From assembly GCA_963777445.1 (NCBI GenBank), contig CAVZQR010000017.1, forward strand, positions 5,226-69,225: a stretch of 64,000 nucleotides of DNA, read 5' to 3'. This document shows positions 1 to 64,000 of the stretch, one piece after another. Made by a program: the position numbers and the translations under genes. Every line of letters starts with the position of its first letter. Position 1 is the first letter of the stretch. Below the pieces are notes generated by a model, which did not search any database, was not told the origin of the DNA, and saw nothing but the letters and a program-made list of their open reading frames with translations. The stretch comes from Candidatus Dormiibacterota bacterium (lineage in GTDB: Bacteria > Chloroflexota > Dormibacteria > Aeolococcales > Aeolococcaceae).

Positions 1-2087
1 GTGCAGCGGTCGTAGTTGATGTAGATCTCGCCCTCGTAGCCGCCGGCGCCGGGCTGGCCCCCTGACGTCCGGCAGACGAGTGTCTCGCCGCCCGATGAAC
101 GTTCGCGATCCTCGCCGAAGACCACCACATCGATCGCTTTCTCGGGACACACGTCATCGCAGGCACCGCAGAGGACGCAGACCGTCTGGTCGTAGTGGTG
201 GACGGAGTCGCACTGGAAGCAGCGGATCGCCTGGACGATCGCCGTCTGATCGCTCCAGGACTGCTCGACCTCGGTCATGTCGTAGCGCTTCGCGGCTTCG
301 AGGATGCCGGGTTCGACCCGCGCGAACACCTCCGACTGACGATGGTCGTCGGTCCGTTCGACGACCGTCTGATAGATGCGATCGCCCGCAGCCTGCATGT
401 CCTCGCCGAGGTATTCTCGAATCGAGCGTGCGACGCGATGTCCCCAGCCCGCGGCGTCGACGATGAACGACGGTCCCTGAACGCAGTCACCGCCGCAGAA
501 CAGCTTGGGAACCCCCGTGTGGCCGCCGCGATCCGCCGAGAGGAGACCACGCTGTGTCACCGGGACGAGCTCGTCGGGGCGCTCCATGATCTGCCCTGAC
601 GCGAAGATCACAAAGTCCGCGGGGACCGTCCAGCGTTCAACGTTCTCCTGCTCCTTCACGGACGAGAAGATGAGCTTGCCGTTCAGCGGGTCGAACTGCA
701 GGTCCTGCAGTGGCGCGAACGAGACCGACTTCACCTTGCCGCTCTCGTCGGCGTCAACCTGCTTGACGATGACCCCGCATTTGATGAGCAGCCCGATCTC
801 CTTGGCTTCGTGGAGCTCGTTGCCGAATGCGGGCAGCCGGTCCTCGGGCTCGATCGCGACCATCCACACGTCCTTGGCGCCGAGCTTGATCGATGACTGG
901 CAGGCATCGGTGGCGACGGCGCCACCACCGACAACCACCACGGTGCCTCCGATCGGGAAGTGCTCCGGGATCCTGTCGTACGACACGGTGCGCAGGAAGC
1001 TCATCGCATCGGTGACCTCGGGGAGGTCGCTGCCCGGGATCGGCAGGATCCTGCCTTTCATCATCCCGATGGAGAAGAAGACGGCGTCGTATTCGTCGAG
1101 CAGATCCTTGGTCTTGATGTCGTCGGCACCGCTGCCGATATTGCTGTTGAGGCGGACGTCGATGCCCGTGGACATGATCATGTCCAGCTCCCACTGGAGC
1201 TGGCGGTGGTCGAACCGGAACGGCGGGATCGAGGTGCTGAGCAGGCCGCCCACCTTCGCCTCGCGCTCGTAGAGCACGACGTCGTATCCCTGCACGCGCA
1301 GATCGAGCGCGCAGGTCAGCCCGGCCGGCCCGGCGCCGACCACGGCAACCCGCTTTCCCTTCGCGGGCGCGATCTTGTAGTTGATCCAGAGGCCCTGCTG
1401 GAACGCGAAGTCGGTCGAGAAACGCTTGATGGACTTGATCGTCACCGGCTCCTCGCCGGGGTCCCATCCGCGTTTGCAGTCGGTCTCGCAGGGGTGATTG
1501 CAGAGCCTGCCGAGCATGCTCGGGAACGGGTTGGTCTCGTGAATGACCGCCCACGAATCCACATACCGGCCCTGGCTCACGTAGTCGATGTACGTCGCGA
1601 TGTCCTGCCGGATGGGACAGTTTCGCTGGCAGGGCGTGATCGGGACGTTGAATCCGAGGTCGCGATGCCCGCTCATGATCTTCATCGGCGCCTTGTCGAT
1701 GACGTTCTTCGCGATCGCGCCGAGCACATGCGCAGCACTGACCATGCCGACCGGCGCGCTGCGCCGGGAGAAGATCCCACCCTCCGCCGCTGTGACGATG
1801 GCGGCCTCGGCACCCGACTGGCGCATCACGTCAGCGCCGCGCTCAATGCGCTCCCCGAGGTCGATCTCCGGCGCGGGGCGCATGACGTCGCGCACGCTGG
1901 TCTCGTCGAGCGCATCGAACGAGGAGACGACAGCCTCGAGGCCGATGGTGCCGAGCACGTCGTCACCACGGACGACGAGCAGCGGTACCGGGTCCTGGAG
2001 GCGCAGCACCTCGAGCACGTCGGAGAGCCGGTCCTCGGGATCGCATTCAGCGCCGAGTGGAGAGGCGATGCTCTCCAGCTCAGGCAT
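1..2087 (-). CDS. GltD-like NAD(P)H flavin oxidoreductase with N-terminal CBS region and C-terminal 4Fe-4S ferredoxin-type motif; 3' end runs off the window
   Basis: Own minus-strand translation from ATG 2087 (MPELESIASPLG...). Motifs: CNHPCETDC, VAVVGAGPAGLTCA, VVVVGGGAVATDA, CFQCDS...CVLCGACDDVCP. No in-frame stop before position 1, so it is absent from the ORF track. Confidence 0.8.
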   Translation of the reverse strand, partial: MPELESIASPLGAECDPEDRLSDVLEVLRLQDPVPLLVVRGDDVLGTIGLEAVVSSFDALDETSVRDVMRPAPEIDLGERIERGADVMRQSGAEAAIVTAAEGGIFSRRSAPVGMVSAAHVLGAIAKNVIDKAPMKIMSGHRDLGFNVPITPCQRNCPIRQDIATYIDYVSQGRYVDSWAVIHETNPFPSMLGRLCNHPCETDCKRGWDPGEEPVTIKSIKRFSTDFAFQQGLWINYKIAPAKGKRVAVVGAGPAGLTCALDLRVQGYDVVLYEREAKVGGLLSTSIPPFRFDHRQLQWELDMIMSTGIDVRLNSNIGSGADDIKTKDLLDEYDAVFFSIGMMKGRILPIPGSDLPEVTDAMSFLRTVSYDRIPEHFPIGGTVVVVGGGAVATDACQSSIKLGAKDVWMVAIEPEDRLPAFGNELHEAKEIGLLIKCGVIVKQVDADESGKVKSVSFAPLQDLQFDPLNGKLIFSSVKEQENVERWTVPADFVIFASGQIMERPDELVPVTQRGLLSADRGGHTGVPKLFCGGDCVQGPSFIVDAAGWGHRVARSIREYLGEDMQAAGDRIYQTVVERTDDHRQSEVFARVEPGILEAAKRYDMTEVEQSWSDQTAIVQAIRCFQCDSVHHYDQTVCVLCGACDDVCPEKAIDVVVFGEDRERSSGGETLVCRTSGGQPGAGGYEGEIYINYDRC

Positions 2088-2490
2088 GGACGGCCACTCG
2101 TCGCGCAAGCGCGAAGTCGGCGAGCTCGCGAGGAGTCAGCATCCCCACCACCGTCTCGTCCTCGTGCGTGACGATCGCAAGACGGCGTTCGTGTTGGGCC
2201 ATCAACGCGACGACCTCGCTGAGGCGCTGATGCTCGTCGACGAGCAATGGCGACTGGCGCAGCATGTTGCGCGCCTGCACATTGGTCGATGGTGGGCGGA
2301 CCGCGAAGTCGCTGCCGGAAACGACGATGTCACCCGCGATGAGGTGATCGATGACGTCTTCCTTGGCGACGAAGCCGACGGGACGGCGGTCGACCAACAC
2401 GACGATCTCGCTCAGGATGTTGTCGGCAAGCAGCTTGGCGATGGCGTCGGCGGGCGTGCTCGGGAGGCAGAAAACCACCTCGTTTCGCAT
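2080..2490 (-). CDS. stand-alone CBS-pair domain protein
   Basis: ORF 2080..2625. Internal ATG 2490 (MRNEVVFCLP...) preferred. CBS-like segments VGFVAKEDVIDHL and VVGMLTPRELADF. Its stop overlaps the next start within ATGCCTGA. Confidence 0.7.
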   Translation of the reverse strand: MRNEVVFCLPSTPADAIAKLLADNILSEIVVLVDRRPVGFVAKEDVIDHLIAGDIVVSGSDFAVRPPSTNVQARNMLRQSPLLVDEHQRLSEVVALMAQHERRLAIVTHEDETVVGMLTPRELADFALARRVAVHA

Positions 2491-2567
2491 CACCGACCCC
2501 ACCTCCGGATCACCTGGCTCGGGTGCCAGGCTGTCAGGGTCGAGGGAGGCAGAGATCGACGCCGAGG

Positions 2568-3263
2568 TCACGCTCCCGCCTCTTGCGCCATCTGCTCCTG
2601 CAGCCGGCGAAGGACGTCCTGCCATGTCTCGGTCGTCTCCACGGGCCGAGCCTGGGCACGTGGAGCCGCGCGTTGAATCTTGGTGCGCGTCTTGGTGATC
2701 TCGCGCTCGCGCTTGCGATCCTGGACTGACCGGACGGACTCGACCGCCTGGCGCACCTCGGTCTCGACCTCGGTGATCTCCTCGGCGGACGTTGCCCCGC
2801 GCAGCGACCGGCCCAGGCGCGAGGTGACCTCCGGCGGCAGCTGCGGGCCCGCGTCACGAAGCATGTCGCTCCCGCGACGGCGCAGGAGATCGAGCGCATG
2901 TGCGGCTCGGGCTCGTTCCGCGTTGGAAGCGCGCTGCTGCTGATACAGCTCCATCCCACCCGCGATCAACTGCGGGTACTGGAAGGCCTGACTGAACTTG
3001 CCGGTGTTGATCCGCGCGGTGATCTCATCGACCGAGCGCTGAAACTCCTCGCGTGGCTCACCCTCGAGGCTGCCGAGCAGGTCGGCGAGGATCGGACGTG
3101 CCTGTGCATACGCTCGCTTCACCCACGCGGGAAGGTGATGGTGCGATGGCTCCGGCACCGGCGCCGGCGTCGTCGCCCGAGGAGCTCCGACTGGACGGAC
3201 GATGGCCGGGAAGGCGGTCGTGAGGGGCGCCTGCTGCTGGCTACGGGCCCTCGTCTGGATCAC
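2568..3263 (-). CDS. hypothetical protein (charged, probably helical/coiled C-terminal half)
   Basis: ORF 2568..3263, 231 aa with protein-like composition and no recognisable motif. TACGAT hexamer 12 nt upstream of GTG 3263. Confidence 0.55.
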   Translation of the reverse strand: MIQTRARSQQQAPLTTAFPAIVRPVGAPRATTPAPVPEPSHHHLPAWVKRAYAQARPILADLLGSLEGEPREEFQRSVDEITARINTGKFSQAFQYPQLIAGGMELYQQQRASNAERARAAHALDLLRRRGSDMLRDAGPQLPPEVTSRLGRSLRGATSAEEITEVETEVRQAVESVRSVQDRKREREITKTRTKIQRAAPRAQARPVETTETWQDVLRRLQEQMAQEAGA

Positions 3264-3289
3264 TGCGATGCCATCATCGTACCCGGCTG

Positions 3290-3311
3290 CGGGGGTGTCG
3301 CGACTCCCCCG
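3290..3311. terminator. 22-nt near-perfect palindrome / GC hairpin between nth and the next gene
   Basis: CGGGGG-T-GTCGCGAC-T-CCCCCG. Followed by TATTTCGATT on the plus strand only; no U-tract on the minus (coding) strand. Confidence 0.25.
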
Positions 3312-3357
3312 TATTTCGATTGACTCACAATCCGGCCCCTGAGCATCCCACCGGAGT

Positions 3358-4104
3358 TTAACGAGCCTTCGCCACTCGATGTCGTGGGGTGGCGCGCGGC
3401 CTCATGAGACCGAGCTCCGCAGACGGACAGATGTCGGCGAGAACGCACTCGTGGCAGCGTGGCTTGTTCGCGATGCAGACCCGCCGGCCGTGAAGGATGA
3501 GACGCAGGCTGAGGCCCGTCCATTCGCTCGCCGGGACGATGCTGCACACGTCCTCCTCGATCTTCACCGGGTCGCTCGATGAGGTGAGTCGGAGCAATCC
3601 GGTGAGCCGAGTCACATGCGTGTCAACGGCGAATCCCGGCACCCCGAACGCGACGCCGAGCACCACGTTGGCGGTCTTGCGTCCCACGCCACGCAGCGTG
3701 ACCAGGTCCTCCATCCGCGCCGGCACCTCGCCGTCATGGAGGAGCACCAGATCCTGGCTCATCTCGCGAATCGCCCGCGCCTTGGAGCGAAAGAAGCCGG
3801 TCTTGTGAACGATCGCCTCGACGTCGGCCTCCTCCGCGGCAGCGAGATCCGCGACGCTCGGATAGCGTGCGAACAACGCCGGCGTCACGGAGTTGACATT
3901 CACATCGGTGGTCTGCGCGCTGAGAATCACCGACACCAGCAGCTGCCATGGGTTCCCGAAGTCCAGCTCCGTGTGCGCGTCGCCGTACTCGCGCTGCAGC
4001 CGCTCGACGACGATCGGCGCGCGCTCGCGCGCTCCCACGGGAAGCCGCCGCCTGCGCACCTTCGACCTTGGCTTCAAGGACTTCGCCCTTGCGGCGGGAC
4101 TCAT
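3358..4104 (-). CDS. nth: endonuclease III (DNA glycosylase/AP lyase)
   Basis: HhH-GPD core LRGVGRKTANVVL and C-terminal Fe-S cluster loop CIANKPRCHECVLADIC. Start set at ATG 4104, which overlaps the upstream stop as ATGA. The ORF-track extension to 4332 is Gly/Arg-rich and not protein-like. Confidence 0.9.
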   Translation of the reverse strand: MSPAARAKSLKPRSKVRRRRLPVGARERAPIVVERLQREYGDAHTELDFGNPWQLLVSVILSAQTTDVNVNSVTPALFARYPSVADLAAAEEADVEAIVHKTGFFRSKARAIREMSQDLVLLHDGEVPARMEDLVTLRGVGRKTANVVLGVAFGVPGFAVDTHVTRLTGLLRLTSSSDPVKIEEDVCSIVPASEWTGLSLRLILHGRRVCIANKPRCHECVLADICPSAELGLMRPRATPRHRVAKAR

Positions 4105-4562
4105 CGTCCCGTCACCGTGACTTCGCGCATGCGGTCGTGCATCCGTTCGAGCGCCAGTCCCGCCACCGCCCACAACGGCGCGTAGTCCAGGCGTGTCGCA
4201 CCCCCCGCCACGACCCACCTTCCATGCCCGCTGTAATCCCACGGCACGACCCCGACCACCTTCTTCAAAGCCATGCCCGTGAGGTACTCCACCCCCATGA
4301 TCCCAGCCGAGTACGCGGCAGCCCGTTGCCACAAAGCCCTCGACCGCAATGCCTCATGCATCGGCTCAAAGAGATATGCACTCATCCCATAGATCGGAAG
4401 CATCCAGAGGTACGAGTGCCCCTGCAACCTCCAGTCCCGCCGCAGCGCGATATCGCGAGCACCCGTGAACACGACTTCCGTCGCAACCCCGACGGCGCCA
4501 TAGGCAAGCCCCCGCTCCCACCTCAGCAAGGGCCGACGCCGAATCGTCATCGCGCGTCGCAT
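4101..4562 (-). CDS. small integral membrane protein, function unknown
   Basis: ORF 4101..4562, 153 aa with several hydrophobic segments. ATGA overlap with nth. Confidence 0.6.
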   Translation of the reverse strand: MRRAMTIRRRPLLRWERGLAYGAVGVATEVVFTGARDIALRRDWRLQGHSYLWMLPIYGMSAYLFEPMHEALRSRALWQRAAAYSAGIMGVEYLTGMALKKVVGVVPWDYSGHGRWVVAGGATRLDYAPLWAVAGLALERMHDRMREVTVTGR

Positions 4563-4774
4563 CCTACGCAGCGCGAGGCATCGGACGACTACCGCGCCCA
4601 GGCGGGTGGCATCGCGGGGGGCAGCGCCGGTCGGAGGGGCGGCGCCGAGATGCGCGGTCCCAGAGCACGGGGCGCCCCAGCGGTCAGACCGAACCGCAGA
4701 ACGGCGAGGGGTCCCCGCGATGACAGGACCCGCCTTTGAGCGGGCGCTAGCCCGGGCCGACCTTCGCGCTGCCG

Positions 4775-4780
4775 TAGAAT
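4775..4780 (+). promoter_or_regulatory. -10-like hexamer TAGAAT, 9 nt upstream of GTG 4790
   Basis: Seen directly. Same geometry as about ten other operon heads in this window. Confidence 0.4.
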
Positions 4781-4789
4781 CGCGAGCAA

Positions 4790-5774
4790 GTGCGACAGCA
4801 AGATCACCGTCGTCGGCGCCGGCAACGTGGGCGCCACGCTGGCCCAGCGCCTGGCCGAGCGCGACTACGCCGATGTCGTGCTCGTCGATATCGTCGAAGG
4901 TCTCCCTCAGGGCAAGGCGCTCGACATGCTCGAGTCCGGCCCGATCGTCGGGTACGACTCGCTGGTCACCGGGACCAACGGCTACGAAGAGACAGCCGGT
5001 TCAAGGGTGGTGGTGATCACCAGCGGCATCCCGCGCAAGCCGGGGATGTCTCGCGACGACCTGGTCATGACCAACGCGAAGATCGTGTCCGGCGTCGTCC
5101 GTCAGGTCGTGCGGCATTCTCCGGACTGCATCCTCATCGTGGTCGCCAACCCGGTCGACGGCATGACCCAGCTGTCGATGGCGGTTTCGGGCTTCCCCAG
5201 ATCACGCGTGATCGGCATGGCGGGCGTCCTCGACACCGCGCGGTATCGCACCTTCATCGCCCAGGAGCTCGATGCGTCGGTGCACGACGTGCAGGCCTAC
5301 GTGCTCGGCGGTCACGGTGACACCATGGTCCCACTGACGAGGCTGACGACGGTCGCAGGCATCCCTGCCGCGGATCTCATCCCCGCCGATCGTCTGGAGA
5401 GCATCGTGCAGCGCGCTCGCGACGGCGGCGCCGAGATCGTGAACCTGCTGAAGACCGGCAGCGCCTTCTACGCACCGAGCGCCGCGGTGGCGCAGATGAT
5501 CGACGCGATCGTGCTCGACACCCGCCAGGTGCTGCCGTGTACGGTGCACCTCGAGGGCGAGTACGGCATCACGGGGCTCTTCACCGGTGTCCCCTGCAGG
5601 CTCGGCGAAGGGGGCCTCGTCGAGGTGGTCGATATCGCGCTCACCGATGAGGAGCGAGCCGCGCTCCACCGGAGCGCCGAGTCGGTGCATCAGGTGGTCG
5701 AGGTGATGGACGCTCGCCGCGAGGAGATCGACCCGAGCCTTGGCTCGTTGACCACGGGGATCAGGATCGGCTGA
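4790..5774 (+). CDS. mdh: malate dehydrogenase (LDH-like type); the N-terminus is in a different frame from the body (apparent 1-nt insertion near 4799-4802)
   Basis: Body frame reads [18 protein letters not shown]..., [13 protein letters not shown]. The first canonical in-frame start is GTG 4827, after the GAGNVG NAD motif. GTG 4790 is one nucleotide out of frame. Confidence 0.9.
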
Positions 5775-6424
5775 GCAGCAGCTCCGCGAGTGATCTCGGT
5801 CAGCGAGGCGATGACCACATGCGCGTGACCGATGTCACCGGCCAGCGCGCCCTCCGAACGCAGGCCGATGCAGCGCATCCCCGCGGCGATCGCGGCGCTG
5901 ACGCCCACCGGTGAGTCCTCGATCGCGACGCAGCAGGAGGGCATCACGTCGAGCGCTCGCGCGGCGCTGATGTAGACGGCCGGGTCCGGCTTGCCGCGCT
6001 CCTCGTCATCGGCGCTGCACACGGCATCGACCAGGTCGACGATCCCGAGGCGTTCGACCACCGCGTCGATCAGCTCTCGACTGGACGACGAGGCGATCGC
6101 CACGCGCAGCCCGGCATCCCGCGCGATGTGAATCGCCTCGACGGCACCGGGCATCGGCACGCCGCGCGCACGCACGTGTTCGACCATCTCGCGGATGATC
6201 TCGCGCTCGACGGCGCGCGGACGGATGCCATTCCAGGGCCGCATCCGATAGCGGTAGTCGACGACCTCCTCGATGCGCATGCCCCAGGTCTCCCGAAGCT
6301 GCGCGTCGGTCAGCTCGACGCCAACCCGGGCAAAGACATCGTGCTCGGTCTCACGCCACACCGGCTCGGTGTCGATCAGGACTCCGTCCATGTCGAAGAC
6401 ACAGGCGGTGGTCGTCCTCCCCAT
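5690..6424 (-). CDS. HAD-superfamily phosphatase (beta-phosphoglucomutase-like subfamily)
   Basis: Motif [11 protein letters not shown] near the N-terminus and GKPDP later. TAGCAT hexamer 8 nt upstream of ATG 6424. Confidence 0.85.
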
Positions 6425-6435
6425 GGCGGGCGATG

Positions 6436-6696
6436 CTACTCGCTCGGCCCCGAAGGACTGATCCGGGCGGGTCGGTCGTCGTCGTCGTCGGGGCCCGGCG
6501 CCGAGACACTCGGGGTCTCCGGCGGCTCACGCCGGTAGTGATTGCCGAAGATCGGACCCACGACGACCATCATGTTGAGCAACGCCTTGCGCGTGTCCGA
6601 CTGGCTCCAGGCAGGCGTCCGTGAGTAGAAGTAGAACCAGCCGAAGACCACGATCATCACCACGATGACGGCGCTCAGAACGGCGACGCCGATCAA
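6436..6696 (-). CDS. possible small membrane protein coupled to sdhB
   Basis: TTG 6696 overlaps the sdhB stop as TTGA. Reads LIGVAVLSAVIVVMIVVFGWFYFY..., one clear TM then an acidic tail. Start uncertain. Confidence 0.35.
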   Translation of the reverse strand: MIGVAVLSAVIVVMIVVFGWFYFYSRTPAWSQSDTRKALLNMMVVVGPIFGNHYRREPPETPSVSAPGPDDDDDRPARISPSGPSE

Positions 6697-7514
6697 TCCC
6701 CGTTGCGACCGAAGAGCTTGCGTCCGACAAAGCGCACCGGGTCCCAGTGCACGTCTGCCACCCGCTCCTTGAGCGGGATGATCGCGTTGTCGGTGATGTG
6801 GATGTGCTCCGGGCACACCTCGGTGCAGCACTTGGTGATGTTGCAGTAGCCGAGGCCGCCCTGATCGCGTGTCTGATCCCGCCGATCCAGGACGTCCTTG
6901 GGATGCATCTCCAACGACGCGACGCGAACGAAGAATCGCGGTCCGTAGAAGCGATCCGAATAGTCGTGGCTGCGCAGGATGTGGCACACGTCCTGACACA
7001 GGAAGCACTCGATGCATTTCCGGAACTCGTAGAGGCGGTCGATGTCCTGCTGCGGAATGCGCCATGGGGTCCCGTCATCCGGCGCCGCGGTGAACGGCGG
7101 GATCTGACGATTCACCTCGTAGTTGCGCGACACGTCGGTGACCAGGTCCTTGATCAGCGGGAACGACTTCAGGGGATGCACGGTGACCGGCCCCGCGGGA
7201 AGGTCGTCAACACGTGTCTTGCACATCAGCACCGGATGGCCGTTCACCTCAGCGCTGCACGACCCGCACTTGGCCGCTTTGCAGTTCCACCGGCACGCGA
7301 GGTCGGTATCCAGATTGTGCTGCACGTAGTGCACCGCGTCCAGGATCACCATGCCGGAGACCACCGGGACCTGATACGCCACCTCGGCCTGCTCGCCGCC
7401 GGGGACTCCCTTGAGCACCCTGAGTGTCAACGTCTCGCCGGTGAGTCCGCTGGCGGTGAGCACATCCTCGACGGGCGCCTCGGCGGAAGGTGCGGGCTGG
7501 TCCACGACTGCCAT
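6693..7514 (-). CDS. sdhB: succinate dehydrogenase/fumarate reductase iron-sulfur subunit
   Basis: CRWNCKAAKCGSCSAEVNG, CIECFLCQDVC and CTEVCPEHI cluster motifs. Confidence 0.93.
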   Translation of the reverse strand: MAVVDQPAPSAEAPVEDVLTASGLTGETLTLRVLKGVPGGEQAEVAYQVPVVSGMVILDAVHYVQHNLDTDLACRWNCKAAKCGSCSAEVNGHPVLMCKTRVDDLPAGPVTVHPLKSFPLIKDLVTDVSRNYEVNRQIPPFTAAPDDGTPWRIPQQDIDRLYEFRKCIECFLCQDVCHILRSHDYSDRFYGPRFFVRVASLEMHPKDVLDRRDQTRDQGGLGYCNITKCCTEVCPEHIHITDNAIIPLKERVADVHWDPVRFVGRKLFGRNGD

Positions 7515-9340
7515 TACTTCCTCTTCGCTGTGGTGCCGGCGTCAGGTGCCGTCTCGGTCATATAGCCCTTGGGGAGCTTGGCCGGGTCGTAGAAGCGGCT
7601 GCGCTCGAGCAGCGGCCGCAGCCGATCCGGCATCGGCGTGATGGGAACGCCCACCACCTGCATCCCGTCGCCGCCACGGCGGGTCACGAAGTTGATCTTG
7701 CCGAACTCCACCTCCTGTTCGAGGTGATCGAAACGCCACTGTGATCCCCGGCTCTCGCGCCGCTCGATCGCGCCGCGGACGATGGCCTCAGAGATCACCA
7801 GCATGTTGGTGATATCGCGACAGGTGTGCCAGCCCGGATTGAGCACGCGCCCGCCGGAAACCCGGATGCCTGCGGTTCGCTCGCGAATCGCGAAGATCGC
7901 GGCGAGCGCTCGCTGCAGCGACTCCTCGCTGCGCCCGATCCCGGCGTCGTCCTGCATCGCGAGTTGCAGTTCCTCGTGGAGCTTGTACGGGTTCTCGCCG
8001 GCCGACGAGCCGTTGCCGTCACCATCGAGTGGCCGGAGCAGGTCGGCCTGTTCGGTCGCGATCTCCGCGTCGTCGATGACGCGCGCGGTCCCGGCGGTCT
8101 TCGCGAACTCCGCGGCGGCATCTCCCGCGCGCCGTCCGAAGACGAGGATGTCGCCGAGCGAGTTCCCGCCGAGGCGGTTGGCGCCGTGCAGTCCACCCGC
8201 AGCCTCACCGGCCGCGTACAGGCCCGGCACCGTCGTCGCCGCGGTCTCGGGCTCGACGCGTATTCCGCCCATGGTGTAGTGGATGGTCGGGCCCACCTCC
8301 ATCGGCTGGCTGGTGATGTCGACGGACGCCAGCGCGTGGAACTGTTCGTACATCGACGGCAACTTGCGCTTCACGTAGTCCGCGCCGAGGTGGCGAACAT
8401 CGAGGTAGGCGCCGCCGTGGGGAGTGCCCCGACCCGCCTGCACCTCCTTGTAGATCGACCGTGCCACCACGTCGCGCGACGACAGCTCCTTCTTGACCGG
8501 ATCGTAGTCGAGCATGAATCGCGACCCCTCGGCGTTGAAGAGGAGCCCACCCTCACCGCGCACCGCCTCCGTGACCAGGATGCCACGCGCACCAGGCGGC
8601 CAGATCATGCCGGTGGGATGGAACTGCATGAACTCCATGTCGAGCAGGTCGGCGCCCGCCTGGTACGCCATGGTGGCGCCGTCACCGGAGCATTCCCAGG
8701 AGTTGGAGGTGTACCGGTACATCCGCCCCCATCCCCCACTCGCGAGCACGACCGCGCCTGCCTTGAACGCCACGAAACGGCCGGTGTTGCGGTTGTAGCC
8801 GAAGGCGCCGCACACCCTGTCACCGGATTTGAGCAGACGTGTGAGCGTGTACTCCATGCACACGTCGACGCCCTCGGTGTGCACCATCTTGTCCTGGCAG
8901 GTGCGGATGAGCTCGAGCCCGGTGCGATCGCCCACGTGCGCGAGCCGTCGCCACGAATGCGCCCCGAAGGCGCGCTGCATGATGAGACCGTCGTCGGTCC
9001 GGTCGAAGATGCCACCCCAGCGCTCGAGCTCCAGGACGCGATCGATCACCTCGTGGGCGTAGAGCTCGACCATGCGCCAGTTGTTGACCAGCTGGCCACC
9101 CAGCATCGTGTCCGCGAAGTGCACCTCCCAGCTGTCCTCGGGGTCGAGGTTGCCCATCCCTGCGGCGATGCCGCCCTCGGCCATGACGGTGTGGGCCTTG
9201 CCGAGCAGTGACTTGGTGACGACGGTGACCCTGCAACCGGCCTCCGCGGCGGCGATTGCGGCGCGCATGCCGGCACCGCCCGCGCCGACGACCAGCACGT
9301 CACATTCGATCGTGTCGTACGCCTCGGGAGATGCGATCAC
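7514..9340 (-). CDS. sdhA: succinate dehydrogenase/fumarate reductase flavoprotein subunit
   Basis: VLVVGAGGAGMRAA, HTVMAEGG, FHPTG. GTG 9340 chosen, 1 nt after the upstream stop at 9342-9344; the ORF-track start 9400 would overlap it. Confidence 0.93.
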   Translation of the reverse strand: MIASPEAYDTIECDVLVVGAGGAGMRAAIAAAEAGCRVTVVTKSLLGKAHTVMAEGGIAAGMGNLDPEDSWEVHFADTMLGGQLVNNWRMVELYAHEVIDRVLELERWGGIFDRTDDGLIMQRAFGAHSWRRLAHVGDRTGLELIRTCQDKMVHTEGVDVCMEYTLTRLLKSGDRVCGAFGYNRNTGRFVAFKAGAVVLASGGWGRMYRYTSNSWECSGDGATMAYQAGADLLDMEFMQFHPTGMIWPPGARGILVTEAVRGEGGLLFNAEGSRFMLDYDPVKKELSSRDVVARSIYKEVQAGRGTPHGGAYLDVRHLGADYVKRKLPSMYEQFHALASVDITSQPMEVGPTIHYTMGGIRVEPETAATTVPGLYAAGEAAGGLHGANRLGGNSLGDILVFGRRAGDAAAEFAKTAGTARVIDDAEIATEQADLLRPLDGDGNGSSAGENPYKLHEELQLAMQDDAGIGRSEESLQRALAAIFAIRERTAGIRVSGGRVLNPGWHTCRDITNMLVISEAIVRGAIERRESRGSQWRFDHLEQEVEFGKINFVTRRGGDGMQVVGVPITPMPDRLRPLLERSRFYDPAKLPKGYMTETAPDAGTTAKRK

Positions 9341-9341
9341 G

Positions 9342-10133
9342 TCAGAAGACGATGTGCGGATCGATGAGGATCCCGGCACGCAGCAGGTGGATGTAGACAT
9401 CGGTGATGACGACGCTGAACATGCTGCACCACGCCCAGAGCGGGTGGCGCCGGTTGAGCACGGTCACCCATCGCCAGGCGCGGTAGCGGGCCTGTCCCAG
9501 CTGCGACTTCGAGTAGCAGTCAAGGCCGCCGCCGATGAGATGGCGCCACGAGTGGCAGCCGAATGTGTAGCCGCTGAGCAGGATGACGTTGACCAGCATG
9601 ATCCCGGTGCCGAGGCCGAGCTGCACGTGGCCGTTGGGCGCGAAGAAAGCGAGGTAGACGTCATACCAGAGGAAGCCGGTGACGATCAGCACGAGGTAGA
9701 AGAGGAACCGGTGGAGGTTGTTGAGGAAGAGCGGGAACGCGGTCTCGCCGCGGTACTTGCGGTGGCGGAGTTCACCGACCGCGCAGGACGGCGGATCCCA
9801 GAAGAACGAGCGGTAGTACGCCTTGCGGTAGTAGTAGCAGGTGGCCCGGAACAGCAGCGGCGACCCGAGCACCCAGAGGGCGGGGCTGACCGGGCCGGTC
9901 TTCCAGATGGTCGGCGAGTAGAACGGCGAGAGATACGTCCCGCTCTGATTGATCCCGCCGGTCAGGAATGCCGTCCAGACCGAATAGAGGCCGAAGAGGC
10001 CAAGCACGGTGACAACCGTCGCGGGCAGGACCCACCAGGGAAGGGAATTGAGGCTGCGCTCGATGAGCCCGGGACCGCTGAGAGGCGCGGAGGCGAGCGA
10101 TGCGGGCGATACCTTGGTGACCTGGATGGACAA
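9342..10133 (-). CDS. succinate dehydrogenase membrane anchor (single large polytopic subunit, mycobacterial Sdh1-like)
   Basis: 263-aa polytopic protein directly upstream of sdhA/sdhB. TAGGAT hexamer 9 nt upstream of TTG 10133. Family assignment comes from gene context and size. Confidence 0.7.
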   Translation of the reverse strand: MSIQVTKVSPASLASAPLSGPGLIERSLNSLPWWVLPATVVTVLGLFGLYSVWTAFLTGGINQSGTYLSPFYSPTIWKTGPVSPALWVLGSPLLFRATCYYYRKAYYRSFFWDPPSCAVGELRHRKYRGETAFPLFLNNLHRFLFYLVLIVTGFLWYDVYLAFFAPNGHVQLGLGTGIMLVNVILLSGYTFGCHSWRHLIGGGLDCYSKSQLGQARYRAWRWVTVLNRRHPLWAWCSMFSVVITDVYIHLLRAGILIDPHIVF

Positions 10134-10226
10134 GCGAGACCCATCCTAACCTCGCGACCGCCAAACGCGACCTCGGGCCATCGGCGGCGGTCACCTGGGT
10201 GCAGGTCCTACGGAATCCCCACTCCA

Positions 10227-10583
10227 CTAGTCAACTTTTCTATCCACGCGTGCTGCGTCCGAAGCGATGGTCACCTCGGTGAAGAAGCACGTTCGTTCAC
10301 CGGTATGGCATGCGGGGCCGTCAGGATCGACACGGAGCAGCACCGCATCGCCGTCACAGTCGATGCGAACTGCACGCACATGCATTGCGTTCCCGCTGGT
10401 TTCACCCTTCTCCCACACGCGCTGTCGCGACCTGCTGAAGAAGGTCGCGCGACGCGTGCGCAACGTTGCCTCCCACGCCTCGCGGTTCATGTGCGCGACC
10501 ATCAGGACCTCAAACGTCGTCGCATCCTGAACGACCGCGGTCACCAGCCCATCGGCACCGAAACGCGGCTCACGAGGATCCAT
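10227..10583 (-). CDS. hisI: phosphoribosyl-AMP cyclohydrolase (monofunctional, no HisE part)
   Basis: [20 protein letters not shown]...GETSGN...[10 protein letters not shown]...CHTG. ATGA overlap with hisF. Confidence 0.9.
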
Positions 10584-11341
10584 CAGAGACGCACCTCCAC
10601 GCCGTGGTCGTGCAGGTAGCGCTTGGTCTCGGGGACGGGGTGCGCATCGAAATGGAAGATGGATGCGGCAAGGGCAGCATCCGCGCCCGCATCCTTCAGG
10701 ACCCGCCGCAGGTGCTCGGGACTGCCCGCGCCGCCACTTGCGATCACCGGGACATCCACTGCGGCGGTCACCGCAGCCGTCAGGTCCAGGTCGTAGCCGT
10801 TCTTGGTGCCGTCCTGATCCATCGATGTCAGCAGGATCTCGCCTGCCCCGCGCTCGGCTGCCTCGCGCGCCCACTCCACGGCGGTGCGCCCGGTCCCGCG
10901 ACGACCGCCGTGCGAGTGCACCTCGTGACCGCCTGCCGCTCGTCTGGCATCGATGGCGATCACGACGCACTGACGGCCAAATCGGTTTGCGGCAGCCTCG
11001 ATGAGCGGTGGATCGTCGAGCGCCGCCGTGTTGATGGAAACCTTGTCCGCGCCGGCGCGGAGCAGGACGTCGATATCCGCGATGCTGCGCACACCGCCGC
11101 CGACGGTGAGCGGGATGAACACCCGGTCGGCGGTCCGACGCACGGCGTCGAGCAGGATCGCGCGCCCGTCGCTCGATGCGGTGATGTCGAGGAAGACCAG
11201 CTCGTCAGCGCGGTCCTCGTCGTACCGCGCGGCCAGCTCGGCAGGGTCACCTGCATCGCGCAGGTCTACGAAGGCCACCCCCTTCACCACCCGACCCGCG
11301 ATGACGTCGAGACACGGAATGACACGCTTGGCGAGCGCCAT
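10583..11341 (-). CDS. hisF: imidazole glycerol phosphate synthase cyclase subunit
   Basis: [13 protein letters not shown]...LDITAS...PLTVGGGV...ASGGAG. ATGA overlaps at both ends. Confidence 0.95.
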
Positions 11342-12069
11342 CAGGGAATCTCCCCGGCGGCAAGCGCCTCCGCAAGGTCGACGCGCCCTTCGTAGATCGC
11401 CTTCCCCACCACGACCCCGGCGGCTCCGGCAGCGGCGCAGGCTCTGATGTCGTCCACGCTGCCGACCCCGCCCGACGCGATCACCGGCCCCGCGTACAGC
11501 TCCTGACACGACCGCAGCCCGTCGAGATCCGGGCCGGTGAGCAACCCGTCTCGGGTGGTGTCCGTGTAGACGACACCTGCCGCGGGCCAGCCTCGCCAGG
11601 CGCGAAGCAGCTCGGCCGCCGTCAGTCCGTCCTCCGTCCAACCCTGCACGCGTGCCACCCCGGCCCGCACGTCGAGCCCGAGCAGGACATGACCATGCGC
11701 GGCAACGCAGATGGCGATCGCGAGATCCGGCTCTCTCGCGGCAACGCTCCCGAGGATGACACGTGAGGCGCCGGCGTCCAGCCAGCGCACTGCGGTGGCG
11801 ATGTCGCGGATGCCGCCCCCGATCTGCACGGCGCAGCCGGTCGCGACCCCAACCGCCACGATGCGCGCGACGGCGTCGGCACTGTCCAGCTTCGGCGCTC
11901 CCCGGGCGGCGTCGAGGTCGACGACGTGCAGCCTGGTCGCCCCCGCATCGATGAATCGCCGCGCGGCCAGCACGGGGTCATCCGCGTAGACCGTCTCCGC
12001 CGCGTGCTCGCCCTGACGCAGCCGCACGCAGCGGCCGCCCTGCACGTCGACGGCGGGGATCACGTCCAC
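11341..12069 (-). CDS. hisA: ProFAR isomerase
   Basis: [17 protein letters not shown]...VQIGGGIR...ASGGVGS. Confidence 0.92.
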
Positions 12070-12072
12070 GAC

Positions 12073-12714
12073 TCACCCCGCGCGCTGCGCGGGCACCCGG
12101 ACCGCACACAGCGACACGAAATTCGCATACACGCGCAGACCGGACGCACCGCTCTTCTCGGGGTGAAACTGGGTGCCCATGATCGTCCCGCGCTGCACCG
12201 CGACCGCGAGCTCGCTTCCGTACTGGGTCACCGCCACTGCGTCGGCCGGCTCGGGCACGGCGACGTACGAGTGCACGAAGTACATGTACGAACCCGATGC
12301 GACGCCGTCCAGGAGCACCGACTCCCGAACCGTGGTGATCGTGTTCCAGCCCATGTGCGGCACCTTGAGGCCGCCGCCGGCCGCGAGCTTGACGACATGG
12401 CCGCGCAGCAGTGCGAGCCCCTCGCCGCCGTGGCCTTCGTCACTGCCCTCGAACAGCAGCTGGTGGCCGAGGCAGACTCCGAGCACCGGCCGGGCCTGCT
12501 CCGCCAGCTCGCGTACCGCGGAACCGAGGCCCGTGTCCCGCAATGCCCCCGCAGCGACCGAGAACGCTCCCACCCCGGGAAGCACCACGCCGTCGCAGCC
12601 GGCGATCACGTCGGGATCACCACTGATCACCGGCTCGGCACCGGCGACGCGGAGCGCACGCTCGACGCTGCGCAGGTTGCCAACCCCGTAGTCGCACACG
12701 CCGACTCTCGGCAT
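12073..12714 (-). CDS. hisH: imidazole glycerol phosphate synthase glutaminase subunit
   Basis: MPRVGVCDYGVGNLRSV...GVCLGHQLL...FHPEKS. ATG 12714 overlaps the hisB stop as ATGA. Confidence 0.93.
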   Translation of the reverse strand: MPRVGVCDYGVGNLRSVERALRVAGAEPVISGDPDVIAGCDGVVLPGVGAFSVAAGALRDTGLGSAVRELAEQARPVLGVCLGHQLLFEGSDEGHGGEGLALLRGHVVKLAAGGGLKVPHMGWNTITTVRESVLLDGVASGSYMYFVHSYVAVPEPADAVAVTQYGSELAVAVQRGTIMGTQFHPEKSGASGLRVYANFVSLCAVRVPAQRAG

Positions 12715-13304
12715 CACAGCATCCCTTTCGTCGACGGCACACCCCCACCGATCACCTTGAATGCCTCGCGGGTGGCCAGCCCCAGCGCTTTGAACGCAGC
12801 CTCGGCGATGTGATGCAGATTGTCGCCGCGAATGCAGTCCACGTGAATGGTCGCGCCGGCCGCCTGCGCGTACCCCTTGATGAACTCGGCAATGATCTCG
12901 ACGTCGAAGTCGTTGATGCGACCGCGGAGCGGCTCCATGGCGTAGACGACGTGCGGACGGCGGCCGTAGTCGACCACGCAACGGACGAGCGACTCGTCCA
13001 GGGGCGCGTGTGCCTCTCCGAAACGGCGGATGCCGTTGCGGTCGCCGAGCGCCTCGCTGACGGCTGCCCCGAGCACGAGGCCGACATCCTCGACCAGATG
13101 ATGCGCATCCACGTCGATGTCACCGGCACCCTCGAGCGTGACATCCATGCCGCTGTACTTGGTGAACGCCTCGATCATGTGCTTGAAGAACGGCAGTGGG
13201 AGGGTGATCGCCGCACTGCCGGTGCCGTCGATGTTCACGGACGCGCTGATCTGCGTCTCGCGAGTGTCGCGGCGCGTCGCGGCGGTCCTGGTGCCCAGTG
13301 TCAT
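12714..13304 (-). CDS. hisB: imidazoleglycerol-phosphate dehydratase (monofunctional)
   Basis: RETQISASVNIDG...DAHHLVEDVG...NLHHIAEAAFKALG. Confidence 0.93.
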   Translation of the reverse strand: MTLGTRTAATRRDTRETQISASVNIDGTGSAAITLPLPFFKHMIEAFTKYSGMDVTLEGAGDIDVDAHHLVEDVGLVLGAAVSEALGDRNGIRRFGEAHAPLDESLVRCVVDYGRRPHVVYAMEPLRGRINDFDVEIIAEFIKGYAQAAGATIHVDCIRGDNLHHIAEAAFKALGLATREAFKVIGGGVPSTKGML

Positions 13305-14644
13305 GATTCCTGCCGGACGCGCAGGCGGGTGCGGATGGCTCGCTCATGCGCGCCCAATCCCTCTGCCTCGGCAAGGCAGATCGCCACCGGCGCGAGTGCG
13401 CCGAACTCCGCATCGGAGAGGTGCACAACGCTCGGCCAGCGGATGAAGTCCATCACCGCGAGCGGTCCGCGATATCGCGCGGCGCCCTGGGTCGGCAGCG
13501 TGTGGTTCGGTCCGGCGACATAGTCCCCGATGCTCACCGGTGACATCGATCCCACGAACACGGCGCCGGCGTTGCGCACCGAGTCGCGCAGCGACTCGGC
13601 GACGGCTCCCTGCAGCGAGAGATGCTCCGGCGCGAAGGCGGCCGCGAGCGCGAGCATCTCGTCCGGCGATGCGCAGTGCACCATCGCGGCGTGCTTGCCC
13701 GCAGCCATGGCGATGATCTCGCTGCGCGCCGCATCGGTCGCGGCCTCGGCGAATCGGGCAGCGATGGCCGCGGCGAGCGGACCGTCATCGGTGAGGCAGA
13801 CAGCCCACGCGAGGGGATCGTGCTCGAGCTGCGACACGAGGTCGGCGGCAACCATGTCGGGGTCAGCCCCGGCGGTCGCGATCACCACGATCTCGCTCGG
13901 CCCTGCGAGTTGATCGATGCCCACAGCGCCGAACACCTCGTGCTTCGCAAGGGTGACGAACGCGTTGCCGGGTCCGACGATCATGTCGACCCGGTCGATG
14001 CTCTCGGTACCGAAGGCGAGCGCCGCGATCGCCTGCGCCCCACCGGCGATGACGACCTCGCGCACGCCCAGCAGGTGCGCCGCCGCCGCCACCAGGGGGT
14101 GGACGCCACCGGTGGACCCGGGCGGGCTCGCGACCACGATGCGCTCGACGCCGGCAACCTGTGCCGGAATCACCGACATGAGGACCGTGCTCGGGTAGGC
14201 CGCGCGCCCGCCCGGGACGTAGCACCCAACACGCCCGAGCGGGACTGGATGGAGCCAGGCACCGCCGGCACCGCGATCGAGCACGTCCAATTGCAGCGCG
14301 TGGAATTCGCGGATCCGCTCCGCCGCGGCGGCGAGAGCGGTGCGCAGCGGTTGCTCGAGCCCCTCCCACGCCGCCCGCATCTGCGCCGGGTCGACGTGGA
14401 CCAACTCGACATCGACGCCGTCGATGCGATAGGTCCATTCGCGGAGTGCGGCGTCGCCGCCGGTTCTGACGTCGGCGATGATCTCGCGCACGGCGTCCCG
14501 CGCACCGATCCTGCGATGGAAGAGCTGCTCCAGGCGCTCGGCGGTCGCCGGGTCCATATCGGCCGCCGAGAACCCATCGCGCCGGCGCTCGAAGATGACC
14601 GAACGGAACTGGGCTGGATCGAGGCGTGCGAGCTCGATGCTCAT
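13301..14644 (-). CDS. hisD: histidinol dehydrogenase
   Basis: MSIELARLD...GGAQAIAALAFGTESI...GPGNAFV...GDYVAGPNHTLPT. ATGA overlaps with hisG and hisB; the ORF-track extension to 15055 is rejected. Confidence 0.93.
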   Translation of the reverse strand: MSIELARLDPAQFRSVIFERRRDGFSAADMDPATAERLEQLFHRRIGARDAVREIIADVRTGGDAALREWTYRIDGVDVELVHVDPAQMRAAWEGLEQPLRTALAAAAERIREFHALQLDVLDRGAGGAWLHPVPLGRVGCYVPGGRAAYPSTVLMSVIPAQVAGVERIVVASPPGSTGGVHPLVAAAAHLLGVREVVIAGGAQAIAALAFGTESIDRVDMIVGPGNAFVTLAKHEVFGAVGIDQLAGPSEIVVIATAGADPDMVAADLVSQLEHDPLAWAVCLTDDGPLAAAIAARFAEAATDAARSEIIAMAAGKHAAMVHCASPDEMLALAAAFAPEHLSLQGAVAESLRDSVRNAGAVFVGSMSPVSIGDYVAGPNHTLPTQGAARYRGPLAVMDFIRWPSVVHLSDAEFGALAPVAICLAEAEGLGAHERAIRTRLRVRQES

Positions 14645-15294
14645 GCGGCGCCTGCGGTGAGGCGCGCCGCTGCAGCACGCCGGAGCGCGACCGCGAGGGC
14701 GCCCACCGACTCGTTGCGCGTCTTCAGCGCCGCGTGATTGGCGATCAGGCGCGCAGTCGACGTTCCCGCCTCGACGATCTCGACCAGGTTGTTCGCCGCC
14801 AGGGTCCGTCCGGTTGCACTGATGTCGAGCACGCAGTCCGCAAGCCCGGTCAGGGGCGCAAGCTCCACCGACCCATGCAGACGGATCACCACGACATTCA
14901 ACGAGCGCGCCGCGAAGAAACGGCGCGCAGATACGGGGTACTTGGTCGCGACCCGCAGCGCCTGCGGCCACACCCCATGCGCGAGCGCGGAGTCGCGGGG
15001 CGCCGCGAGCACCAGGCGGCACCGACCGAATCCGAGATCGGCAAGCTCGTAGCATTCACGGCTGCTCTCCCACAGGACGTCCTTGCCGACGATGCCGCAT
15101 TCACAGCCGCCCATCTCGACGTACACGGGCACGTCGGTCGGTCGCACCTTCACGTACACATCGTCGCCGTCGCGAATGCTCAACTCGCGGTCGAACCGAG
15201 CCGGATCGAGTCGCGCGACTCCCGCGGCATTCAGCAGGTTGCATGCACTCTCGAAAAGTGTGCCGCCCGGGAGCGCGACACGCAGGCCCTTCAT
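14641..15294 (-). CDS. hisG: ATP phosphoribosyltransferase, short form (HisZ-dependent)
   Basis: 217 aa with no C-terminal regulatory domain. MKGLRVALPGG...GIVGKDVL...DISATGRTL. Confidence 0.9.
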   Translation of the reverse strand: MKGLRVALPGGTLFESACNLLNAAGVARLDPARFDRELSIRDGDDVYVKVRPTDVPVYVEMGGCECGIVGKDVLWESSRECYELADLGFGRCRLVLAAPRDSALAHGVWPQALRVATKYPVSARRFFAARSLNVVVIRLHGSVELAPLTGLADCVLDISATGRTLAANNLVEIVEAGTSTARLIANHAALKTRNESVGALAVALRRAAAARLTAGAA

Positions 15295-16538
15295 GGCGTC
15301 CGCGACACCAGTGCGGCGACCGCCGCGTCGATGGTGCCGCGCTCATCGAGTCCGAGGTGCGACCACCGCACTCCCGACGCGCCAACCCTGACGTCACCGT
15401 CACCACCTGCTGCGAGGTCGCAGGCGCAGGCAACACCGCGCCGGCGCAGGTCGCGCGCAAGCTCCAGCGCATCGGCGTGCACATCGCTCTCCCAGCTGAC
15501 CTGCAGCGCAGCCGGTTCGTCACCTGCGCTCGCGCGCCGGGCCATGCTGTCATTGCAGCGGTCGACGTGGAGCACGAAGCCGGTCGCGGGAAGCGCGGCG
15601 CCGAAACGGGACAGCAGCGAGTCGTACCGCCCCCCGGACCCCAGCGCGAATCCCGAGTCCACGCTGAACATTTCGAAGGTCGGTCCGGTGTAGTAGTCCC
15701 AGTCGCGAACCGCGCCGAGATCGAGGTGCACCCGGTCGGTGATGGCGTGCGCTTCGAGCAGATCCCAGAGTTGCGCAAGCTCCTGCAGCGCGCGATGCGG
15801 GCGTGCGCCGCGCAGTCCCCCTGCGGCCGTGTCGAGGATCTCCCGCCCGCCGCGAAGTGTCGGAAATGCCAGCAGCAGGCGCCGCTCGGCGTCTGCCGCG
15901 TCCGTCCCTTCCAGTGCCGACTCGACGGCGACGAGATCCCGCCTCGCGAGTGCGGCGAGGACCTCCTCACGCGCGGTCGCGTCCAGCCCCGCCGAATCCA
16001 GCAGTCCGGGAATGAAGTCCGCGTGCCCGACGTCGACCTGAATGTGGTCGACTCCCGCGTGCTCGAGCGCGGCCGCGGCCAGCGCGATGCACTCCGCGTC
16101 GGCGGCGAGGCCCTCAGCACCGATGAGCTCGCAACCCGCCTGGAGGCTCTCGCGGCGCCGTCCCGCGTTGAGCGCCTGGTTGCGCAGCACCGAGCCCGCA
16201 TAGCAGAGACGCAGCGGAAAGGGTCCGTCGTGGAGTTGGGTCGCGACCACCCGCGCGACACTCACGGTGCGCTCACCGACCAGCGCGAGCAGCGCGCCGT
16301 CCGAGTCCATGAAGCGGAAAAGGGCCGACTGTTGCGCACCGCTCACCCCCGCGGCGATGGTGTCCAGTGGCTCGATCAGCGGGGTGACCATGAAGCCGTA
16401 GCCCCAGGCCTCGAAGGTCTCGATGAGCCGATCGGTGAGCAGCCGCCGGCGGGCGGCCGGCCCGACGAGGTAGTCCGCGAACCCGTCGGCTCGCCCTCGG
16501 ACGGAGGCGCCGGGGGGCAGCGCGTCAAGGCCTGTCAT
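15291..16538 (-). CDS. hisZ: ATP phosphoribosyltransferase regulatory subunit (HisRS paralogue)
   Basis: 415 aa, class II aaRS-like core (RLCYAGSVLR, GSGGRYD), located immediately upstream of short hisG. Confidence 0.88.
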   Translation of the reverse strand: MTGLDALPPGASVRGRADGFADYLVGPAARRRLLTDRLIETFEAWGYGFMVTPLIEPLDTIAAGVSGAQQSALFRFMDSDGALLALVGERTVSVARVVATQLHDGPFPLRLCYAGSVLRNQALNAGRRRESLQAGCELIGAEGLAADAECIALAAAALEHAGVDHIQVDVGHADFIPGLLDSAGLDATAREEVLAALARRDLVAVESALEGTDAADAERRLLLAFPTLRGGREILDTAAGGLRGARPHRALQELAQLWDLLEAHAITDRVHLDLGAVRDWDYYTGPTFEMFSVDSGFALGSGGRYDSLLSRFGAALPATGFVLHVDRCNDSMARRASAGDEPAALQVSWESDVHADALELARDLRRRGVACACDLAAGGDGDVRVGASGVRWSHLGLDERGTIDAAVAALVSRTP

Positions 16539-16565
16539 GCGGGGATTCTACGTGCCACTCAGGAT

Positions 16566-17615
16566 TTACCCGTTGAGGGCGGCGATGACGGCGAGCACTC
16601 GATCGGTCGCCGTCCGGTCCCCGACGGTGATCCGCAGCGCCCCATCGAGACCGGGGAGGGTGAAGCGGCGCACGAGGATCCTCGCCTCCCGAAGGCGTGC
16701 CGCGGCCGCTGCAGCGGTGACCCCCTGCGGCGGCGACGCGAAGACGAAGTTCGCCTCCGACGGCTCAACCGTCCATCCGAGCGCAGTCAGTCGATCGCTC
16801 AGGCGCGCGCGCTCGCGAAGCACGGTGTCGACGATCAGGCGATGGTGTTCATGATCTTCCACGGCTGCGATTGCCCCGGCGATCGCGCAACGATCAACGG
16901 GATAGGAGTCGCGCACGGCATTGAGGTCGGCGATCACCGCGCGATCACCGAGTGCATATCCGACGCGGAGCCCCGCGAGCGCGTGTGACTTCGAAAGGGT
17001 CCGGATCACCAGCCAGTTCGGATGCGAGGCGAGCAGCGGAACGCACGACCCGGGCGCGAAATCGCAGTACGCCTCGTCGATCGCAACGATGCCCTGAGCA
17101 TCGCGAAGCACCGCCTCGACGGCCTCGGGCTCGATCCAGTGCCCGGTTGGCGAGTTCGGATTGACGACCACACGCAACACCCCTGCACGAAGTGCGAAAT
17201 CCCGTGGCAGCGAGCGATCCGGTTGGATCGCCACCGCCACGTCGCTCACCGAGAAGAGCGCCGCCAGCACCGGGAGCAGCGAGTATCCGGGCTCGGTCCG
17301 CACCACCGAGTCACCCGGTGACGCGAACGCACGAAAGCAGCAGTCCAGCACCTGGTCGGCGCCGTTGGCGACGAACACCTGCTCCGGTTCGACGCCGTGC
17401 AGACGCGCGAGCGCACTCCGCAGAGGCTCGGCAACCGGGCTCGGATAGCGAGCCAGATCGGCAGCCGCGCCGGCCACGGCCGCAGCCACGGTCGCCGATG
17501 GCGGCAGCGGTGACTCGTTGCTGTTGAGCTTCAACCAGCCTTCCGCGTCCGACGGCTGCTCTCCCGGCGTGTATCCGAAGTCAGCACCGAGTGACGCACG
17601 CAAGAACCCCGACAT
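16566..17615 (-). CDS. hisC: histidinol-phosphate aminotransferase
   Basis: LNSNESPLPP...NPNSPTG...DEAY...TLSKSHALAGLRVGY. Confidence 0.92.
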   Translation of the reverse strand: MSGFLRASLGADFGYTPGEQPSDAEGWLKLNSNESPLPPSATVAAAVAGAAADLARYPSPVAEPLRSALARLHGVEPEQVFVANGADQVLDCCFRAFASPGDSVVRTEPGYSLLPVLAALFSVSDVAVAIQPDRSLPRDFALRAGVLRVVVNPNSPTGHWIEPEAVEAVLRDAQGIVAIDEAYCDFAPGSCVPLLASHPNWLVIRTLSKSHALAGLRVGYALGDRAVIADLNAVRDSYPVDRCAIAGAIAAVEDHEHHRLIVDTVLRERARLSDRLTALGWTVEPSEANFVFASPPQGVTAAAAAARLREARILVRRFTLPGLDGALRITVGDRTATDRVLAVIAALNG

Positions 17616-17670
17616 GGCGTGATCAGGATGGTTCGGTTGCGTTCTGCATGGCTGTCGAAAGGATAGGTGG

Positions 17671-17700
17671 TTGACGCCGGAGATCGAGCGCTGCTACGCT
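17671..17700 (+). promoter_or_regulatory. candidate promoter of the lysine cluster leader (TTGACG - 18 nt - TACGCT)
   Basis: Hexamers read directly. The -10 ends 10 nt before GTG 17711. Confidence 0.4.
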
Positions 17701-17710
17701 TCGGGACGTC

Positions 17711-17788
17711 GTGCAGACATCAGTGCGCCTTGCCAAAAAAGCCGTCTCGCTCCCGAGGAGTGGGTTCCTTTGCGCACGGATGAGGTGA
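17711..17788 (+). CDS. candidate lysine leader peptide MQTSVRLAKKAVSLPRSGFLCARMR with tandem AAA AAA codons
   Basis: Own translation. The A6 run at 17735-17740 is conspicuous in GC-rich DNA. The ORF ends 33 nt before an intrinsic terminator that precedes hcs. Confidence 0.45.
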   Translation: MQTSVRLAKKAVSLPRSGFLCARMR

Positions 17789-17820
17789 CGGCGACCAGTT
17801 AGCACCGGATCAGATTCCGC

Positions 17821-17856
17821 GAAGAGCCCCTTCCTCGAAGGGGCTCTTTCTTTTTG
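17821..17856 (+). terminator. intrinsic terminator/attenuator in the hcs 5' leader
   Basis: 12-bp GC-rich stem AAGAGCCCCTTC / GAAGGGGCTCTT, 3-nt loop, then TTCTTTTTG. No plus-strand gene lies upstream, and hcs starts 23 nt downstream. Confidence 0.75.
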
Positions 17857-17878
17857 TCCACCACCACAAACGGAAGAC

Positions 17879-19006
17879 ATGAGCATCACCTCGTTTCGCA
17901 TCATCGACAGCACGCTCCGCGAGGGCGAGCAGTTCGCGCTCGCCCATTTCACGGTCGAACAGAAGCTCGCCATCGCGGCGGCGCTCGACCGTTTCGGGGT
18001 CGACTACATGGAGCTCACCTCACCGGTGGCGTCACCGCAATCGGAATCCGATCTTCGCCGGGTGGCGCAGACCGAGCGGCGTTTCCGGCTGCTCACCCAC
18101 GTGCGCTGCAATCTCGACGACGCGAGGCTCGCCATCGACACCGGGGTTGACGGCGTCGACGTCCTGATCGCCACATCATCACGGCTCCGGCCTGTTTCCC
18201 ATGGGATGAGCATCGACCAGATCATCGAGATCGGGGCCACGGTGGTCGGTGAGATCCGGGGCGCCGGCCGTGAAGCGCGTTTCAGCACCGAGGACTCCTT
18301 CCGATCCGATCCGGACGACCTGGTGCGCATCTATCGTGCCATCGACCGAGCCGGTGTGGACCGCGTCGGACTCGCAGATACCGTGGGGGTTGCAACTCCC
18401 CCCCAGGTCCACGATCTCGTGTCACTCGTCCGCCGAAACGTCGGCTGCGACATCGAGTTCCACGCCCACGACGACACCGGGTGCGCGGTGGCGAACGCGC
18501 TTGCGGCGCTCGAGGCGGGCGCGACGCATGTGGACACGACCATCCTCGGCATCGGGGAGCGCAACGGCATCGTCCCGCTCTCCGCAATGATGGCGAGGCT
18601 GGTGACCGTCCAGCCGGAGCTGGTCGAGCACTATCGCCTGGAGATGCTTCCCGAGCTCGACGCGATGCTCGCGGAGATCCTCGGGATTGCCGTTCCGTTC
18701 AATGCTGCGGTCACGGCGCCGACGGCGTTTCACCACAAGGCGGGCATGCACACCAAGGCCGTGCTCGCCGATCCCGGCGCCTACGAGGTCCTGGACCCCG
18801 CACGGTTCGGACGCGAGCGCAGCATCCTCGCCGGCCATCGTCTCGCCGGACGCCACGCGATCGGCGATCGCGCCACCGCGCTGGGCGTCCGTCTGGATGA
18901 TGCCCGCCTGCGAAGCCTCACCGCCGAGGTGAAGCGTCGTGGCGACGACGGTCCGCTCGACGTCGCGACCCTCGATGCATTGATCGTCAGCTGGGCACGG
19001 GCATAA
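17879..19006 (+). CDS. hcs: homocitrate synthase (alpha-aminoadipate pathway)
   Basis: IIDSTLREGEQ, LTSPVASPQS, RVGLADTVGVATP, HAHDDTGCAVANA, TTILGIGERNG, HKAGMH. Co-linear by eye with my recollection of the Thermus HCS sequence. Confidence 0.88.
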   Translation: MSITSFRIIDSTLREGEQFALAHFTVEQKLAIAAALDRFGVDYMELTSPVASPQSESDLRRVAQTERRFRLLTHVRCNLDDARLAIDTGVDGVDVLIATSSRLRPVSHGMSIDQIIEIGATVVGEIRGAGREARFSTEDSFRSDPDDLVRIYRAIDRAGVDRVGLADTVGVATPPQVHDLVSLVRRNVGCDIEFHAHDDTGCAVANALAALEAGATHVDTTILGIGERNGIVPLSAMMARLVTVQPELVEHYRLEMLPELDAMLAEILGIAVPFNAAVTAPTAFHHKAGMHTKAVLADPGAYEVLDPARFGRERSILAGHRLAGRHAIGDRATALGVRLDDARLRSLTAEVKRRGDDGPLDVATLDALIVSWARA

Positions 19007-19016
19007 GGGGATCGAG

Positions 19017-20255
19017 ATGGGAACCATCACCGAGGAGCTGTTCGGTCGCCGTCTCGGACGCACCGTGCACGCGGGTGACACGGTCATCGCCGAGGTCGAC
19101 GTCGCGATGGCACATGACGTCACCGGGCCGCTGGCGATCGAGGCCTTTCGGAGCCTCGACCTGCCCCTGTGGGACGCCAGCCGCATCGTCTTCAACTTCG
19201 ACCATGTGATGCCCGCCAACACTGTCGCCGCGGCGGAATTGCACCGGGTCATCCGGGAGTTCTGCGTGGAGCACGCGATCACCAACCTGTTTGCGGAGGG
19301 CATCTGCCACCAGGTGATGGTCGATCGGCGGCTCGCCCGCCCCGGGGGCATCGTGGTCGGCGCCGATTCGCACAGCACGACGTACGGAGGGCTCGGCTGT
19401 TTCGCCACCGGCCTCGGGTCGACCGACATCGGGGTGGTCTTCGCCACCGGGAAGACGTGGTTCCGCATTCCCGAGACCGTCCGCATCGAGGTGCACGGCG
19501 CACTCCCCAGGGGCGTGTACGCCAAGGACCTGGCGCTCCACGTCATCTCGCGAATGGGTGCCGACGGCGCCGATTACTGCGCCGTGGAATGGGGCGGCGA
19601 AGCGGTGGCGGCCATGAGCGTCGACGAGCGGCTGACCCTCTGCAACCTGAGCACCGACTTCGGCGCCAAGACCGGGATCGTCGAACCCGACGCGGTCACG
19701 TTCGCCCACTCGGGTGGGGAGCCCGTCGACCTCCACCCCATCCGCGCCGAATACGTGCAAACGCTCGGGGTCGACGCGGAGCGCCTCCGCCCGCAGGTGG
19801 CGGTGCACCCCAGCATTGACAACGTACACGACATCGACGACGTCGCCGGGACGTCGCTCGACGAGGTCTTCATCGGCAGCTGCACCAACGGCCGCCTCAG
19901 CGATCTGGCCATCGCGGCATCGATCCTCTCGGGCCGGACAGTGCATCCGACGACGCGGACCATCATCGTGCCGGCATCGCGAGGGGTGTACCTCGAGGCG
20001 CTCAGCGCGGGTTACATCGAGACCTTCGCGCGAGCCGGAGCGCTGGTGCTCAATCCCGGATGCGGCCCGTGCCTGGGACGCCAGCACGGTGTGGTCGGGC
20101 CCGGCGAGCGGGTGCTCTCGACGAGCAACCGCAACTACCCGGGTCGCATGGGCAGCCCGGACGCGCAGATCTTCCTGGCGTCGCCGGCGGTCGCGGCCGC
20201 ATCCGCGCTCGCGGGGGTGATCACCGACCCCGCCACGCTGGAGGCGGTGGCATGA
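19017..20255 (+). CDS. hacA: homoaconitase / 3-isopropylmalate dehydratase-family large subunit
   Basis: Aconitase-family motifs GADSHSTTYGG, GSCTNGR, NPGCGPCLG. Context between hcs and lysW. Confidence 0.85.
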   Translation: MGTITEELFGRRLGRTVHAGDTVIAEVDVAMAHDVTGPLAIEAFRSLDLPLWDASRIVFNFDHVMPANTVAAAELHRVIREFCVEHAITNLFAEGICHQVMVDRRLARPGGIVVGADSHSTTYGGLGCFATGLGSTDIGVVFATGKTWFRIPETVRIEVHGALPRGVYAKDLALHVISRMGADGADYCAVEWGGEAVAAMSVDERLTLCNLSTDFGAKTGIVEPDAVTFAHSGGEPVDLHPIRAEYVQTLGVDAERLRPQVAVHPSIDNVHDIDDVAGTSLDEVFIGSCTNGRLSDLAIAASILSGRTVHPTTRTIIVPASRGVYLEALSAGYIETFARAGALVLNPGCGPCLGRQHGVVGPGERVLSTSNRNYPGRMGSPDAQIFLASPAVAAASALAGVITDPATLEAVA

Positions 20256-20761
20256 GCGGCCGCGTCTTCCTGCTCGGTGACGGGGTCAGCACCGACGCGA
20301 TCATGCCGGGCCGGTACAACGTGACCACCGATCCCGACGCGCTGCGTCGAAGCTGCCTCATCGAGGCCCGGCCGGACTTCGTCGCGACCGTCCAACCGGG
20401 TGATGTCATCGTCGCCGGGCGCAACTTCGGCTGCGGCAGCTCGCGCGAGCACGCGCCCCTGTCCATCAAGCGCAATGGGGTCGCGGCGGTGATCGCGGCC
20501 AGCTTTGCCCGCATCTTCTACCGGAATGCAGTGAACATCGGGCTGCCCGTCATCCGGTGCGCCGAGGCACACCGCGTCCTCCGCGACGGCGACGAGGTCA
20601 CCGTCGACGCGCTGACCGGAACGATCGTCACGGCGACCGGGACGCTCCACGGCGAGCCGCCGTCAGGCGTCGCCCTGCGAATCATCCAGGCCGGGTCGCT
20701 GGTCGATCTGATCAGACGTGGCGGATGGTCTGCGCTGGAGGAGGAACGCCGTGTGTCCTGA
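20252..20761 (+). CDS. hacB: homoaconitase-family small subunit
   Basis: MSGRVFLLGDGVSTDAIMP...NFGCGSSREHAP. ATGA overlap with hacA. Confidence 0.85.
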   Translation: MSGRVFLLGDGVSTDAIMPGRYNVTTDPDALRRSCLIEARPDFVATVQPGDVIVAGRNFGCGSSREHAPLSIKRNGVAAVIAASFARIFYRNAVNIGLPVIRCAEAHRVLRDGDEVTVDALTGTIVTATGTLHGEPPSGVALRIIQAGSLVDLIRRGGWSALEEERRVS

Positions 20762-20909
20762 ATGCGATGCCCAGGTCACCGTCGACGACGGCGTCGAGCG
20801 CGGCGAGGTCGTGACCTGCCCGGAGTGCAACGCCGAACTGGAGGTCATCGGGCTCGATCCTCCACGATTCGTGCTCGCTCCACCGGAAGAGGTCGACTGG
20901 GGTGAGTGA
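20751..20909 (+). CDS. lysW: amino-group carrier protein LysW
   Basis: 52 aa, VCPECDAQ...[10 protein letters not shown] zinc ribbon and C-terminal EEVDWGE. GGAGGAGGAA Shine-Dalgarno ends 4 nt (core GGAGG 7 nt) before GTG 20751. Confidence 0.88.
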
Positions 20910-20913
20910 TCAG

Positions 20914-21774
20914 ATGCGAATCGGCATGCTCTGCTCACGGATCCGCGTCGAGGAGAAGTTGCTGCGCGACGCGCTCGCGCACCGAGGTCTCGACGTCGAG
21001 ATCGTCGACGACCGGGAGTTGACCTTGACGCTGGCGCAGCCCGTCCGGCGCTGGGATGCGGTGCTCGAGCGGAGCATCTCGCAGACACGCGGGCTCGCGG
21101 TGACGCGCGTTCTGGAGTCATGGGGTGTTCCCACGATCAACCGCCACGCCGTCGCCGTGACGTGCGCCAGCAAGCTCGACACTTCGGCGGCGCTCGTGGC
21201 CGCGGGCGTCCCAACGCCCGCGACAGCGCTCGCATTCACCCCCGAGGCGGCCGTGCGCGCGGCGGAGGATCTCGGCTATCCGGTTGTGCTCAAGCCGGTG
21301 ACCGGGTCGTGGGGCAGGCTGCTCGCGAAGATCAACGACCGGGACGCCGCCGAGGCTCTGTTCGAACACAAGGCGCTGCTGGGCGGCCCTGAGCACTCCG
21401 TCTTCTATCTGCAGCGACACGTCGACAAGCCCGGACGCGACATCCGCGCGTTCGTCGTCGGCGACGACGTGATCTGCGCGATCTACCGCGAGTCCGAGCA
21501 CTGGGTCACCAACACCGCTCGCGGCGCCACGACTCGCGATTGCCCCGTCGGCGGAACGCTCCGCCGACTGTCGCTGGATGCTGCGGCTGCGGTCGGCGGT
21601 GGGGTGCTCGCGATCGACCTGCTCGAGGATCACGACAGCCTGGTCGTCAGCGAGGTCAACGCGACCATGGAGTTCAAGAACTCGATCGACGTGACCGGCG
21701 TCGACATCCCCGGGCACGTCGCAGACCATGTCCGCGCGGTCGCCCGCGGTGCGCCGATCGCGGTGGGTGGCTGA
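20914..21774 (+). CDS. lysX: ATP-grasp ligase LysX (alpha-aminoadipate--LysW ligase)
   Basis: RimK-type ATP-grasp: [39 protein letters not shown]. Start ATG 20914 or GTG 20902. Confidence 0.88.
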
Positions 21775-21775
21775 C

Positions 21776-22843
21776 GTGGCGGTGGAGGCCGACGTCGCGA
21801 CCGGCACCGGGATCGACGTCGCGGAGTTGCTCACGGCGATGCTCTCGGTGCCCAGCCCGAGCGGCCAGGAGGACGCAGTGGCGTCGCTTTTGGTGTCGCG
21901 CCTCCTGCATGCGGGGTTCGATGTCGATGTCGACGCGGCCGGCAATGTCGTCGCGGCCTGGGGTGACGGCCCGGAGACGATCGCGCTGGTCGGCCACATC
22001 GACACCGTTCCCGGGCACATCGGGGTGCGCCGCGACGGGGATCTGATCCACGGCCGCGGCGCCGTGGACGCGAAGGGGCCTCTGGCGACGGCGATCGCAG
22101 CCGTACGCCGGCAGCCCCGGCACGGCGCGCGACGCTTCGTGATCGTTGGGGCCGTCGAGGAGGAAACGTCCTCGAGAGGAGCGCGCCATCTCGCCAAGTC
22201 AATGGCGCCCCCCTCGTCCCTGGTGATCCTCGAGCCGAGCGGCTGGGACGCTGTGACCATCGGATACAAGGGAAGCCTCCGCCTGCGGGCGAGCGTCGAG
22301 CAACCGCACGCGCATGGCGCGGGCCGCGAGCCGAGCGCCCCCGACCGCTGCGTCGAACTCGTTCGGGCGCTCCAGGCCAGCGCATCGCAGTCCGGCGGCG
22401 GAGCTGGCGTCTTCGATCGAGTCGATGTCCGGGTGCTCCGCTTCGACTCGTCAAGCGACGGGCTCAACGATCGCGCGAGCGTGGACCTGGGTGTCCGCAC
22501 CCCGCCCGGTTGCGACGTGGACGCCCTGATCGCTGTGGCGCGGTCATCCGCGCCCGCCGCAGAGCTGGCGATCCTGGGCAGTGAACCGGGCGTCCGCACC
22601 GACAGAGCCAGTCCACTGGCTCGTGGCTTCGTTCGCGCCATCCGCTCCCACGGTGGCGCGCCGCGATTCAAGCTGAAGACCGGGACATCCGATCTCAACG
22701 TCCTGGTTCCTGCGTGGGGGTGTCAGGCGGTCGCGTACGGGCCAGGGGACTCGCAGCTCGACCACACGCCCGGAGAGCACATCTCGGTCACCGAGTTGGA
22801 GCGCGCGGTCTTGGTTCTCGAAGCCGCGCTGGACGGCTCATGA
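21776..22843 (+). CDS. lysK: M20-family deacylase LysK ([LysW]-lysine hydrolase, ArgE-like)
   Basis: GHIDTVPG, GRGAVDAKG, EEETSS. GTG 21776 lies just after the lysX stop; alternative start ATG 21728. Confidence 0.8.
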   Translation: MAVEADVATGTGIDVAELLTAMLSVPSPSGQEDAVASLLVSRLLHAGFDVDVDAAGNVVAAWGDGPETIALVGHIDTVPGHIGVRRDGDLIHGRGAVDAKGPLATAIAAVRRQPRHGARRFVIVGAVEEETSSRGARHLAKSMAPPSSLVILEPSGWDAVTIGYKGSLRLRASVEQPHAHGAGREPSAPDRCVELVRALQASASQSGGGAGVFDRVDVRVLRFDSSSDGLNDRASVDLGVRTPPGCDVDALIAVARSSAPAAELAILGSEPGVRTDRASPLARGFVRAIRSHGGAPRFKLKTGTSDLNVLVPAWGCQAVAYGPGDSQLDHTPGEHISVTELERAVLVLEAALDGS

Positions 22844-23886
22844 TCCGGGCGCTGGTCGTCGGGGGCGCCGGCTACGCGGGCGGTGAGGTGGTGCGCCTCC
22901 TGGCCGGCCATCCCGAGATCGAGGTGGTCCAGGTCACCTCCGAGCGGCTTGCGGGCAAGCCCGTTGCTTCGGTCCACCCTCCCCTGCGTGGGCGGACCGA
23001 GCTGCGCTTCTCGTCGCGCGATAACCTGCTCGATGCCGACGTGGTCTTCGCGGCCATGAGCCACGGCGAATCCAGCGGCGCGATCGAGCACCTGCGCGCA
23101 GCGGCGCCGGTCGTGATCGACCTCGGCGCCGACTTCCGGCTGCGTGACCCTCAGGACTATCCGCGCTGGTACGGCTGGAGCCACCCGGCGCCCGGGCTGC
23201 TCGACGAGGCGGTTTACGGGCTCGCCGAGATGCACCGGGCGGAGATCGGGTCGGCGTCGCTCATCGCCGCCGGCGGCTGCCTGGCGACAGCGTCGATCCT
23301 CGGCCTCGCCCCGCTCGCCTGCGCCGGGTTGCTCGACCCGGCCATCCCCCTGGTCATGGAGGCGAAGGTCGGCTCGTCGGCGGGTGGCGCACAGGCGGGA
23401 GATGCGACCCACCACGCCCACCGAAGCGGCGAGATCCGCTCCTATGCACCCACCGGGCACCGCCACACCGCGGAGATCGTCCAGGAGCTGCACCTCGCCC
23501 CATCGAGCCAGCAGGTCGCCTTCTCCGCGACGGCGGTCGAAGCGGTTCGCGGCGTGCACATCACCGCCCACGCTTTCATCAACGCCGACCTGGACGACCG
23601 CGAGCTCTGGCGGGTGTATCGATCGCGCTACGGCTCCGAGCCGTTCGTCCGCGTCGTCAAGTCGCATTCCGGGCTGCACCGCTCACCCTCCCCGAAGTTG
23701 CTCAGCGGGACCAACTACTGCGACGTCAGCTTCGAGCGTGATCGGCATTCGCGCCGCGTCGTGGTCACCGCCGCGCTCGACAATCTCGTGAAGGGATCGG
23801 CGGGCCAGGCGGTGCAGGCGTTCAACGTGCGCCACGGGTTCCCCGAGACACTCGGTCTCGAGTTCGGCGGCCTGTACCCCATCTGA
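22840..23886 (+). CDS. lysY: LysY ([LysW]-aminoadipyl-phosphate reductase, ArgC-like)
   Basis: MIRALVVGGAGYAGGE...GGCLATAS (Cys in an ArgC-like context). ATGA overlap with lysK. Confidence 0.85.
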   Translation: MIRALVVGGAGYAGGEVVRLLAGHPEIEVVQVTSERLAGKPVASVHPPLRGRTELRFSSRDNLLDADVVFAAMSHGESSGAIEHLRAAAPVVIDLGADFRLRDPQDYPRWYGWSHPAPGLLDEAVYGLAEMHRAEIGSASLIAAGGCLATASILGLAPLACAGLLDPAIPLVMEAKVGSSAGGAQAGDATHHAHRSGEIRSYAPTGHRHTAEIVQELHLAPSSQQVAFSATAVEAVRGVHITAHAFINADLDDRELWRVYRSRYGSEPFVRVVKSHSGLHRSPSPKLLSGTNYCDVSFERDRHSRRVVVTAALDNLVKGSAGQAVQAFNVRHGFPETLGLEFGGLYPI

Positions 23887-24677
23887 TGATCGTCGTGAAG
23901 ATCGGCGGCAGCGTTCGCCGGCTCGACCCGCTCCTCGAGGACATCGCAACCACGACCGAGCAGACGGTGGTGGTCCACGGAGCGAGCAGGGCTCTCGACG
24001 ACCTGTCCACCCGTCTTGGCAGCCCTCCCCGCATGGTCGAATCGGAGCGCGGCGACGTGAGCCGATTCACCGATGCGACAACCATGGACCACTTCCTGAT
24101 GGCCTATGCCGGCAGAGCCAACAAGCGGATCGTCGAGCGGCTCAGGCAGCTCGGCGTCAACGCGTTCGGCATGTGCGGCCTCGACGGCGGCCTGGTTCGA
24201 GGGACCCGGCGACCGGCCCTGCGCATCCGCGAGAACGGCCGGACCAAGGTGCTCCACGACAACCACGTGGGCAGCATCGACTCGGTCGATGCGGTGCTCC
24301 TCGGCCGGCTGCTCGCCGCCCGCTTGACGCCGGTGATCTGCCCGCCGATCGCCGCCGAGGACGGCACCGCCATCAATGTCGACGGCGACCGCCTCGCCGC
24401 GGAGATTGCGGTTGCTCTGGGGGCAACCCTGCTGATGATCTTCTCCGACACGCCGGGACTCCTGCGCGACCCCGACGATGAGACGAGCCTCATCGGACGG
24501 CTCTCGACGCGCGAGGCGGAGCACCTCATTCCGGCCATTGGTGGCAGGGCGCGAGTGAAGCTCCGCGCCAGCGCCGAGGCCCGGCTGCGCGGGGTCGGAG
24601 CCGTCTGCGTCGCCGACGGGCGTGTCCAGCGCCCGCTGTTCAGCGCGCTGTCCGGCGCTGGAACCTGGGTGCGTTAG
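23886..24677 (+). CDS. lysZ: LysZ ([LysW]-aminoadipate kinase, ArgB-like)
   Basis: MIVVKIGGS...VVVHGAS...NVDGDRLAAEIA, amino-acid kinase fold motifs. Confidence 0.85.
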   Translation: MIVVKIGGSVRRLDPLLEDIATTTEQTVVVHGASRALDDLSTRLGSPPRMVESERGDVSRFTDATTMDHFLMAYAGRANKRIVERLRQLGVNAFGMCGLDGGLVRGTRRPALRIRENGRTKVLHDNHVGSIDSVDAVLLGRLLAARLTPVICPPIAAEDGTAINVDGDRLAAEIAVALGATLLMIFSDTPGLLRDPDDETSLIGRLSTREAEHLIPAIGGRARVKLRASAEARLRGVGAVCVADGRVQRPLFSALSGAGTWVR

Positions 24678-24709
24678 CGACCCGTCCGGCTACCCTGACG
24701 GCCACTCCC

Positions 24710-25504
24710 ATGGTCCAGCGTTCCTTTCTCGAGCAATCGACGGCGATCGCCTTCGCACATCGCGGCGGCGGCGGCGAGGCTCCGGAGAACACGCTGCCCG
24801 CGTTCGAGGCCGCCGTGGCGATGGGATACCGGTACCTGGAGACCGACGTCCAGTTGACCCGCGACGGTGCGCTCCTCGCCTTTCACGACAGCAGTCTGGA
24901 CCGCTTGACCGATCGCGTCGGGAGGATCAGCGCGCTGTCCTTCGCCGAGGTTCGCGAGGCCGACGCGGGATACGCGTTCAGCCCGGACGGCGGGCTCAAC
25001 TTCCCCTTTCGGGGCACCGGTGTCGTGGTCCCGACGCTCGAGGAACTGCTCACCAGGTGGGAGGACGTCTACCTCAACATCGACGCCAAGTCCGATGACA
25101 CCGTCGCCCCGCTTGTCGCCTTGGTCAGCCGCCTGGATGCGTTCAATCGCGTCTGTATCGGATCGTTCTCCGACCGTCGCGTCGCGCGCATCCGCGCGCT
25201 GGCGCGGGGGCGGATCTGCTCGTCGATGGGGCAGGCGGCGACCGCGATGGCCTACGCCGTCTCGCGGACCGGCCGGATGCCACGTTTCCACGCCGACTGC
25301 CTTCAGGTGCCGCAGCGTTGGGGGCGGCTTCGTATCGACGCACGGTTCGTCAGGGCCGCTCACCGCGCCGGGCTGCCGGTGCACGTCTGGACCGTGGACG
25401 ACGAGGCCCAGATGGGGCTTCTGCTCGACCTCGGCGTCGACGGGATCATGACCGACCGTCCCCGCATCTTGAAACGGGTCTTCGAGGCGCGCGGTCTGTG
25501 GTGA
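24710..25504 (+). CDS. glycerophosphodiester phosphodiesterase family protein
   Basis: AHRGGGGEAPENTLPAF...ETDVQLTRDG...VWTVDD. Confidence 0.85.
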   Translation: MVQRSFLEQSTAIAFAHRGGGGEAPENTLPAFEAAVAMGYRYLETDVQLTRDGALLAFHDSSLDRLTDRVGRISALSFAEVREADAGYAFSPDGGLNFPFRGTGVVVPTLEELLTRWEDVYLNIDAKSDDTVAPLVALVSRLDAFNRVCIGSFSDRRVARIRALARGRICSSMGQAATAMAYAVSRTGRMPRFHADCLQVPQRWGRLRIDARFVRAAHRAGLPVHVWTVDDEAQMGLLLDLGVDGIMTDRPRILKRVFEARGLW

Positions 25505-25522
25505 CCGCCGGAGCGCGCTATC

Positions 25523-27331
25523 GTGGGATGGATGCTGCCATCTGACCCTGGGGTGAAGTACATCCCGGCCGCCGATGCCGAGGACTGGTACGCGCCTGAC
25601 GAGCATCTGCGGTGGATGACCCGCCGGACGGTCGGCGAGGCCCTGTGGCCGGTGGCCGAGGGAGCGCTTCGCGAGCTCGGAACGATGGTGCCCCAGGTGA
25701 TCGAGCCGCTTGCCCGGGCAGCGGACCGGCATCCGCCCGTGCTGCGCCCCTACAACGGACGCGGCGAGCGCATCGATGAGATCGAGTTCCATCCCGCGTA
25801 CCGGGAGCTCGAATCCAGGGTGCTCGGCTTCGGCGCGGTTCGCGCCGCGTACGCACCGGGCTGGCGCGGCCTCCCCCAACGCGCACCCCGCAGCCTGGTC
25901 ACGGCAATGCTCTATCTCATCCTCGAGTCCGACCAGGCGATCACCGGCTGTCCGATCGGGATGATGGACGCCGCGGCTCGCTGCCTCGAGCGCAATGACC
26001 CTGCGCTCGCCGCGCGATTCGTCCCCGGCATCATCGATGACACCGGTGAGCACCGCACGGTCGCGATGTTCCTGACCGAGAAGGCAGGCGGATCAGATGT
26101 CGGTGCAAATGAGACGGTCGCGACTCCCATGGGCGCTGGCACATGGCGCCTCTCCGGTGAGAAGTGGTTCGCAAGCTGTGCGCACAGCGACCTGATCCTG
26201 GTGCTCGCTCGACCCGCAGGCGCGCCACCAGGACCGCGCGGGCTGGGCCTCTTCCTCATGCCGCGACACCTCGAGGACGGGACCCGCAACTCCTACGTCA
26301 TCCACCGCCTCAAGGAGAAGTTCGGGACCCACGCGATGGCGTCGGCCGAGGTGGGGCTGCGTGACGCCTTCGCATGGCAGGTGGGCGCACTCGAGCGCGG
26401 CCTGGCGCAGATGATGGATATGGTCAACGCGACCAGGATCGGCATCGCCACGGCAACCGCAGGTGCGATGCGACGCAGCGCGTTCGAAGCACTGACGCAT
26501 ACGCGCGGTCGATCGACGTTCGGGCGCCGTCTCGATCTGCATCCGTTGATGCGCGACACGCTTGCGGACCTCGTCGTGGACTCGGTGGCCGGGCTCACGG
26601 CAGCCATGGGGGTGGCCGAGCTGTCCGACGGCGCCGACTCCGGCGATCACGAGGCCGCCGCAGCCCTGCGCCTGCTGACACCGCTGTTCAAGATGCATGG
26701 AACCGAACGCGCGCGCGTCTGCGCCACCGAGGCCATGGAGGTCCGCGGTGGCAATGGGTTCATCGAAGACTGGCCGGACGCGCGCCTCCTGCGCGATGTG
26801 TACGTGCACGCGATCTGGGAGGGATCGGGCAACGTGATCGCGCTCGATGTGCAGCGGGCAATCGAGCACGGTGCGCTCCCGGGCTACCTCGGCGATACGG
26901 AACGCCGGGCCGAGGGCGTGTCGACGGGTGGTGCCGTCGCGCCACTCGGTGGCGTGCTTCTCGATGGGCTGCAGCGCCTCGAAGCGCAGCTTGGTGCGTT
27001 GAACGGCATCGACGACCCGGATGCGCGCCAGCTGCCACTCCGTCGCATCGCCCGGCGCATGGCGGTGCTGGCCATCGGCGCGCGGCTCGCGGAGCAGGCC
27101 AACGAGTTCGCGGCCGACACGGGCAGCGGCCGCCTCGGCTGGATCGCAGCGCGCTACCTGTCCCGTCTTGGCGGGGAGGCAGCCGTCGCGGAGCTGGCCG
27201 ACGACGCCTCGTGGCTGCCGCACGCGGACGCGTTGCTGCACGGCGGCGAGGTCCCGCTGACCGTGGCCACGGCGGCGGCTCGACGCACCGCGTCGGCGCT
27301 GGGGGCGCCCGGCGCGCTGATCCCCGTTTAG
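25523..27331 (+). CDS. AidB-like acyl-CoA dehydrogenase family protein
   Basis: 602 aa. FLTEKAGGSDVGANET, GEKWFAS, EVRGGNGFIED, IWEGSGNV. Confidence 0.8.
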   Translation: MGWMLPSDPGVKYIPAADAEDWYAPDEHLRWMTRRTVGEALWPVAEGALRELGTMVPQVIEPLARAADRHPPVLRPYNGRGERIDEIEFHPAYRELESRVLGFGAVRAAYAPGWRGLPQRAPRSLVTAMLYLILESDQAITGCPIGMMDAAARCLERNDPALAARFVPGIIDDTGEHRTVAMFLTEKAGGSDVGANETVATPMGAGTWRLSGEKWFASCAHSDLILVLARPAGAPPGPRGLGLFLMPRHLEDGTRNSYVIHRLKEKFGTHAMASAEVGLRDAFAWQVGALERGLAQMMDMVNATRIGIATATAGAMRRSAFEALTHTRGRSTFGRRLDLHPLMRDTLADLVVDSVAGLTAAMGVAELSDGADSGDHEAAAALRLLTPLFKMHGTERARVCATEAMEVRGGNGFIEDWPDARLLRDVYVHAIWEGSGNVIALDVQRAIEHGALPGYLGDTERRAEGVSTGGAVAPLGGVLLDGLQRLEAQLGALNGIDDPDARQLPLRRIARRMAVLAIGARLAEQANEFAADTGSGRLGWIAARYLSRLGGEAAVAELADDASWLPHADALLHGGEVPLTVATAAARRTASALGAPGALIPV

Positions 27332-27993
27332 GACTGCACCACGAGGGCGAAGGCGAACCCGTCCCAGCCCTTGACACCGACCGTCTGAATCACCGCCGGA
27401 GCCAGGCGCCGGTCGGCGCCCATCTGCTCGATGAGGCGGCGCATGCCCGCCGTGTCGGGGTCCGAGCTCTCGGTATCGATCAGCTTCCCCTGGCGGACCA
27501 CGTTGTCCACCACGATGAGGCTGCCGGGATGCGCGAGATCCACGGCGGTGCTGAAGTACTCTGGGGTGTTGCGCTTGTCGGCATCGATGAAGACGAGGTC
27601 GAAGGCCTCGGCGTGATCCGCCCTGAGCTTCGCGAGGCTCTCGAGAGCCGGGCCGACGCGCACCTCGACCTTGCCGTCGAGACCGGCGCGCGCGATGTTG
27701 CGCCGCGCAACCTCGGCGTGACGCCCTTCAAGCTCGAGACTGATCAGGCTTCCACCGTCCGGCAGCGCGCGCCCCATCCAGATGGCGCTGTACCCGCCGA
27801 GCGTCCCGATCTCGAGGATGCGCCGAGCGTGGATGGCGCGGGCCAGCAGGTGCAGAAACTGCCCCTGTGCCGGGGACACCGCGATGTTCGGCAGCGCGGC
27901 GCTCTCAGTGATGGCGGCCTCGAGCACCGGGTCGGCGGGTTGCAGCAGTGCGGTCGTGAAAGCGTCGACGGAGTCCCAGCGATCGTCATTCAT
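27328..27993 (-). CDS. class I SAM-dependent O-methyltransferase (caffeoyl-CoA OMT-like)
   Basis: ILEIGTLGGYSAIWM, FDLVFIDADK, GSLIVVDNV. TAGAGT hexamer 8 nt upstream of ATG 27993. Confidence 0.85.
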   Translation of the reverse strand: MNDDRWDSVDAFTTALLQPADPVLEAAITESAALPNIAVSPAQGQFLHLLARAIHARRILEIGTLGGYSAIWMGRALPDGGSLISLELEGRHAEVARRNIARAGLDGKVEVRVGPALESLAKLRADHAEAFDLVFIDADKRNTPEYFSTAVDLAHPGSLIVVDNVVRQGKLIDTESSDPDTAGMRRLIEQMGADRRLAPAVIQTVGVKGWDGFAFALVVQS

Positions 27994-28015
27994 GGTGCGG
28001 CACTCTAGCGTCGCA

Positions 28016-28792
28016 TCAGACCCGAGCTCGACGCCGCGCCACCCAGACCTCCTCGGACGGCCAGCGCCTCGCCCAGGCGACGGTGACGAAGGGATAGCGC
28101 GTGACCGCCTCGTCCGAGGGGCGGAGCTCGATCAGGTCCTCGATGTCGAATCCCGAGTTGCGCAGGAGACGGATCCAGTCGCCGTGGTTGAGATGGAATT
28201 CCACGCCCGTTTCGTCGGGCCATTCGTACCGGTGCATGCCGAAGTAGTCGCGCCGGAGGTCCGTCCCCGCCGGTCCCTCGGCGTCGGAATCGGTCATGGT
28301 GAGCATGAGCAACGCGCCGTTGCCGAGAAAGATCAGCCGGCCCCCGGGTCGGAGCAGCCGGGCTGCCTCGGGGATCCAGCGATACGGGTCACACCAGATC
28401 GCCGCGCCGTACTCACTGATGGCGAGGTCGAAGCTGGCATCGGCGAGCGGCGCCGCTTCGGCGCTGCCCTGGATCAGCGGGAAGTGGAGGTCGTGCTCAT
28501 CCTGGAGGGCTCGCGCGGTCGCAAGCTGGTTCTCCGACAGGTCGATCCCGACCGGCCTCGCACCGCGTCGTGCCAGCCAGGCAGACACGTAGCCGGTGCC
28601 ACACCCGAGCTCGATGGTGTCAAGGCCGTCCACGTCGGGGAGGAGGTGCGCCTCGCTCTCCGGGATGTTCCAGATTCCCCACGAGGGCTCGGACGACCAG
28701 TTCCGCCGTCCCGGACCGGCATACTCCGCTGCCGACGTGTTCCAGGCGGCGCGATTGCGTTCGATGTGGTCGCCAGTCTCGTCTGTTGTCAT
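28016..28792 (-). CDS. class I SAM-dependent methyltransferase
   Basis: TIELGCGTGYVSAWLARRG, LLRPGGRLIF. ATG 28792 chosen because ORF-track start 28858 would run through tRNA-His. TACAGT hexamer 8 nt upstream. Confidence 0.8.
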   Translation of the reverse strand: MTTDETGDHIERNRAAWNTSAAEYAGPGRRNWSSEPSWGIWNIPESEAHLLPDVDGLDTIELGCGTGYVSAWLARRGARPVGIDLSENQLATARALQDEHDLHFPLIQGSAEAAPLADASFDLAISEYGAAIWCDPYRWIPEAARLLRPGGRLIFLGNGALLMLTMTDSDAEGPAGTDLRRDYFGMHRYEWPDETGVEFHLNHGDWIRLLRNSGFDIEDLIELRPSDEAVTRYPFVTVAWARRWPSEEVWVARRRARV

Positions 28793-28815
28793 CGGCGGCG
28801 ACTGTAGCGGGGAAT

Positions 28816-28893
28816 TGGGGTGGCCAGCGGGATTCGAACCCGCGACCTCCAGGGCCACAACCTGGCACTCTAACCAGCTGAGCTATGGCCACC
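28816..28893 (-). tRNA. tRNA-His (GUG) with encoded G-1 and encoded CCA
   Basis: Folded by hand: GGTGGCCATAGCTCAGCTGGTTAGAGTGCCAGGTTGTGGCCCTGGAGGTCGCGGGTTCGAATCCCGCTGGCCACCCCA. Anticodon loop TTGTGGC; T-loop GGTTCGAAT. Confidence 0.9.
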
Positions 28894-28920
28894 ATGGGAC
28901 TCCGGAGAGGAGGCTCGGCG

Positions 28921-28926
28921 ATTATA
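28921..28926 (-). promoter_or_regulatory. perfect TATAAT on the minus strand, 27 nt upstream of the tRNA-His 5' end
   Basis: Plus strand ATTATA at 28921-28926. No convincing -35 seen. Confidence 0.35.
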
Positions 28927-28978
28927 TGGCGCGGTGGTCGGCGGTCCGGACGAATCGCCGCAGGTACACTCGCCGCGC

Positions 28979-29054
28979 GCCCCCGTAGCTCAGCGGATAG
29001 AGCAGCGAGCTTCTAACTCGACGGTCGTGGGTTCGACTCCTACCGGGGGCGCCA
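28979..29054 (+). tRNA. tRNA-Arg (UCU) with encoded CCA
   Basis: Folded by hand: GCCCCCG TA GCTC AGCGGATA GAGC A GCGAG CTTCTAA CTCGA CGGTC GTGGG TTCGACT CCTAC CGGGGGC G CCA. TACACT hexamer 8 nt upstream of the 5' end. Confidence 0.9.
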
Positions 29055-29093
29055 TTCGGGGCGCCATTCGGGGCGCCATTCGGGGCGCCATTC
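29046..29093 (+). repeat. 4 perfect tandem copies of GGGGCGCCATTC, the first copy being the tRNA-Arg 3' end
   Basis: Counted directly: 29046-57, 29058-69, 29070-81, 29082-93. Confidence 0.95.
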
Positions 29094-29126
29094 GTCGGAC
29101 GCGTACTTGGGAAGGCAGCTTTTCGG

Positions 29127-30684
29127 ATGACGGACTCGAAACCATCGGTGCGTGAACGCGCAGCGACGACCGCCCCGTGGTCGGGGATCTCGGCCGGCGT
29201 TGCGATGATCGTCGCGTTCCGCATCCCTGCGTTCGTCGAGCCCCACTGGTATGCCGACGAGAGCACGTACGCCTACGTCGGACGCACCATCTTCAGCGGC
29301 GGCACCCTCTACAGCTCACCGGGAGCCTGGGACAACAAACCGCCGGTGCAGTACTGGATCTACGGGATCGTGACCCACTATCTCGGCTACTCGGAGGCCG
29401 CGATCCACCTGGTTCCCTTCGTGAGCGCCATCGCGGCGGTGATCGCCGTCGGTTGGGGGGTTGCCCGCCTCACCGGTTCGCGCCGGCGGGCCGGCGTCGC
29501 CTGCGTGCTCGCCGCGCTGATCATCGGTCCCCCGATCTTCGACTCCGAGCTCTTCCTTCCCGAGGGAGCGCTGATCGGCCCGATGACCTGGGCGGGCATG
29601 TTGATGCTCGTGCACATCGCCTCGCCGTGGTGGGCGGGATCGCATCGCTGGGCACCCTACGTCGCCGGGGCTCTGGCGTCGATCGCTCTGGGCATGCAGC
29701 AGACGGTCATCGCCGACGTGGTCGCGATCGGCATCATCCTGCTCATCTCGCGGCCGCGAGCGTGGCGCGATCTGCTCCGTTTCTACGGGACCGGGGCGGT
29801 GGTGATGATGCTGTGGTTGCTCCCAACGGTCATCGCATCCGGGGTGGGGACGACATGGTTCGCAACTGTCGCGTTCTACCAGATCTACGCTCACAACTCG
29901 CTTCCCGTGACTGTCCTCGACCGCCCTGCTGCACTTCGCGGGGATTGCCGGAGGCGCGATCGCGATCATCCTCGGGGCGGCACTCGTCGCGCGCCGAACT
30001 CGCAACTGGTTCTGGACGCTCTGGGTGCTCGCGGGCATCGATCTCCTGGTTGCCGGATCCGCTCACTTCCCGTATCCGCACCTCGTCCTGCCGGCGATCC
30101 CCTGGGTCTGCGCCGCCCTCGCCGCGACTCCGTGGAACCCATGGCCCGTGTTCGTCTCGCGCAGCAGTGCGGTGCGGCTCGGCACAGCGCTGCTCGCGAT
30201 CGGCGTCCTGCTCGCTGCTGCGCAGGGCTCGTACGCGGGATCGTACTGGCTCAACGGTCGGAGCCTGTCCGCGTACTACGCCAACGGCTACGCAAGCCTG
30301 GTGAGCAGTTCGGAGCGAACCCTGTGGCAGAACAGCTTCTCGCGCAACATCGTCTACGACCGCGCCATCACCAGCTGGCTCGTCACGCACCACTACGCCA
30401 ATGCGTCGGCGGTTGTCTGGAACGTCTCAGACGAATGGATCTACCTCCTGACCCCACTCAACACGGTGCTGCCGACGGTCGGCCTCTTCAACGATGACGT
30501 GCTCCTGGGGAGTCGCGACGCAGTCGGTCCGTACGTCGCCGAAAAGCGGCCCACCGTCATCGTCATCGATCAGCCAAGCCTGGTCCTTCGTCCGACCGTC
30601 ATCCCGGTGATCGCGCAGGACTACGTGGCCGTGTACCGGATCGGGGTCGACACCGTCTACATCGAGCGCACCCGGGTGCGCTGA
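29127..30684 (+). CDS. GT-C fold (PMT_2/ArnT-like) membrane glycosyltransferase, paralogue 1, with a +1 frame change between about 29911 and 29930
   Basis: N half (frame of 29127): PHWYADESTYAYVG...WDNKPPVQYW, polytopic. C half (frame of ORF 30025..30684, open from 29911) continues the TM helices and the soluble tail. Confidence 0.7.
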
Positions 30685-30694
30685 GGGAACCCGC

Positions 30695-32201
30695 TCAACC
30701 CGAGCCGCCTGACCGAACGTACAGCTCAATCCCATTGGCGTCGATCACCTGTTCATAGCTGTGGGTGCTGATGAACCCACGGATGTCATGCAGGTTCTCA
30801 ATGCCGAGTGGGGTGATCAGTATCAGTTCGGGCGGTGTCGCGTTCATCCTCGCGAGGATCCCGCCGGGACCCTTCTCGAGCGCGAGGGTCACGTAGAGCG
30901 GACCGCTGCGAGTCGGCGGCAGGAGGTTTTCATCGACCAGCGGCCATGCGAGGTTGGTCCAGAGCATCGCCGTGGCGCCGGTGAGGTTGTGGCTGCTGAT
31001 CCATTGCTCGGCCTGCGCCTCGCCATAGTTGACGGTGCCGCCGAAATAGGTGTCGTAGTCCAGCTCGGAGATCGACCCGGAGACGTAGCTGACCGCATTT
31101 GCGTAGTACCCGAAACTCCACACCGTCGTGCGATAACCGGCCATGAAGAGCGACCACCCGGTGGAGGCGACCACCGCAAAGAGAGCGCCCGCCGCGAGCA
31201 CGCGTGGCCGGCGGATGCCATGTGACAGCCGGCCGGGATACCGGGACGCGAGCCCCGTCAACAGCATGACGAGGGGGATCATCACGGGCAGCAGAAAGTG
31301 CTCGTAAGCATATCCCGCGGCGATCGCGGTGAAGAGCAGCGCCGTGCACCAGATTCGCAGCAGCTCGAGCCGCCCGTCCTTCGTGTTGCGGAACCACCAG
31401 GCGACGAGGACCATCGCGATGACGATGGCGATGCGCACGGCGTAGGCCGGGAGTTCGATCGCCGAGCGCGTCGTTGACGTAATCGACGTACGAGGCAACG
31501 AGTGCGTACCAGACATTGTGAGCGCCGGATGTGACCATGAAGGGAACGATCGCCGCCGCCACCGTCATCGTGAACGCTCCCCCGACGATCAGCATCGATC
31601 GCGACCTGCGGCGCACCAGGCACCACAGCATCACCGAGGCGAAGTCCGCGATGGCGGTCTGCTGGATCAGGAAGCCACACGCGAACAGCACGCCGATCAG
31701 CACCAGGATGATGGCGCGGGGCCGGCGCCCAGCAGCGGTGGACGAGCACAGGAACCACACCATCGCCAACGTCACGGGGCCGATGAGCAGGCTCTCGGGG
31801 AGCGCCAGGTTGCCGTCCAGCATCGGCGAACCGATGATCACCGCGATCGCCAGCCCACCCCACAGCGCGGCGCGTTTCGTGAACAGACGCGACATGCCCC
31901 ACGGAGCGGCGATCATGGCGGCAAGCCCGCTCAGGATCGTGAGCGCATGGAGGCCGGCCTCGCTGCTCCCGAAGAGCGCCTCGCTGAGCCCGTAGACGCC
32001 GAACAGCAGCGGCGGTTTGTTGTTCCACGCATTGACGTAGAGGCCGTACCCGGCATGCGTCAGCCACGCGGTCGACGCGTAACCGGCCTCGTCCGAGTAC
32101 CACTGCGGTTCGATGAGTGACGGGAGGCGCAGCAGCAGATACAGCGCTACCGGCAGGACGATGTGCAGGTTGCGCTTCATCCGTGCCGGGACCTCGGACA
32201 T
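30695..32201 (-). CDS. GT-C fold (PMT_2/ArnT-like) membrane glycosyltransferase, paralogue 2, with a +1 frame change near 31450-31470
   Basis: N half from ATG 32201: PQWYSDEAGYASTA...WNNKPPLLFG. C half is the frame of ORF 30695..31516. Homologous to paralogue 1 over both halves. Confidence 0.7.
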
Positions 32202-32354
32202 CGTGTTCTCGTCCTGCGCGTTGGAGTGTCCGCGCGCCGGGCGCGCCGGGAGCGCATATTGTGAAGAAATCATGGTGCCACGCGTCAATCGATCCCCAGG
32301 GGCGGCGTCAGCGCAGGTACCTCGATCCGGTGACATCCCGTAGCATCGCCAGGC

Positions 32355-33026
32355 GTGAGCCAAACGCCGGTCTCGACCCGCCTCCACCTGGTTCGCCATT
32401 GCGACGTCCGCAACCCTGACGGTGTGCTCTACGGTCACCTGCCTGACTTTCCGCTGAGCGAGAAGGGCGTCGAGCAGGCGCACGCGCTCGGCCGGTACTT
32501 CGCGCGCAGCACGGCCCGCCAGATCTACTCGAGTCCACTCGAGCGCGCCCGGCAAACGGCGGAGATCATCGCGTCCTATCTCGACTCGGTGCCGATCACC
32601 TACACGGAGGACCTGATCGAGACGCGTTTCGGCCTGTATCTCCAGGGCGTCCCCCCCAAGCAGGTGCCGTGGCGGCGCCCGCTCTGGCTGATCCACATGG
32701 TGTTGCCGGGCGTCCTCCGCAACGACGAGTCGGTGGCGGGACTGGCCACCCGGGTGCGCAGGCCGCTCATGCGGTTGCTCGCGGAGCATCCCGGTGATGG
32801 CGGTATCTGCGTCAGCCACGGTGATCCGATCCAGGGATTCTGGGTCACCGCCGAGCACCGGCCACGTTACGCACTGCACCGGCTCCAGTGCGCCAAAGGC
32901 GGGCTCCTCGAGCTCGACTACGAGGGTGAGGCGCTGCGCCGCCTGAGTTACATCTCCCCGGCTCGGATCGCCGAGCTTGCGCCGGCAGCGGGTCAGACCG
33001 ACGCAGGTTCTCGATCGGGCGTCTGA
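32355..33026 (+). CDS. histidine phosphatase (phosphoglycerate mutase-like) family protein
   Basis: LHLVRHCDV...SSPLERARQTA...VSHGDPI. TAGCAT hexamer 8 nt upstream of GTG 32355. Confidence 0.8.
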   Translation: MSQTPVSTRLHLVRHCDVRNPDGVLYGHLPDFPLSEKGVEQAHALGRYFARSTARQIYSSPLERARQTAEIIASYLDSVPITYTEDLIETRFGLYLQGVPPKQVPWRRPLWLIHMVLPGVLRNDESVAGLATRVRRPLMRLLAEHPGDGGICVSHGDPIQGFWVTAEHRPRYALHRLQCAKGGLLELDYEGEALRRLSYISPARIAELAPAAGQTDAGSRSGV

Positions 33027-34414
33027 GGCTCACCACTCGCATCGGACGACCAGCGGGGATCGAGCGTGATCGGCTGGCGCCGCTTGCGCTGACGGCGCTC
33101 GAGCAGGGGTCGCAGGTAGAGCTTGGTGAGCAGCCCCGTCATGATCAGGATGAACGAGGTGTACACGAGCAGCACACCCTGGTCGTCATTGACCTGGAAC
33201 AGCGAGTACTGGGTCACGGAGGGGAAGGAGATCGAGAAGTCGACTGCTTTTCCGTTCCTGGTGTCGATCGGGAGTTGTAGCGTCTGACCGAGGAGGATCG
33301 GGATCACCTGCGCATTCGTGAAATACGGCGTCATCCCGGTCGTGTTGAGTTGGTTCACGTTCTGCGGCGCACCGTTGTTGAGACCGAGGTTGCCGACGTA
33401 CAGCTGCATCTCGATCACGGGGTTGCGCGGCGCCACGCCACCCGGGCCGTACCCGGTGGCCGTCGGGTTGATGGATCCGTTGCTGCCGATCGACGGGATC
33501 ACCGTCGCGTCCGGGTAGAAGGACATCTTGGCGCCGATCTGCACGGCCGCCGACGCCCCCGGGATGGTGTAGTTGAAGTCGGGGACCTTCAGGACCCCGT
33601 CCGCGAGGGATTTGTTGCCGATGTTGCTCGAGTTGTCGAAGAACTGGATGGCACCCTCGTACACGGTCTGGCCCGCGGGGTTCTTGACGACGATCGTCGG
33701 CGCCCAGCCGTAGTCCTGCTGATACACGTTGACCCCGTCGACGCTGAGGAAATCGTTGACCAGGATGTCCTTGGTCGCCACCGTCTTCCCGTGGTCGAGG
33801 ACGGTGACATTGCTCACGTAGTTACTCGCCTCACCGTTGGATGCGTATGTCGCCTCGAAGCGGTTGAGGCGCAGCGTGAAGGGCGCGTAGTTCCCGTTGA
33901 AGAGCAGCCCCTGCTGCAGGGTGTCGTAACCGGCCGGCGTGTTCGTGAAGCTCTGACCCTGGGTGAGCGTCACGAGGCCCTGGTACCCGGTCGCCTTCCC
34001 CCAGACGACGGCGATCAGGAGGAGGAAGAACGAGCTGTGAAACAGCCACGATCCCCACTCGCCCCAGTACTGCGGCGTGCGCTTGTACCCGCGCGCGGTC
34101 CGCATGATGAGCGCCCGGCCGCGGCGGATCACGCACCAGCCCAGCGACACGTAGAGCAGGCCGAGCAGCACGTAGAAGACGGGCGATACGAACACCTGGG
34201 TGAGCGGGAGCTGGAGATCCGCGAACAGCACGTTCAGGTTCGGCCACGCGGTGAGGAACGCCTCGACCTTGCCCGGATCCGACGTGTTCTGCTGGGGGAC
34301 GAAGGAGCCGATGAGGACGATGATCAGGATGCCGAGGAGCAGGAAGATCGCGGTCCGCATCCGCGTGTACTCGTGCCAGTACCTCCCGGCCTTCTCCCTG
34401 ACCTTCCCCCTCAC
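32993..34414 (-). CDS. resB: cytochrome c biogenesis protein ResB/Ccs1 family
   Basis: N-terminal TM RTAIFLLLGILIIVLIGSFVPQQ, large Asn/Thr/Gln-rich extracytoplasmic domain, C-terminal TM. GTGA overlap with the upstream gene. Confidence 0.75.
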   Translation of the reverse strand: MRGKVREKAGRYWHEYTRMRTAIFLLLGILIIVLIGSFVPQQNTSDPGKVEAFLTAWPNLNVLFADLQLPLTQVFVSPVFYVLLGLLYVSLGWCVIRRGRALIMRTARGYKRTPQYWGEWGSWLFHSSFFLLLIAVVWGKATGYQGLVTLTQGQSFTNTPAGYDTLQQGLLFNGNYAPFTLRLNRFEATYASNGEASNYVSNVTVLDHGKTVATKDILVNDFLSVDGVNVYQQDYGWAPTIVVKNPAGQTVYEGAIQFFDNSSNIGNKSLADGVLKVPDFNYTIPGASAAVQIGAKMSFYPDATVIPSIGSNGSINPTATGYGPGGVAPRNPVIEMQLYVGNLGLNNGAPQNVNQLNTTGMTPYFTNAQVIPILLGQTLQLPIDTRNGKAVDFSISFPSVTQYSLFQVNDDQGVLLVYTSFILIMTGLLTKLYLRPLLERRQRKRRQPITLDPRWSSDASGEPQTPDREPASV

Positions 34415-35067
34415 CGCAAAGCGCCTGAGCGCAGTAAGCCTTTCGGATCGAAGGCGCCGGCCAGACCCGGCTGCCAGCTCGAGGTTCCCGGGGGTTTGGA
34501 GGTTGCCGTGCGCGCCGCGGCCGGCTCGAGGCGGAAGGTGACCGCCGCGATCACCGCCAGCCGGCCCGCGCTGCCCAGCAGCGCGGCGATCAGGTCGTAA
34601 CCGACGACGTCCTTGAGCGCCGAGCCGCCCGCCTTGACCGCTTCCCCTGTCGAGAGGACCGCCTCCACGCCCGCCAGCGAGCGCCGCGGCACTTCGCCGC
34701 GAGCCACCAGCGTGCCGACCCGCGCCGACCCGGTCTCGGCGTCGAGCCCGACCACCGCCAGCCTGTCCCCGGCCACCGAGGAGCGAACCTGCGCAACCGT
34801 CGCGCCTGCGCCGGCCCGGACGGTGAGGCCGGCGGCCGCGACCTGGATCTCGGCAAGCCGATGGACGCTGAGAATGATCCCGCCGCGCTCGGGCGCGCCG
34901 CCCGGTGCCGACGGGGCGCCGCTGGTCACGCTGATCGGGACTCCGTGCTCGTTGCAGAAGTTCGCGACCACGATGAGTGCATGCGCGTCGGCCGGGCTCA
35001 CCACATCGCCCGTGACCCCATCGGGGCTCACGATCTCGACAAACCCCTTGAGCAGTTCGTCGTTCAC
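34411..35067 (-). CDS. small FAD-binding (PCMH/GlcE-like) domain protein
   Basis: 218 aa from GTG 35067, which overlaps the nuoN stop as GTGA. SGAPSAPGGAPERGGIILS...AGAGATV...VKNVVGYDL-like ALKDVVGYDL. Confidence 0.65.
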   Translation of the reverse strand: MNDELLKGFVEIVSPDGVTGDVVSPADAHALIVVANFCNEHGVPISVTSGAPSAPGGAPERGGIILSVHRLAEIQVAAAGLTVRAGAGATVAQVRSSVAGDRLAVVGLDAETGSARVGTLVARGEVPRRSLAGVEAVLSTGEAVKAGGSALKDVVGYDLIAALLGSAGRLAVIAAVTFRLEPAAARTATSKPPGTSSWQPGLAGAFDPKGLLRSGALR

Positions 35068-36605
35068 ACGATCAACCCTTTCAGCGAGGCGCTCGCCGCC
35101 GTGTAGACGAGCACGATCATGACTCCGAGGATGAGGGTCCCGGCTGTGGTGGCGACCAGCACCGCGCTGCCGGAGAAACCCGTGCGCGACCAGCGGTATT
35201 CGTCCGCGCCGACCGCCGGACGCTGGTACATGAGCAGGCCGACGCGCAGGTAGTAGAAGGCGGAGACCGCGCTGGTTGCGATGCCCCAGAGCGCGAGCGG
35301 TACCTGTCCGGCGTTGATGGCCGCGGTGAACACGAGAAACTTGCCGAAGAAGCCCGCGGTCGGCGGGAACCCACCGAGCGAGAAGAGAAAGAGCGCCATG
35401 CTGGCCGCCACGAACGGCCGGCGATGCGCGAGCCCGCGCAACCCGTCGTAGCTGTCGAGGTCCTCCCCGCGGCCGGCCATGATGGTGATGACCGCGAACG
35501 CGCCGATGTTGGTCACCGCGTACGCGGCCAGGTAGTACAGAACTCCGATCGTCCCGAACGAGCTGGTCTGCCCCGACGGCAGCAGCACCGGGCCGACCGC
35601 GACACCGATGAGGATGTATCCGGCCTGCGCGATGCCCGAGTAGGCGAGCATGCGCTTGACGCTCGTCTGCGTGAGTGCGGCGATGTTGCCGACCACCATC
35701 GAGGTGATCGCCACCAGCGCGACCACCGGCTCCCAGTGCTGGTAGAAATGGGTTCCCCCGCCGTCGAACGTGTACGTGAAAACCCGGACGAGGGCGGCGA
35801 ACGCGGCGACCTTGGTGGTCACGCTCATGAATGTCGTGACCGACGTCGGCGCCCCCTGGTACACGTCGGGAGTCCAGGAGTGGAATGGAGCCGCCGACAC
35901 CTTGAACGCGAAGCCGATGAAGAGCAGCAGCACGCCCGCAAGCAGGAGCGGATCGACCGTCATCGTGGTCTGACCCTGGATGGCCGCGGCGATCTGTGCG
36001 AGCTGCGTGTGGCCCGTCTCGCCGTAGATCAGCGCCATGCCGAAGAGCAGGAAGCCCGACGCGAAGCCGCCGAGCAGCAGGTACTTGAGCGCCGCTTCCT
36101 GCGAGCGTTCCTCGTGCCGCGAGAAGCCGCTGAGCACGTAGAGCGCCAGGGAGAGCAATTCGATCGCCAGGAAGATGACCATCAGACTCGTCGCCCCTGC
36201 GAGGAGCATCATCCCGAGGGTCGCGGCGACGATCAGCGCGTAGTACTCGCCGTAGTGGATGCCGCGTCGGTTCAGGTAGTTCGGGCTGATCATCACCACG
36301 AGCCCGGCGCTCACCAGGAGGATCGCGTCGACGAACAGCGCGAAGCGGTCGTACGCGAAGGAGCCGGAGTACACCAGGCGCCCAGGGTTCGCGTCGAACC
36401 ACGCCCAGATCGTCACAGCGAACGCGGCCGCGATGCCGAGCAACGCGAACCCCGCGAGCCAGCTCCGCCTCGACGCCGGAATCACCAGGTCGAGGAGCAT
36501 CAGCAGGAGGAACGCACCGCCGAGGACGAGTTCGGGAAGAATGCCGACGAGGTCGCGTCCGCCGGGAAACGTCAGCGGAACCGGGGATGCCGCGATCAGC
36601 ATCAC
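35064..36605 (-). CDS. nuoN: NADH-quinone oxidoreductase subunit N
   Basis: 513-aa polytopic antiporter-like subunit, last in nuo order. GTGA overlap with nuoM. Confidence 0.9.
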   Translation of the reverse strand: MMLIAASPVPLTFPGGRDLVGILPELVLGGAFLLLMLLDLVIPASRRSWLAGFALLGIAAAFAVTIWAWFDANPGRLVYSGSFAYDRFALFVDAILLVSAGLVVMISPNYLNRRGIHYGEYYALIVAATLGMMLLAGATSLMVIFLAIELLSLALYVLSGFSRHEERSQEAALKYLLLGGFASGFLLFGMALIYGETGHTQLAQIAAAIQGQTTMTVDPLLLAGVLLLFIGFAFKVSAAPFHSWTPDVYQGAPTSVTTFMSVTTKVAAFAALVRVFTYTFDGGGTHFYQHWEPVVALVAITSMVVGNIAALTQTSVKRMLAYSGIAQAGYILIGVAVGPVLLPSGQTSSFGTIGVLYYLAAYAVTNIGAFAVITIMAGRGEDLDSYDGLRGLAHRRPFVAASMALFLFSLGGFPPTAGFFGKFLVFTAAINAGQVPLALWGIATSAVSAFYYLRVGLLMYQRPAVGADEYRWSRTGFSGSAVLVATTAGTLILGVMIVLVYTAASASLKGLIV

Positions 36606-38152
36606 TGCGTTCCCGGGTTGGATGCGGCCGGCTGTATCAGGCTCACATAGGTGCTCACCGATCGCGTGGAGACGTCGGTGATCGGCTTCGGATACAGTCC
36701 GATGAAGATCATCATCGCGACGAGCGGCACCAGCAACAGCCCCTCACCGAGGCGCAGGTCGTGCACTCCCTCGGTCCGCGGCTTGGGAGGGTCGTGCATC
36801 AGCCCCTGGTGGAGGCGAAGCATGTACCACGCAGCCAGCACGACGCCTCCGCCGGCGAGCACCGCGTAGACCCAGTTGAGCTGGAACGCTCCCAGCATGA
36901 TCGTGAACTCACCGACGAAGCTGTTCATGCCGGGCATGCCGAGTCCGGCGAGGGTCGCGACCAGGAAGAAGAAGTACAGCCACGGCATTCGGCGTTCGAG
37001 ACCCGACAGCTCACCGAGATCGCGCGTCCCGGTGCGCGCCTCGACATAGCCGACGATGAGAAACAGCGCGCTGATGATGATCCCGTGGTTGATGATCTGG
37101 ATCACCGCGCCGTTGATCCCGTTGTCGGTGAGCGAGAAGATGCCCAGCGCGATGAACCCGAGGTGGCTGATGCTCGCGTATGCGACGATCCGTTTGAGAT
37201 CGCGCTCCGAGAGTGCCATCAACGCTCCGTAGATGATGCTGAGCACGGCGAATGCGGCCAGCACGAACCGGTACTTCTCCATCTCCCCGGGGAAGAGCGT
37301 CAATGCGAAGCGGATGAAGCCGTAGGCACCGAGCTTGCTGACCACGCCCGCAAAGAACACCAGGACTGCGGGCGGGCACGCCTCGTAGAGGTCGGGGAGC
37401 CACGTGTGCAGTGGAACGATCGGGATCTTGATCGCGAACGCGAGCGCGAAGCAGATGAATGCCAGCTCCTTGGGCGTGAAGGTGGTCACGTGGATGATCG
37501 GAATGACAAACGCGCTCCCCGAGCTGATCGGCTGCGCGAGGATGCTCTCGAGGTCGAACGATCCCGATGGCGACTGGATGTAGAGATAGATGATCGCCAC
37601 CAGCATCAGCAGACTGCCGGCGACGGTGTACACGATGAACTTGAGGGTCGCCGGGCCTCGCTTGTCACCCCCCCAGTTGCTGAGCAGGACGTAGAGAGGA
37701 ACCAGCATCCCCTCCCAGAACATGTAGAAGAGCAGCAGGTCGATCGACAGCAGGACGCCGGTGGTGGCGGCCTCGGTCAGCAGCACCAGGGTGCAGTAGA
37801 AGCGCAGACGGTCGGTCGTCTTGCGCGAGATCGCGAGCGCCCCAAGCAGGAACACGCCCGCGTTGAGCGCGAGCAACCAGGCGGAGATGCCGTCGATCCC
37901 GAGGTGATAGGTGGCGTTGAGGGCCGGCAACCAGGCGTGGGTCTCCTCAAAATGCAGGGGCAGCGGTCCGTTGGTCGCCTTGTTGCCGGGCATCCAGAGC
38001 AGGAGCAGCGTGACGATCACCGCCCCGGCGAGCGTCGCGAAGATCGTGAGCCCCTTCACCACCGCTGTGAGGCGGCGCGGGACGAGTTGGAGCAGGATCG
38101 CCGCCCCGGCGGGAATGACGATCAGCAGCGTGAGCCAGGGGATGTGATTCAC
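36602..38152 (-). CDS. nuoM: NADH-quinone oxidoreductase subunit M
   Basis: Antiporter-like subunit. GTG 38152 overlaps the nuoL stop as GTGA; alternative GTG 38170. Confidence 0.9.
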   Translation of the reverse strand: MNHIPWLTLLIVIPAGAAILLQLVPRRLTAVVKGLTIFATLAGAVIVTLLLLWMPGNKATNGPLPLHFEETHAWLPALNATYHLGIDGISAWLLALNAGVFLLGALAISRKTTDRLRFYCTLVLLTEAATTGVLLSIDLLLFYMFWEGMLVPLYVLLSNWGGDKRGPATLKFIVYTVAGSLLMLVAIIYLYIQSPSGSFDLESILAQPISSGSAFVIPIIHVTTFTPKELAFICFALAFAIKIPIVPLHTWLPDLYEACPPAVLVFFAGVVSKLGAYGFIRFALTLFPGEMEKYRFVLAAFAVLSIIYGALMALSERDLKRIVAYASISHLGFIALGIFSLTDNGINGAVIQIINHGIIISALFLIVGYVEARTGTRDLGELSGLERRMPWLYFFFLVATLAGLGMPGMNSFVGEFTIMLGAFQLNWVYAVLAGGGVVLAAWYMLRLHQGLMHDPPKPRTEGVHDLRLGEGLLLVPLVAMMIFIGLYPKPITDVSTRSVSTYVSLIQPAASNPGTQ

Positions 38153-40098
38153 CGCGCGATGAACACCCACACGACAACGAGCACCACCGCGAAGACCGTG
38201 AAGATCGACGCGTAGTCTCGAATCAACCCCGTCTGAATGAGGCGCAGATCAAGGCTGAAGCCTCTCAGCAGCTCCCCGATCCCCTGGACCCAGCTGTCCA
38301 TCACATCGGGCTCGACCACGCGCCGCGCGGTCCGCGCCAGCGCCTTGACCGGTTGCACGAGCGCGCGATCGTAGATCTCGTCGAAGTAGAACTTGTTGTA
38401 CGACAGTAGTGGGACCACGCGTGGGAGACGCGCGAGCACGACCTGTGGATCGGGGCGGTGCTCGTACCAGAGCCGCATCGCCAGCCCGATGCCGATCAGG
38501 CTCGCCGCGGTACCGATGACCAGGCCCACGAGCGCGAGACCGAACGAGGGCTCGTGGAGCAGCGGCGATTGAGAGCCGGCAAAGACCGGGCTCAGGAAGT
38601 CGCTGAACACGTGGAGCGTGTTGGGGAGCGGGAACTGCAGCGGCCAGGCAACGATCACGGAGAGCGCGCCCAGGATCACGACCGGGATGAGCATGGAATA
38701 CCCCGACTCCTTGACGCCGAATCCGCGCGCGGTCTGAGGTTCCCCCTGGAACACGGTGAAGTACAGACGGAATGCGTACAGACCGGTGAGCACGTTGACG
38801 CCGACTCCGACGGCATACAGGATCCACGGTGCCGGCCCCGGGCCGGAGAGCGTTCCGAATCCGAGCAGATCCTCCTTGCTGAACCACCCCGAGAAGAGGA
38901 AGAATCCGGCCAGCGCGAGCGATCCGGCACCGAATGCAAAGTGCGTCCACTTCATCCGCGCGTGCAGCCCGCCCATGAGGCGGATGTCCTGCTCGTCATG
39001 GAGCGCATGGATCACGTTGCCCGCCGCCATGAAGAGCAGTGCCTTGAACACCGCGTGCATCGCGAAATGGAACATGCCCGCGGAGTACGCGCCGATGCCG
39101 ACGGCGTAGATCATCAATCCGATCTGCGACATCGTCGAATAGGCGATCACGCGTTTGATGTCGATCTGCGAGAGGGCGATGATGCCCGCCATCACGGCGG
39201 TCCCCATACCGACGCAGGCCACCATGCCCTCGGCGACCGGGGCGAGATTGAACAGCACGTGAAAACGGGCGATGAGATAGACGCCGGCTGTGACCATGGT
39301 CGCCGCATGGATCAGGGCTGAAACCGGAGTTGGGCCCTCCATCGCGTCGGGCAGCCACGTGTGCAGCGGGAACTGCGCGCTCTTGGCAAATGCCCCGATT
39401 GCGAGCAGCACGCAGACGCCGGTGACGAGCGCGCCACCCGCGGGGAATGCCTGGGTGCGAGCGAAGATGTTCGGCAGGCTGAGCGTGTGGGTGTTGAGGA
39501 CGATGAGGAATGCGGCGATCACGAGTGCCACATCGCCGATCACCTGGGTGATGAACGCCTTGCGCGCCGCCGCGACCGCCGTGGGTCGATCGTGCCAGAA
39601 GCCGATGAGCAGATAGCTGCTCAGCGCGACCAGTGCCCAGCCGATGATGAGGATCAGCAGGTCGGCCGCCAGCACGAGCGTCAACATCGAGAAGATGAAG
39701 AAGTTCATGTAGCTGAAGAAGCGAGCAAACCCCGGGTCGTGCTCCATGTAGCCCACGCTGTAGACGTGGATGAGAAAGCCGACCCCGGTGATGACCATGA
39801 GCATCAGGGCACTCAGCGCGTCGAGCGTGAAGTCCATGCCGACCGTGAGGTTGGTCCCGCCGCCGAGGTTGATCCAGTCCCAGAGCCGGATGGTGATCGA
39901 GCCCTGACCGGACGGCGCTCCCACGACACTCGCGAGCACGAGGCACGCAACCACGAACGACGCGAAGATCGAGACGGTCCCGGCGATGTTGACGAAGCGC
40001 CTGCCCAGGACCGGTCCGAGGAACCCGTTGAGCGCCGAGCCGGCCAGCGGAAAGAGCAGCACCAGGATGACCAGCGTCGACGCCGTGCTGACGTTCAC
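38149..40098 (-). CDS. nuoL: NADH-quinone oxidoreductase subunit L
   Basis: 649 aa, antiporter-like with a long C-terminal extension. GTGA overlap with nuoK. Confidence 0.92.
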
Positions 40099-40406
40099 TC
40101 CTTCATCTCACTCAGGTCATCGACGTCCAGCTCGCGGCCGAGCCGGAAGATCTGCGTGATCAGTGCCAGTCCCACCACCACCTCGGCGGCGGCGACCACG
40201 ATCACCATGAAGGCGAAGATCTGACCCTCCTCGCTGTTGAGGAAGCGACCGTAGGCGACCAGCGCCACGTTGGCCGCGTTGAGCATCAGCTCGATGCACA
40301 TGAAAACGACAATCGGGTTGCGCCTGATGAGCACGCCCATGGCACCGACGGTGAACAGGAACGCCGAAAGCCCGAGCAGGTAGGGAAACAGATTCGGATT
40401 CAGCAT
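40095..40406 (-). CDS. nuoK: NADH-quinone oxidoreductase subunit K
   Basis: 103 aa, 3 [13 protein letters not shown] motif. Confidence 0.9.
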
Positions 40407-40419
40407 CCCGAGTGCTCCG

Positions 40420-40971
40420 TCACCGGCTCGAGCGCCTGGTCAGATAGACAGCGCCGATGGCCGCGACCAGCAGGAGCATCGAGGTGATCTCGAAGGGCAG
40501 GAGGTAGTTGGTGAACAGCTGGCCGGCCACCGTCTGCACGTTGCCGGCGTTGTTCACGGCGTCCTGCGGGAAGTTGAACGTGTGCAAGGGATTGCTCGCG
40601 CTGCCCACCGCTGTGGCATGGAACCCGTTGGTGTTGTAGGTGATTCCGTTGCGAGCCGCGATGAACACGAGCACGGTCACCACGACCACCCCGGTGATGC
40701 CGATGACGGCGCGCAGATCGAGTGTGGGGCGATCCTCGGCATCGGGACTCAGCAACGCGACGATGAACACGAAGAGCACCATCACCGCACCCGCGTAGAT
40801 GATGAGCTGCACCGCGAAGAGGAACTGCGCGTTGAGGAGCAGGAACAGCACCGCGAGCAGCGAGACGGTGAGCACGAGGCTCAGCGCCGAGTAGATCGTC
40901 TGGCGAGAGAGCACGACACCGAGGGAGCTGACCGCGGCGAGCGCGATGACGACGGCGAAGAGGACGGTCAT
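40420..40971 (-). CDS. nuoJ: NADH-quinone oxidoreductase subunit J
   Basis: [14 protein letters not shown]...[16 protein letters not shown] overlap with nuoI; the ORF-track extension is rejected. Confidence 0.88.
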
Positions 40972-41600
40972 GTCGTCTTCCCCGCTCCCGGCTCGATGAC
41001 CGTCGGCACGTCCACCGGCACGCCGAGGGCCCCGGGATGGGGTGCGGTCTCGTGATCGAGGGTGTGCTCCTGTGCGGCCCAGGCTGCGCGCGGTCGCACT
41101 CCGGGATCGAGCTCCTCGCGGCCGGTCTGATCCGCGCCGGCGCCCACCGGGCTCGGCGGACGCTGCGCCTGCGCAAAGCCCGGCCACGACTCGAGCAGTT
41201 CCGCCTTGGTGACGACCGTTCGTTCGCGGCGGTAGTCGGCCAGCTCGAAACGAGGTCCGAGCGTGATCGCCTCCGTGGGGCAGGCCTCGGCGCAGTACCC
41301 GCAGTAGATGCAGCGCATCAGGTTGATCTCGTAGCGCTCGGCATAGCGCTCGCCGGGTGATATCGGCGCCTTCGGATCGTTCTCCGCCGCGAGCACGTAG
41401 ATGCATCCGACGGGACATGCCGCAGCGCACAGCTCGCAGCCGATGCAGCGCTCGAGGCCGTTGTCGTACCGATGCAGGATGTGCCGGCCGCGATGGCGGG
41501 GCGATACCGGCTTCTGCTCCTCCGGGTACTGGACCGTGATGGGGTGCGTCCCCATCTTCTTCAGCGTGAAGGCCAGGCCCTTCGCAATCTCCTTGATCAC
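40968..41600 (-). CDS. nuoI: NADH-quinone oxidoreductase subunit I
   Basis: CIGCELCAAACP and CIYCGYCAEACP, followed by a C-terminal extension of about 60 aa. Confidence 0.92.
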   Translation of the reverse strand: MIKEIAKGLAFTLKKMGTHPITVQYPEEQKPVSPRHRGRHILHRYDNGLERCIGCELCAAACPVGCIYVLAAENDPKAPISPGERYAERYEINLMRCIYCGYCAEACPTEAITLGPRFELADYRRERTVVTKAELLESWPGFAQAQRPPSPVGAGADQTGREELDPGVRPRAAWAAQEHTLDHETAPHPGALGVPVDVPTVIEPGAGKTT

Positions 41601-41619
41601 CGCCTCACCCTCACCACGG

Positions 41620-42630
41620 CTATGCCCGGAGCGCGACGACCGCGCCGGTGACGACGATGTTGATCAGGCCCAGGGGCAGCAGCACCTTCCACCCGAAGTT
41701 CATCAGCCGGTCGTAGCGAAGCCGCGGCAGCGTCCAGCGCACCCAGATCATCACGAACAGGAGCACGAGAACCTTGCCCAGGAACCAGATCGGCCCCGGG
41801 ATCCAGTCGAACGGATGGAACGGCAGCAGGGGCAGCCAGCCGCCGAGGAACAGCGCCGTGGCGATCGAGCAGACCGTCACCATGTTGATGTACTCGCCGA
41901 GGAAGTACAGCCCGAAACGCATCGCCGAGTATTCCGTGTGATAACCGGCGATGAGTTCCGTCTCCGCCTCCGGGAGGTCGAAGGGCAGGCGGTTGGTCTC
42001 GGCGAAGGCGGCCGTGAAGTACAGGATGAACGCGAGCGGCTGGAGCACGACGAACCACAAGCCCTGCTGGGATCCGACGATCTTCTCCAGGTCGAGCGAG
42101 CCGGAGAGGATGACGACACCGATGAGGGCGAACGACACCGCCATCTCGTAGGAGATCAGCTGCGCCGACGAGCGCAGGCCGCCGAGCAGCGAGTACTTGC
42201 TGTTGGATGCGAATCCCCCGAGGAACAGCGAGTACACGCCCAGCGATGTGACGCCGAGGATGAAGAGCAGCCCGACATTGACGTGGGCGATATCCCAGTG
42301 GAAGACCTGTCCGAACCAGTTGTTCGTCCCCCACGGGATCACCGCATACGCGAGGAGCGCTGCCCCACCGGCCAGGCTCGGCCCCACCAGGTAAAGGATC
42401 TTGTCGCGTTCTGCCGGAGCGACGTTCTCCTTGAAGAACAGCTTCAGCCCGTCGGCGGCCGGCTGGAGCATCCCGAACGGGCCGACTCGGTTGGGACCGT
42501 AGCGCAGCTGAATTCGAGCCGAGATCTTGCGTTCGGCAAGGGTCAGATACGCAAACGCGGTGAGCAGGAAGACGACGAGCACCCCGCACTTGATGAGCAG
42601 GACCCACCACAGATCGTCCGGGCCGATCAC
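41620..42630 (-). CDS. nuoH: NADH-quinone oxidoreductase subunit H
   Basis: AERKISARIQLRYGPNRVGP...ETNRLPFDLPEAE. Confidence 0.93.
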   Translation of the reverse strand: MIGPDDLWWVLLIKCGVLVVFLLTAFAYLTLAERKISARIQLRYGPNRVGPFGMLQPAADGLKLFFKENVAPAERDKILYLVGPSLAGGAALLAYAVIPWGTNNWFGQVFHWDIAHVNVGLLFILGVTSLGVYSLFLGGFASNSKYSLLGGLRSSAQLISYEMAVSFALIGVVILSGSLDLEKIVGSQQGLWFVVLQPLAFILYFTAAFAETNRLPFDLPEAETELIAGYHTEYSAMRFGLYFLGEYINMVTVCSIATALFLGGWLPLLPFHPFDWIPGPIWFLGKVLVLLFVMIWVRWTLPRLRYDRLMNFGWKVLLPLGLINIVVTGAVVALRA

Positions 42631-44570
42631 ACGACTGCCTCGGCGGTGAACAGCGCCCGCCCGCCGTTGCCGGCGCGCCCATACGCGGGAAACTCATCAC
42701 GGAGCAGGCGGTTGACCGCAAGCGGGTCGCCCGACCCCCACCCGACAGCGCCCATCTCGCCGGCGAGGCTGGTGAGCACGCGCGTCTCCACCGGGGTGGC
42801 ACTCGCGGGCGGCAGTCCCGCACGGACCCGCTGCACGCGGCCCTCGACGTTGGTGACGCTTCCCGCCTTCTCGAACACCGCGTGTCCGGGGAAGAGCACG
42901 GTTGCGTACCGGGAGACGACGCCAGGGCGCGTGTCGAATGCGACGACACACGCCGCCTTGCGCACGGCGCGCTCGAGCAGGTCACCCGCGGCCGCCAGGG
43001 CCGGGTTGGGCCCGAGCATGACCAGCGCGCGCATCGTGCCTGTGGCGAGATCCTCGAGGATTTGACGGCCGTTCTTGCCGGGTTCTGCGAGCGATGCGTA
43101 CCCAGGACCGAAGTTCGGCAGCAACCCCAGGTCCTTCGCGCCGCGGCCGTTCATCCCGCGCGTGACGGTCAGCCGCCGCACCGAGCCGACCGCGCCGAGT
43201 GCCTGCGCGACGTCGGCCGCATGGGCGCGATTGGTCTCGTCCGCGATGAGCCCGATGCGCGATGCTCCGGTGACTGCGGCGACGGCGACGGCGGCGCCGG
43301 CATCGCCGCTCAACCGGATCACCCGTGCTCCCTTCTTGCGTTCAGCCTTGTACAGCCGCAGCGTCAAGACGGGCGCTTGTTCCTCGGGCTCGGTGCCGAG
43401 CACGACCACTGCGTCACAGTCCTCGATCTCGGCGATGCCGAGCTCGTGCTCCGCGGCGGAGAGGCCCTCGAACGGATCCAGCTGATGGTCGACGTGCGGC
43501 GTGCCGATCACCTGGCGTGCGAAGCGCTCGAGCAGGAAGAGCTCCTCATTGGTGCTGGCGCTCGAGCCGAGCACGCCGATCGACGAGGCGCCGTATTCCT
43601 CGGCGATCTCGCGCAGGCGCCGCGCCGCCTGGGTGATCGCATCGGCAACCGTGACGTCACGCAACTCATCGTCGCTGCGCACCACCGGGCGACGGACCCG
43701 TTCTGACGTGTTCCAGCGGTCGAAGCTGTACCGCCCCCGATCACACAGCCACATGTCGTCGACCAGCGGGTTGTCACGAGATGCAAAGCGGCGCACCTCG
43801 AAATCCCGGCTGTCGACGTTGATGTTGCATCCGTACGAGCATTCGGGACAGATGCTCGCCGTGCGCTGCAGATCCCATGGGCGCGAGACGAAGCGGTATT
43901 TCCGGTGCGTGAGCGCACCGACGGGACACACCTCGGGAAGGTTGCCCTGGAACTTCGACTCCAGCTGCCGGTTGTCGAAGGTCGACACCAGCGTGTCCAC
44001 GCCACGCTGCTGGAGGACGATCTCCTTCTCACCGGTGATCTCGTCGTAGTAGCGGACGCAGCGCCAGCAGAGGATGCAGCGCTCCTGATCCAATTCGATG
44101 TGCTCGGAGAGCGGGACCGCCTTCTTGAAATGGACCTTCTCGGTGATCGGAAAGCGCGAGATCCCCGGCCCGTACCGGAACGTGAAGTCCTGCAGGTCGC
44201 ACTCGCCGCCCCGGTCGCACACGGGGCAGTCAAGGGGGTGGTTGAGGAGCAGGAACTCCAGCATCCCCTCGCGGAGCTTCGTGACCTCCGGGATGTTGGT
44301 GCGCACCACCATCCCGTCGCCCGCAACCGTTGCGCAAGCGGGCTGTGGCTTCGGAAACTTCTCGATGTTGACGAGGCACATCCGGCACACCGCGACCGGA
44401 TCCATCTTTGGATGCGCGCAATAGATCGGAATGTGGATCCCGGCCTCGGTCGCGGCGTCGAGCACGAGCATCCCCTTGGGAACACGGAGCTCGCGTCCGT
44501 CGATGCTGATGCCGACGCGGCCGTCGTCCGGCTGCTCGGGCGGCGTTCCCGTCTCCGCCACCGCGGTCAC
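42627..44570 (-). CDS. nuoG: NADH-quinone oxidoreductase subunit G (short form)
   Basis: CRMCLV, CPVCDRGGECDLQ, CILCWRCVR, CPVGAL. Confidence 0.92.
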   Translation of the reverse strand: MTAVAETGTPPEQPDDGRVGISIDGRELRVPKGMLVLDAATEAGIHIPIYCAHPKMDPVAVCRMCLVNIEKFPKPQPACATVAGDGMVVRTNIPEVTKLREGMLEFLLLNHPLDCPVCDRGGECDLQDFTFRYGPGISRFPITEKVHFKKAVPLSEHIELDQERCILCWRCVRYYDEITGEKEIVLQQRGVDTLVSTFDNRQLESKFQGNLPEVCPVGALTHRKYRFVSRPWDLQRTASICPECSYGCNINVDSRDFEVRRFASRDNPLVDDMWLCDRGRYSFDRWNTSERVRRPVVRSDDELRDVTVADAITQAARRLREIAEEYGASSIGVLGSSASTNEELFLLERFARQVIGTPHVDHQLDPFEGLSAAEHELGIAEIEDCDAVVVLGTEPEEQAPVLTLRLYKAERKKGARVIRLSGDAGAAVAVAAVTGASRIGLIADETNRAHAADVAQALGAVGSVRRLTVTRGMNGRGAKDLGLLPNFGPGYASLAEPGKNGRQILEDLATGTMRALVMLGPNPALAAAGDLLERAVRKAACVVAFDTRPGVVSRYATVLFPGHAVFEKAGSVTNVEGRVQRVRAGLPPASATPVETRVLTSLAGEMGAVGWGSGDPLAVNRLLRDEFPAYGRAGNGGRALFTAEAVV

Positions 44571-45856
44571 GCCACCAGCGCCGTGGCCTGCGCCCTCACC
44601 GGGCAGCGGCCGGCACCGCAGTGGGCTTCGAACTCGTCGCGGAAGTACTTGTATGCCGACATGACGAACCAGGTCGCGGTGTCACCCAGGGGGCAGAAGC
44701 AGCGACCGTCCATGTTCGAGCAGATGTCGGACAGGCTGGCGAGCTCCGCCAGGGTCGCGCGACCCGACTCGAGCCGGTGCATCAGCTCCGACTCGAAATA
44801 TGTCCCCTCCCGGCAGGGGACGCACTTGCCGCACGACTCGTGCCGGTAGAAGTCCACCAGGCGCATCGACACGTCGACGAGGCACGTGGTCTCGTCCATG
44901 AAGATCATCGCCCCGGCACCGAGTGACGATCCCGCTTCCTGGACGGCGTTCATGTCGAGGGGCAGATCGAGGTGTTGCGGCAGCAGGACCTGCATCGATC
45001 CCCCGCCCGGCTGGAAGGCCTTGAGCGAACGCCCACGCCAGACGCCGCCGCACTCCTCCTCGAGCAGCTCGCGGATCGGTGTCCCGAGCTGCATCTCGTA
45101 GTTCCCGGGGCGATTGATGTGGCCGCTGCAGCAGAACACGCGGGTCCCTGCGCTCTTCTCGGTGCCGAGCGACTTGAACCACTCACCGCCGCGCTGAACG
45201 ATGTGCGGCATGTTGCAGAGGGTCTCGACGTTGTTGACCACGGTGGGCTGGCCGTAGAGACCCTTGATCGCCGGGAAGGGCGGCTTGAGCCGCGGCTGGC
45301 CGCGAAGACCCTCCAGCGACTCGATCAGCGCGGTCTCCTCTCCGCAGATGTACGCACCCGCGCCGCCGTGCACGATCACCTCGCAGTCGAAGCCGCTGCC
45401 GAGGATGTTCCCGCCGATGTACCCCGCGGCTCGCGCCTCCTCGACCGCCCGCTCGAGGAGCAGGCGCTGGTCGTGGTACTCACCGCGGATGTAGATGAAC
45501 GAGGTGTGAACCTGGAGTGCGTAGGACGCGATCAGCAGCCCTTCGATGAGCTGATGGGGGCTCTCGTCGATGAGATACCGATCCTTGAAGCACCCCGGCT
45601 CGGACTCGTCCGCGTTGCAGCAGAGATAGCGCGGGAAGACGTCCTTCGGAAGGAAGGACCACTTCATTCCAGTGGGAAACCCAGCCCCTCCCCGACCCCG
45701 GATGTTGCTCGTCTTGACCTCGGCAACCAGCGTCTCCGGGGTGAACTTCGAGAACGCATCGCGAATCCCCTGATAGCCGCCGACGCGCTCATATCCCTTC
45801 AGGCTCTGGAGTTCCGCCGCGCCGAAATCCTTGGTGAGCAGCTTGTACTCAGCCAT
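44567..45856 (-). CDS. nuoF: NADH-quinone oxidoreductase subunit F
   Basis: RGRGGAGFPTGMKW, ESCGKCVPCREG. Confidence 0.95.
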   Translation of the reverse strand: MAEYKLLTKDFGAAELQSLKGYERVGGYQGIRDAFSKFTPETLVAEVKTSNIRGRGGAGFPTGMKWSFLPKDVFPRYLCCNADESEPGCFKDRYLIDESPHQLIEGLLIASYALQVHTSFIYIRGEYHDQRLLLERAVEEARAAGYIGGNILGSGFDCEVIVHGGAGAYICGEETALIESLEGLRGQPRLKPPFPAIKGLYGQPTVVNNVETLCNMPHIVQRGGEWFKSLGTEKSAGTRVFCCSGHINRPGNYEMQLGTPIRELLEEECGGVWRGRSLKAFQPGGGSMQVLLPQHLDLPLDMNAVQEAGSSLGAGAMIFMDETTCLVDVSMRLVDFYRHESCGKCVPCREGTYFESELMHRLESGRATLAELASLSDICSNMDGRCFCPLGDTATWFVMSAYKYFRDEFEAHCGAGRCPVRAQATALVA

Positions 45857-45903
45857 CAGCGGTCATCTGATCCGGTGCGAAGGCGTCCATCGGCCGCTGC
45901 ATC

Positions 45904-46632
45904 CTACTGACCCGCCTTGCCGCGCCGTTTCACGGGCTTCTTCTTGACGCTCACCCGTCGTCGCCGACGCGGGCAGGCTGCTTCTGGTGCCGCCGGCAGT
46001 CCGCCTGCCGAACCCTGAGCGGGCGACGACTCGGCTGCCGTCGCGCTCGCCGCGGCAGATGGGGCGGCGGGTGGCGTCGCGGGGGGCAGCGCCGGCGCGC
46101 CGGAAGCGCGCCGGCGAGGGGTCCCCGCGACGACAGGACCCGCCTCTCCGGCGCTGCTGGCGGACCGCAAGGCCCCGAGGATCTCGTCGACGCGATCACG
46201 CGTGAGGTTTTCCTCGAAGTGGTGGTCGACCTGCATCGTGGGGGCGCCGCCGCAGCCTCCGAGGCATTCGACGGTGCTCGACCACGTGAAGGCGCCGTCA
46301 GCGGTGGTCTCGCCCGAGGCGCAGCCGAGGGACCGCTCGAGATGGCCGACGATGTCGTCGGCGCCACGGAGTGCGCAGGAGACGTTGATGCACACGATGA
46401 CCTCGTGGCGCCCGTGGGGGTGCTGGAAGTACATCGAGTAGAAGGTCGAGACAGCCTCGACCTCGCTCGGGGTGACCCGCAGGATTCCGGCGACCTCGGT
46501 CATCGCGTCGGGGGTGATCTGCCCCTGCTCGTGCTGGACGGCCCAGAGCGCGGGGAGGATCGCGCTGCGCGCGACCGGATACCGATCGCGGGCTCGCTCG
46601 ATCGCGGTCCGCGTCTCCTCCCGCAATGTCAT
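45904..46632 (-). CDS. nuoE: NADH-quinone oxidoreductase subunit E with Ala/Pro-rich, polybasic C-terminal tail
   Basis: CINVSCALRG and CLGGCGGAP. Tail ends RRRRRVSVKKKPVKRRGKAGQ. Confidence 0.9.
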   Translation of the reverse strand: MTLREETRTAIERARDRYPVARSAILPALWAVQHEQGQITPDAMTEVAGILRVTPSEVEAVSTFYSMYFQHPHGRHEVIVCINVSCALRGADDIVGHLERSLGCASGETTADGAFTWSSTVECLGGCGGAPTMQVDHHFEENLTRDRVDEILGALRSASSAGEAGPVVAGTPRRRASGAPALPPATPPAAPSAAASATAAESSPAQGSAGGLPAAPEAACPRRRRRVSVKKKPVKRRGKAGQ

Positions 46633-46684
46633 ACCGGGGTTCCCGCGAGATCGCGGCGGCCGGGTGCGGATTTCGTGGCGTGAA

Positions 46685-47977
46685 TCATCGGTCGACGTCG
46701 CCGAGCACGATATCGATCGATCCGATCACAGCGACCACGTCGGCAATCAACTCGCCCCTGACCATGTGCGGCAGTGCGCTGAGGTTGCTGAAGGATGGCG
46801 CGCGCACCTTGCAGCGGTAGGGGCGGTTTGTCCCGTCACTGACGAGGTAGAAGCCCAGCTCGCCACGCGGCGACTCGACCGCCTGGTAGACCTGACCGGC
46901 GGGGACGCGCATGCCCTCGGTGACGAGCTTGAAGTGATGGATGAGCGACTCCATGCTGGTGTTCAACTCGTTGCGCGGCGGGAGGGCGACGCGGCGGTCG
47001 GTGGTGTTCACCGGCCCGTCGGGAAGGTTCTCGAACGCCTGGGTGATGATCTTCAACAACTCGCGCATCTCCTGCATCCGCACGAGGTAGCGGTCGTAGA
47101 CATCGCCGGTGCGGCCGATCGGGACGTCGAAATCGAAATGGTCGTATGAGCTGTACGGATGCGCTTTGCGGAGGTCGTACGGAACACCGCTACCGCGGAG
47201 CACGGGCCCGGTGGCCCCGTACGCCATCGCGTCCTCGGGGCTCAGCCTGCCCAGGCCCACTGTCCGCTGCCGCCAGATCGGGTTCTTGGTGATCAGGAGC
47301 TCGTGCTCATCGATCAGCTTGGGGAAGGTCTTGATGACCGCACCGACCATCTCGTAGAACGGGTCGGGGACATCGGCGAGGAGACCGCCGACCCGAATGA
47401 ACGACGTGTGCATGCGCACGCCGCTGACCAGCTCGTTGATGTCGAGGATCTTCTCGCGGTCCCGCCAGGCGTAGACGAAGGCGGTCGTGGCGCCGAGATC
47501 GAGCGCGCTCGTGCCGTACCAGAGCAGGTGGCTCGCGAGCCGGCAGAGCTCGCACATGATCACGCGCAGGTACTGCCCGCGAAGCGGCACCTCGATGCCG
47601 AGCAGGCGCTCCACGGCCAGCGAGAACCCGAGGTTGTTGAAGAGCGGCGACAGGTAGTCCATCCGATCCGTGTACGGGATGCACTGCTGGTAGGTGTGGC
47701 GCTCGAAGTCCTTCTCGAAGCCGGTGTGGAGATAGCCGATGTCAGGACGGCACTCGCGCACGACCTCGCCGTCGAGGTTGAGCACCAGGCGCAGCACCCC
47801 GTGGGTCGAGGGGTGCATCGGTCCCATGTTCAATTCCATGGTGCTGTCGCCGATCTCGACGAGATCGATGGCATCCAGACCGGGCTCGATCCCGAGCATC
47901 TCGCGGCCGGCTTCGTACTGCTCGCTGAGCGGGTCGAGGCCCGCGGTCGGACTGCCCAGCGGCGGCAGCGCGGTCAC
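46685..47977 (-). CDS. nuoD: NADH-quinone oxidoreductase subunit D
   Basis: MELNMGPMHPSTHGVLRL... GTG 47977 overlaps the nuoC stop as GTGA. Confidence 0.93.
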   Translation of the reverse strand: MTALPPLGSPTAGLDPLSEQYEAGREMLGIEPGLDAIDLVEIGDSTMELNMGPMHPSTHGVLRLVLNLDGEVVRECRPDIGYLHTGFEKDFERHTYQQCIPYTDRMDYLSPLFNNLGFSLAVERLLGIEVPLRGQYLRVIMCELCRLASHLLWYGTSALDLGATTAFVYAWRDREKILDINELVSGVRMHTSFIRVGGLLADVPDPFYEMVGAVIKTFPKLIDEHELLITKNPIWRQRTVGLGRLSPEDAMAYGATGPVLRGSGVPYDLRKAHPYSSYDHFDFDVPIGRTGDVYDRYLVRMQEMRELLKIITQAFENLPDGPVNTTDRRVALPPRNELNTSMESLIHHFKLVTEGMRVPAGQVYQAVESPRGELGFYLVSDGTNRPYRCKVRAPSFSNLSALPHMVRGELIADVVAVIGSIDIVLGDVDR

Positions 47978-48540
47978 CGCGACCCTCCGGGCATGTCTCG
48001 CGGACGCTCCGCCGCCGGAAGCGCCCACTCGAGGTTGTGCGTGAACGCGATGGGCTCGCCGAATGATGCGTAGTCCTTGCGAAGCGGGTGACCGTCCCAG
48101 TCGGTCGGAAGCAGGATGCGCTTGAGATCGTGATGGCCGGTGAAGGTGATCCCGATCAGGTCGAAGCACTCGCGCTCGTGCCAGTCCATGCCGGCGAAGA
48201 CGCCCTCGAGGGTGGGCACGTTGGGATCGTCCTCGCTGACCTGGACGATCAGGCGGCAGACATCGTTGTGCTGCAGCGACCTCAGCATGTAGACAACGTC
48301 GAACCGTGGCTCGGCTGGCTCGCGGTCAGGCCAGTCCACCGCGGTGACGAACACGGGTGTCGTGTAGGCCGCGTCGGGGTGGTCTCGAAGCAATGTGCAG
48401 ACGGAGACCAGGTCGGCACGGTCGATCCAGACCGACACCTCGCCGAATCCGGCGTCGCGCCGGCGCAACGCGGCCGGTAGCTCCCGCTCGAGGAGGTCCG
48501 CTGCCCGCGCGCCGCTCATGGGCGATCCCACAGCGGTCAC
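47974..48540 (-). CDS. nuoC: NADH-quinone oxidoreductase subunit C
   Basis: WHERECFDLIGITFTGH, PLRKDY. Start GTG 48540 or ATG 48519. Confidence 0.9.
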   Translation of the reverse strand: MTAVGSPMSGARAADLLERELPAALRRRDAGFGEVSVWIDRADLVSVCTLLRDHPDAAYTTPVFVTAVDWPDREPAEPRFDVVYMLRSLQHNDVCRLIVQVSEDDPNVPTLEGVFAGMDWHERECFDLIGITFTGHHDLKRILLPTDWDGHPLRKDYASFGEPIAFTHNLEWALPAAERPRDMPGGSR

Positions 48541-48544
48541 CGCG

Positions 48545-49126
48545 CTACCCGAGCAGCGAGCCGGGGAGTTCCCCGGCGATCTTCTTCTGCAGCTTCATGA
48601 CCGCATCCAACAGTCCCTCCGGGCGGGGCGGGCAGCCAGGGATGTACACGTCGACAGGCACCACCTTGTCCACGCCCTGGACGATCGCGTAGTTGTTGAA
48701 CATGCCGCCGCTGGAGGCGCACGCGCCCATGCTGATCACCCACTTCGGCTCCGGCATCTGATCGTAGATGTGGCGGAGCACCGGGGCCATCTTCTGCGAG
48801 ACCCGTCCGGCGACGATCATCAGGTCGGACTGGCGCGGTGACGCCCGGAACACCTCACACCCGAAGCGCGACATGTCGTAGCGAGCGGCTCCGGTGGCCA
48901 TCATCTCGATCGCGCAGCAGGCAAGCCCGAAAAGCGCCGGCCAGAGCGAGCTGTAGCGGCCCCACTGGATGACCTTGCCGAGCGTCGTGGTCACGAATCC
49001 GCTCTGCAGCGCGGTCCGCTCCGCGGCGCCGGTGCGCGGCAGGGCGATGGTTCCGGCATCGGCGTCGGCGAGCAGGATGCTCCTGCCCACCGCCCTCGGA
49101 ACGATCAGCTCGTTGTTCAATCCCAT
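48545..49126 (-). CDS. nuoB: NADH-quinone oxidoreductase subunit B
   Basis: [30 protein letters not shown] 49126 overlaps the nuoA end by 10 nt. Confidence 0.93.
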
Positions 49127-49473
49127 CGCAGCGCCCCCTTGCGCCAGACGTACAGCAACCCGACCAGCAGCGTGGCGATGAAGATGCCCATCTCCACGAT
49201 GCCGAAGACCTTGAGCTCCCTGACGATCGTGGCCCACGGGAAGAGGAAGATCGATTCGACGTCGAAGATGATGAAGAGCATCGCGGTGACGTAGAAGCTG
49301 ACCGAGAAGCGGCGCCGGGCGCTCTCCCGGGGCACCATACCCAACTCATAAGGAAGGTCCTTGGTTGGCGAGGGGCGCTTCGGCCCAAGCACCGCGTTGA
49401 GCAACTGTGCGAAGACAGCAAACGCCGCGCAGATGCCGAAGAAGAAGAGGATCGGCGCGTAGCCCGACAGCAT
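49117..49473 (-). CDS. nuoA: NADH-quinone oxidoreductase subunit A
   Basis: 118 aa from ATG 49473 ([13 protein letters not shown]...YELGM...FDVE). TACGAT hexamer 8 nt upstream supports this start over the ORF-track start 49644. Confidence 0.88.
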
Positions 49474-49481
49474 CGCGGCCG

Positions 49482-49487
49482 ATCGTA
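49482..49487 (-). promoter_or_regulatory. -10-like hexamer TACGAT, 8 nt upstream of the nuoA ATG
   Basis: Plus strand ATCGTA at 49482-49487. Confidence 0.4.
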
Positions 49488-49633
49488 ACAAACGGTCCGC
49501 GACTGGCGAGGTAGCGAGCCCGAAGAGGCTCGAGCCGCCCTCTAACGGGTTGAGAAGGCCGACGGATTGCTGGGCGGCGCCGGTCGCCGGGCGGGCCCCG
49601 CGACCAAACGCGGGACCCGCTGCGACGATCTCG

Positions 49634-52336
49634 ATGCTGCTCAAGCGGTCTCAGGGTGAGTTTAGTAGGCTTCGGCTCGTGACTTCGACAGCTATCGACA
49701 GGCCCCCACTCCAGGACAATCTCACCGAGTCGGACGCCCAAGCACGCGCAGCGCTGCTGTCCAACCTCTCGTACGAGGTCGCGCTTGTGCTCAGCGACGA
49801 CCCACACGCTGAGACCTTCCAGAGCGCCACGACGATCGTGTTCGACGCCGCGCACGAGGGTTCCGAGACCTTCATCAACATCGCAGCGCGATCGATCGAC
49901 GAATGCACGCTCAACGGCAAGCGCCTGACCGAGACGCAACACGGCTTCAACGGCCATGTGCTCTGGCTCCGCGGCCTGCGCGCCGGTTCCAACCGCCTGT
50001 CGGTGATCGCGCAGTGCGAGTACCAGCACACCGGCGTCGGGCTGCACCGCCTTCGCGACCCGGTTGACGATGAGGTGTACGTCTACACGCACTTCGAGCC
50101 CTTCGACGCGCACAAGGTCCTCGCGTGCTTCGACCAGCCCGACCTGAAGGCCGGCGTGACCATGAGCGTGACCGCACCGAGCGCGTGGCGGGTCTGCGCG
50201 AACGGGCGCCTGCTTCGCACCGAGCCGCGCGGCGCGCTCAAGACCTGGCACTTCAACACCACGCCGCCGCTGCCGCCGTATTTGATCGCGGTCGTCGCGG
50301 GCAAGTACCACATCGTGGAACGCAAACACCGCGACATCCCGATGGGCCTGTGGTGTCGCGAGTCACTGGCGACCTGGGTCGACGCCCAGGCTGACGAGAT
50401 CTTCGAGATCACGGCCTCCGGCCTCGATTTCTTCGAGCGGTACTTCGGGCTGAAGTACCCATTCGACGAGTACAACCAGCTGTTCGTGCCCGAATTCAAC
50501 ATGGGCGCGATGGAGAACCCGGGGTGCGTGACCTTCAACGAAGCGTACATCCATCGCGGGCGGGCGAGCGAGGCGCAGTTACAGCGTCGCGCGGAAACCA
50601 TCCTCCACGAGATGGCGCATGTGCACGGTTTCGGCGATGTGACCACCATGCGCTGGTGGGGTGACCTGTGGCTCAACGAGACCTTTGCGACGTACATGGC
50701 GAACCTCGCGATGGAAAAGTCGACGCGGTTCACCAATGCCTGGGTGGACTTCGCGAACAGCGTCAAGTCGATTGCCGCCCGCCAGGACCAGCTGGTCACG
50801 ACCCATCGCATCGCCGACCACGTGCCGGACACGGTCTCGGTCCGGCAGAACTTCGACGGGATCACGTACCACAAGGGCGCCGCCGTCATGCGCCAACTGG
50901 TTGCGTGGGTCGGTGACGACGCGTTCATGCGTGGCGTGCAGGACTATTTCAAGCGATACCGGTGGGGCAACGCCGACCTGCAGGAATTCCTGGACTGCCT
51001 GCGGCGCGCCTCTGGCCGCGACCTCACCCGGTGGGGCCAGGACTGGTTGCAGACCACGGGCTTGAACACGTTCCACGCCAATTTCTCAGAGCAGAACGGC
51101 AGATACACGGCTTTCGCCGTCGAGCAGACCGCGATTCCGGCGCATCCGACGCTGCGCGCCCATCGCGCCGGGGTCGGCCTGTACGAACGCGATGCGAAAG
51201 GAGTCCTGCGCCTCCGCCGCCGGGTCGAAACCGACCTGACGGGCGCAAGCACGACGATCAATGAGCTGGTGGGCGAGCGCGTGTGCGATCTCGTCCTTCT
51301 CAACGACGGCGATCTCACCTTTGCCAAGCTCCGCTTTGACGAGCGTTCGCTGGAAACCATCAAGGCCGACCTCTCCAACCTCGCGGACCCCCTGGCCCGA
51401 GCCCTCTGCTGGGCGGCCGTGTGGGACCTCACCCGCGACGGCGAGATGGCTGCTCGCGAATTCGCCGAGCTCGTGGCCCGCCACGCCCCCGGAGAGAGGG
51501 ATTCGCTGCTCGTCGAGCGGGTCACGAGCCAGGCACGATCGGCGATCGACCTCTACGGGGACCCGGCGAACCGCCGCGCGGCGCGTGAGCGGCTCCACCA
51601 GGTTGCGGTCACGCAGGTCAACAGCCAGAGCCTGGCCGCCGAGTTGCGGCTGATCTGGGCGCGCATCCTGGTGGCCACCGCGGCTTCGGACGACTCGCTC
51701 GCGCATGTCAAGGCCATCCTCGACGGCAGCGAGAGCATCCCCGGCTTCGACCTGGATACCGACCTGCGCTGGCTGATCGTGGGTCAACTCTCCGAGGAGG
51801 GGAAGGCGGACGTCGCGCTGATCCAGGCGACCATGGCGTCCGATCCCAGCGACATCGGACGGCGTCGTGGAACCGCCTGTCTTGCGGGCAGGCCGACCGC
51901 GGCGGCCAAGGAGGAAGCCTGGCGGCGGGTCGCAGACGCGAGCGCACCCATGCCCGCTACCTGGAAGGGAGCGACCGACGGCGAGCTCTCCGTTGCTGCG
52001 ATGGCGGCGATCCTTCGAGGCTTCCACGTCGGCTCGGTCGGGGTCGGCGGCATGATGGCCCATGGACCCAGGCCCGAGCTGCTCCGGCCCTACGTCCAAC
52101 GCTACCTCGACGCGCTTCCCGCGGTCTGGGCGCACCGCACCATCGACGAGGCCGAGGCGTTCACCGAGTGCCTGTACCCCAGCCACCTGGTCGACGACAA
52201 GGTCGTCGCCGCCATCGATTTCGCCCTCGAGAGTGGCGAACTCCCCGGGCCGGCCGTGCGCATCCTGCGCGAAGGCCGGGACGGCACGCTGCGCGCCCAG
52301 CGTGCCCGCGAAGTCGACCGAGCCGCCGGAGCCTAA
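49634..52336 (+). CDS. pepN: aminopeptidase N (M1 family)
   Basis: GAMENPG and HEMAHVHGFGD...WLNETFA. Start uncertain: ATG 49634, GTG 49679 or ORF-track 49550. Confidence 0.9.
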   Translation: MLLKRSQGEFSRLRLVTSTAIDRPPLQDNLTESDAQARAALLSNLSYEVALVLSDDPHAETFQSATTIVFDAAHEGSETFINIAARSIDECTLNGKRLTETQHGFNGHVLWLRGLRAGSNRLSVIAQCEYQHTGVGLHRLRDPVDDEVYVYTHFEPFDAHKVLACFDQPDLKAGVTMSVTAPSAWRVCANGRLLRTEPRGALKTWHFNTTPPLPPYLIAVVAGKYHIVERKHRDIPMGLWCRESLATWVDAQADEIFEITASGLDFFERYFGLKYPFDEYNQLFVPEFNMGAMENPGCVTFNEAYIHRGRASEAQLQRRAETILHEMAHVHGFGDVTTMRWWGDLWLNETFATYMANLAMEKSTRFTNAWVDFANSVKSIAARQDQLVTTHRIADHVPDTVSVRQNFDGITYHKGAAVMRQLVAWVGDDAFMRGVQDYFKRYRWGNADLQEFLDCLRRASGRDLTRWGQDWLQTTGLNTFHANFSEQNGRYTAFAVEQTAIPAHPTLRAHRAGVGLYERDAKGVLRLRRRVETDLTGASTTINELVGERVCDLVLLNDGDLTFAKLRFDERSLETIKADLSNLADPLARALCWAAVWDLTRDGEMAAREFAELVARHAPGERDSLLVERVTSQARSAIDLYGDPANRRAARERLHQVAVTQVNSQSLAAELRLIWARILVATAASDDSLAHVKAILDGSESIPGFDLDTDLRWLIVGQLSEEGKADVALIQATMASDPSDIGRRRGTACLAGRPTAAAKEEAWRRVADASAPMPATWKGATDGELSVAAMAAILRGFHVGSVGVGGMMAHGPRPELLRPYVQRYLDALPAVWAHRTIDEAEAFTECLYPSHLVDDKVVAAIDFALESGELPGPAVRILREGRDGTLRAQRAREVDRAAGA

Positions 52337-53637
52337 CTGGCCGCGCCGCTCATCAGGGCGCCCAACTCGTCGTCCTCGTAGCCACAGGGGCTTCCTGACA
52401 GGTGGCCCTCGGCGCTCAGCCGGTCGTAGATCGCCGCCAGGCGGTCGACGGCGCGAAGCCACGTGAAACGCCCGGCGCGACGGCGCGCCTCCTCGCCCAT
52501 CTCCGCCTTGCGTACGGGGTCGTCCAGCACATCGGCGATCGCGCGGGCGTAATCCTCAGGATCATGGCCGTCGACCAGGAAGCCGGTCACGCCGTCCTCG
52601 ACCACCTCACGAAGCCCACCCACGGACGCAGCCACGACGGGCGTCCCGAGCGCCTGCGCCTCCAGTGCGACGAGCCCGAAGCTCTCCGTCAACGAGGGGA
52701 CGACGCACACGTCGGCCATTGCGTAGTACACGCCGAGCTCCTCGTGCGGCACTGCGCCGACGAATCGGACGTGATCCCCGAGTCCGACGCGCGCCGCATG
52801 GCGCTCCAGACGGCTTCGCTCGCCGCCGCTATTGTGATTGGCGCCGTCCCCGCTGTCGTCACCCGCGACCACCACGGCAAGGTCGCGGTACTCGCTGCGT
52901 GCCCTGAGGTGGACGGCCGCGTCGAGGAGGATCTGCGCGCCCTTCAGCGGCTCGAGCCTCCCGGCGAAAAGCGCAACGCGCGCGCCCTCGAGACCGAGGC
53001 TGCGGCGCAGGCCGGAGAAGTCGTGCTCGGCGAAGAGCCGGGGATCGACGCCCGGCTGGGCGACGCAGATCCGATCTCGCGAAGCGCGATACAGCCGGAT
53101 GAGGTCCTTCGCCTCTGCCGCGCTCGCGGCCACGAGCCGGTCTGCCTGGGCAGCCAGCTCTCCCTCCGCCTGGGCACGGAGCGCGTCGAGGGGCAGGCCC
53201 GCGCGCGCCTTGGTCAGGGACAGGGTGTGAAACGACTGCACCCACGCCACGTCCCACGCGTCACGAAGGCGCCGGCCGACGAGGCCACCGTGCCAGTAGT
53301 GGCCGTGGATGGCGCGGTAGGACCGACGCTCGGATGCGGCATGCCGGATGGTGGCGTCGCTGAACTCGTCGAGCAGCGCGCGGACGTCCTCCTTGCGGAC
53401 AGGCTCAGGCGGCCCCACGGGGAGCCGAACCAGCCGGCTCAGGGGCGCGATCAATTCCTCGTCAGGACCAGGTCCGTCGCGGCGCACGAACACGTCGGTC
53501 GGAACGCCGCGAAGCGAGAGCCCCTCGCACAGCCTGCGAATCGCGAGGTTCATGCCGCCGTTCTCGCCGCTGCCCAGATCCGACAGCGGGGACGCGTGCA
53601 CGGAGATGACGGCGACCGCCGGCGAGCCCTGGCGCAT
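52333..53637 (-). CDS. GT4-family retaining glycosyltransferase (MshA-like)
   Basis: GGMNLAIRRL N-terminal region; ESFGLVALEAQALGTPVVA (E-x7-E). TACACT hexamer 7 nt upstream of ATG 53637. Confidence 0.8.
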   Translation of the reverse strand: MRQGSPAVAVISVHASPLSDLGSGENGGMNLAIRRLCEGLSLRGVPTDVFVRRDGPGPDEELIAPLSRLVRLPVGPPEPVRKEDVRALLDEFSDATIRHAASERRSYRAIHGHYWHGGLVGRRLRDAWDVAWVQSFHTLSLTKARAGLPLDALRAQAEGELAAQADRLVAASAAEAKDLIRLYRASRDRICVAQPGVDPRLFAEHDFSGLRRSLGLEGARVALFAGRLEPLKGAQILLDAAVHLRARSEYRDLAVVVAGDDSGDGANHNSGGERSRLERHAARVGLGDHVRFVGAVPHEELGVYYAMADVCVVPSLTESFGLVALEAQALGTPVVAASVGGLREVVEDGVTGFLVDGHDPEDYARAIADVLDDPVRKAEMGEEARRRAGRFTWLRAVDRLAAIYDRLSAEGHLSGSPCGYEDDELGALMSGAAS

Positions 53638-53709
53638 GGCCTCAAGTGTACCCACCGGCCCCCTGACGAATCCGCCGGGACCCGGCGCATACTCGCTGCC
53701 ACAACTGAA

Positions 53710-53865
53710 TAACGCTCCGGGTGACGGGAAGCCGGTGAGGATCCGGCGCTGTCGCGCAACTGTGAGCGGGGAGCCGGCGGCCATCGTGCCACCGGGAGAG
53801 TCATCTCCCGGGAAGGCGGCCGCGTCGGGCATTGATCCGCAAGCCAGGAGACCGACCCGAGGCGT
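53710..53865 (+). promoter_or_regulatory. cobalamin (B12) riboswitch aptamer
   Basis: GGGAAGCCGGTGAGGATCCGGCGCTGTCGCGCAACTGTGAGC, GCCACCGGGAGAG...CCCGGGAAGGCGGC and B12 box AAGCCAGGAGACCGACC. P1 candidate CTCCGGGT / ACCCGAGG. Confidence 0.9.
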
Positions 53866-53959
53866 CGACCTCCATCCCCGCGCACGACGGGAGGAAGCCT
53901 CATGCGGCGAGGACAACTCCGGCAAGGATGGAGTCCCCGTCGCCGCGTGGGGTGCCGAC

Positions 53960-56209
53960 ATGGGCAGGACCAGGAGGGTCGCCGCGCTGGCGACCGCTGG
54001 AGCGACAGGCGCAGCGCTGCTCGCCTTCGCCATCGGAACTGGCAGCGCGGCCACGCAGGTGGACCCGGCATCGCGGGCCATCCAGTACCTGGAAGGGCAG
54101 CAGTCGGGGAGTGACGGGTCGATCCCGGTGGGGGCGAGCACCGCCGGCGTCAGTGAGGAGTACGCCATCGGGGCGGCCGCCGCAGGCTATGACCCCAACG
54201 CCCTGCGTCATGGCTCCGGCCCGTCGGTGATGGCCTATCTCGCCGCCCACGCCGCCGCCGCCTGCTCCTCGGCGGGTGCCTGCGGCGAACTCCTCCAGGC
54301 GGTCGCCGCCGCCGGGCTCAACCCCGCATCCTTCGGGGGCATCGACCTGCTCACCACGCTGAACGGCTTCTACGCCACCGGCACCGGCGTCTTCGGCGAT
54401 GGCGAGGCGTTCACCGAGACCCTCGCCGTCCAGGGCCTGGTCGCCGCCCACCAGACGGTGCCGGCCGCGGCGCTCCACCATCTCGTCGCCGCTCAGGACA
54501 GCGATGGCGGCTGGGATTTCCTGCTCATCAAGGACGATCCCAACGCACCCACCAACTTCGACACCAGCGACACCAACTCCACCGCCATGGTGCTCATGGC
54601 CCTGGACGCGGCCGGGGTGCACACCCGGGATCGCGCCGCCCTCACCTGGCTGCACACCCAGCAGGACGCTGACGGTGGCTTCCCGTACCAGGCCGGATTC
54701 GGGACCGATCCCGACTCCACCGCGCTCGTCCTCCAGGCGCTGCTCGCCACCGGCCAGAACCCGGACGCACCCGCCTGGGCGCCGGGGGGACACAGCCCTC
54801 TCGCCCGGCTCATCGCCTCCCAGGACAGCGGCGGCGGCTTCACCTTCCCCGGCAGCGCCGCCCCCGATCCCTTCACCACCGCCCAGGTCCCGCCCGCTCT
54901 CGCGCTGGAGCCGTATCCCGTTCACGTGGTGTTCACCCACGGGTTCACGCCGGCCACCGAGGCGCAGGCGGCCACGGCGTCGCTCCAGTACCTGGAGGGG
55001 CAGCAGTCGGGGAGTGACGGGTCGATCCCGGTGGGGGCGAGCACCGCCGGCGTCAGTGAGGAGTACGCCATCGGGGCGGCCGCCGCAGGCTATGACCCCA
55101 ACGCCCTGCGTCATGGCTCCGGCCCGTCGGTGATGGCCTATCTCGCCGCCCACGCCGCCGCCGCCTGCTCCTCGGCGGGTGCCTGCGGCGAACTCCTCCA
55201 GGCGGTCGCCGCCGCCGGGCTCAACCCCGCATCCTTCGGGGGCATCGACCTGCTCACCACGCTGAACGGCTTCTACGCCACCGGCACCGGCGTCTTCGGC
55301 GATGGCGAGGCGTTCACCGAGACCCTCGCCGTCCAGGGCCTGGTCGCCGCCCACCAGACGGTGCCGGCCGCGGCGCTCCACCATCTCGTCGCCGCTCAGG
55401 ACAGCGATGGCGGCTGGGATTTCCTGCTCATCAAGGACGATCCCAACGCACCCACCAACTTCGACACCAGCGACACCAACTCCACCGCCATGGTGCTCAT
55501 GGCCCTGGACGCGGCCGGGGTGCACACCCGGGATCGCGCCGCCCTCACCTGGCTGCACACCCAGCAGGACGCTGACGGTGGCTTCCCGTACCAGGCCGGA
55601 TTCGGGACCGATCCCGACTCCACCGCGCTCGTCCTCCAGGCGCTGCTCGCCACCGGCCAGAACCCGGACGCACCCGCCTGGGCGCCGGGGGGACACAGCC
55701 CTCTCGCCCGGCTCATCGCCTCCCAGGACAGCGGCGGCGGCTTCACCTTCCCCGGCAACGCCGCCCCCGATCCCTTCACCACCGCCCAGGTCCCGCCCGC
55801 TCTCGAGCGCGCCGCGTTCCCGCTCACCTGCGGGAGCGCTCGATGCTTCCTGCCCGGAGCAACGCTGAACGGGCCGACCCCGACCCCGACCCCGACCCCG
55901 GCAGTCACGCCCACCGCGACGCTTCGAACGACGCCCACGCTACGGGTCGAGTCCGGGGGGGCGGGGTCGCCGTCGCCGGCGACGACCGGGGCGGTGCTGG
56001 GAGTCACCGAGGCGCCGACGCCCGCGCCAACCGGCGTCGGCGAGGCGACGCCACCCCCGCCCAGTCCGGCGTCCGGTCCGGCGCTCGCGACCTCCCCTCC
56101 CGCGGCGGGCGGGTTCCCGGCAATTGCCGTCTATCTGCTCGCCGCGCTGGTCGCCGCCCTGATCACGGCCGCGCTGGCGTTTGGCGCCCGACGACGGCGC
56201 GGAGCCTGA
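53960..56209 (+). CDS. secreted, C-terminally membrane-anchored protein with two tandem prenyltransferase/terpene-cyclase-like alpha-alpha toroid modules
   Basis: Signal peptide MGRTRRVAALATAGATGAALLAFAIGTGSAA. Repeated QDSDGGWDF, QQDADGGFPYQ, SQDSGGGFTF motifs. PTPTPTP linker, TM FPAIAVYLLAALVAALITAALAF, RRRR tail. The ORF-track part 53348-53959 is antisense to the GT4 gene. Confidence 0.8.
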   Translation: MGRTRRVAALATAGATGAALLAFAIGTGSAATQVDPASRAIQYLEGQQSGSDGSIPVGASTAGVSEEYAIGAAAAGYDPNALRHGSGPSVMAYLAAHAAAACSSAGACGELLQAVAAAGLNPASFGGIDLLTTLNGFYATGTGVFGDGEAFTETLAVQGLVAAHQTVPAAALHHLVAAQDSDGGWDFLLIKDDPNAPTNFDTSDTNSTAMVLMALDAAGVHTRDRAALTWLHTQQDADGGFPYQAGFGTDPDSTALVLQALLATGQNPDAPAWAPGGHSPLARLIASQDSGGGFTFPGSAAPDPFTTAQVPPALALEPYPVHVVFTHGFTPATEAQAATASLQYLEGQQSGSDGSIPVGASTAGVSEEYAIGAAAAGYDPNALRHGSGPSVMAYLAAHAAAACSSAGACGELLQAVAAAGLNPASFGGIDLLTTLNGFYATGTGVFGDGEAFTETLAVQGLVAAHQTVPAAALHHLVAAQDSDGGWDFLLIKDDPNAPTNFDTSDTNSTAMVLMALDAAGVHTRDRAALTWLHTQQDADGGFPYQAGFGTDPDSTALVLQALLATGQNPDAPAWAPGGHSPLARLIASQDSGGGFTFPGNAAPDPFTTAQVPPALERAAFPLTCGSARCFLPGATLNGPTPTPTPTPAVTPTATLRTTPTLRVESGGAGSPSPATTGAVLGVTEAPTPAPTGVGEATPPPPSPASGPALATSPPAAGGFPAIAVYLLAALVAALITAALAFGARRRRGA
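54081..54902 (+). repeat. copy 1 of an 822-nt near-identical direct repeat (period 903 nt)
   Basis: Line-by-line comparison with 54984-55805. Only two differences found (54094 a/g, 54855 g/a). Confidence 0.9.
54984..55805 (+). repeat. copy 2 of an 822-nt near-identical direct repeat
   Basis: See copy 1. Confidence 0.9.
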
Positions 56210-56216
56210 GGTCGGC

Positions 56217-57014
56217 GTGTTCCGACGTCTGTGTCGCGTCACCCTTGCGGTGCCCCTGCTCGCGGTCGGTATCGGGGCCGCATCGAGCGTCGCTCGCCTG
56301 GGGCCTGCGGCCCCGCTGTGCTCCCAGGCGTCGACGCTGCACCGGGCGGCGCTCGTGGTCGAACACGGTGACGGGCAGGTGATCCGGCGCTGCGTCGGGT
56401 TCGACACCTCCACTGCCACGGCGCTCGCCGTGCTCGATGCGAGCGGGCTCGAGGTCGGGACCTCGTCATATGGCGTTCTCGGCTCCGCAGTCTGCCAGAT
56501 CGACAGCGAGCCCGCCTCCTATCCACCCGGTTGCTTTACGGGCTCCGGCTCGTACTGGGTGCTGTTCGTCTCGCGTGCCGGTGGCGCCTGGGTCAACTCG
56601 CCCGTCGGCGTGTCGAGCCTCTCGGTTGGCGATGGCGACGCCATCGGCTTCCGATATGACCCGCAGGCCGGCGCCGACCCACCGCCGCCCTCACCGGCCG
56701 GCACCTGTCCCGCAATGACCCCACCACCTGCGCGAACACCAACGCCGCCCGCACCGGCGACCCCCCCGGCGCCGGCTTCATCCTCCAGGCCCGCGGTGGC
56801 GGCGCCGGGCGCGGCCATCCATTCCGCGCCGGTGGCACCGACGGCCGGGGTGCTCGGCCTGGCGACGCCAGGCCCAAGCGCCAGAGCGATCGCCTCGCTG
56901 CGCAGCACCGGCGATCCGTCAGGGATCAATCCCGGGCTTCTCCTGGCGGCTGTCGGAGCGGGAGCGCTGGCGGGCCTGATCATCGTTGGAACCATGCGAA
57001 GGCGCCGGGAGTGA
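56217..57014 (+). CDS. DUF4430-like domain protein with Pro-rich linker and C-terminal membrane anchor
   Basis: N-terminal hydrophobic segment. ALAVLDASGLEV...GSYWVLFVSRAGGAWVNSPVGVSSLSVGDGDAIGFRYD. Linker PPPPSPAG...; TM LLLAAVGAGALAGLIIVG; RRRRE. GTG 56217 lies 7 nt after the upstream stop. Confidence 0.7.
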   Translation: MFRRLCRVTLAVPLLAVGIGAASSVARLGPAAPLCSQASTLHRAALVVEHGDGQVIRRCVGFDTSTATALAVLDASGLEVGTSSYGVLGSAVCQIDSEPASYPPGCFTGSGSYWVLFVSRAGGAWVNSPVGVSSLSVGDGDAIGFRYDPQAGADPPPPSPAGTCPAMTPPPARTPTPPAPATPPAPASSSRPAVAAPGAAIHSAPVAPTAGVLGLATPGPSARAIASLRSTGDPSGINPGLLLAAVGAGALAGLIIVGTMRRRRE

Positions 57015-57835
57015 ATCCCCGAGCGCTTGCCGCCTGGTCGATTTCGGGCATCACCATCGCGCTTGCCTCCGGCAATCCCGTGTACAGAGTGCTGGTGCTG
57101 CTCTGCGTGGTCAACGTGCTGGTGGCGCTTCGCCGGCCCGACGTCTCGCTACGGGGTCTGACCATCGCGCTCCTGGTCGCGGGGCTCATCGCCGTGACCG
57201 TCACCACCCTCGCGAGTCACACCGGTCACCACGCCTTCGTGGTGCTCCCGGAGGGTATTCCCGTGCTCGGTGGCCCGCTGACGCTCGAGGCCGCGTTCTT
57301 CGGCGCCTCAACCGGCCTCGGGATCGCCGCAGCCGTGCTTGCGGCGGCTCCGCTCTCCATGGTGCTGATGCCGAACTCACTCGTCGACGCGCTCCCGAAC
57401 TCGCTCGCGCGCACCGGTGCGGCGATCGGCACGGCGCTCAACCTGATCCCCGGCATCGCCCGCAGCGCGACCGAGATTCGCGATGCACAGCGGATGCGCG
57501 GCTGGCGCCCACGTCGCGTTCGCGAATGGCCCGATCTGGCGGTGCCGGTGGTGCTCACTGCGCTCGAGGGTTCGATCACGCTTGCCGAGGCCATGGAGGC
57601 GCGCGGGTATGGGTCCGGGGCGCGCACGCATTACGCAGAGGTCGTGTGGCGCAGATCGGACGTCGTGGTCTGTGTTGTCGCCCCGGCCGCGGCGATCGCC
57701 TTTGTGCTCCTGCGCCTCAGCGGCGTCATCGTCGACTGGTATCCGTTTCCCGATGTCTCGGTCCCGCCGATCAGCGTTTTCGGCGTCGCCTGCTGCCTCG
57801 CGCTCGCGATCCCGGCGCTGGTGTGGCGGCGATGA
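57011..57835 (+). CDS. ecfT: ECF transporter transmembrane (T) component, CbiQ/EcfT family
   Basis: Polytopic, IRDAQRMRGW...AEAMEARGYG. GTGA overlap upstream and ATGA overlap downstream. Confidence 0.8.
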   Translation: MNPRALAAWSISGITIALASGNPVYRVLVLLCVVNVLVALRRPDVSLRGLTIALLVAGLIAVTVTTLASHTGHHAFVVLPEGIPVLGGPLTLEAAFFGASTGLGIAAAVLAAAPLSMVLMPNSLVDALPNSLARTGAAIGTALNLIPGIARSATEIRDAQRMRGWRPRRVREWPDLAVPVVLTALEGSITLAEAMEARGYGSGARTHYAEVVWRRSDVVVCVVAPAAAIAFVLLRLSGVIVDWYPFPDVSVPPISVFGVACCLALAIPALVWRR

Positions 57836-59196
57836 CTCAGCAGCCTGCCGTATCGCTGACCGGCCTCAGCTACCGCTATCCCGGTGGAGCGGCGGACGCA
57901 CTTGACATCCACGACCTGCGCATCGGTGCGGGCCTGACCGTGGTGACGGGTGCATCGGGTTCCGGGAAGTCGACCCTCCTTCGCGTCATCAACGGTCTCG
58001 TCCCGCATTTCCACGGTGGCACCATCGGTGGGAGGGCGGTGGTCTGCGGCCACGACGTCATCAGCACAACGACGCGCGTGCTCGCGACCAAGGTCGGGTT
58101 TGTGTTCCAGGATCCCGAGCTGCAATCTGTGTACCCCACGGTGGCGCGTGACGTGGCGTTTGGTCTCGAGAACATCGCCATGCCCGCGGCGGCGATGCCC
58201 GAGCGAGTTGTGGCTGCGCTCGAGATGACGGGCATCGCGCACCTCCGCGACCGGGCGGTGGCCACGCTGTCAGGCGGCGAGCGTCAGCGGCTCGCGCTTG
58301 CAGGGGTGCTTGCAATGCGCCCGCGCGTGCTGGTGCTCGATGAGCCGCTCTCCCAGCTTGATGAGGACGGCTCGCGCTCGGTGGTCGCCATCCTTGCCGC
58401 CCTCTCCGGCGCCGGGACGGCTGTGATCGTCGCCGAGCATCGCCTCGACCAGCTGGGACCGCTCGGTGGCCGGGTTCTGGCAATCGAGGGCGGCATGGTG
58501 GCGGATCCCGAGCGCGGCGGTCCGAGCCCCGTCACCCGGACGCTCCGCGCTTCGGCCCCGAACATGGCCTTTCGGAACGTGGCATGGCAGCTGACCGGCG
58601 TGGCAACGGGCCCAGCGCGCACACCCATCCTCGACGACATCTGCCTCGAAGGTCGGGAGGGCGAGGTCGTCGCTCTGGTCGGCCCCAACGGGGGCGGCAA
58701 GACGACCCTGCTCCGGACCATCGCGGGGTTGCTCGCGCCACTCGCAGGTCGTGTGGAACGCCGCCCGGGCAGAGTCGCGTTCCTGCCCCAGAATCCCATG
58801 GCCCTCCTCCACCGGGCCACGGTCGCCGCGGAGGTGGCATGGACGGTACGTGGCGATCCGCCGAACGGCGATGCCGCGATGATGCTGGCCGAGCTGGGGC
58901 TCGACCACCTCGCGACCCGGGACCCGCGCGACCTCAGCACCGGTGAGCGTCAGCGAGCTGCGATCGCCGCAGTCCTTGCCGGGCGGCCGCGCATCGCGCT
59001 CCTCGACGAGCCGACGCGCGGCATGGACGGCGCAGCGCGCGACGCGCTCTGCGGCGCCATCCAGCGCATGCGCGCCGCCGGAAGCTCCATCGTTATCGCC
59101 ACGCACGACAAGAACTTGACGGCGGCGCTGGCGGATCGCACGGTCGCGGTTGGGGCCGGCACAGCACGCGAGCTTGTTCCGGTGGCCGTGGCATGA
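57832..59196 (+). CDS. fused double ABC ATPase (EcfA-EcfA')
   Basis: Two Walker A sites (GASGSGKST, GPNGGGKTT), two signatures (LSGGERQR, LSTGERQR) and two Walker B sites (LVLDEP, ALLDEP). Confidence 0.88.
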   Translation: MTQQPAVSLTGLSYRYPGGAADALDIHDLRIGAGLTVVTGASGSGKSTLLRVINGLVPHFHGGTIGGRAVVCGHDVISTTTRVLATKVGFVFQDPELQSVYPTVARDVAFGLENIAMPAAAMPERVVAALEMTGIAHLRDRAVATLSGGERQRLALAGVLAMRPRVLVLDEPLSQLDEDGSRSVVAILAALSGAGTAVIVAEHRLDQLGPLGGRVLAIEGGMVADPERGGPSPVTRTLRASAPNMAFRNVAWQLTGVATGPARTPILDDICLEGREGEVVALVGPNGGGKTTLLRTIAGLLAPLAGRVERRPGRVAFLPQNPMALLHRATVAAEVAWTVRGDPPNGDAAMMLAELGLDHLATRDPRDLSTGERQRAAIAAVLAGRPRIALLDEPTRGMDGAARDALCGAIQRMRAAGSSIVIATHDKNLTAALADRTVAVGAGTARELVPVAVA

Positions 59197-59978
59197 GAGT
59201 GGGCGCGATCTCGGTCGCCGGGCTTGCTCTGTTCCTGTGGCCGTTTGTCGCCGCGAACCCGCCACCGGCGGCGACCTCGGTTGCTCTCAGTCTCGGTGTT
59301 GTCGCGGTGCTGATCTTCGTCGAGGCCTCCACACGACGGCTCGACGCACGGCGGTTTGCTCTGCTCGCCGCGATCGCCGCCATCGATGCCGCGCTGCGGC
59401 TCGTTCTGGTGACGGGACTTGGCGGCTTCAGCCCGATCTTCTTCCTCGTCCTGGCCGCCGGCTACGTCTACGGACCGTCGTACGGCTTCCTCGCCGGGTC
59501 GGTGGCGCTGCTCGCCTCAGCGGTGGCGACCGGCGGGATCGGACCCTGGCTTCCCTACGAAATGATGGGATGCGGGTTCGTTGGAATGATTGCGGGCGTC
59601 GCCGGCTTGCGACGCTCGGGGCCCGTCACCTGGCGAGACATCGCCGTGCTGGCAATCATCGGCGCGGTCACCGGCTTCGCCTACGGGGCGCTGCTCGACG
59701 TCTGGGACTGGACCACCTTCTACCGCGGAACGCCCGGCTTCGGATGGCAGCCCGGGCTCTCACTCGGGGCCGCGCTCGCCCGCTTCGGTCGCTTCTACCT
59801 GGCGACATCGGTGGTGTACGACAGCTTCAGAGCGGTCGGTAACGCACTGGCGGTGATCGTCCTCGGCACGCCGGTGCTCGCCGGGTTGGTACGGATGCGC
59901 TCCCGTTTCAACGTGGTCGTCCTCGACCGGCCGCGTCAGGATGCCCCGGGTCTGGCCGCCTCCGTCACCCCGAGGTGA
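59193..59978 (+). CDS. putative ECF substrate-capture (S) component
   Basis: 261-aa polytopic small-residue-rich membrane protein, ATGA-coupled to the ATPase. Assignment from position and topology only. Confidence 0.55.
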   Translation: MRVGAISVAGLALFLWPFVAANPPPAATSVALSLGVVAVLIFVEASTRRLDARRFALLAAIAAIDAALRLVLVTGLGGFSPIFFLVLAAGYVYGPSYGFLAGSVALLASAVATGGIGPWLPYEMMGCGFVGMIAGVAGLRRSGPVTWRDIAVLAIIGAVTGFAYGALLDVWDWTTFYRGTPGFGWQPGLSLGAALARFGRFYLATSVVYDSFRAVGNALAVIVLGTPVLAGLVRMRSRFNVVVLDRPRQDAPGLAASVTPR

Positions 59979-60336
59979 GCGCGAGCACGGCAAAGACCAC
60001 CGCCGCGACGGCGCCGATGACCAAAGGGAGCTTTGAGAGCGGCCAGGGGGTTCGGCGCCCAACCGCGAACGTGACCCCGAGCGTGACCGCCATCCCGGCG
60101 CCGTAGAGATAGTGCAGTTCGTGCGCCGGGCGATGGCCCATGAGGTAGAGCGCCGCCCCGAGGATCACCTCGACCGCAACTCCGAGCAGCAGGACGCGGA
60201 GATAGATCTTGAGCACGATCCCCACCAGTGGGGTGACCAGGGACAAGAGCGCGACGAGCGCCCCGATCAAAGCGGCCACCACGATGATGAATCCGAATTT
60301 CTGGTGGAGGGTCACCCAATCGATCGAGGCAATCAT
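59965..60336 (-). CDS. small 4-TM membrane protein
   Basis: 123 aa. ATGA overlap with the upstream FNR-type reductase. Confidence 0.6.
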   Translation of the reverse strand: MIASIDWVTLHQKFGFIIVVAALIGALVALLSLVTPLVGIVLKIYLRVLLLGVAVEVILGAALYLMGHRPAHELHYLYGAGMAVTLGVTFAVGRRTPWPLSKLPLVIGAVAAVVFAVLALTSG

Positions 60337-61088
60337 CAGTCCGGCCAGTACTGCTCTTCGCGGATCGACTTGTTGTCGAAGCCGGCTCGACGCATGATCG
60401 CCCGGGCACCGCTGATCATCCCCGGATGACCGCAGAGGAAGACGCCGCCGTACCCGGGGCGCATCCCCGCCGCGTCGGAGTACTTGCGCATGATGTCCTC
60501 CACCCTGCCGTGCTCGCCACGCCAGTCGGGGTCTTCCCAGGGGCGGCTCACCGTCGGCACATAGGTGAACCAGTCGAACTCCTGATCCAGCGCGACGAGC
60601 TCATCGGCGTACCCGAACTCGATCGAACGAGCCGCACCCTGGAGCGTGACCACCGGCACGGGCGCCCACTCGCCGGACCGTGCCCGCGAGCTCAACGTGC
60701 GCAGCAGGCTGACGAACGGGGCGACCCCGGTCACCGTGGCCACGAAGAGGTGCGGCTCATCGAGCAGCGGGGCGTCACGCAGGAACAGTCCCTTGGTGCG
60801 CTTCCTGACGACCACGTCGCCGCCGACGCCGAGTGCGAAGAGGGGATCTGACAGCTCACCCTCAGGCACCCGTTCGATGAAGAGCTCGATCTCATTCTCG
60901 AGGGGCGACGAGCAGATCGAATACGGCCGCTCGATGACGCGCCCGTTCGACTGCAAGCCCAGCGTCACGTACTGGCCGGGGCGGTACGGCAGCTCGATCT
61001 CGGTTCGAACCCGGATGATCCAGAGGTCTGGCGCCGGGTCGCGACGAGAGACGATCGTCGCTGGGGCGTACTTGTCCGGATCCATCAT
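60336..61088 (-). CDS. ferredoxin-NADP reductase-type FAD/NAD(P)-binding oxidoreductase
   Basis: RPYSICSSP (RxYS FAD motif), VATVTGVAPF, FLCGHPGM. ATG 61088 chosen; the upstream extension is Arg-rich. Confidence 0.8.
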   Translation of the reverse strand: MMDPDKYAPATIVSRRDPAPDLWIIRVRTEIELPYRPGQYVTLGLQSNGRVIERPYSICSSPLENEIELFIERVPEGELSDPLFALGVGGDVVVRKRTKGLFLRDAPLLDEPHLFVATVTGVAPFVSLLRTLSSRARSGEWAPVPVVTLQGAARSIEFGYADELVALDQEFDWFTYVPTVSRPWEDPDWRGEHGRVEDIMRKYSDAAGMRPGYGGVFLCGHPGMISGARAIMRRAGFDNKSIREEQYWPD

Positions 61089-61160
61089 GAGCGCCGTCAG
61101 AGTGTAGGGGGAAGGGCACCAAGCGCCTCTTTTCCTCCAACGGCGGAGACTGTCCATCAC

Positions 61161-61868
61161 ATGCACGGTCCCCTCGCCCTCGTCGGCGGCGACGAGTTCC
61201 ACCCGGGCAACGAGCGCCAGGACGAAATTCTCCGCGACGCGTGTGCCGGGCGACCGGCGTTCGTGGTCGCGACCGCGGCACAGGACTTCGCCTCCGGTGC
61301 GGTCGACGCGGCCCGTCGATGGTTCGCCGGCCTCGGCCTCGACGTCCACGAACTGCGCGTCCGCACCAAGGAGGACGCGAGGTCGCCGGACATCGTCGCC
61401 GAGGCTGCCGGTGCCGGTCTGGTCTACATCGCGGGCGGCGACCCCGGATGGGTTGTCGAGGTCCTTCGGTCAAGCCCGGTGTGGAAGGCGATTGCCGCAG
61501 CATGGCGGGCCGGCGCCGCTCTCGCTGGGTCCTCGGCAGGAGCAATGGCGCTCTGTGAGTGGTGCCTGGTGCAGACGAGCTGGCCGGGCGAGATCGAGGA
61601 GCGCTCCGTCGATGCGCTCGGTCTCATCCCCGGTTGCGCGATCCTGCCTCACTTCGACGTCCTCGGTGACGCCTGGATTCCTTGGGCGCAGGAGGGGCTT
61701 GGCCAGAACGCGCAGGTCATCGGGATCGACGAGCGGACCGCCGCCGTGCTTCGCGACGGCAGCTGGGAGGTGGTCGGGCCCGGCGCGGTCACGATCCTGC
61801 AAGGGGCGAAGCGCCGTCGCCACATCGCTGGCGAAAAGATCGAAGAAATGTCAAATCCGGAACCTTGA
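61161..61868 (+). CDS. peptidase S51 / cyanophycinase-like family protein
   Basis: LALVGGDEF...YIAGGDP...GSSAGAMAL...LPHFD. Confidence 0.7.
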   Translation: MHGPLALVGGDEFHPGNERQDEILRDACAGRPAFVVATAAQDFASGAVDAARRWFAGLGLDVHELRVRTKEDARSPDIVAEAAGAGLVYIAGGDPGWVVEVLRSSPVWKAIAAAWRAGAALAGSSAGAMALCEWCLVQTSWPGEIEERSVDALGLIPGCAILPHFDVLGDAWIPWAQEGLGQNAQVIGIDERTAAVLRDGSWEVVGPGAVTILQGAKRRRHIAGEKIEEMSNPEP

Positions 61869-61969
61869 TGCTGCTCAGGCCGTAATCCGAACGTAACCCT
61901 GCTCCGTTTACATCTATGACAGGGTGGATAACCTGAACAGCGAAGGCATCACGTGAGACGACAGACGAC

Positions 61970-62308
61970 ATGAGCTTCCAGAGCGCAATCACCGACATGG
62001 ACGCGGCAAAGGCCCGCGCCGAAGACCTCAAGGCTCGGCGCCGGCTCCGCATCGAGCACATTCAGCGGCTCGAACGCGTCCTCGACAGCGTTGAGCATCA
62101 CAACCTCCAGCGTGACCGACAAGTCCCGCCCGACATGTGGCGCCAGCTCGCGGAACTCGAGGTGGTCCTGCCCGTTCCCGCGCCCCCGGCCCTCTGGCAG
62201 GCACGCAACACGGCAAGGCTGCATGACGCGCTGCTCGACTGGGAGGCGGATCTCCTCGACAAGGTCGCGCCACACCGCGTCGCATACGACGACACGCACG
62301 ACGACTGA
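61970..62308 (+). CDS. hypothetical protein (charged, helical)
   Basis: ORF 112 aa. The preceding 100 nt is visibly less GC-rich, with TTTACA-16-TAACCT at 61907-61934. Confidence 0.5.
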   Translation: MSFQSAITDMDAAKARAEDLKARRRLRIEHIQRLERVLDSVEHHNLQRDRQVPPDMWRQLAELEVVLPVPAPPALWQARNTARLHDALLDWEADLLDKVAPHRVAYDDTHDD

Positions 62309-62346
62309 CCTCACCGCCTGAGGCGGGTCTGGCACACTCAGCGGAC

Positions 62347-63474
62347 GTGACCACCGCTGAACGCATGGCGCTCGTCGAGCGCAACACCGCCGAGATCATC
62401 GGCGCCGATGAGTTGCCGCCCCTGATGGACGCCGGCCTCGAGTTGCGTCATTACATCGGTTTCGAGATCTCTGGCAAGGCGCACCTCGGCACCGGCCTGA
62501 TGAGCATGGCCAAGGTGCGCGATCTCACGGCAGCGGGAGTGCACTGCTCCGTCCTCCTCGCCGATTGGCACACGTGGATCAACGACAAGCTCGGCGGCGA
62601 CCGCGAACTGATCCGCCGCATCGCCACCGGCTACTTCACCGAGGCGTTCCGCGCGTCGTTGCTGTGTGTCGACGCCGACCCGGGATCGGTGGAGTTCGTG
62701 CTCGCGTCCGACCTCTACAGGGACGACGCCGAGTACTGGGCCACGGTCATCGAGGTGAGCAAGAACACGACGCTGGCGCGCATGCAGCGGAGCATCAGCA
62801 TCCTCGGCCGCCAGGAACGCGACAGTGTCGACTTCGCCAAGCTCATCTACCCCGCCATGCAGGCGGCCGACATCTTCACGCTCGGTGTCCACATCGCCCA
62901 TGCGGGCATGGATCAGCGCAAGGCGCACGTGATCGCACGCGACGTGGCCATGCAGATGCGCATCCATGCCGTTCGCGGCCTGAACGGAGCGCCCATCAAG
63001 CCAGTCGCGCTCCATCATCCGCTCCTGCTCGGTCTGCGCCGGCCACCGGTATGGCCGGTGCCGCCGGAATCTGCGCGCGACGTCTTCGCAGCGATGAAGA
63101 TGAGCAAGAGCGACCCCGGCTCAGCCGTGTTCGTTCATGACAGTCCTGACGAGATCACGGCGAAGATCAGGAAGGCCTTCTGCCCTCCCGGGGATGTCAC
63201 GTTCAACCCCATCCTGGACTGGATCGAGAAGCTCGTCTTCGACATCGCGGGCGGCCCGTTCGTGGTCGAACGGTCGGAGGCGAACGGCGGACGGGTCGCG
63301 TTCGACACCAGCGACGAGGTGAGCGCCGCGTATGTCGACGGCTCCCTGCACCCCATGGATGCCAAGGCCGGGCTCACCGCGCGGCTCATCGACCTGCTCG
63401 AACCGGCGCGGATCCATTTCGCGAAGCCCGAGATCCACGCGATGCTCGAGGAGATCGACGCCGCGCTCGGCTAA
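62347..63474 (+). CDS. tyrS: tyrosyl-tRNA synthetase, archaeal/eukaryotic type
   Basis: IGFEISGKAHLG (HIGH region), LLADWHTWIN, YPAMQAADI, GMDQRKAH, KMSKS, FCPPGDV..NPILDW. Co-linear by eye with my recollection of the Methanocaldococcus TyrRS sequence. Confidence 0.85.
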   Translation: MTTAERMALVERNTAEIIGADELPPLMDAGLELRHYIGFEISGKAHLGTGLMSMAKVRDLTAAGVHCSVLLADWHTWINDKLGGDRELIRRIATGYFTEAFRASLLCVDADPGSVEFVLASDLYRDDAEYWATVIEVSKNTTLARMQRSISILGRQERDSVDFAKLIYPAMQAADIFTLGVHIAHAGMDQRKAHVIARDVAMQMRIHAVRGLNGAPIKPVALHHPLLLGLRRPPVWPVPPESARDVFAAMKMSKSDPGSAVFVHDSPDEITAKIRKAFCPPGDVTFNPILDWIEKLVFDIAGGPFVVERSEANGGRVAFDTSDEVSAAYVDGSLHPMDAKAGLTARLIDLLEPARIHFAKPEIHAMLEEIDAALG

Positions 63475-63478
63475 CGGG

Positions 63479-64000
63479 TCAGCGCAGGCCCACAGCCTCC
63501 TGAACGCGTCGCAGGGTCGCGTCGGCGACCAGGTGGACGCGCGCGGCGGACTCGGCAAGGACGTCCTTGAGGCGCTCCTCGTCAGCGCGAAGGTCCGCGT
63601 AGCGGGCCTGGATCGGAGTCAGCGCGTCGACGATCGCGTCGGCGACCGCGCTTTTCAGCACGCTGTAACTCTTTCCCTCGAAGGCCTCGAACGCCGCAGC
63701 CGCGCTCACCTCGTGCAACGCGGCGTAGATATCGAGCAGGTTGGCGACTCCCGGACCCGCCGGCTTGCGCACCGCGGGCTCGTTGTCCGTGGTCGCACGC
63801 GCGATCTTGCGCCGCACCACATCGGGCGGGTCGAGCAGCAGCACGGCATGGCCCGCGCGTTCCGCCGCGACGCTCTTGCTCATCTTCTCATCGGGTGTGT
63901 CCAGCCCCATGACGCGGGCGCCGACCTGGCTGATCAACGCCGCGGGCACCTTGAACACGTCGCCGCGTTGCGAGTTGAGCCGGTTCGCGAGATCGCGACA
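63479..64000 (-). CDS. trpS: tryptophanyl-tRNA synthetase, C-terminal part (5' end beyond window)
   Basis: ...GARVMGLDTPDEKMSKS...TDNEP...PGVANLLDIY...LKSAVADAIVDALTPIQARY. The frame stays open to the window edge. Confidence 0.85.
   Translation of the reverse strand, partial: CRDLANRLNSQRGDVFKVPAALISQVGARVMGLDTPDEKMSKSVAAERAGHAVLLLDPPDVVRRKIARATTDNEPAVRKPAGPGVANLLDIYAALHEVSAAAAFEAFEGKSYSVLKSAVADAIVDALTPIQARYADLRADEERLKDVLAESAARVHLVADATLRRVQEAVGLR

Follow-up and report, generated by a model that had tools for sequence, protein, structure and literature searches.

We found a pair of convergent GT-C (ArnT/PMT_2-like) glycosyltransferase paralogs, termed here P1 (+ strand, 29127-30684) and P2 (− strand, 32201-30695), in the window (the whole stretch of 64,000 nucleotides of DNA that was analyzed), each of which passes into the +1 frame within the same inter-helix loop. 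These are most likely ordinary intact single-ORF membrane glycosyltransferases that constitute a convergent pair conserved in Candidatus Dormibacterota, and both frameshifts are probably assembly artifacts, each caused by the insertion of a single wrong base into the consensus. Neither relatives nor near-identical short-read contigs have the extra bases; hence, the breaks are most likely consensus errors rather than recoding.

Two convergent paralogs with a frame change in the same loop

The original frame of P1 runs from ATG 29127 to ...NSLPVTVL (~29919), beyond which good protein is found only in the +1 frame that opens after TGA 29908-10 and terminates at the stop at 30682-84. On the opposite strand, P2 runs in its original frame from ATG 32201 to ...NDALGDR (31455) and continues as protein only in the +1 frame, up to the stop at 30695-97. 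The removal of one base per gene (29920 in P1; 31454 in P2) restores full-length proteins of 518 and 501 aa, which align end to end with each other at ~30-35% identity (tblastn) and likewise with intact orthologs (Table 1). Past the junctions, the unshifted upstream frames extend for another 175-190 codons as Arg-rich nonsense with no stop there. The two junctions are separated by only 2 alignment columns (PVTVL/AALLHF in P1 and GDR/LPAYAVR in P2, with the slash at the junction). Reading frames, Pfam matches and tblastn alignments agree in this respect with the original prediction, which had described two old convergent GT-C paralogs shifted to +1 in the same loop.

When the full 64 kb were surveyed with a codon-usage Viterbi model, same-strand frame switches without a nearby stop were recovered only at the P1 and P2 sites. 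A flicker at 56.7-57.0 kb was rejected as a further frameshift, as it corresponds to the low-complexity, Pro-rich end of a gene, after which comes an overlapping start (ATGA). The frame switch that had been placed at ~29925 in P1 is borne out, with 29917-29927 as the interval in which the exact position of the indel is ambiguous. The closest relatives are best matched by an extra A at 29920, the within-cluster relatives reading VT(A/L/M/V)LAG(M/T)LHF at this point. Reading the surplus base instead as a C added to CCC, with VLDRLLHF as the result and both shifts at the same Arg/Leu boundary, is possible, but the LAG(M/T)L of the closest relatives favors A 29920. In P2, the insertion changes GAGTC to GAGTTC on the + strand, i.e., GA[A]CTC on the coding strand. 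In almost every related locus, P1 is likewise preceded by the 3′ end of this tRNA-Arg(TCT), a conserved neighbor that lies outside the frameshift question.

Table 1. Coordinates of the two paralogs, their surplus bases and the adjoining tRNA in the window
Feature	Position	Strand	Evidence or remark
P1 N-terminal part, aa 1-264, original frame	29127..29919	+	PMT_2, 30.7 bits; tblastn 100% to mended P1 (P1fix) 1-264
P1 surplus base A, placement ambiguous within 29917-29927	29920	+	1-nt insertion by blastn vs. syntenic L001
P1 C-terminal part, aa 265-518 and stop, +1 frame	29921..30684	+	tblastn 100% to P1fix 266-518, other frame
P2 N-terminal part, aa 1-249, original frame	31455..32201	−	PMT_2, 31.2 bits; PMT, 23.1 bits; tblastn
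P2 surplus base, one T of TT on the + strand (A of coding CGA[A]CTC)	31454	−	inside a GAGTC/GACTC site
P2 C-terminal part, aa 250-501 and stop, +1 frame	30695..31453	−	tblastn
tRNA-Arg(TCT), directly upstream of P1	28979..29054	+	ARAGORN

Family, fold and placement of the junctions

The N-terminal halves of both proteins are recognized by the Pfam PMT_2 profile (PF13231) above its gathering score of 26.1 bits, and P2 is additionally recognized by PMT (PF02366) above the cut-off of 22.7 bits. The first extracytoplasmic loop displays an acidic pair, D44 E45, in an HWYxDES motif (PQWYSDEAGY in P2), which is invariant in 21-22 homologs and presumably catalytic; it is accompanied in this first loop region by a W-D-N-K-P-P motif. 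Relatives carry the database name '4-amino-4-deoxy-L-arabinose transferase-like glycosyltransferase'. A sequence profile search of the PDB gave no meaningful match to any solved structure. The structure was modeled with AlphaFold2 on the ortholog P0001, which is 93% identical to mended P1 (pLDDT 73.5, pTM 0.73), and the best PDB matches of this model in Foldseek are ArnT (5f15/5ezm), AglB, STT3, ALG9 and Pmt4 (probability 1.0, TM 0.35-0.51).

In the P0001 model, the break site corresponds to residues 258-262, which form a short loop that joins two predicted helices (240-257 and 263-290). Both break sites fall in the most variable stretch of their respective proteins (95th and 99th entropy percentile), and DNA identity to L001, a syntenic contig that is 92% identical, is locally 82% around the P2 site. 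The two insertions lie within two codons of a homologous position in the only paralog pair of the window, a coincidence with a chance of ~1e-3 or less if insertions are uniformly distributed, which counts against an artifact. Their location in the most variable segment explains this coincidence only partly.

The genes in related loci

The P1/P2 pair is present in 25 of 26 related Candidatus Dormibacterota loci, and both genes are intact single ORFs in 24 of these 25; the ortholog alignment that had been suggested as a check thereby speaks against a conserved split or overlapping two-ORF architecture. Both genes are also intact in L001 (518 and 546 aa), which has neither extra base. Full-length proteins (512-564 aa) make up about 50 of the 61 homologs of mended P1, and the 90% cluster that contains the P1 of the window includes at least nine intact 518-aa proteins. 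The split ORFs of the window were found on one contig only (302,419 bp), and a plasmid search with the locus (megablast) gave no match. An exact look-up of the neighboring ResB and histidine phosphatase proteins yielded no recorded contig. The sole other locus with a shifted pair is L021, which has one frameshift per gene at positions that differ from those of the window; we rejected the idea that its two frameshifts are at homologous positions, as they fall in alignment columns 498 and 430.

Compared with the intact P0001, P1 is 94.3% identical in its N-terminal part and 92.1% in its C-terminal part, with no further lesions, and P2 is 89.6% and 86.5% identical in the corresponding halves to the intact L001 ortholog. 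Hence, both halves of P1 and P2 are equally conserved and free of secondary lesions, and synonymous changes dominate. The original prediction had read the conservation of the halves as an argument against a disabling lesion; it shows only that the change is either extremely recent or not real.

Short-read contigs across the junctions

For the short-read comparison we used Logan contigs of public runs (2-7x depth) rather than raw reads of the source sample. Contigs from three metagenomes (X1, X9 and X13) have 0 mismatches to the window over 195-287 nt and lack base 31454, which is the only indel relative to near-identical contigs within 20001-40000. The extra base of P2 is therefore missing in accurate contigs of the same strain, and it is also missing in X2, X3 and L001. 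At the P1 junction, the contigs of all seven runs that cover the site are one base shorter, the spanning strains being 94-96% identical; the X1 contig ends at 29919 and, thus, the same-strain short-read support covers the P2 site and not P1. The 31-mers spanning either insertion are found in no indexed public run, and exact-pattern scans of metagenome contigs for both versions of the P1 junction (extra base present or absent) and for the flank on its left returned no match. No RNA runs turned up. The window probably has a third insertion, at 5789: an X9 contig lacks this base, and its removal yields a HAD-like hydrolase with a shorter, more usual C-terminus. We rejected a generally noisy assembly, as the window differs from near-identical contigs by only 2-3 indels in 60 kb. 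Among the explanations originally offered, these comparisons favor coincident assembly indels, the extra bases being absent in relatives and that of P2 also in the identical-flank contigs of three runs.

It is unlikely, though by no means negligible, that both insertions are real, very recent and strain-private frameshifts, by which the pair was inactivated in the population dominating the source sample. Phage or other selection for the loss of a surface glycan could be the cause, for instance, as could relaxed selection on the partner gene after the first had been lost. The pair is conserved together and probably functionally linked, which makes joint loss plausible. The only two clear frameshifts in the 64 kb are both in P1 and P2, L021 likewise has one frameshift in each gene, and the P1 site has no same-strain read coverage. 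Against this, an intact P2 allele with identical flanks is found in three independent metagenomes and the mutant allele in no indexed run, neither gene shows secondary decay, and the placement in the same loop is unexpected for a real loss of function too.

A recurrent GA[A]CT insertion in Nanopore-only assemblies

We found seven homology-verified frameshifts in 11 Nanopore-only MFD-LR loci (149 kb) vs. none in 16 short-read loci (188 kb; p=0.003), and the frameshift density of the window (2-3 in 64 kb, ~1 per 21 kb) is about equal to that of the Nanopore-only loci. The MFD-LR genomes were assembled from Nanopore reads only, with Flye and one Medaka polishing (PMC12313526), and the assembly from which the window derives is probably also a long-read-only MAG (Nanopore, Flye and one Medaka round). 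The GA[A]CT insertion accounts for 4/7 frameshifts in the Nanopore-only relatives; altogether, GACT to GAACT makes up five of nine events (P2 of the window, L003, L015 and L021 twice), with a chance probability of ~6e-13. Four of these five events sit in GACTC/GAGTC, and the signature occurs on either strand relative to coding; the error rate per GACTC site is about 1-2% here. This is a recurrent and context-specific error in the assemblies of one technology. The P2 lesion would belong to this technology-linked class, in which an extra A inside GACT(C) gives GAACT(C), and which may be triggered by base modification, possibly methylation, at GAGTC/GANTC sites. The P1 insertion is outside a GACT context.

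The distribution of the signature weighs further against strain-private mutations: in P2 and L021, as well as in unrelated genes of L003 and L015, it is confined to Nanopore-only assemblies, and 188 kb of short-read sequence from the lineage is free of frameshifts. Within the Nanopore loci, frameshifts are not concentrated in the GT-C pair (two in 34 kb inside the pair vs. five in 115 kb outside). TCGA was rejected as an error motif, as its 637 sites in the window make it uninformative.

Recoding and split genes as improbable readings

Recoding and split genes, even when taken jointly, are very unlikely. One version posits programmed +1 ribosomal frameshifting or four-base decoding at the Arg/Leu loop (P2 CGA-A-CUC; P1 near GAC-CGC-C-CUG), with full-length enzymes as the product. 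Exactly +1 is indeed needed at nearly the same place in both genes, the downstream halves are intact, and skipping one base at either site would give a product of normal length. However, the shift is not conserved, as L001, the full-length members of the 90% cluster and nearly all pair-bearing loci are in frame, and the identical-flank contigs that are in frame at P2 imply that the signal must have arisen in both genes within one strain. The contexts themselves (CUC GAC CGC and GAU CGA ACU) offer no re-pairing P-site codon and no in-frame stop, and there is no shared upstream stimulator, canonical start or Shine-Dalgarno-like feature near the junctions, nor a slippery site or stimulator shared with relatives. 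The sole adjoining tRNA, a tRNA-Arg(TCT), is ordinary, its anticodon loop being 7 nt long as called by ARAGORN, and the P2 lesion matches a DNA-level artifact signature that is strand-independent. The +1 recoding raised in the original prediction is hence highly improbable, given also that the 92%-identical L001 lacks both extra bases and that the otherwise identical contigs of three runs lack that of P2; the remarks on CCC-G made in its context have no bearing on the question.

A genuine two-ORF split, in which the catalytic N-terminal module and the C-terminal module are translated separately and the cut falls in a permissive loop between them, would accord with the position of the break in a short loop between predicted helices, in the most variable stretch of both proteins, and with an ATG at 31516 in the downstream frame of P2. 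Yet no relative is split, and the upstream frames run on through their long Arg-rich nonsense extensions with no stop. In P1, the first canonical start of the new frame is GTG 30025, the use of which would delete a transmembrane helix, and neither this codon nor ATG 31516 of P2 is preceded by a Shine-Dalgarno-like sequence. We accordingly consider such a split exceedingly unlikely. If the insertions are real and their shared position is not due to chance, the loop might tolerate splitting or recoding, resulting in two-piece enzymes or in +1 decoding at the Arg-Leu junction; in a variant of this idea, the extra A in GACT(C) would be a methylation-linked mutational switch that toggles Dormibacterota genes. 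This, too, is a very remote prospect.

Significance

With consensus errors as the preferred explanation, the biological weight of the locus is small: P1 and P2 are ordinary intact GT-C glycosyltransferases with no evidence of recoding, and their arrangement as a convergent ArnT-like paralog pair beside a tRNA-Arg genuinely characterizes the lineage but is nothing unusual. The practical lesson is cautionary: when genomes of this phylum are assembled from long reads only, false splits affect about one in twenty genes, and an extra A in GACT(C) is often the cause. Such splits make pseudogenes and 'split genes' look more numerous than they are and may be mistaken for programmed frameshifting. From the recurrent context, GAGTC/GANTC also emerges as a possible modified motif in Candidatus Dormibacterota.

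Comparison with known systems

The likeness to the known +1 frameshifting systems (prfB/RF2, Ty1/Ty3 and antizyme) is confined to the formal need for a +1 shift to obtain a full-length product. Unlike those systems, the junctions feature neither a slow or stop codon with a re-pairing P-site codon nor a Shine-Dalgarno-like stimulator; moreover, the shift is not conserved in orthologs, and the extra base is absent in near-identical strains. As the sequence stands, P1 and P2 resemble frameshifted pseudogenes in having one disabling 1-nt insertion per gene, but they differ in having no added lesions, in the conservation of their halves like those of intact orthologs with synonymous changes dominant, and in that their lesions are seen in no independent data set.

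Nanopore-only consensus errors offer another parallel. Native R10.4.1 assemblies of a high-G+C bacterium show 2 to ~800 differences per 2.56 Mb (PMC11649196), a range within which the ~1 frameshift per 21 kb of the window falls, and the events share a recurrent, strand-independent context and do not occur in short-read assemblies. The published R10.4.1 errors that are linked to modification consist mostly of substitutions, chiefly C>T and G>A (PMC11610603), whereas the events described here are 1-nt insertions.

With regard to the enzymes themselves, the multi-pass membrane fold of the P0001 model is superposable on solved GT-C enzymes, with ArnT being the closest (TM 0.51), followed by AglB/STT3, ALG9, PMT and the Emb/Aft enzymes. 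ArnT and PMT_2-type GT-C enzymes, such as ArnT of Cupriavidus metallidurans (PDB 5F15/5EZM), depend on lipid-phosphate-sugars. P1 and P2 differ from ArnT proper in that sequence identity is only ~15% and in that the NCBIfam equivalog NF009784 scores 21 bits for the P2 ortholog vs. a cut-off of 567 and does not match P1. They further differ from it in forming a conserved convergent paralog pair in Dormibacterota.

Frame changes in the glycosyltransferase pair

P1, the plus-strand member of a convergent pair of GT-C glycosyltransferase genes in the window (67.8% G+C), reads as a good membrane protein from ATG 29127 as far as ...AHNSLPVTVL (~29919); beyond this its original frame is Arg-rich nonsense up to 30497, and the +1 frame, open after TGA 29908-29910, encodes good protein until the stop at 30684. 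Its minus-strand paralog, P2, is likewise good protein from ATG 32201 to ...YVNDALGDR (31455) and nonsense thereafter to 30930, with the +1 frame carrying on until the stop at 30695. Removal of one base from each (29920 in P1; 31454 in P2) yields proteins of 518 and 501 aa, which align over their full length at ~30-35% identity and place the junctions two alignment columns apart. The open reading frames, mended alignment and junction spacing thus agree with the original prediction that both paralogs switch to +1 at the same place. Across all 64 kb, Viterbi segmentation by codon usage recovered these two as the only same-strand frame changes lacking a nearby stop; accordingly, the window is not full of frameshifts. 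Frame flicker near 56.8 kb, considered as a further case, proved to be a proline-rich gene end. The P2 frame remains open upstream of its ATG (32201-32340), and the gene call in L001, a syntenic JGI contig with 92% DNA identity, begins 45 codons earlier; nevertheless, translation probably does begin at ATG 32201, because orthologs align only from the MSEVP... start.

We hold the two switches to be, in all likelihood, consensus insertion errors. Programmed frameshifting is highly improbable: the shift sites (CUC GAC CGC in P1; GAU CGA ACU in P2) offer neither P-site re-pairing nor an in-frame stop. A conserved split into two genes seems just as remote, as the new frames are without a well-placed start: the first canonical one in P1 is GTG 30025, 35 codons downstream of the junction, in P2 an ATG lies 20 codons upstream, and no Shine-Dalgarno-like sequence precedes either.

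Intact relatives and sequencing-run evidence

Both genes are intact in L001 (518 and 546 aa), and, set against this contig, the pair has just two uncompensated indels, an extra window base at ~29920 and another at 31454. Among the 25 loci with the pair, 24 encode each gene in a single frame, the window's own 90% protein cluster includes at least nine intact 518-aa members, and its split ORFs (219 and 273 aa) are recorded from one contig only; hence, the frameshifts are not common to these relatives. The N- and C-terminal halves are equally similar to intact orthologs (94.3% and 92.1% in P1; 89.6% and 86.5% in P2), P1 differs from its ortholog mostly by synonymous changes in both halves, and comparison of both halves of either gene with intact orthologs revealed no sign of decay. 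Any real lesion would therefore be extremely recent; we regard real strain-private mutation of both genes, the remaining alternative, as unlikely.

In one study, three soil-metagenome runs (X1, X9, X13) have Logan contigs that match 31249-31551 with zero mismatches but lack base 31454, which brings the P2 insertion close to being demonstrated as a consensus error. Over 60 kb, the contigs of this study that are ≥98% alike show only one other indel, in a single contig (see the table). Without that base, the C-terminus of a HAD-like hydrolase becomes shorter with a more usual ending, and the overlap of this gene with the convergent gene 4827-5774 (85 nt) largely disappears; the base is therefore probably a third surplus one in the window. 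A near-identical X1 contig stops at 29919, at the P1 junction, and all seven runs whose contigs cross this junction (X2, X3, X5, X16, X22, X26, X27; 94-96% alike) have one base fewer. The 31-mers across either insertion occur in no indexed run. For P1, the reading as a consensus error draws on the uniformly intact relatives together with the background error rate.

A technology-linked insertion signature

Among the related genomes are many 'MFD' long-read ones whose contig names follow the Flye style; these were assembled with Flye from Nanopore reads only and polished by one Medaka round (PMC12313526); we assume that the window is an assembly of this type. The same frame census on all 27 related loci, with candidates checked by homology, confirmed seven frameshifts in the 149 kb of 11 Nanopore-only loci versus none in the 188 kb of 16 short-read ones (p=0.003). 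The resulting density of one per ~21 kb is the same as the window's 2-3 per 64 kb, and across the Nanopore loci the GT-C pair is hit no more often than its flanks.

Positions of frameshifts and surplus bases, with insertion contexts (extra base in brackets)
Locus	Position	Context	Remarks
L021	7327	GA[A]CTCC	public Nanopore-only Dormibacterota genome; homology-verified
L021	8015	GA[A]CTCC	as above
L003	1148	TTCGA[A]CTT	as above
L015	223	GAG[T]TCGAG	as above
L004	5400		as above
L004	5725		as above
L027	~4670		as above
Window, P2	31454	GGGAG[T]TCGATC	
Window, ORF 5690-6424 (-)	5789		absent from X9 contig (depth 2, 2 mismatches)

Four of the seven verified frameshifts consist of an A added to GACT(C), and the P2 insertion is a fifth case of an A gained inside GACT; four of these five fall within GACTC/GAGTC, irrespective of which strand is coding. 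The probability that five out of nine events would share this context by chance is ~6e-13; ~1-2% of GACTC sites are affected (1/97 in the window; 3-4/190 in the Nanopore loci). L021 has one such error in each GT-C gene, at non-homologous positions. Of the eight GACTCC sites present in its 94% relative L014, six are changed in L021 (two insertions, four substitutions). This hints that a modified GAGTC/GANTC-type motif disturbs basecalling, and the GACT insertions may be tied to methylation at such sites. R10.4.1 native-DNA assemblies of a high-G+C bacterium are reported to retain 2 to ~800 differences per 2.56 Mb (PMC11649196), and base modification has been documented to cause systematic errors in R10.4.1 data, chiefly substitutions (PMC11610603).

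Positional coincidence and strain variability

Two of the window's 2-3 surplus bases occupy nearly the same position in two paralogs, no more than two codons apart, which is improbable under uniform placement (~1e-3 or less), a figure to be read in light of the finding having been selected for being a coincidence. The junction falls in that patch of each gene which varies most and is polymorphic between strains, with a SNP cluster at 29912-29927 in P1 and a local identity to L001 of 82% around 31454; mixed-strain pile-ups, hardest to polish in such a patch, may plausibly contribute to the coincidence. In P2, conserved Arg-Leu codons happen to form a GACTC site. The gene pair is strain-variable: mid-P2 (31079-31827) has 82-84% DNA identity to L001 versus 91-96% in the rest of a 5.5-kb syntenic block, and X1 holds two P1 haplotypes at 30258-30547 (1 and 13 mismatches).

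Genomic setting and affinities of the pair

The pair is flanked by tRNA-His/tRNA-Arg on one side and by a histidine phosphatase and ResB on the other. Just upstream of P1, 29046-29094 is a perfect 12-nt tandem repeat (GGGGCGCCATTC, 4.1 copies), whose unit copies the 3′ acceptor end of tRNA-Arg(TCT), CCA included; the X1 contig and L001 have a single copy, and the Nanopore-only L015 has a similar repeat of unit GGGGGCGCCAGTTC. Integrations at the tRNA end may have left it as a scar, or it could reflect genuine repeat variation or an artifact of assembly. Both genes are present in 25 of 26 related Dormibacterota loci. The sole related locus with a P1 ortholog but no adjoining P2 ortholog, L005 (DATLRB010000023.1), is labeled Candidatus Saccharimonadales; its P1 is 77% identical to Dormibacterota genes, which suggests a mislabeled or mis-binned contig.

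P1 and P2 are ordinary intact GT-C glycosyltransferases. The N-terminal halves of both match Pfam PMT_2 above the gathering score, and homologs of mended P1, from soil and peat metagenomes and Candidatus Dormibacterota genomes, are nearly all single ORFs of 512-564 aa; several are named 'ArnT-like glycosyltransferase' in their source records. D44, E45 and a WDNKPP motif are invariant. The AlphaFold2 model of a 93%-identical P1 ortholog (pLDDT 73.5) features a multi-pass, entirely helical membrane domain and, after it, a small alpha/beta domain; the junction lies in a short loop (258-262) that joins predicted helices 240-257 and 263-290. The junction stretch is among the most variable in both protein families (95th and 99th percentiles of 9-residue entropy). 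This model matches ArnT (5f15) with a TM-score of 0.51, as well as other GT-C enzymes.
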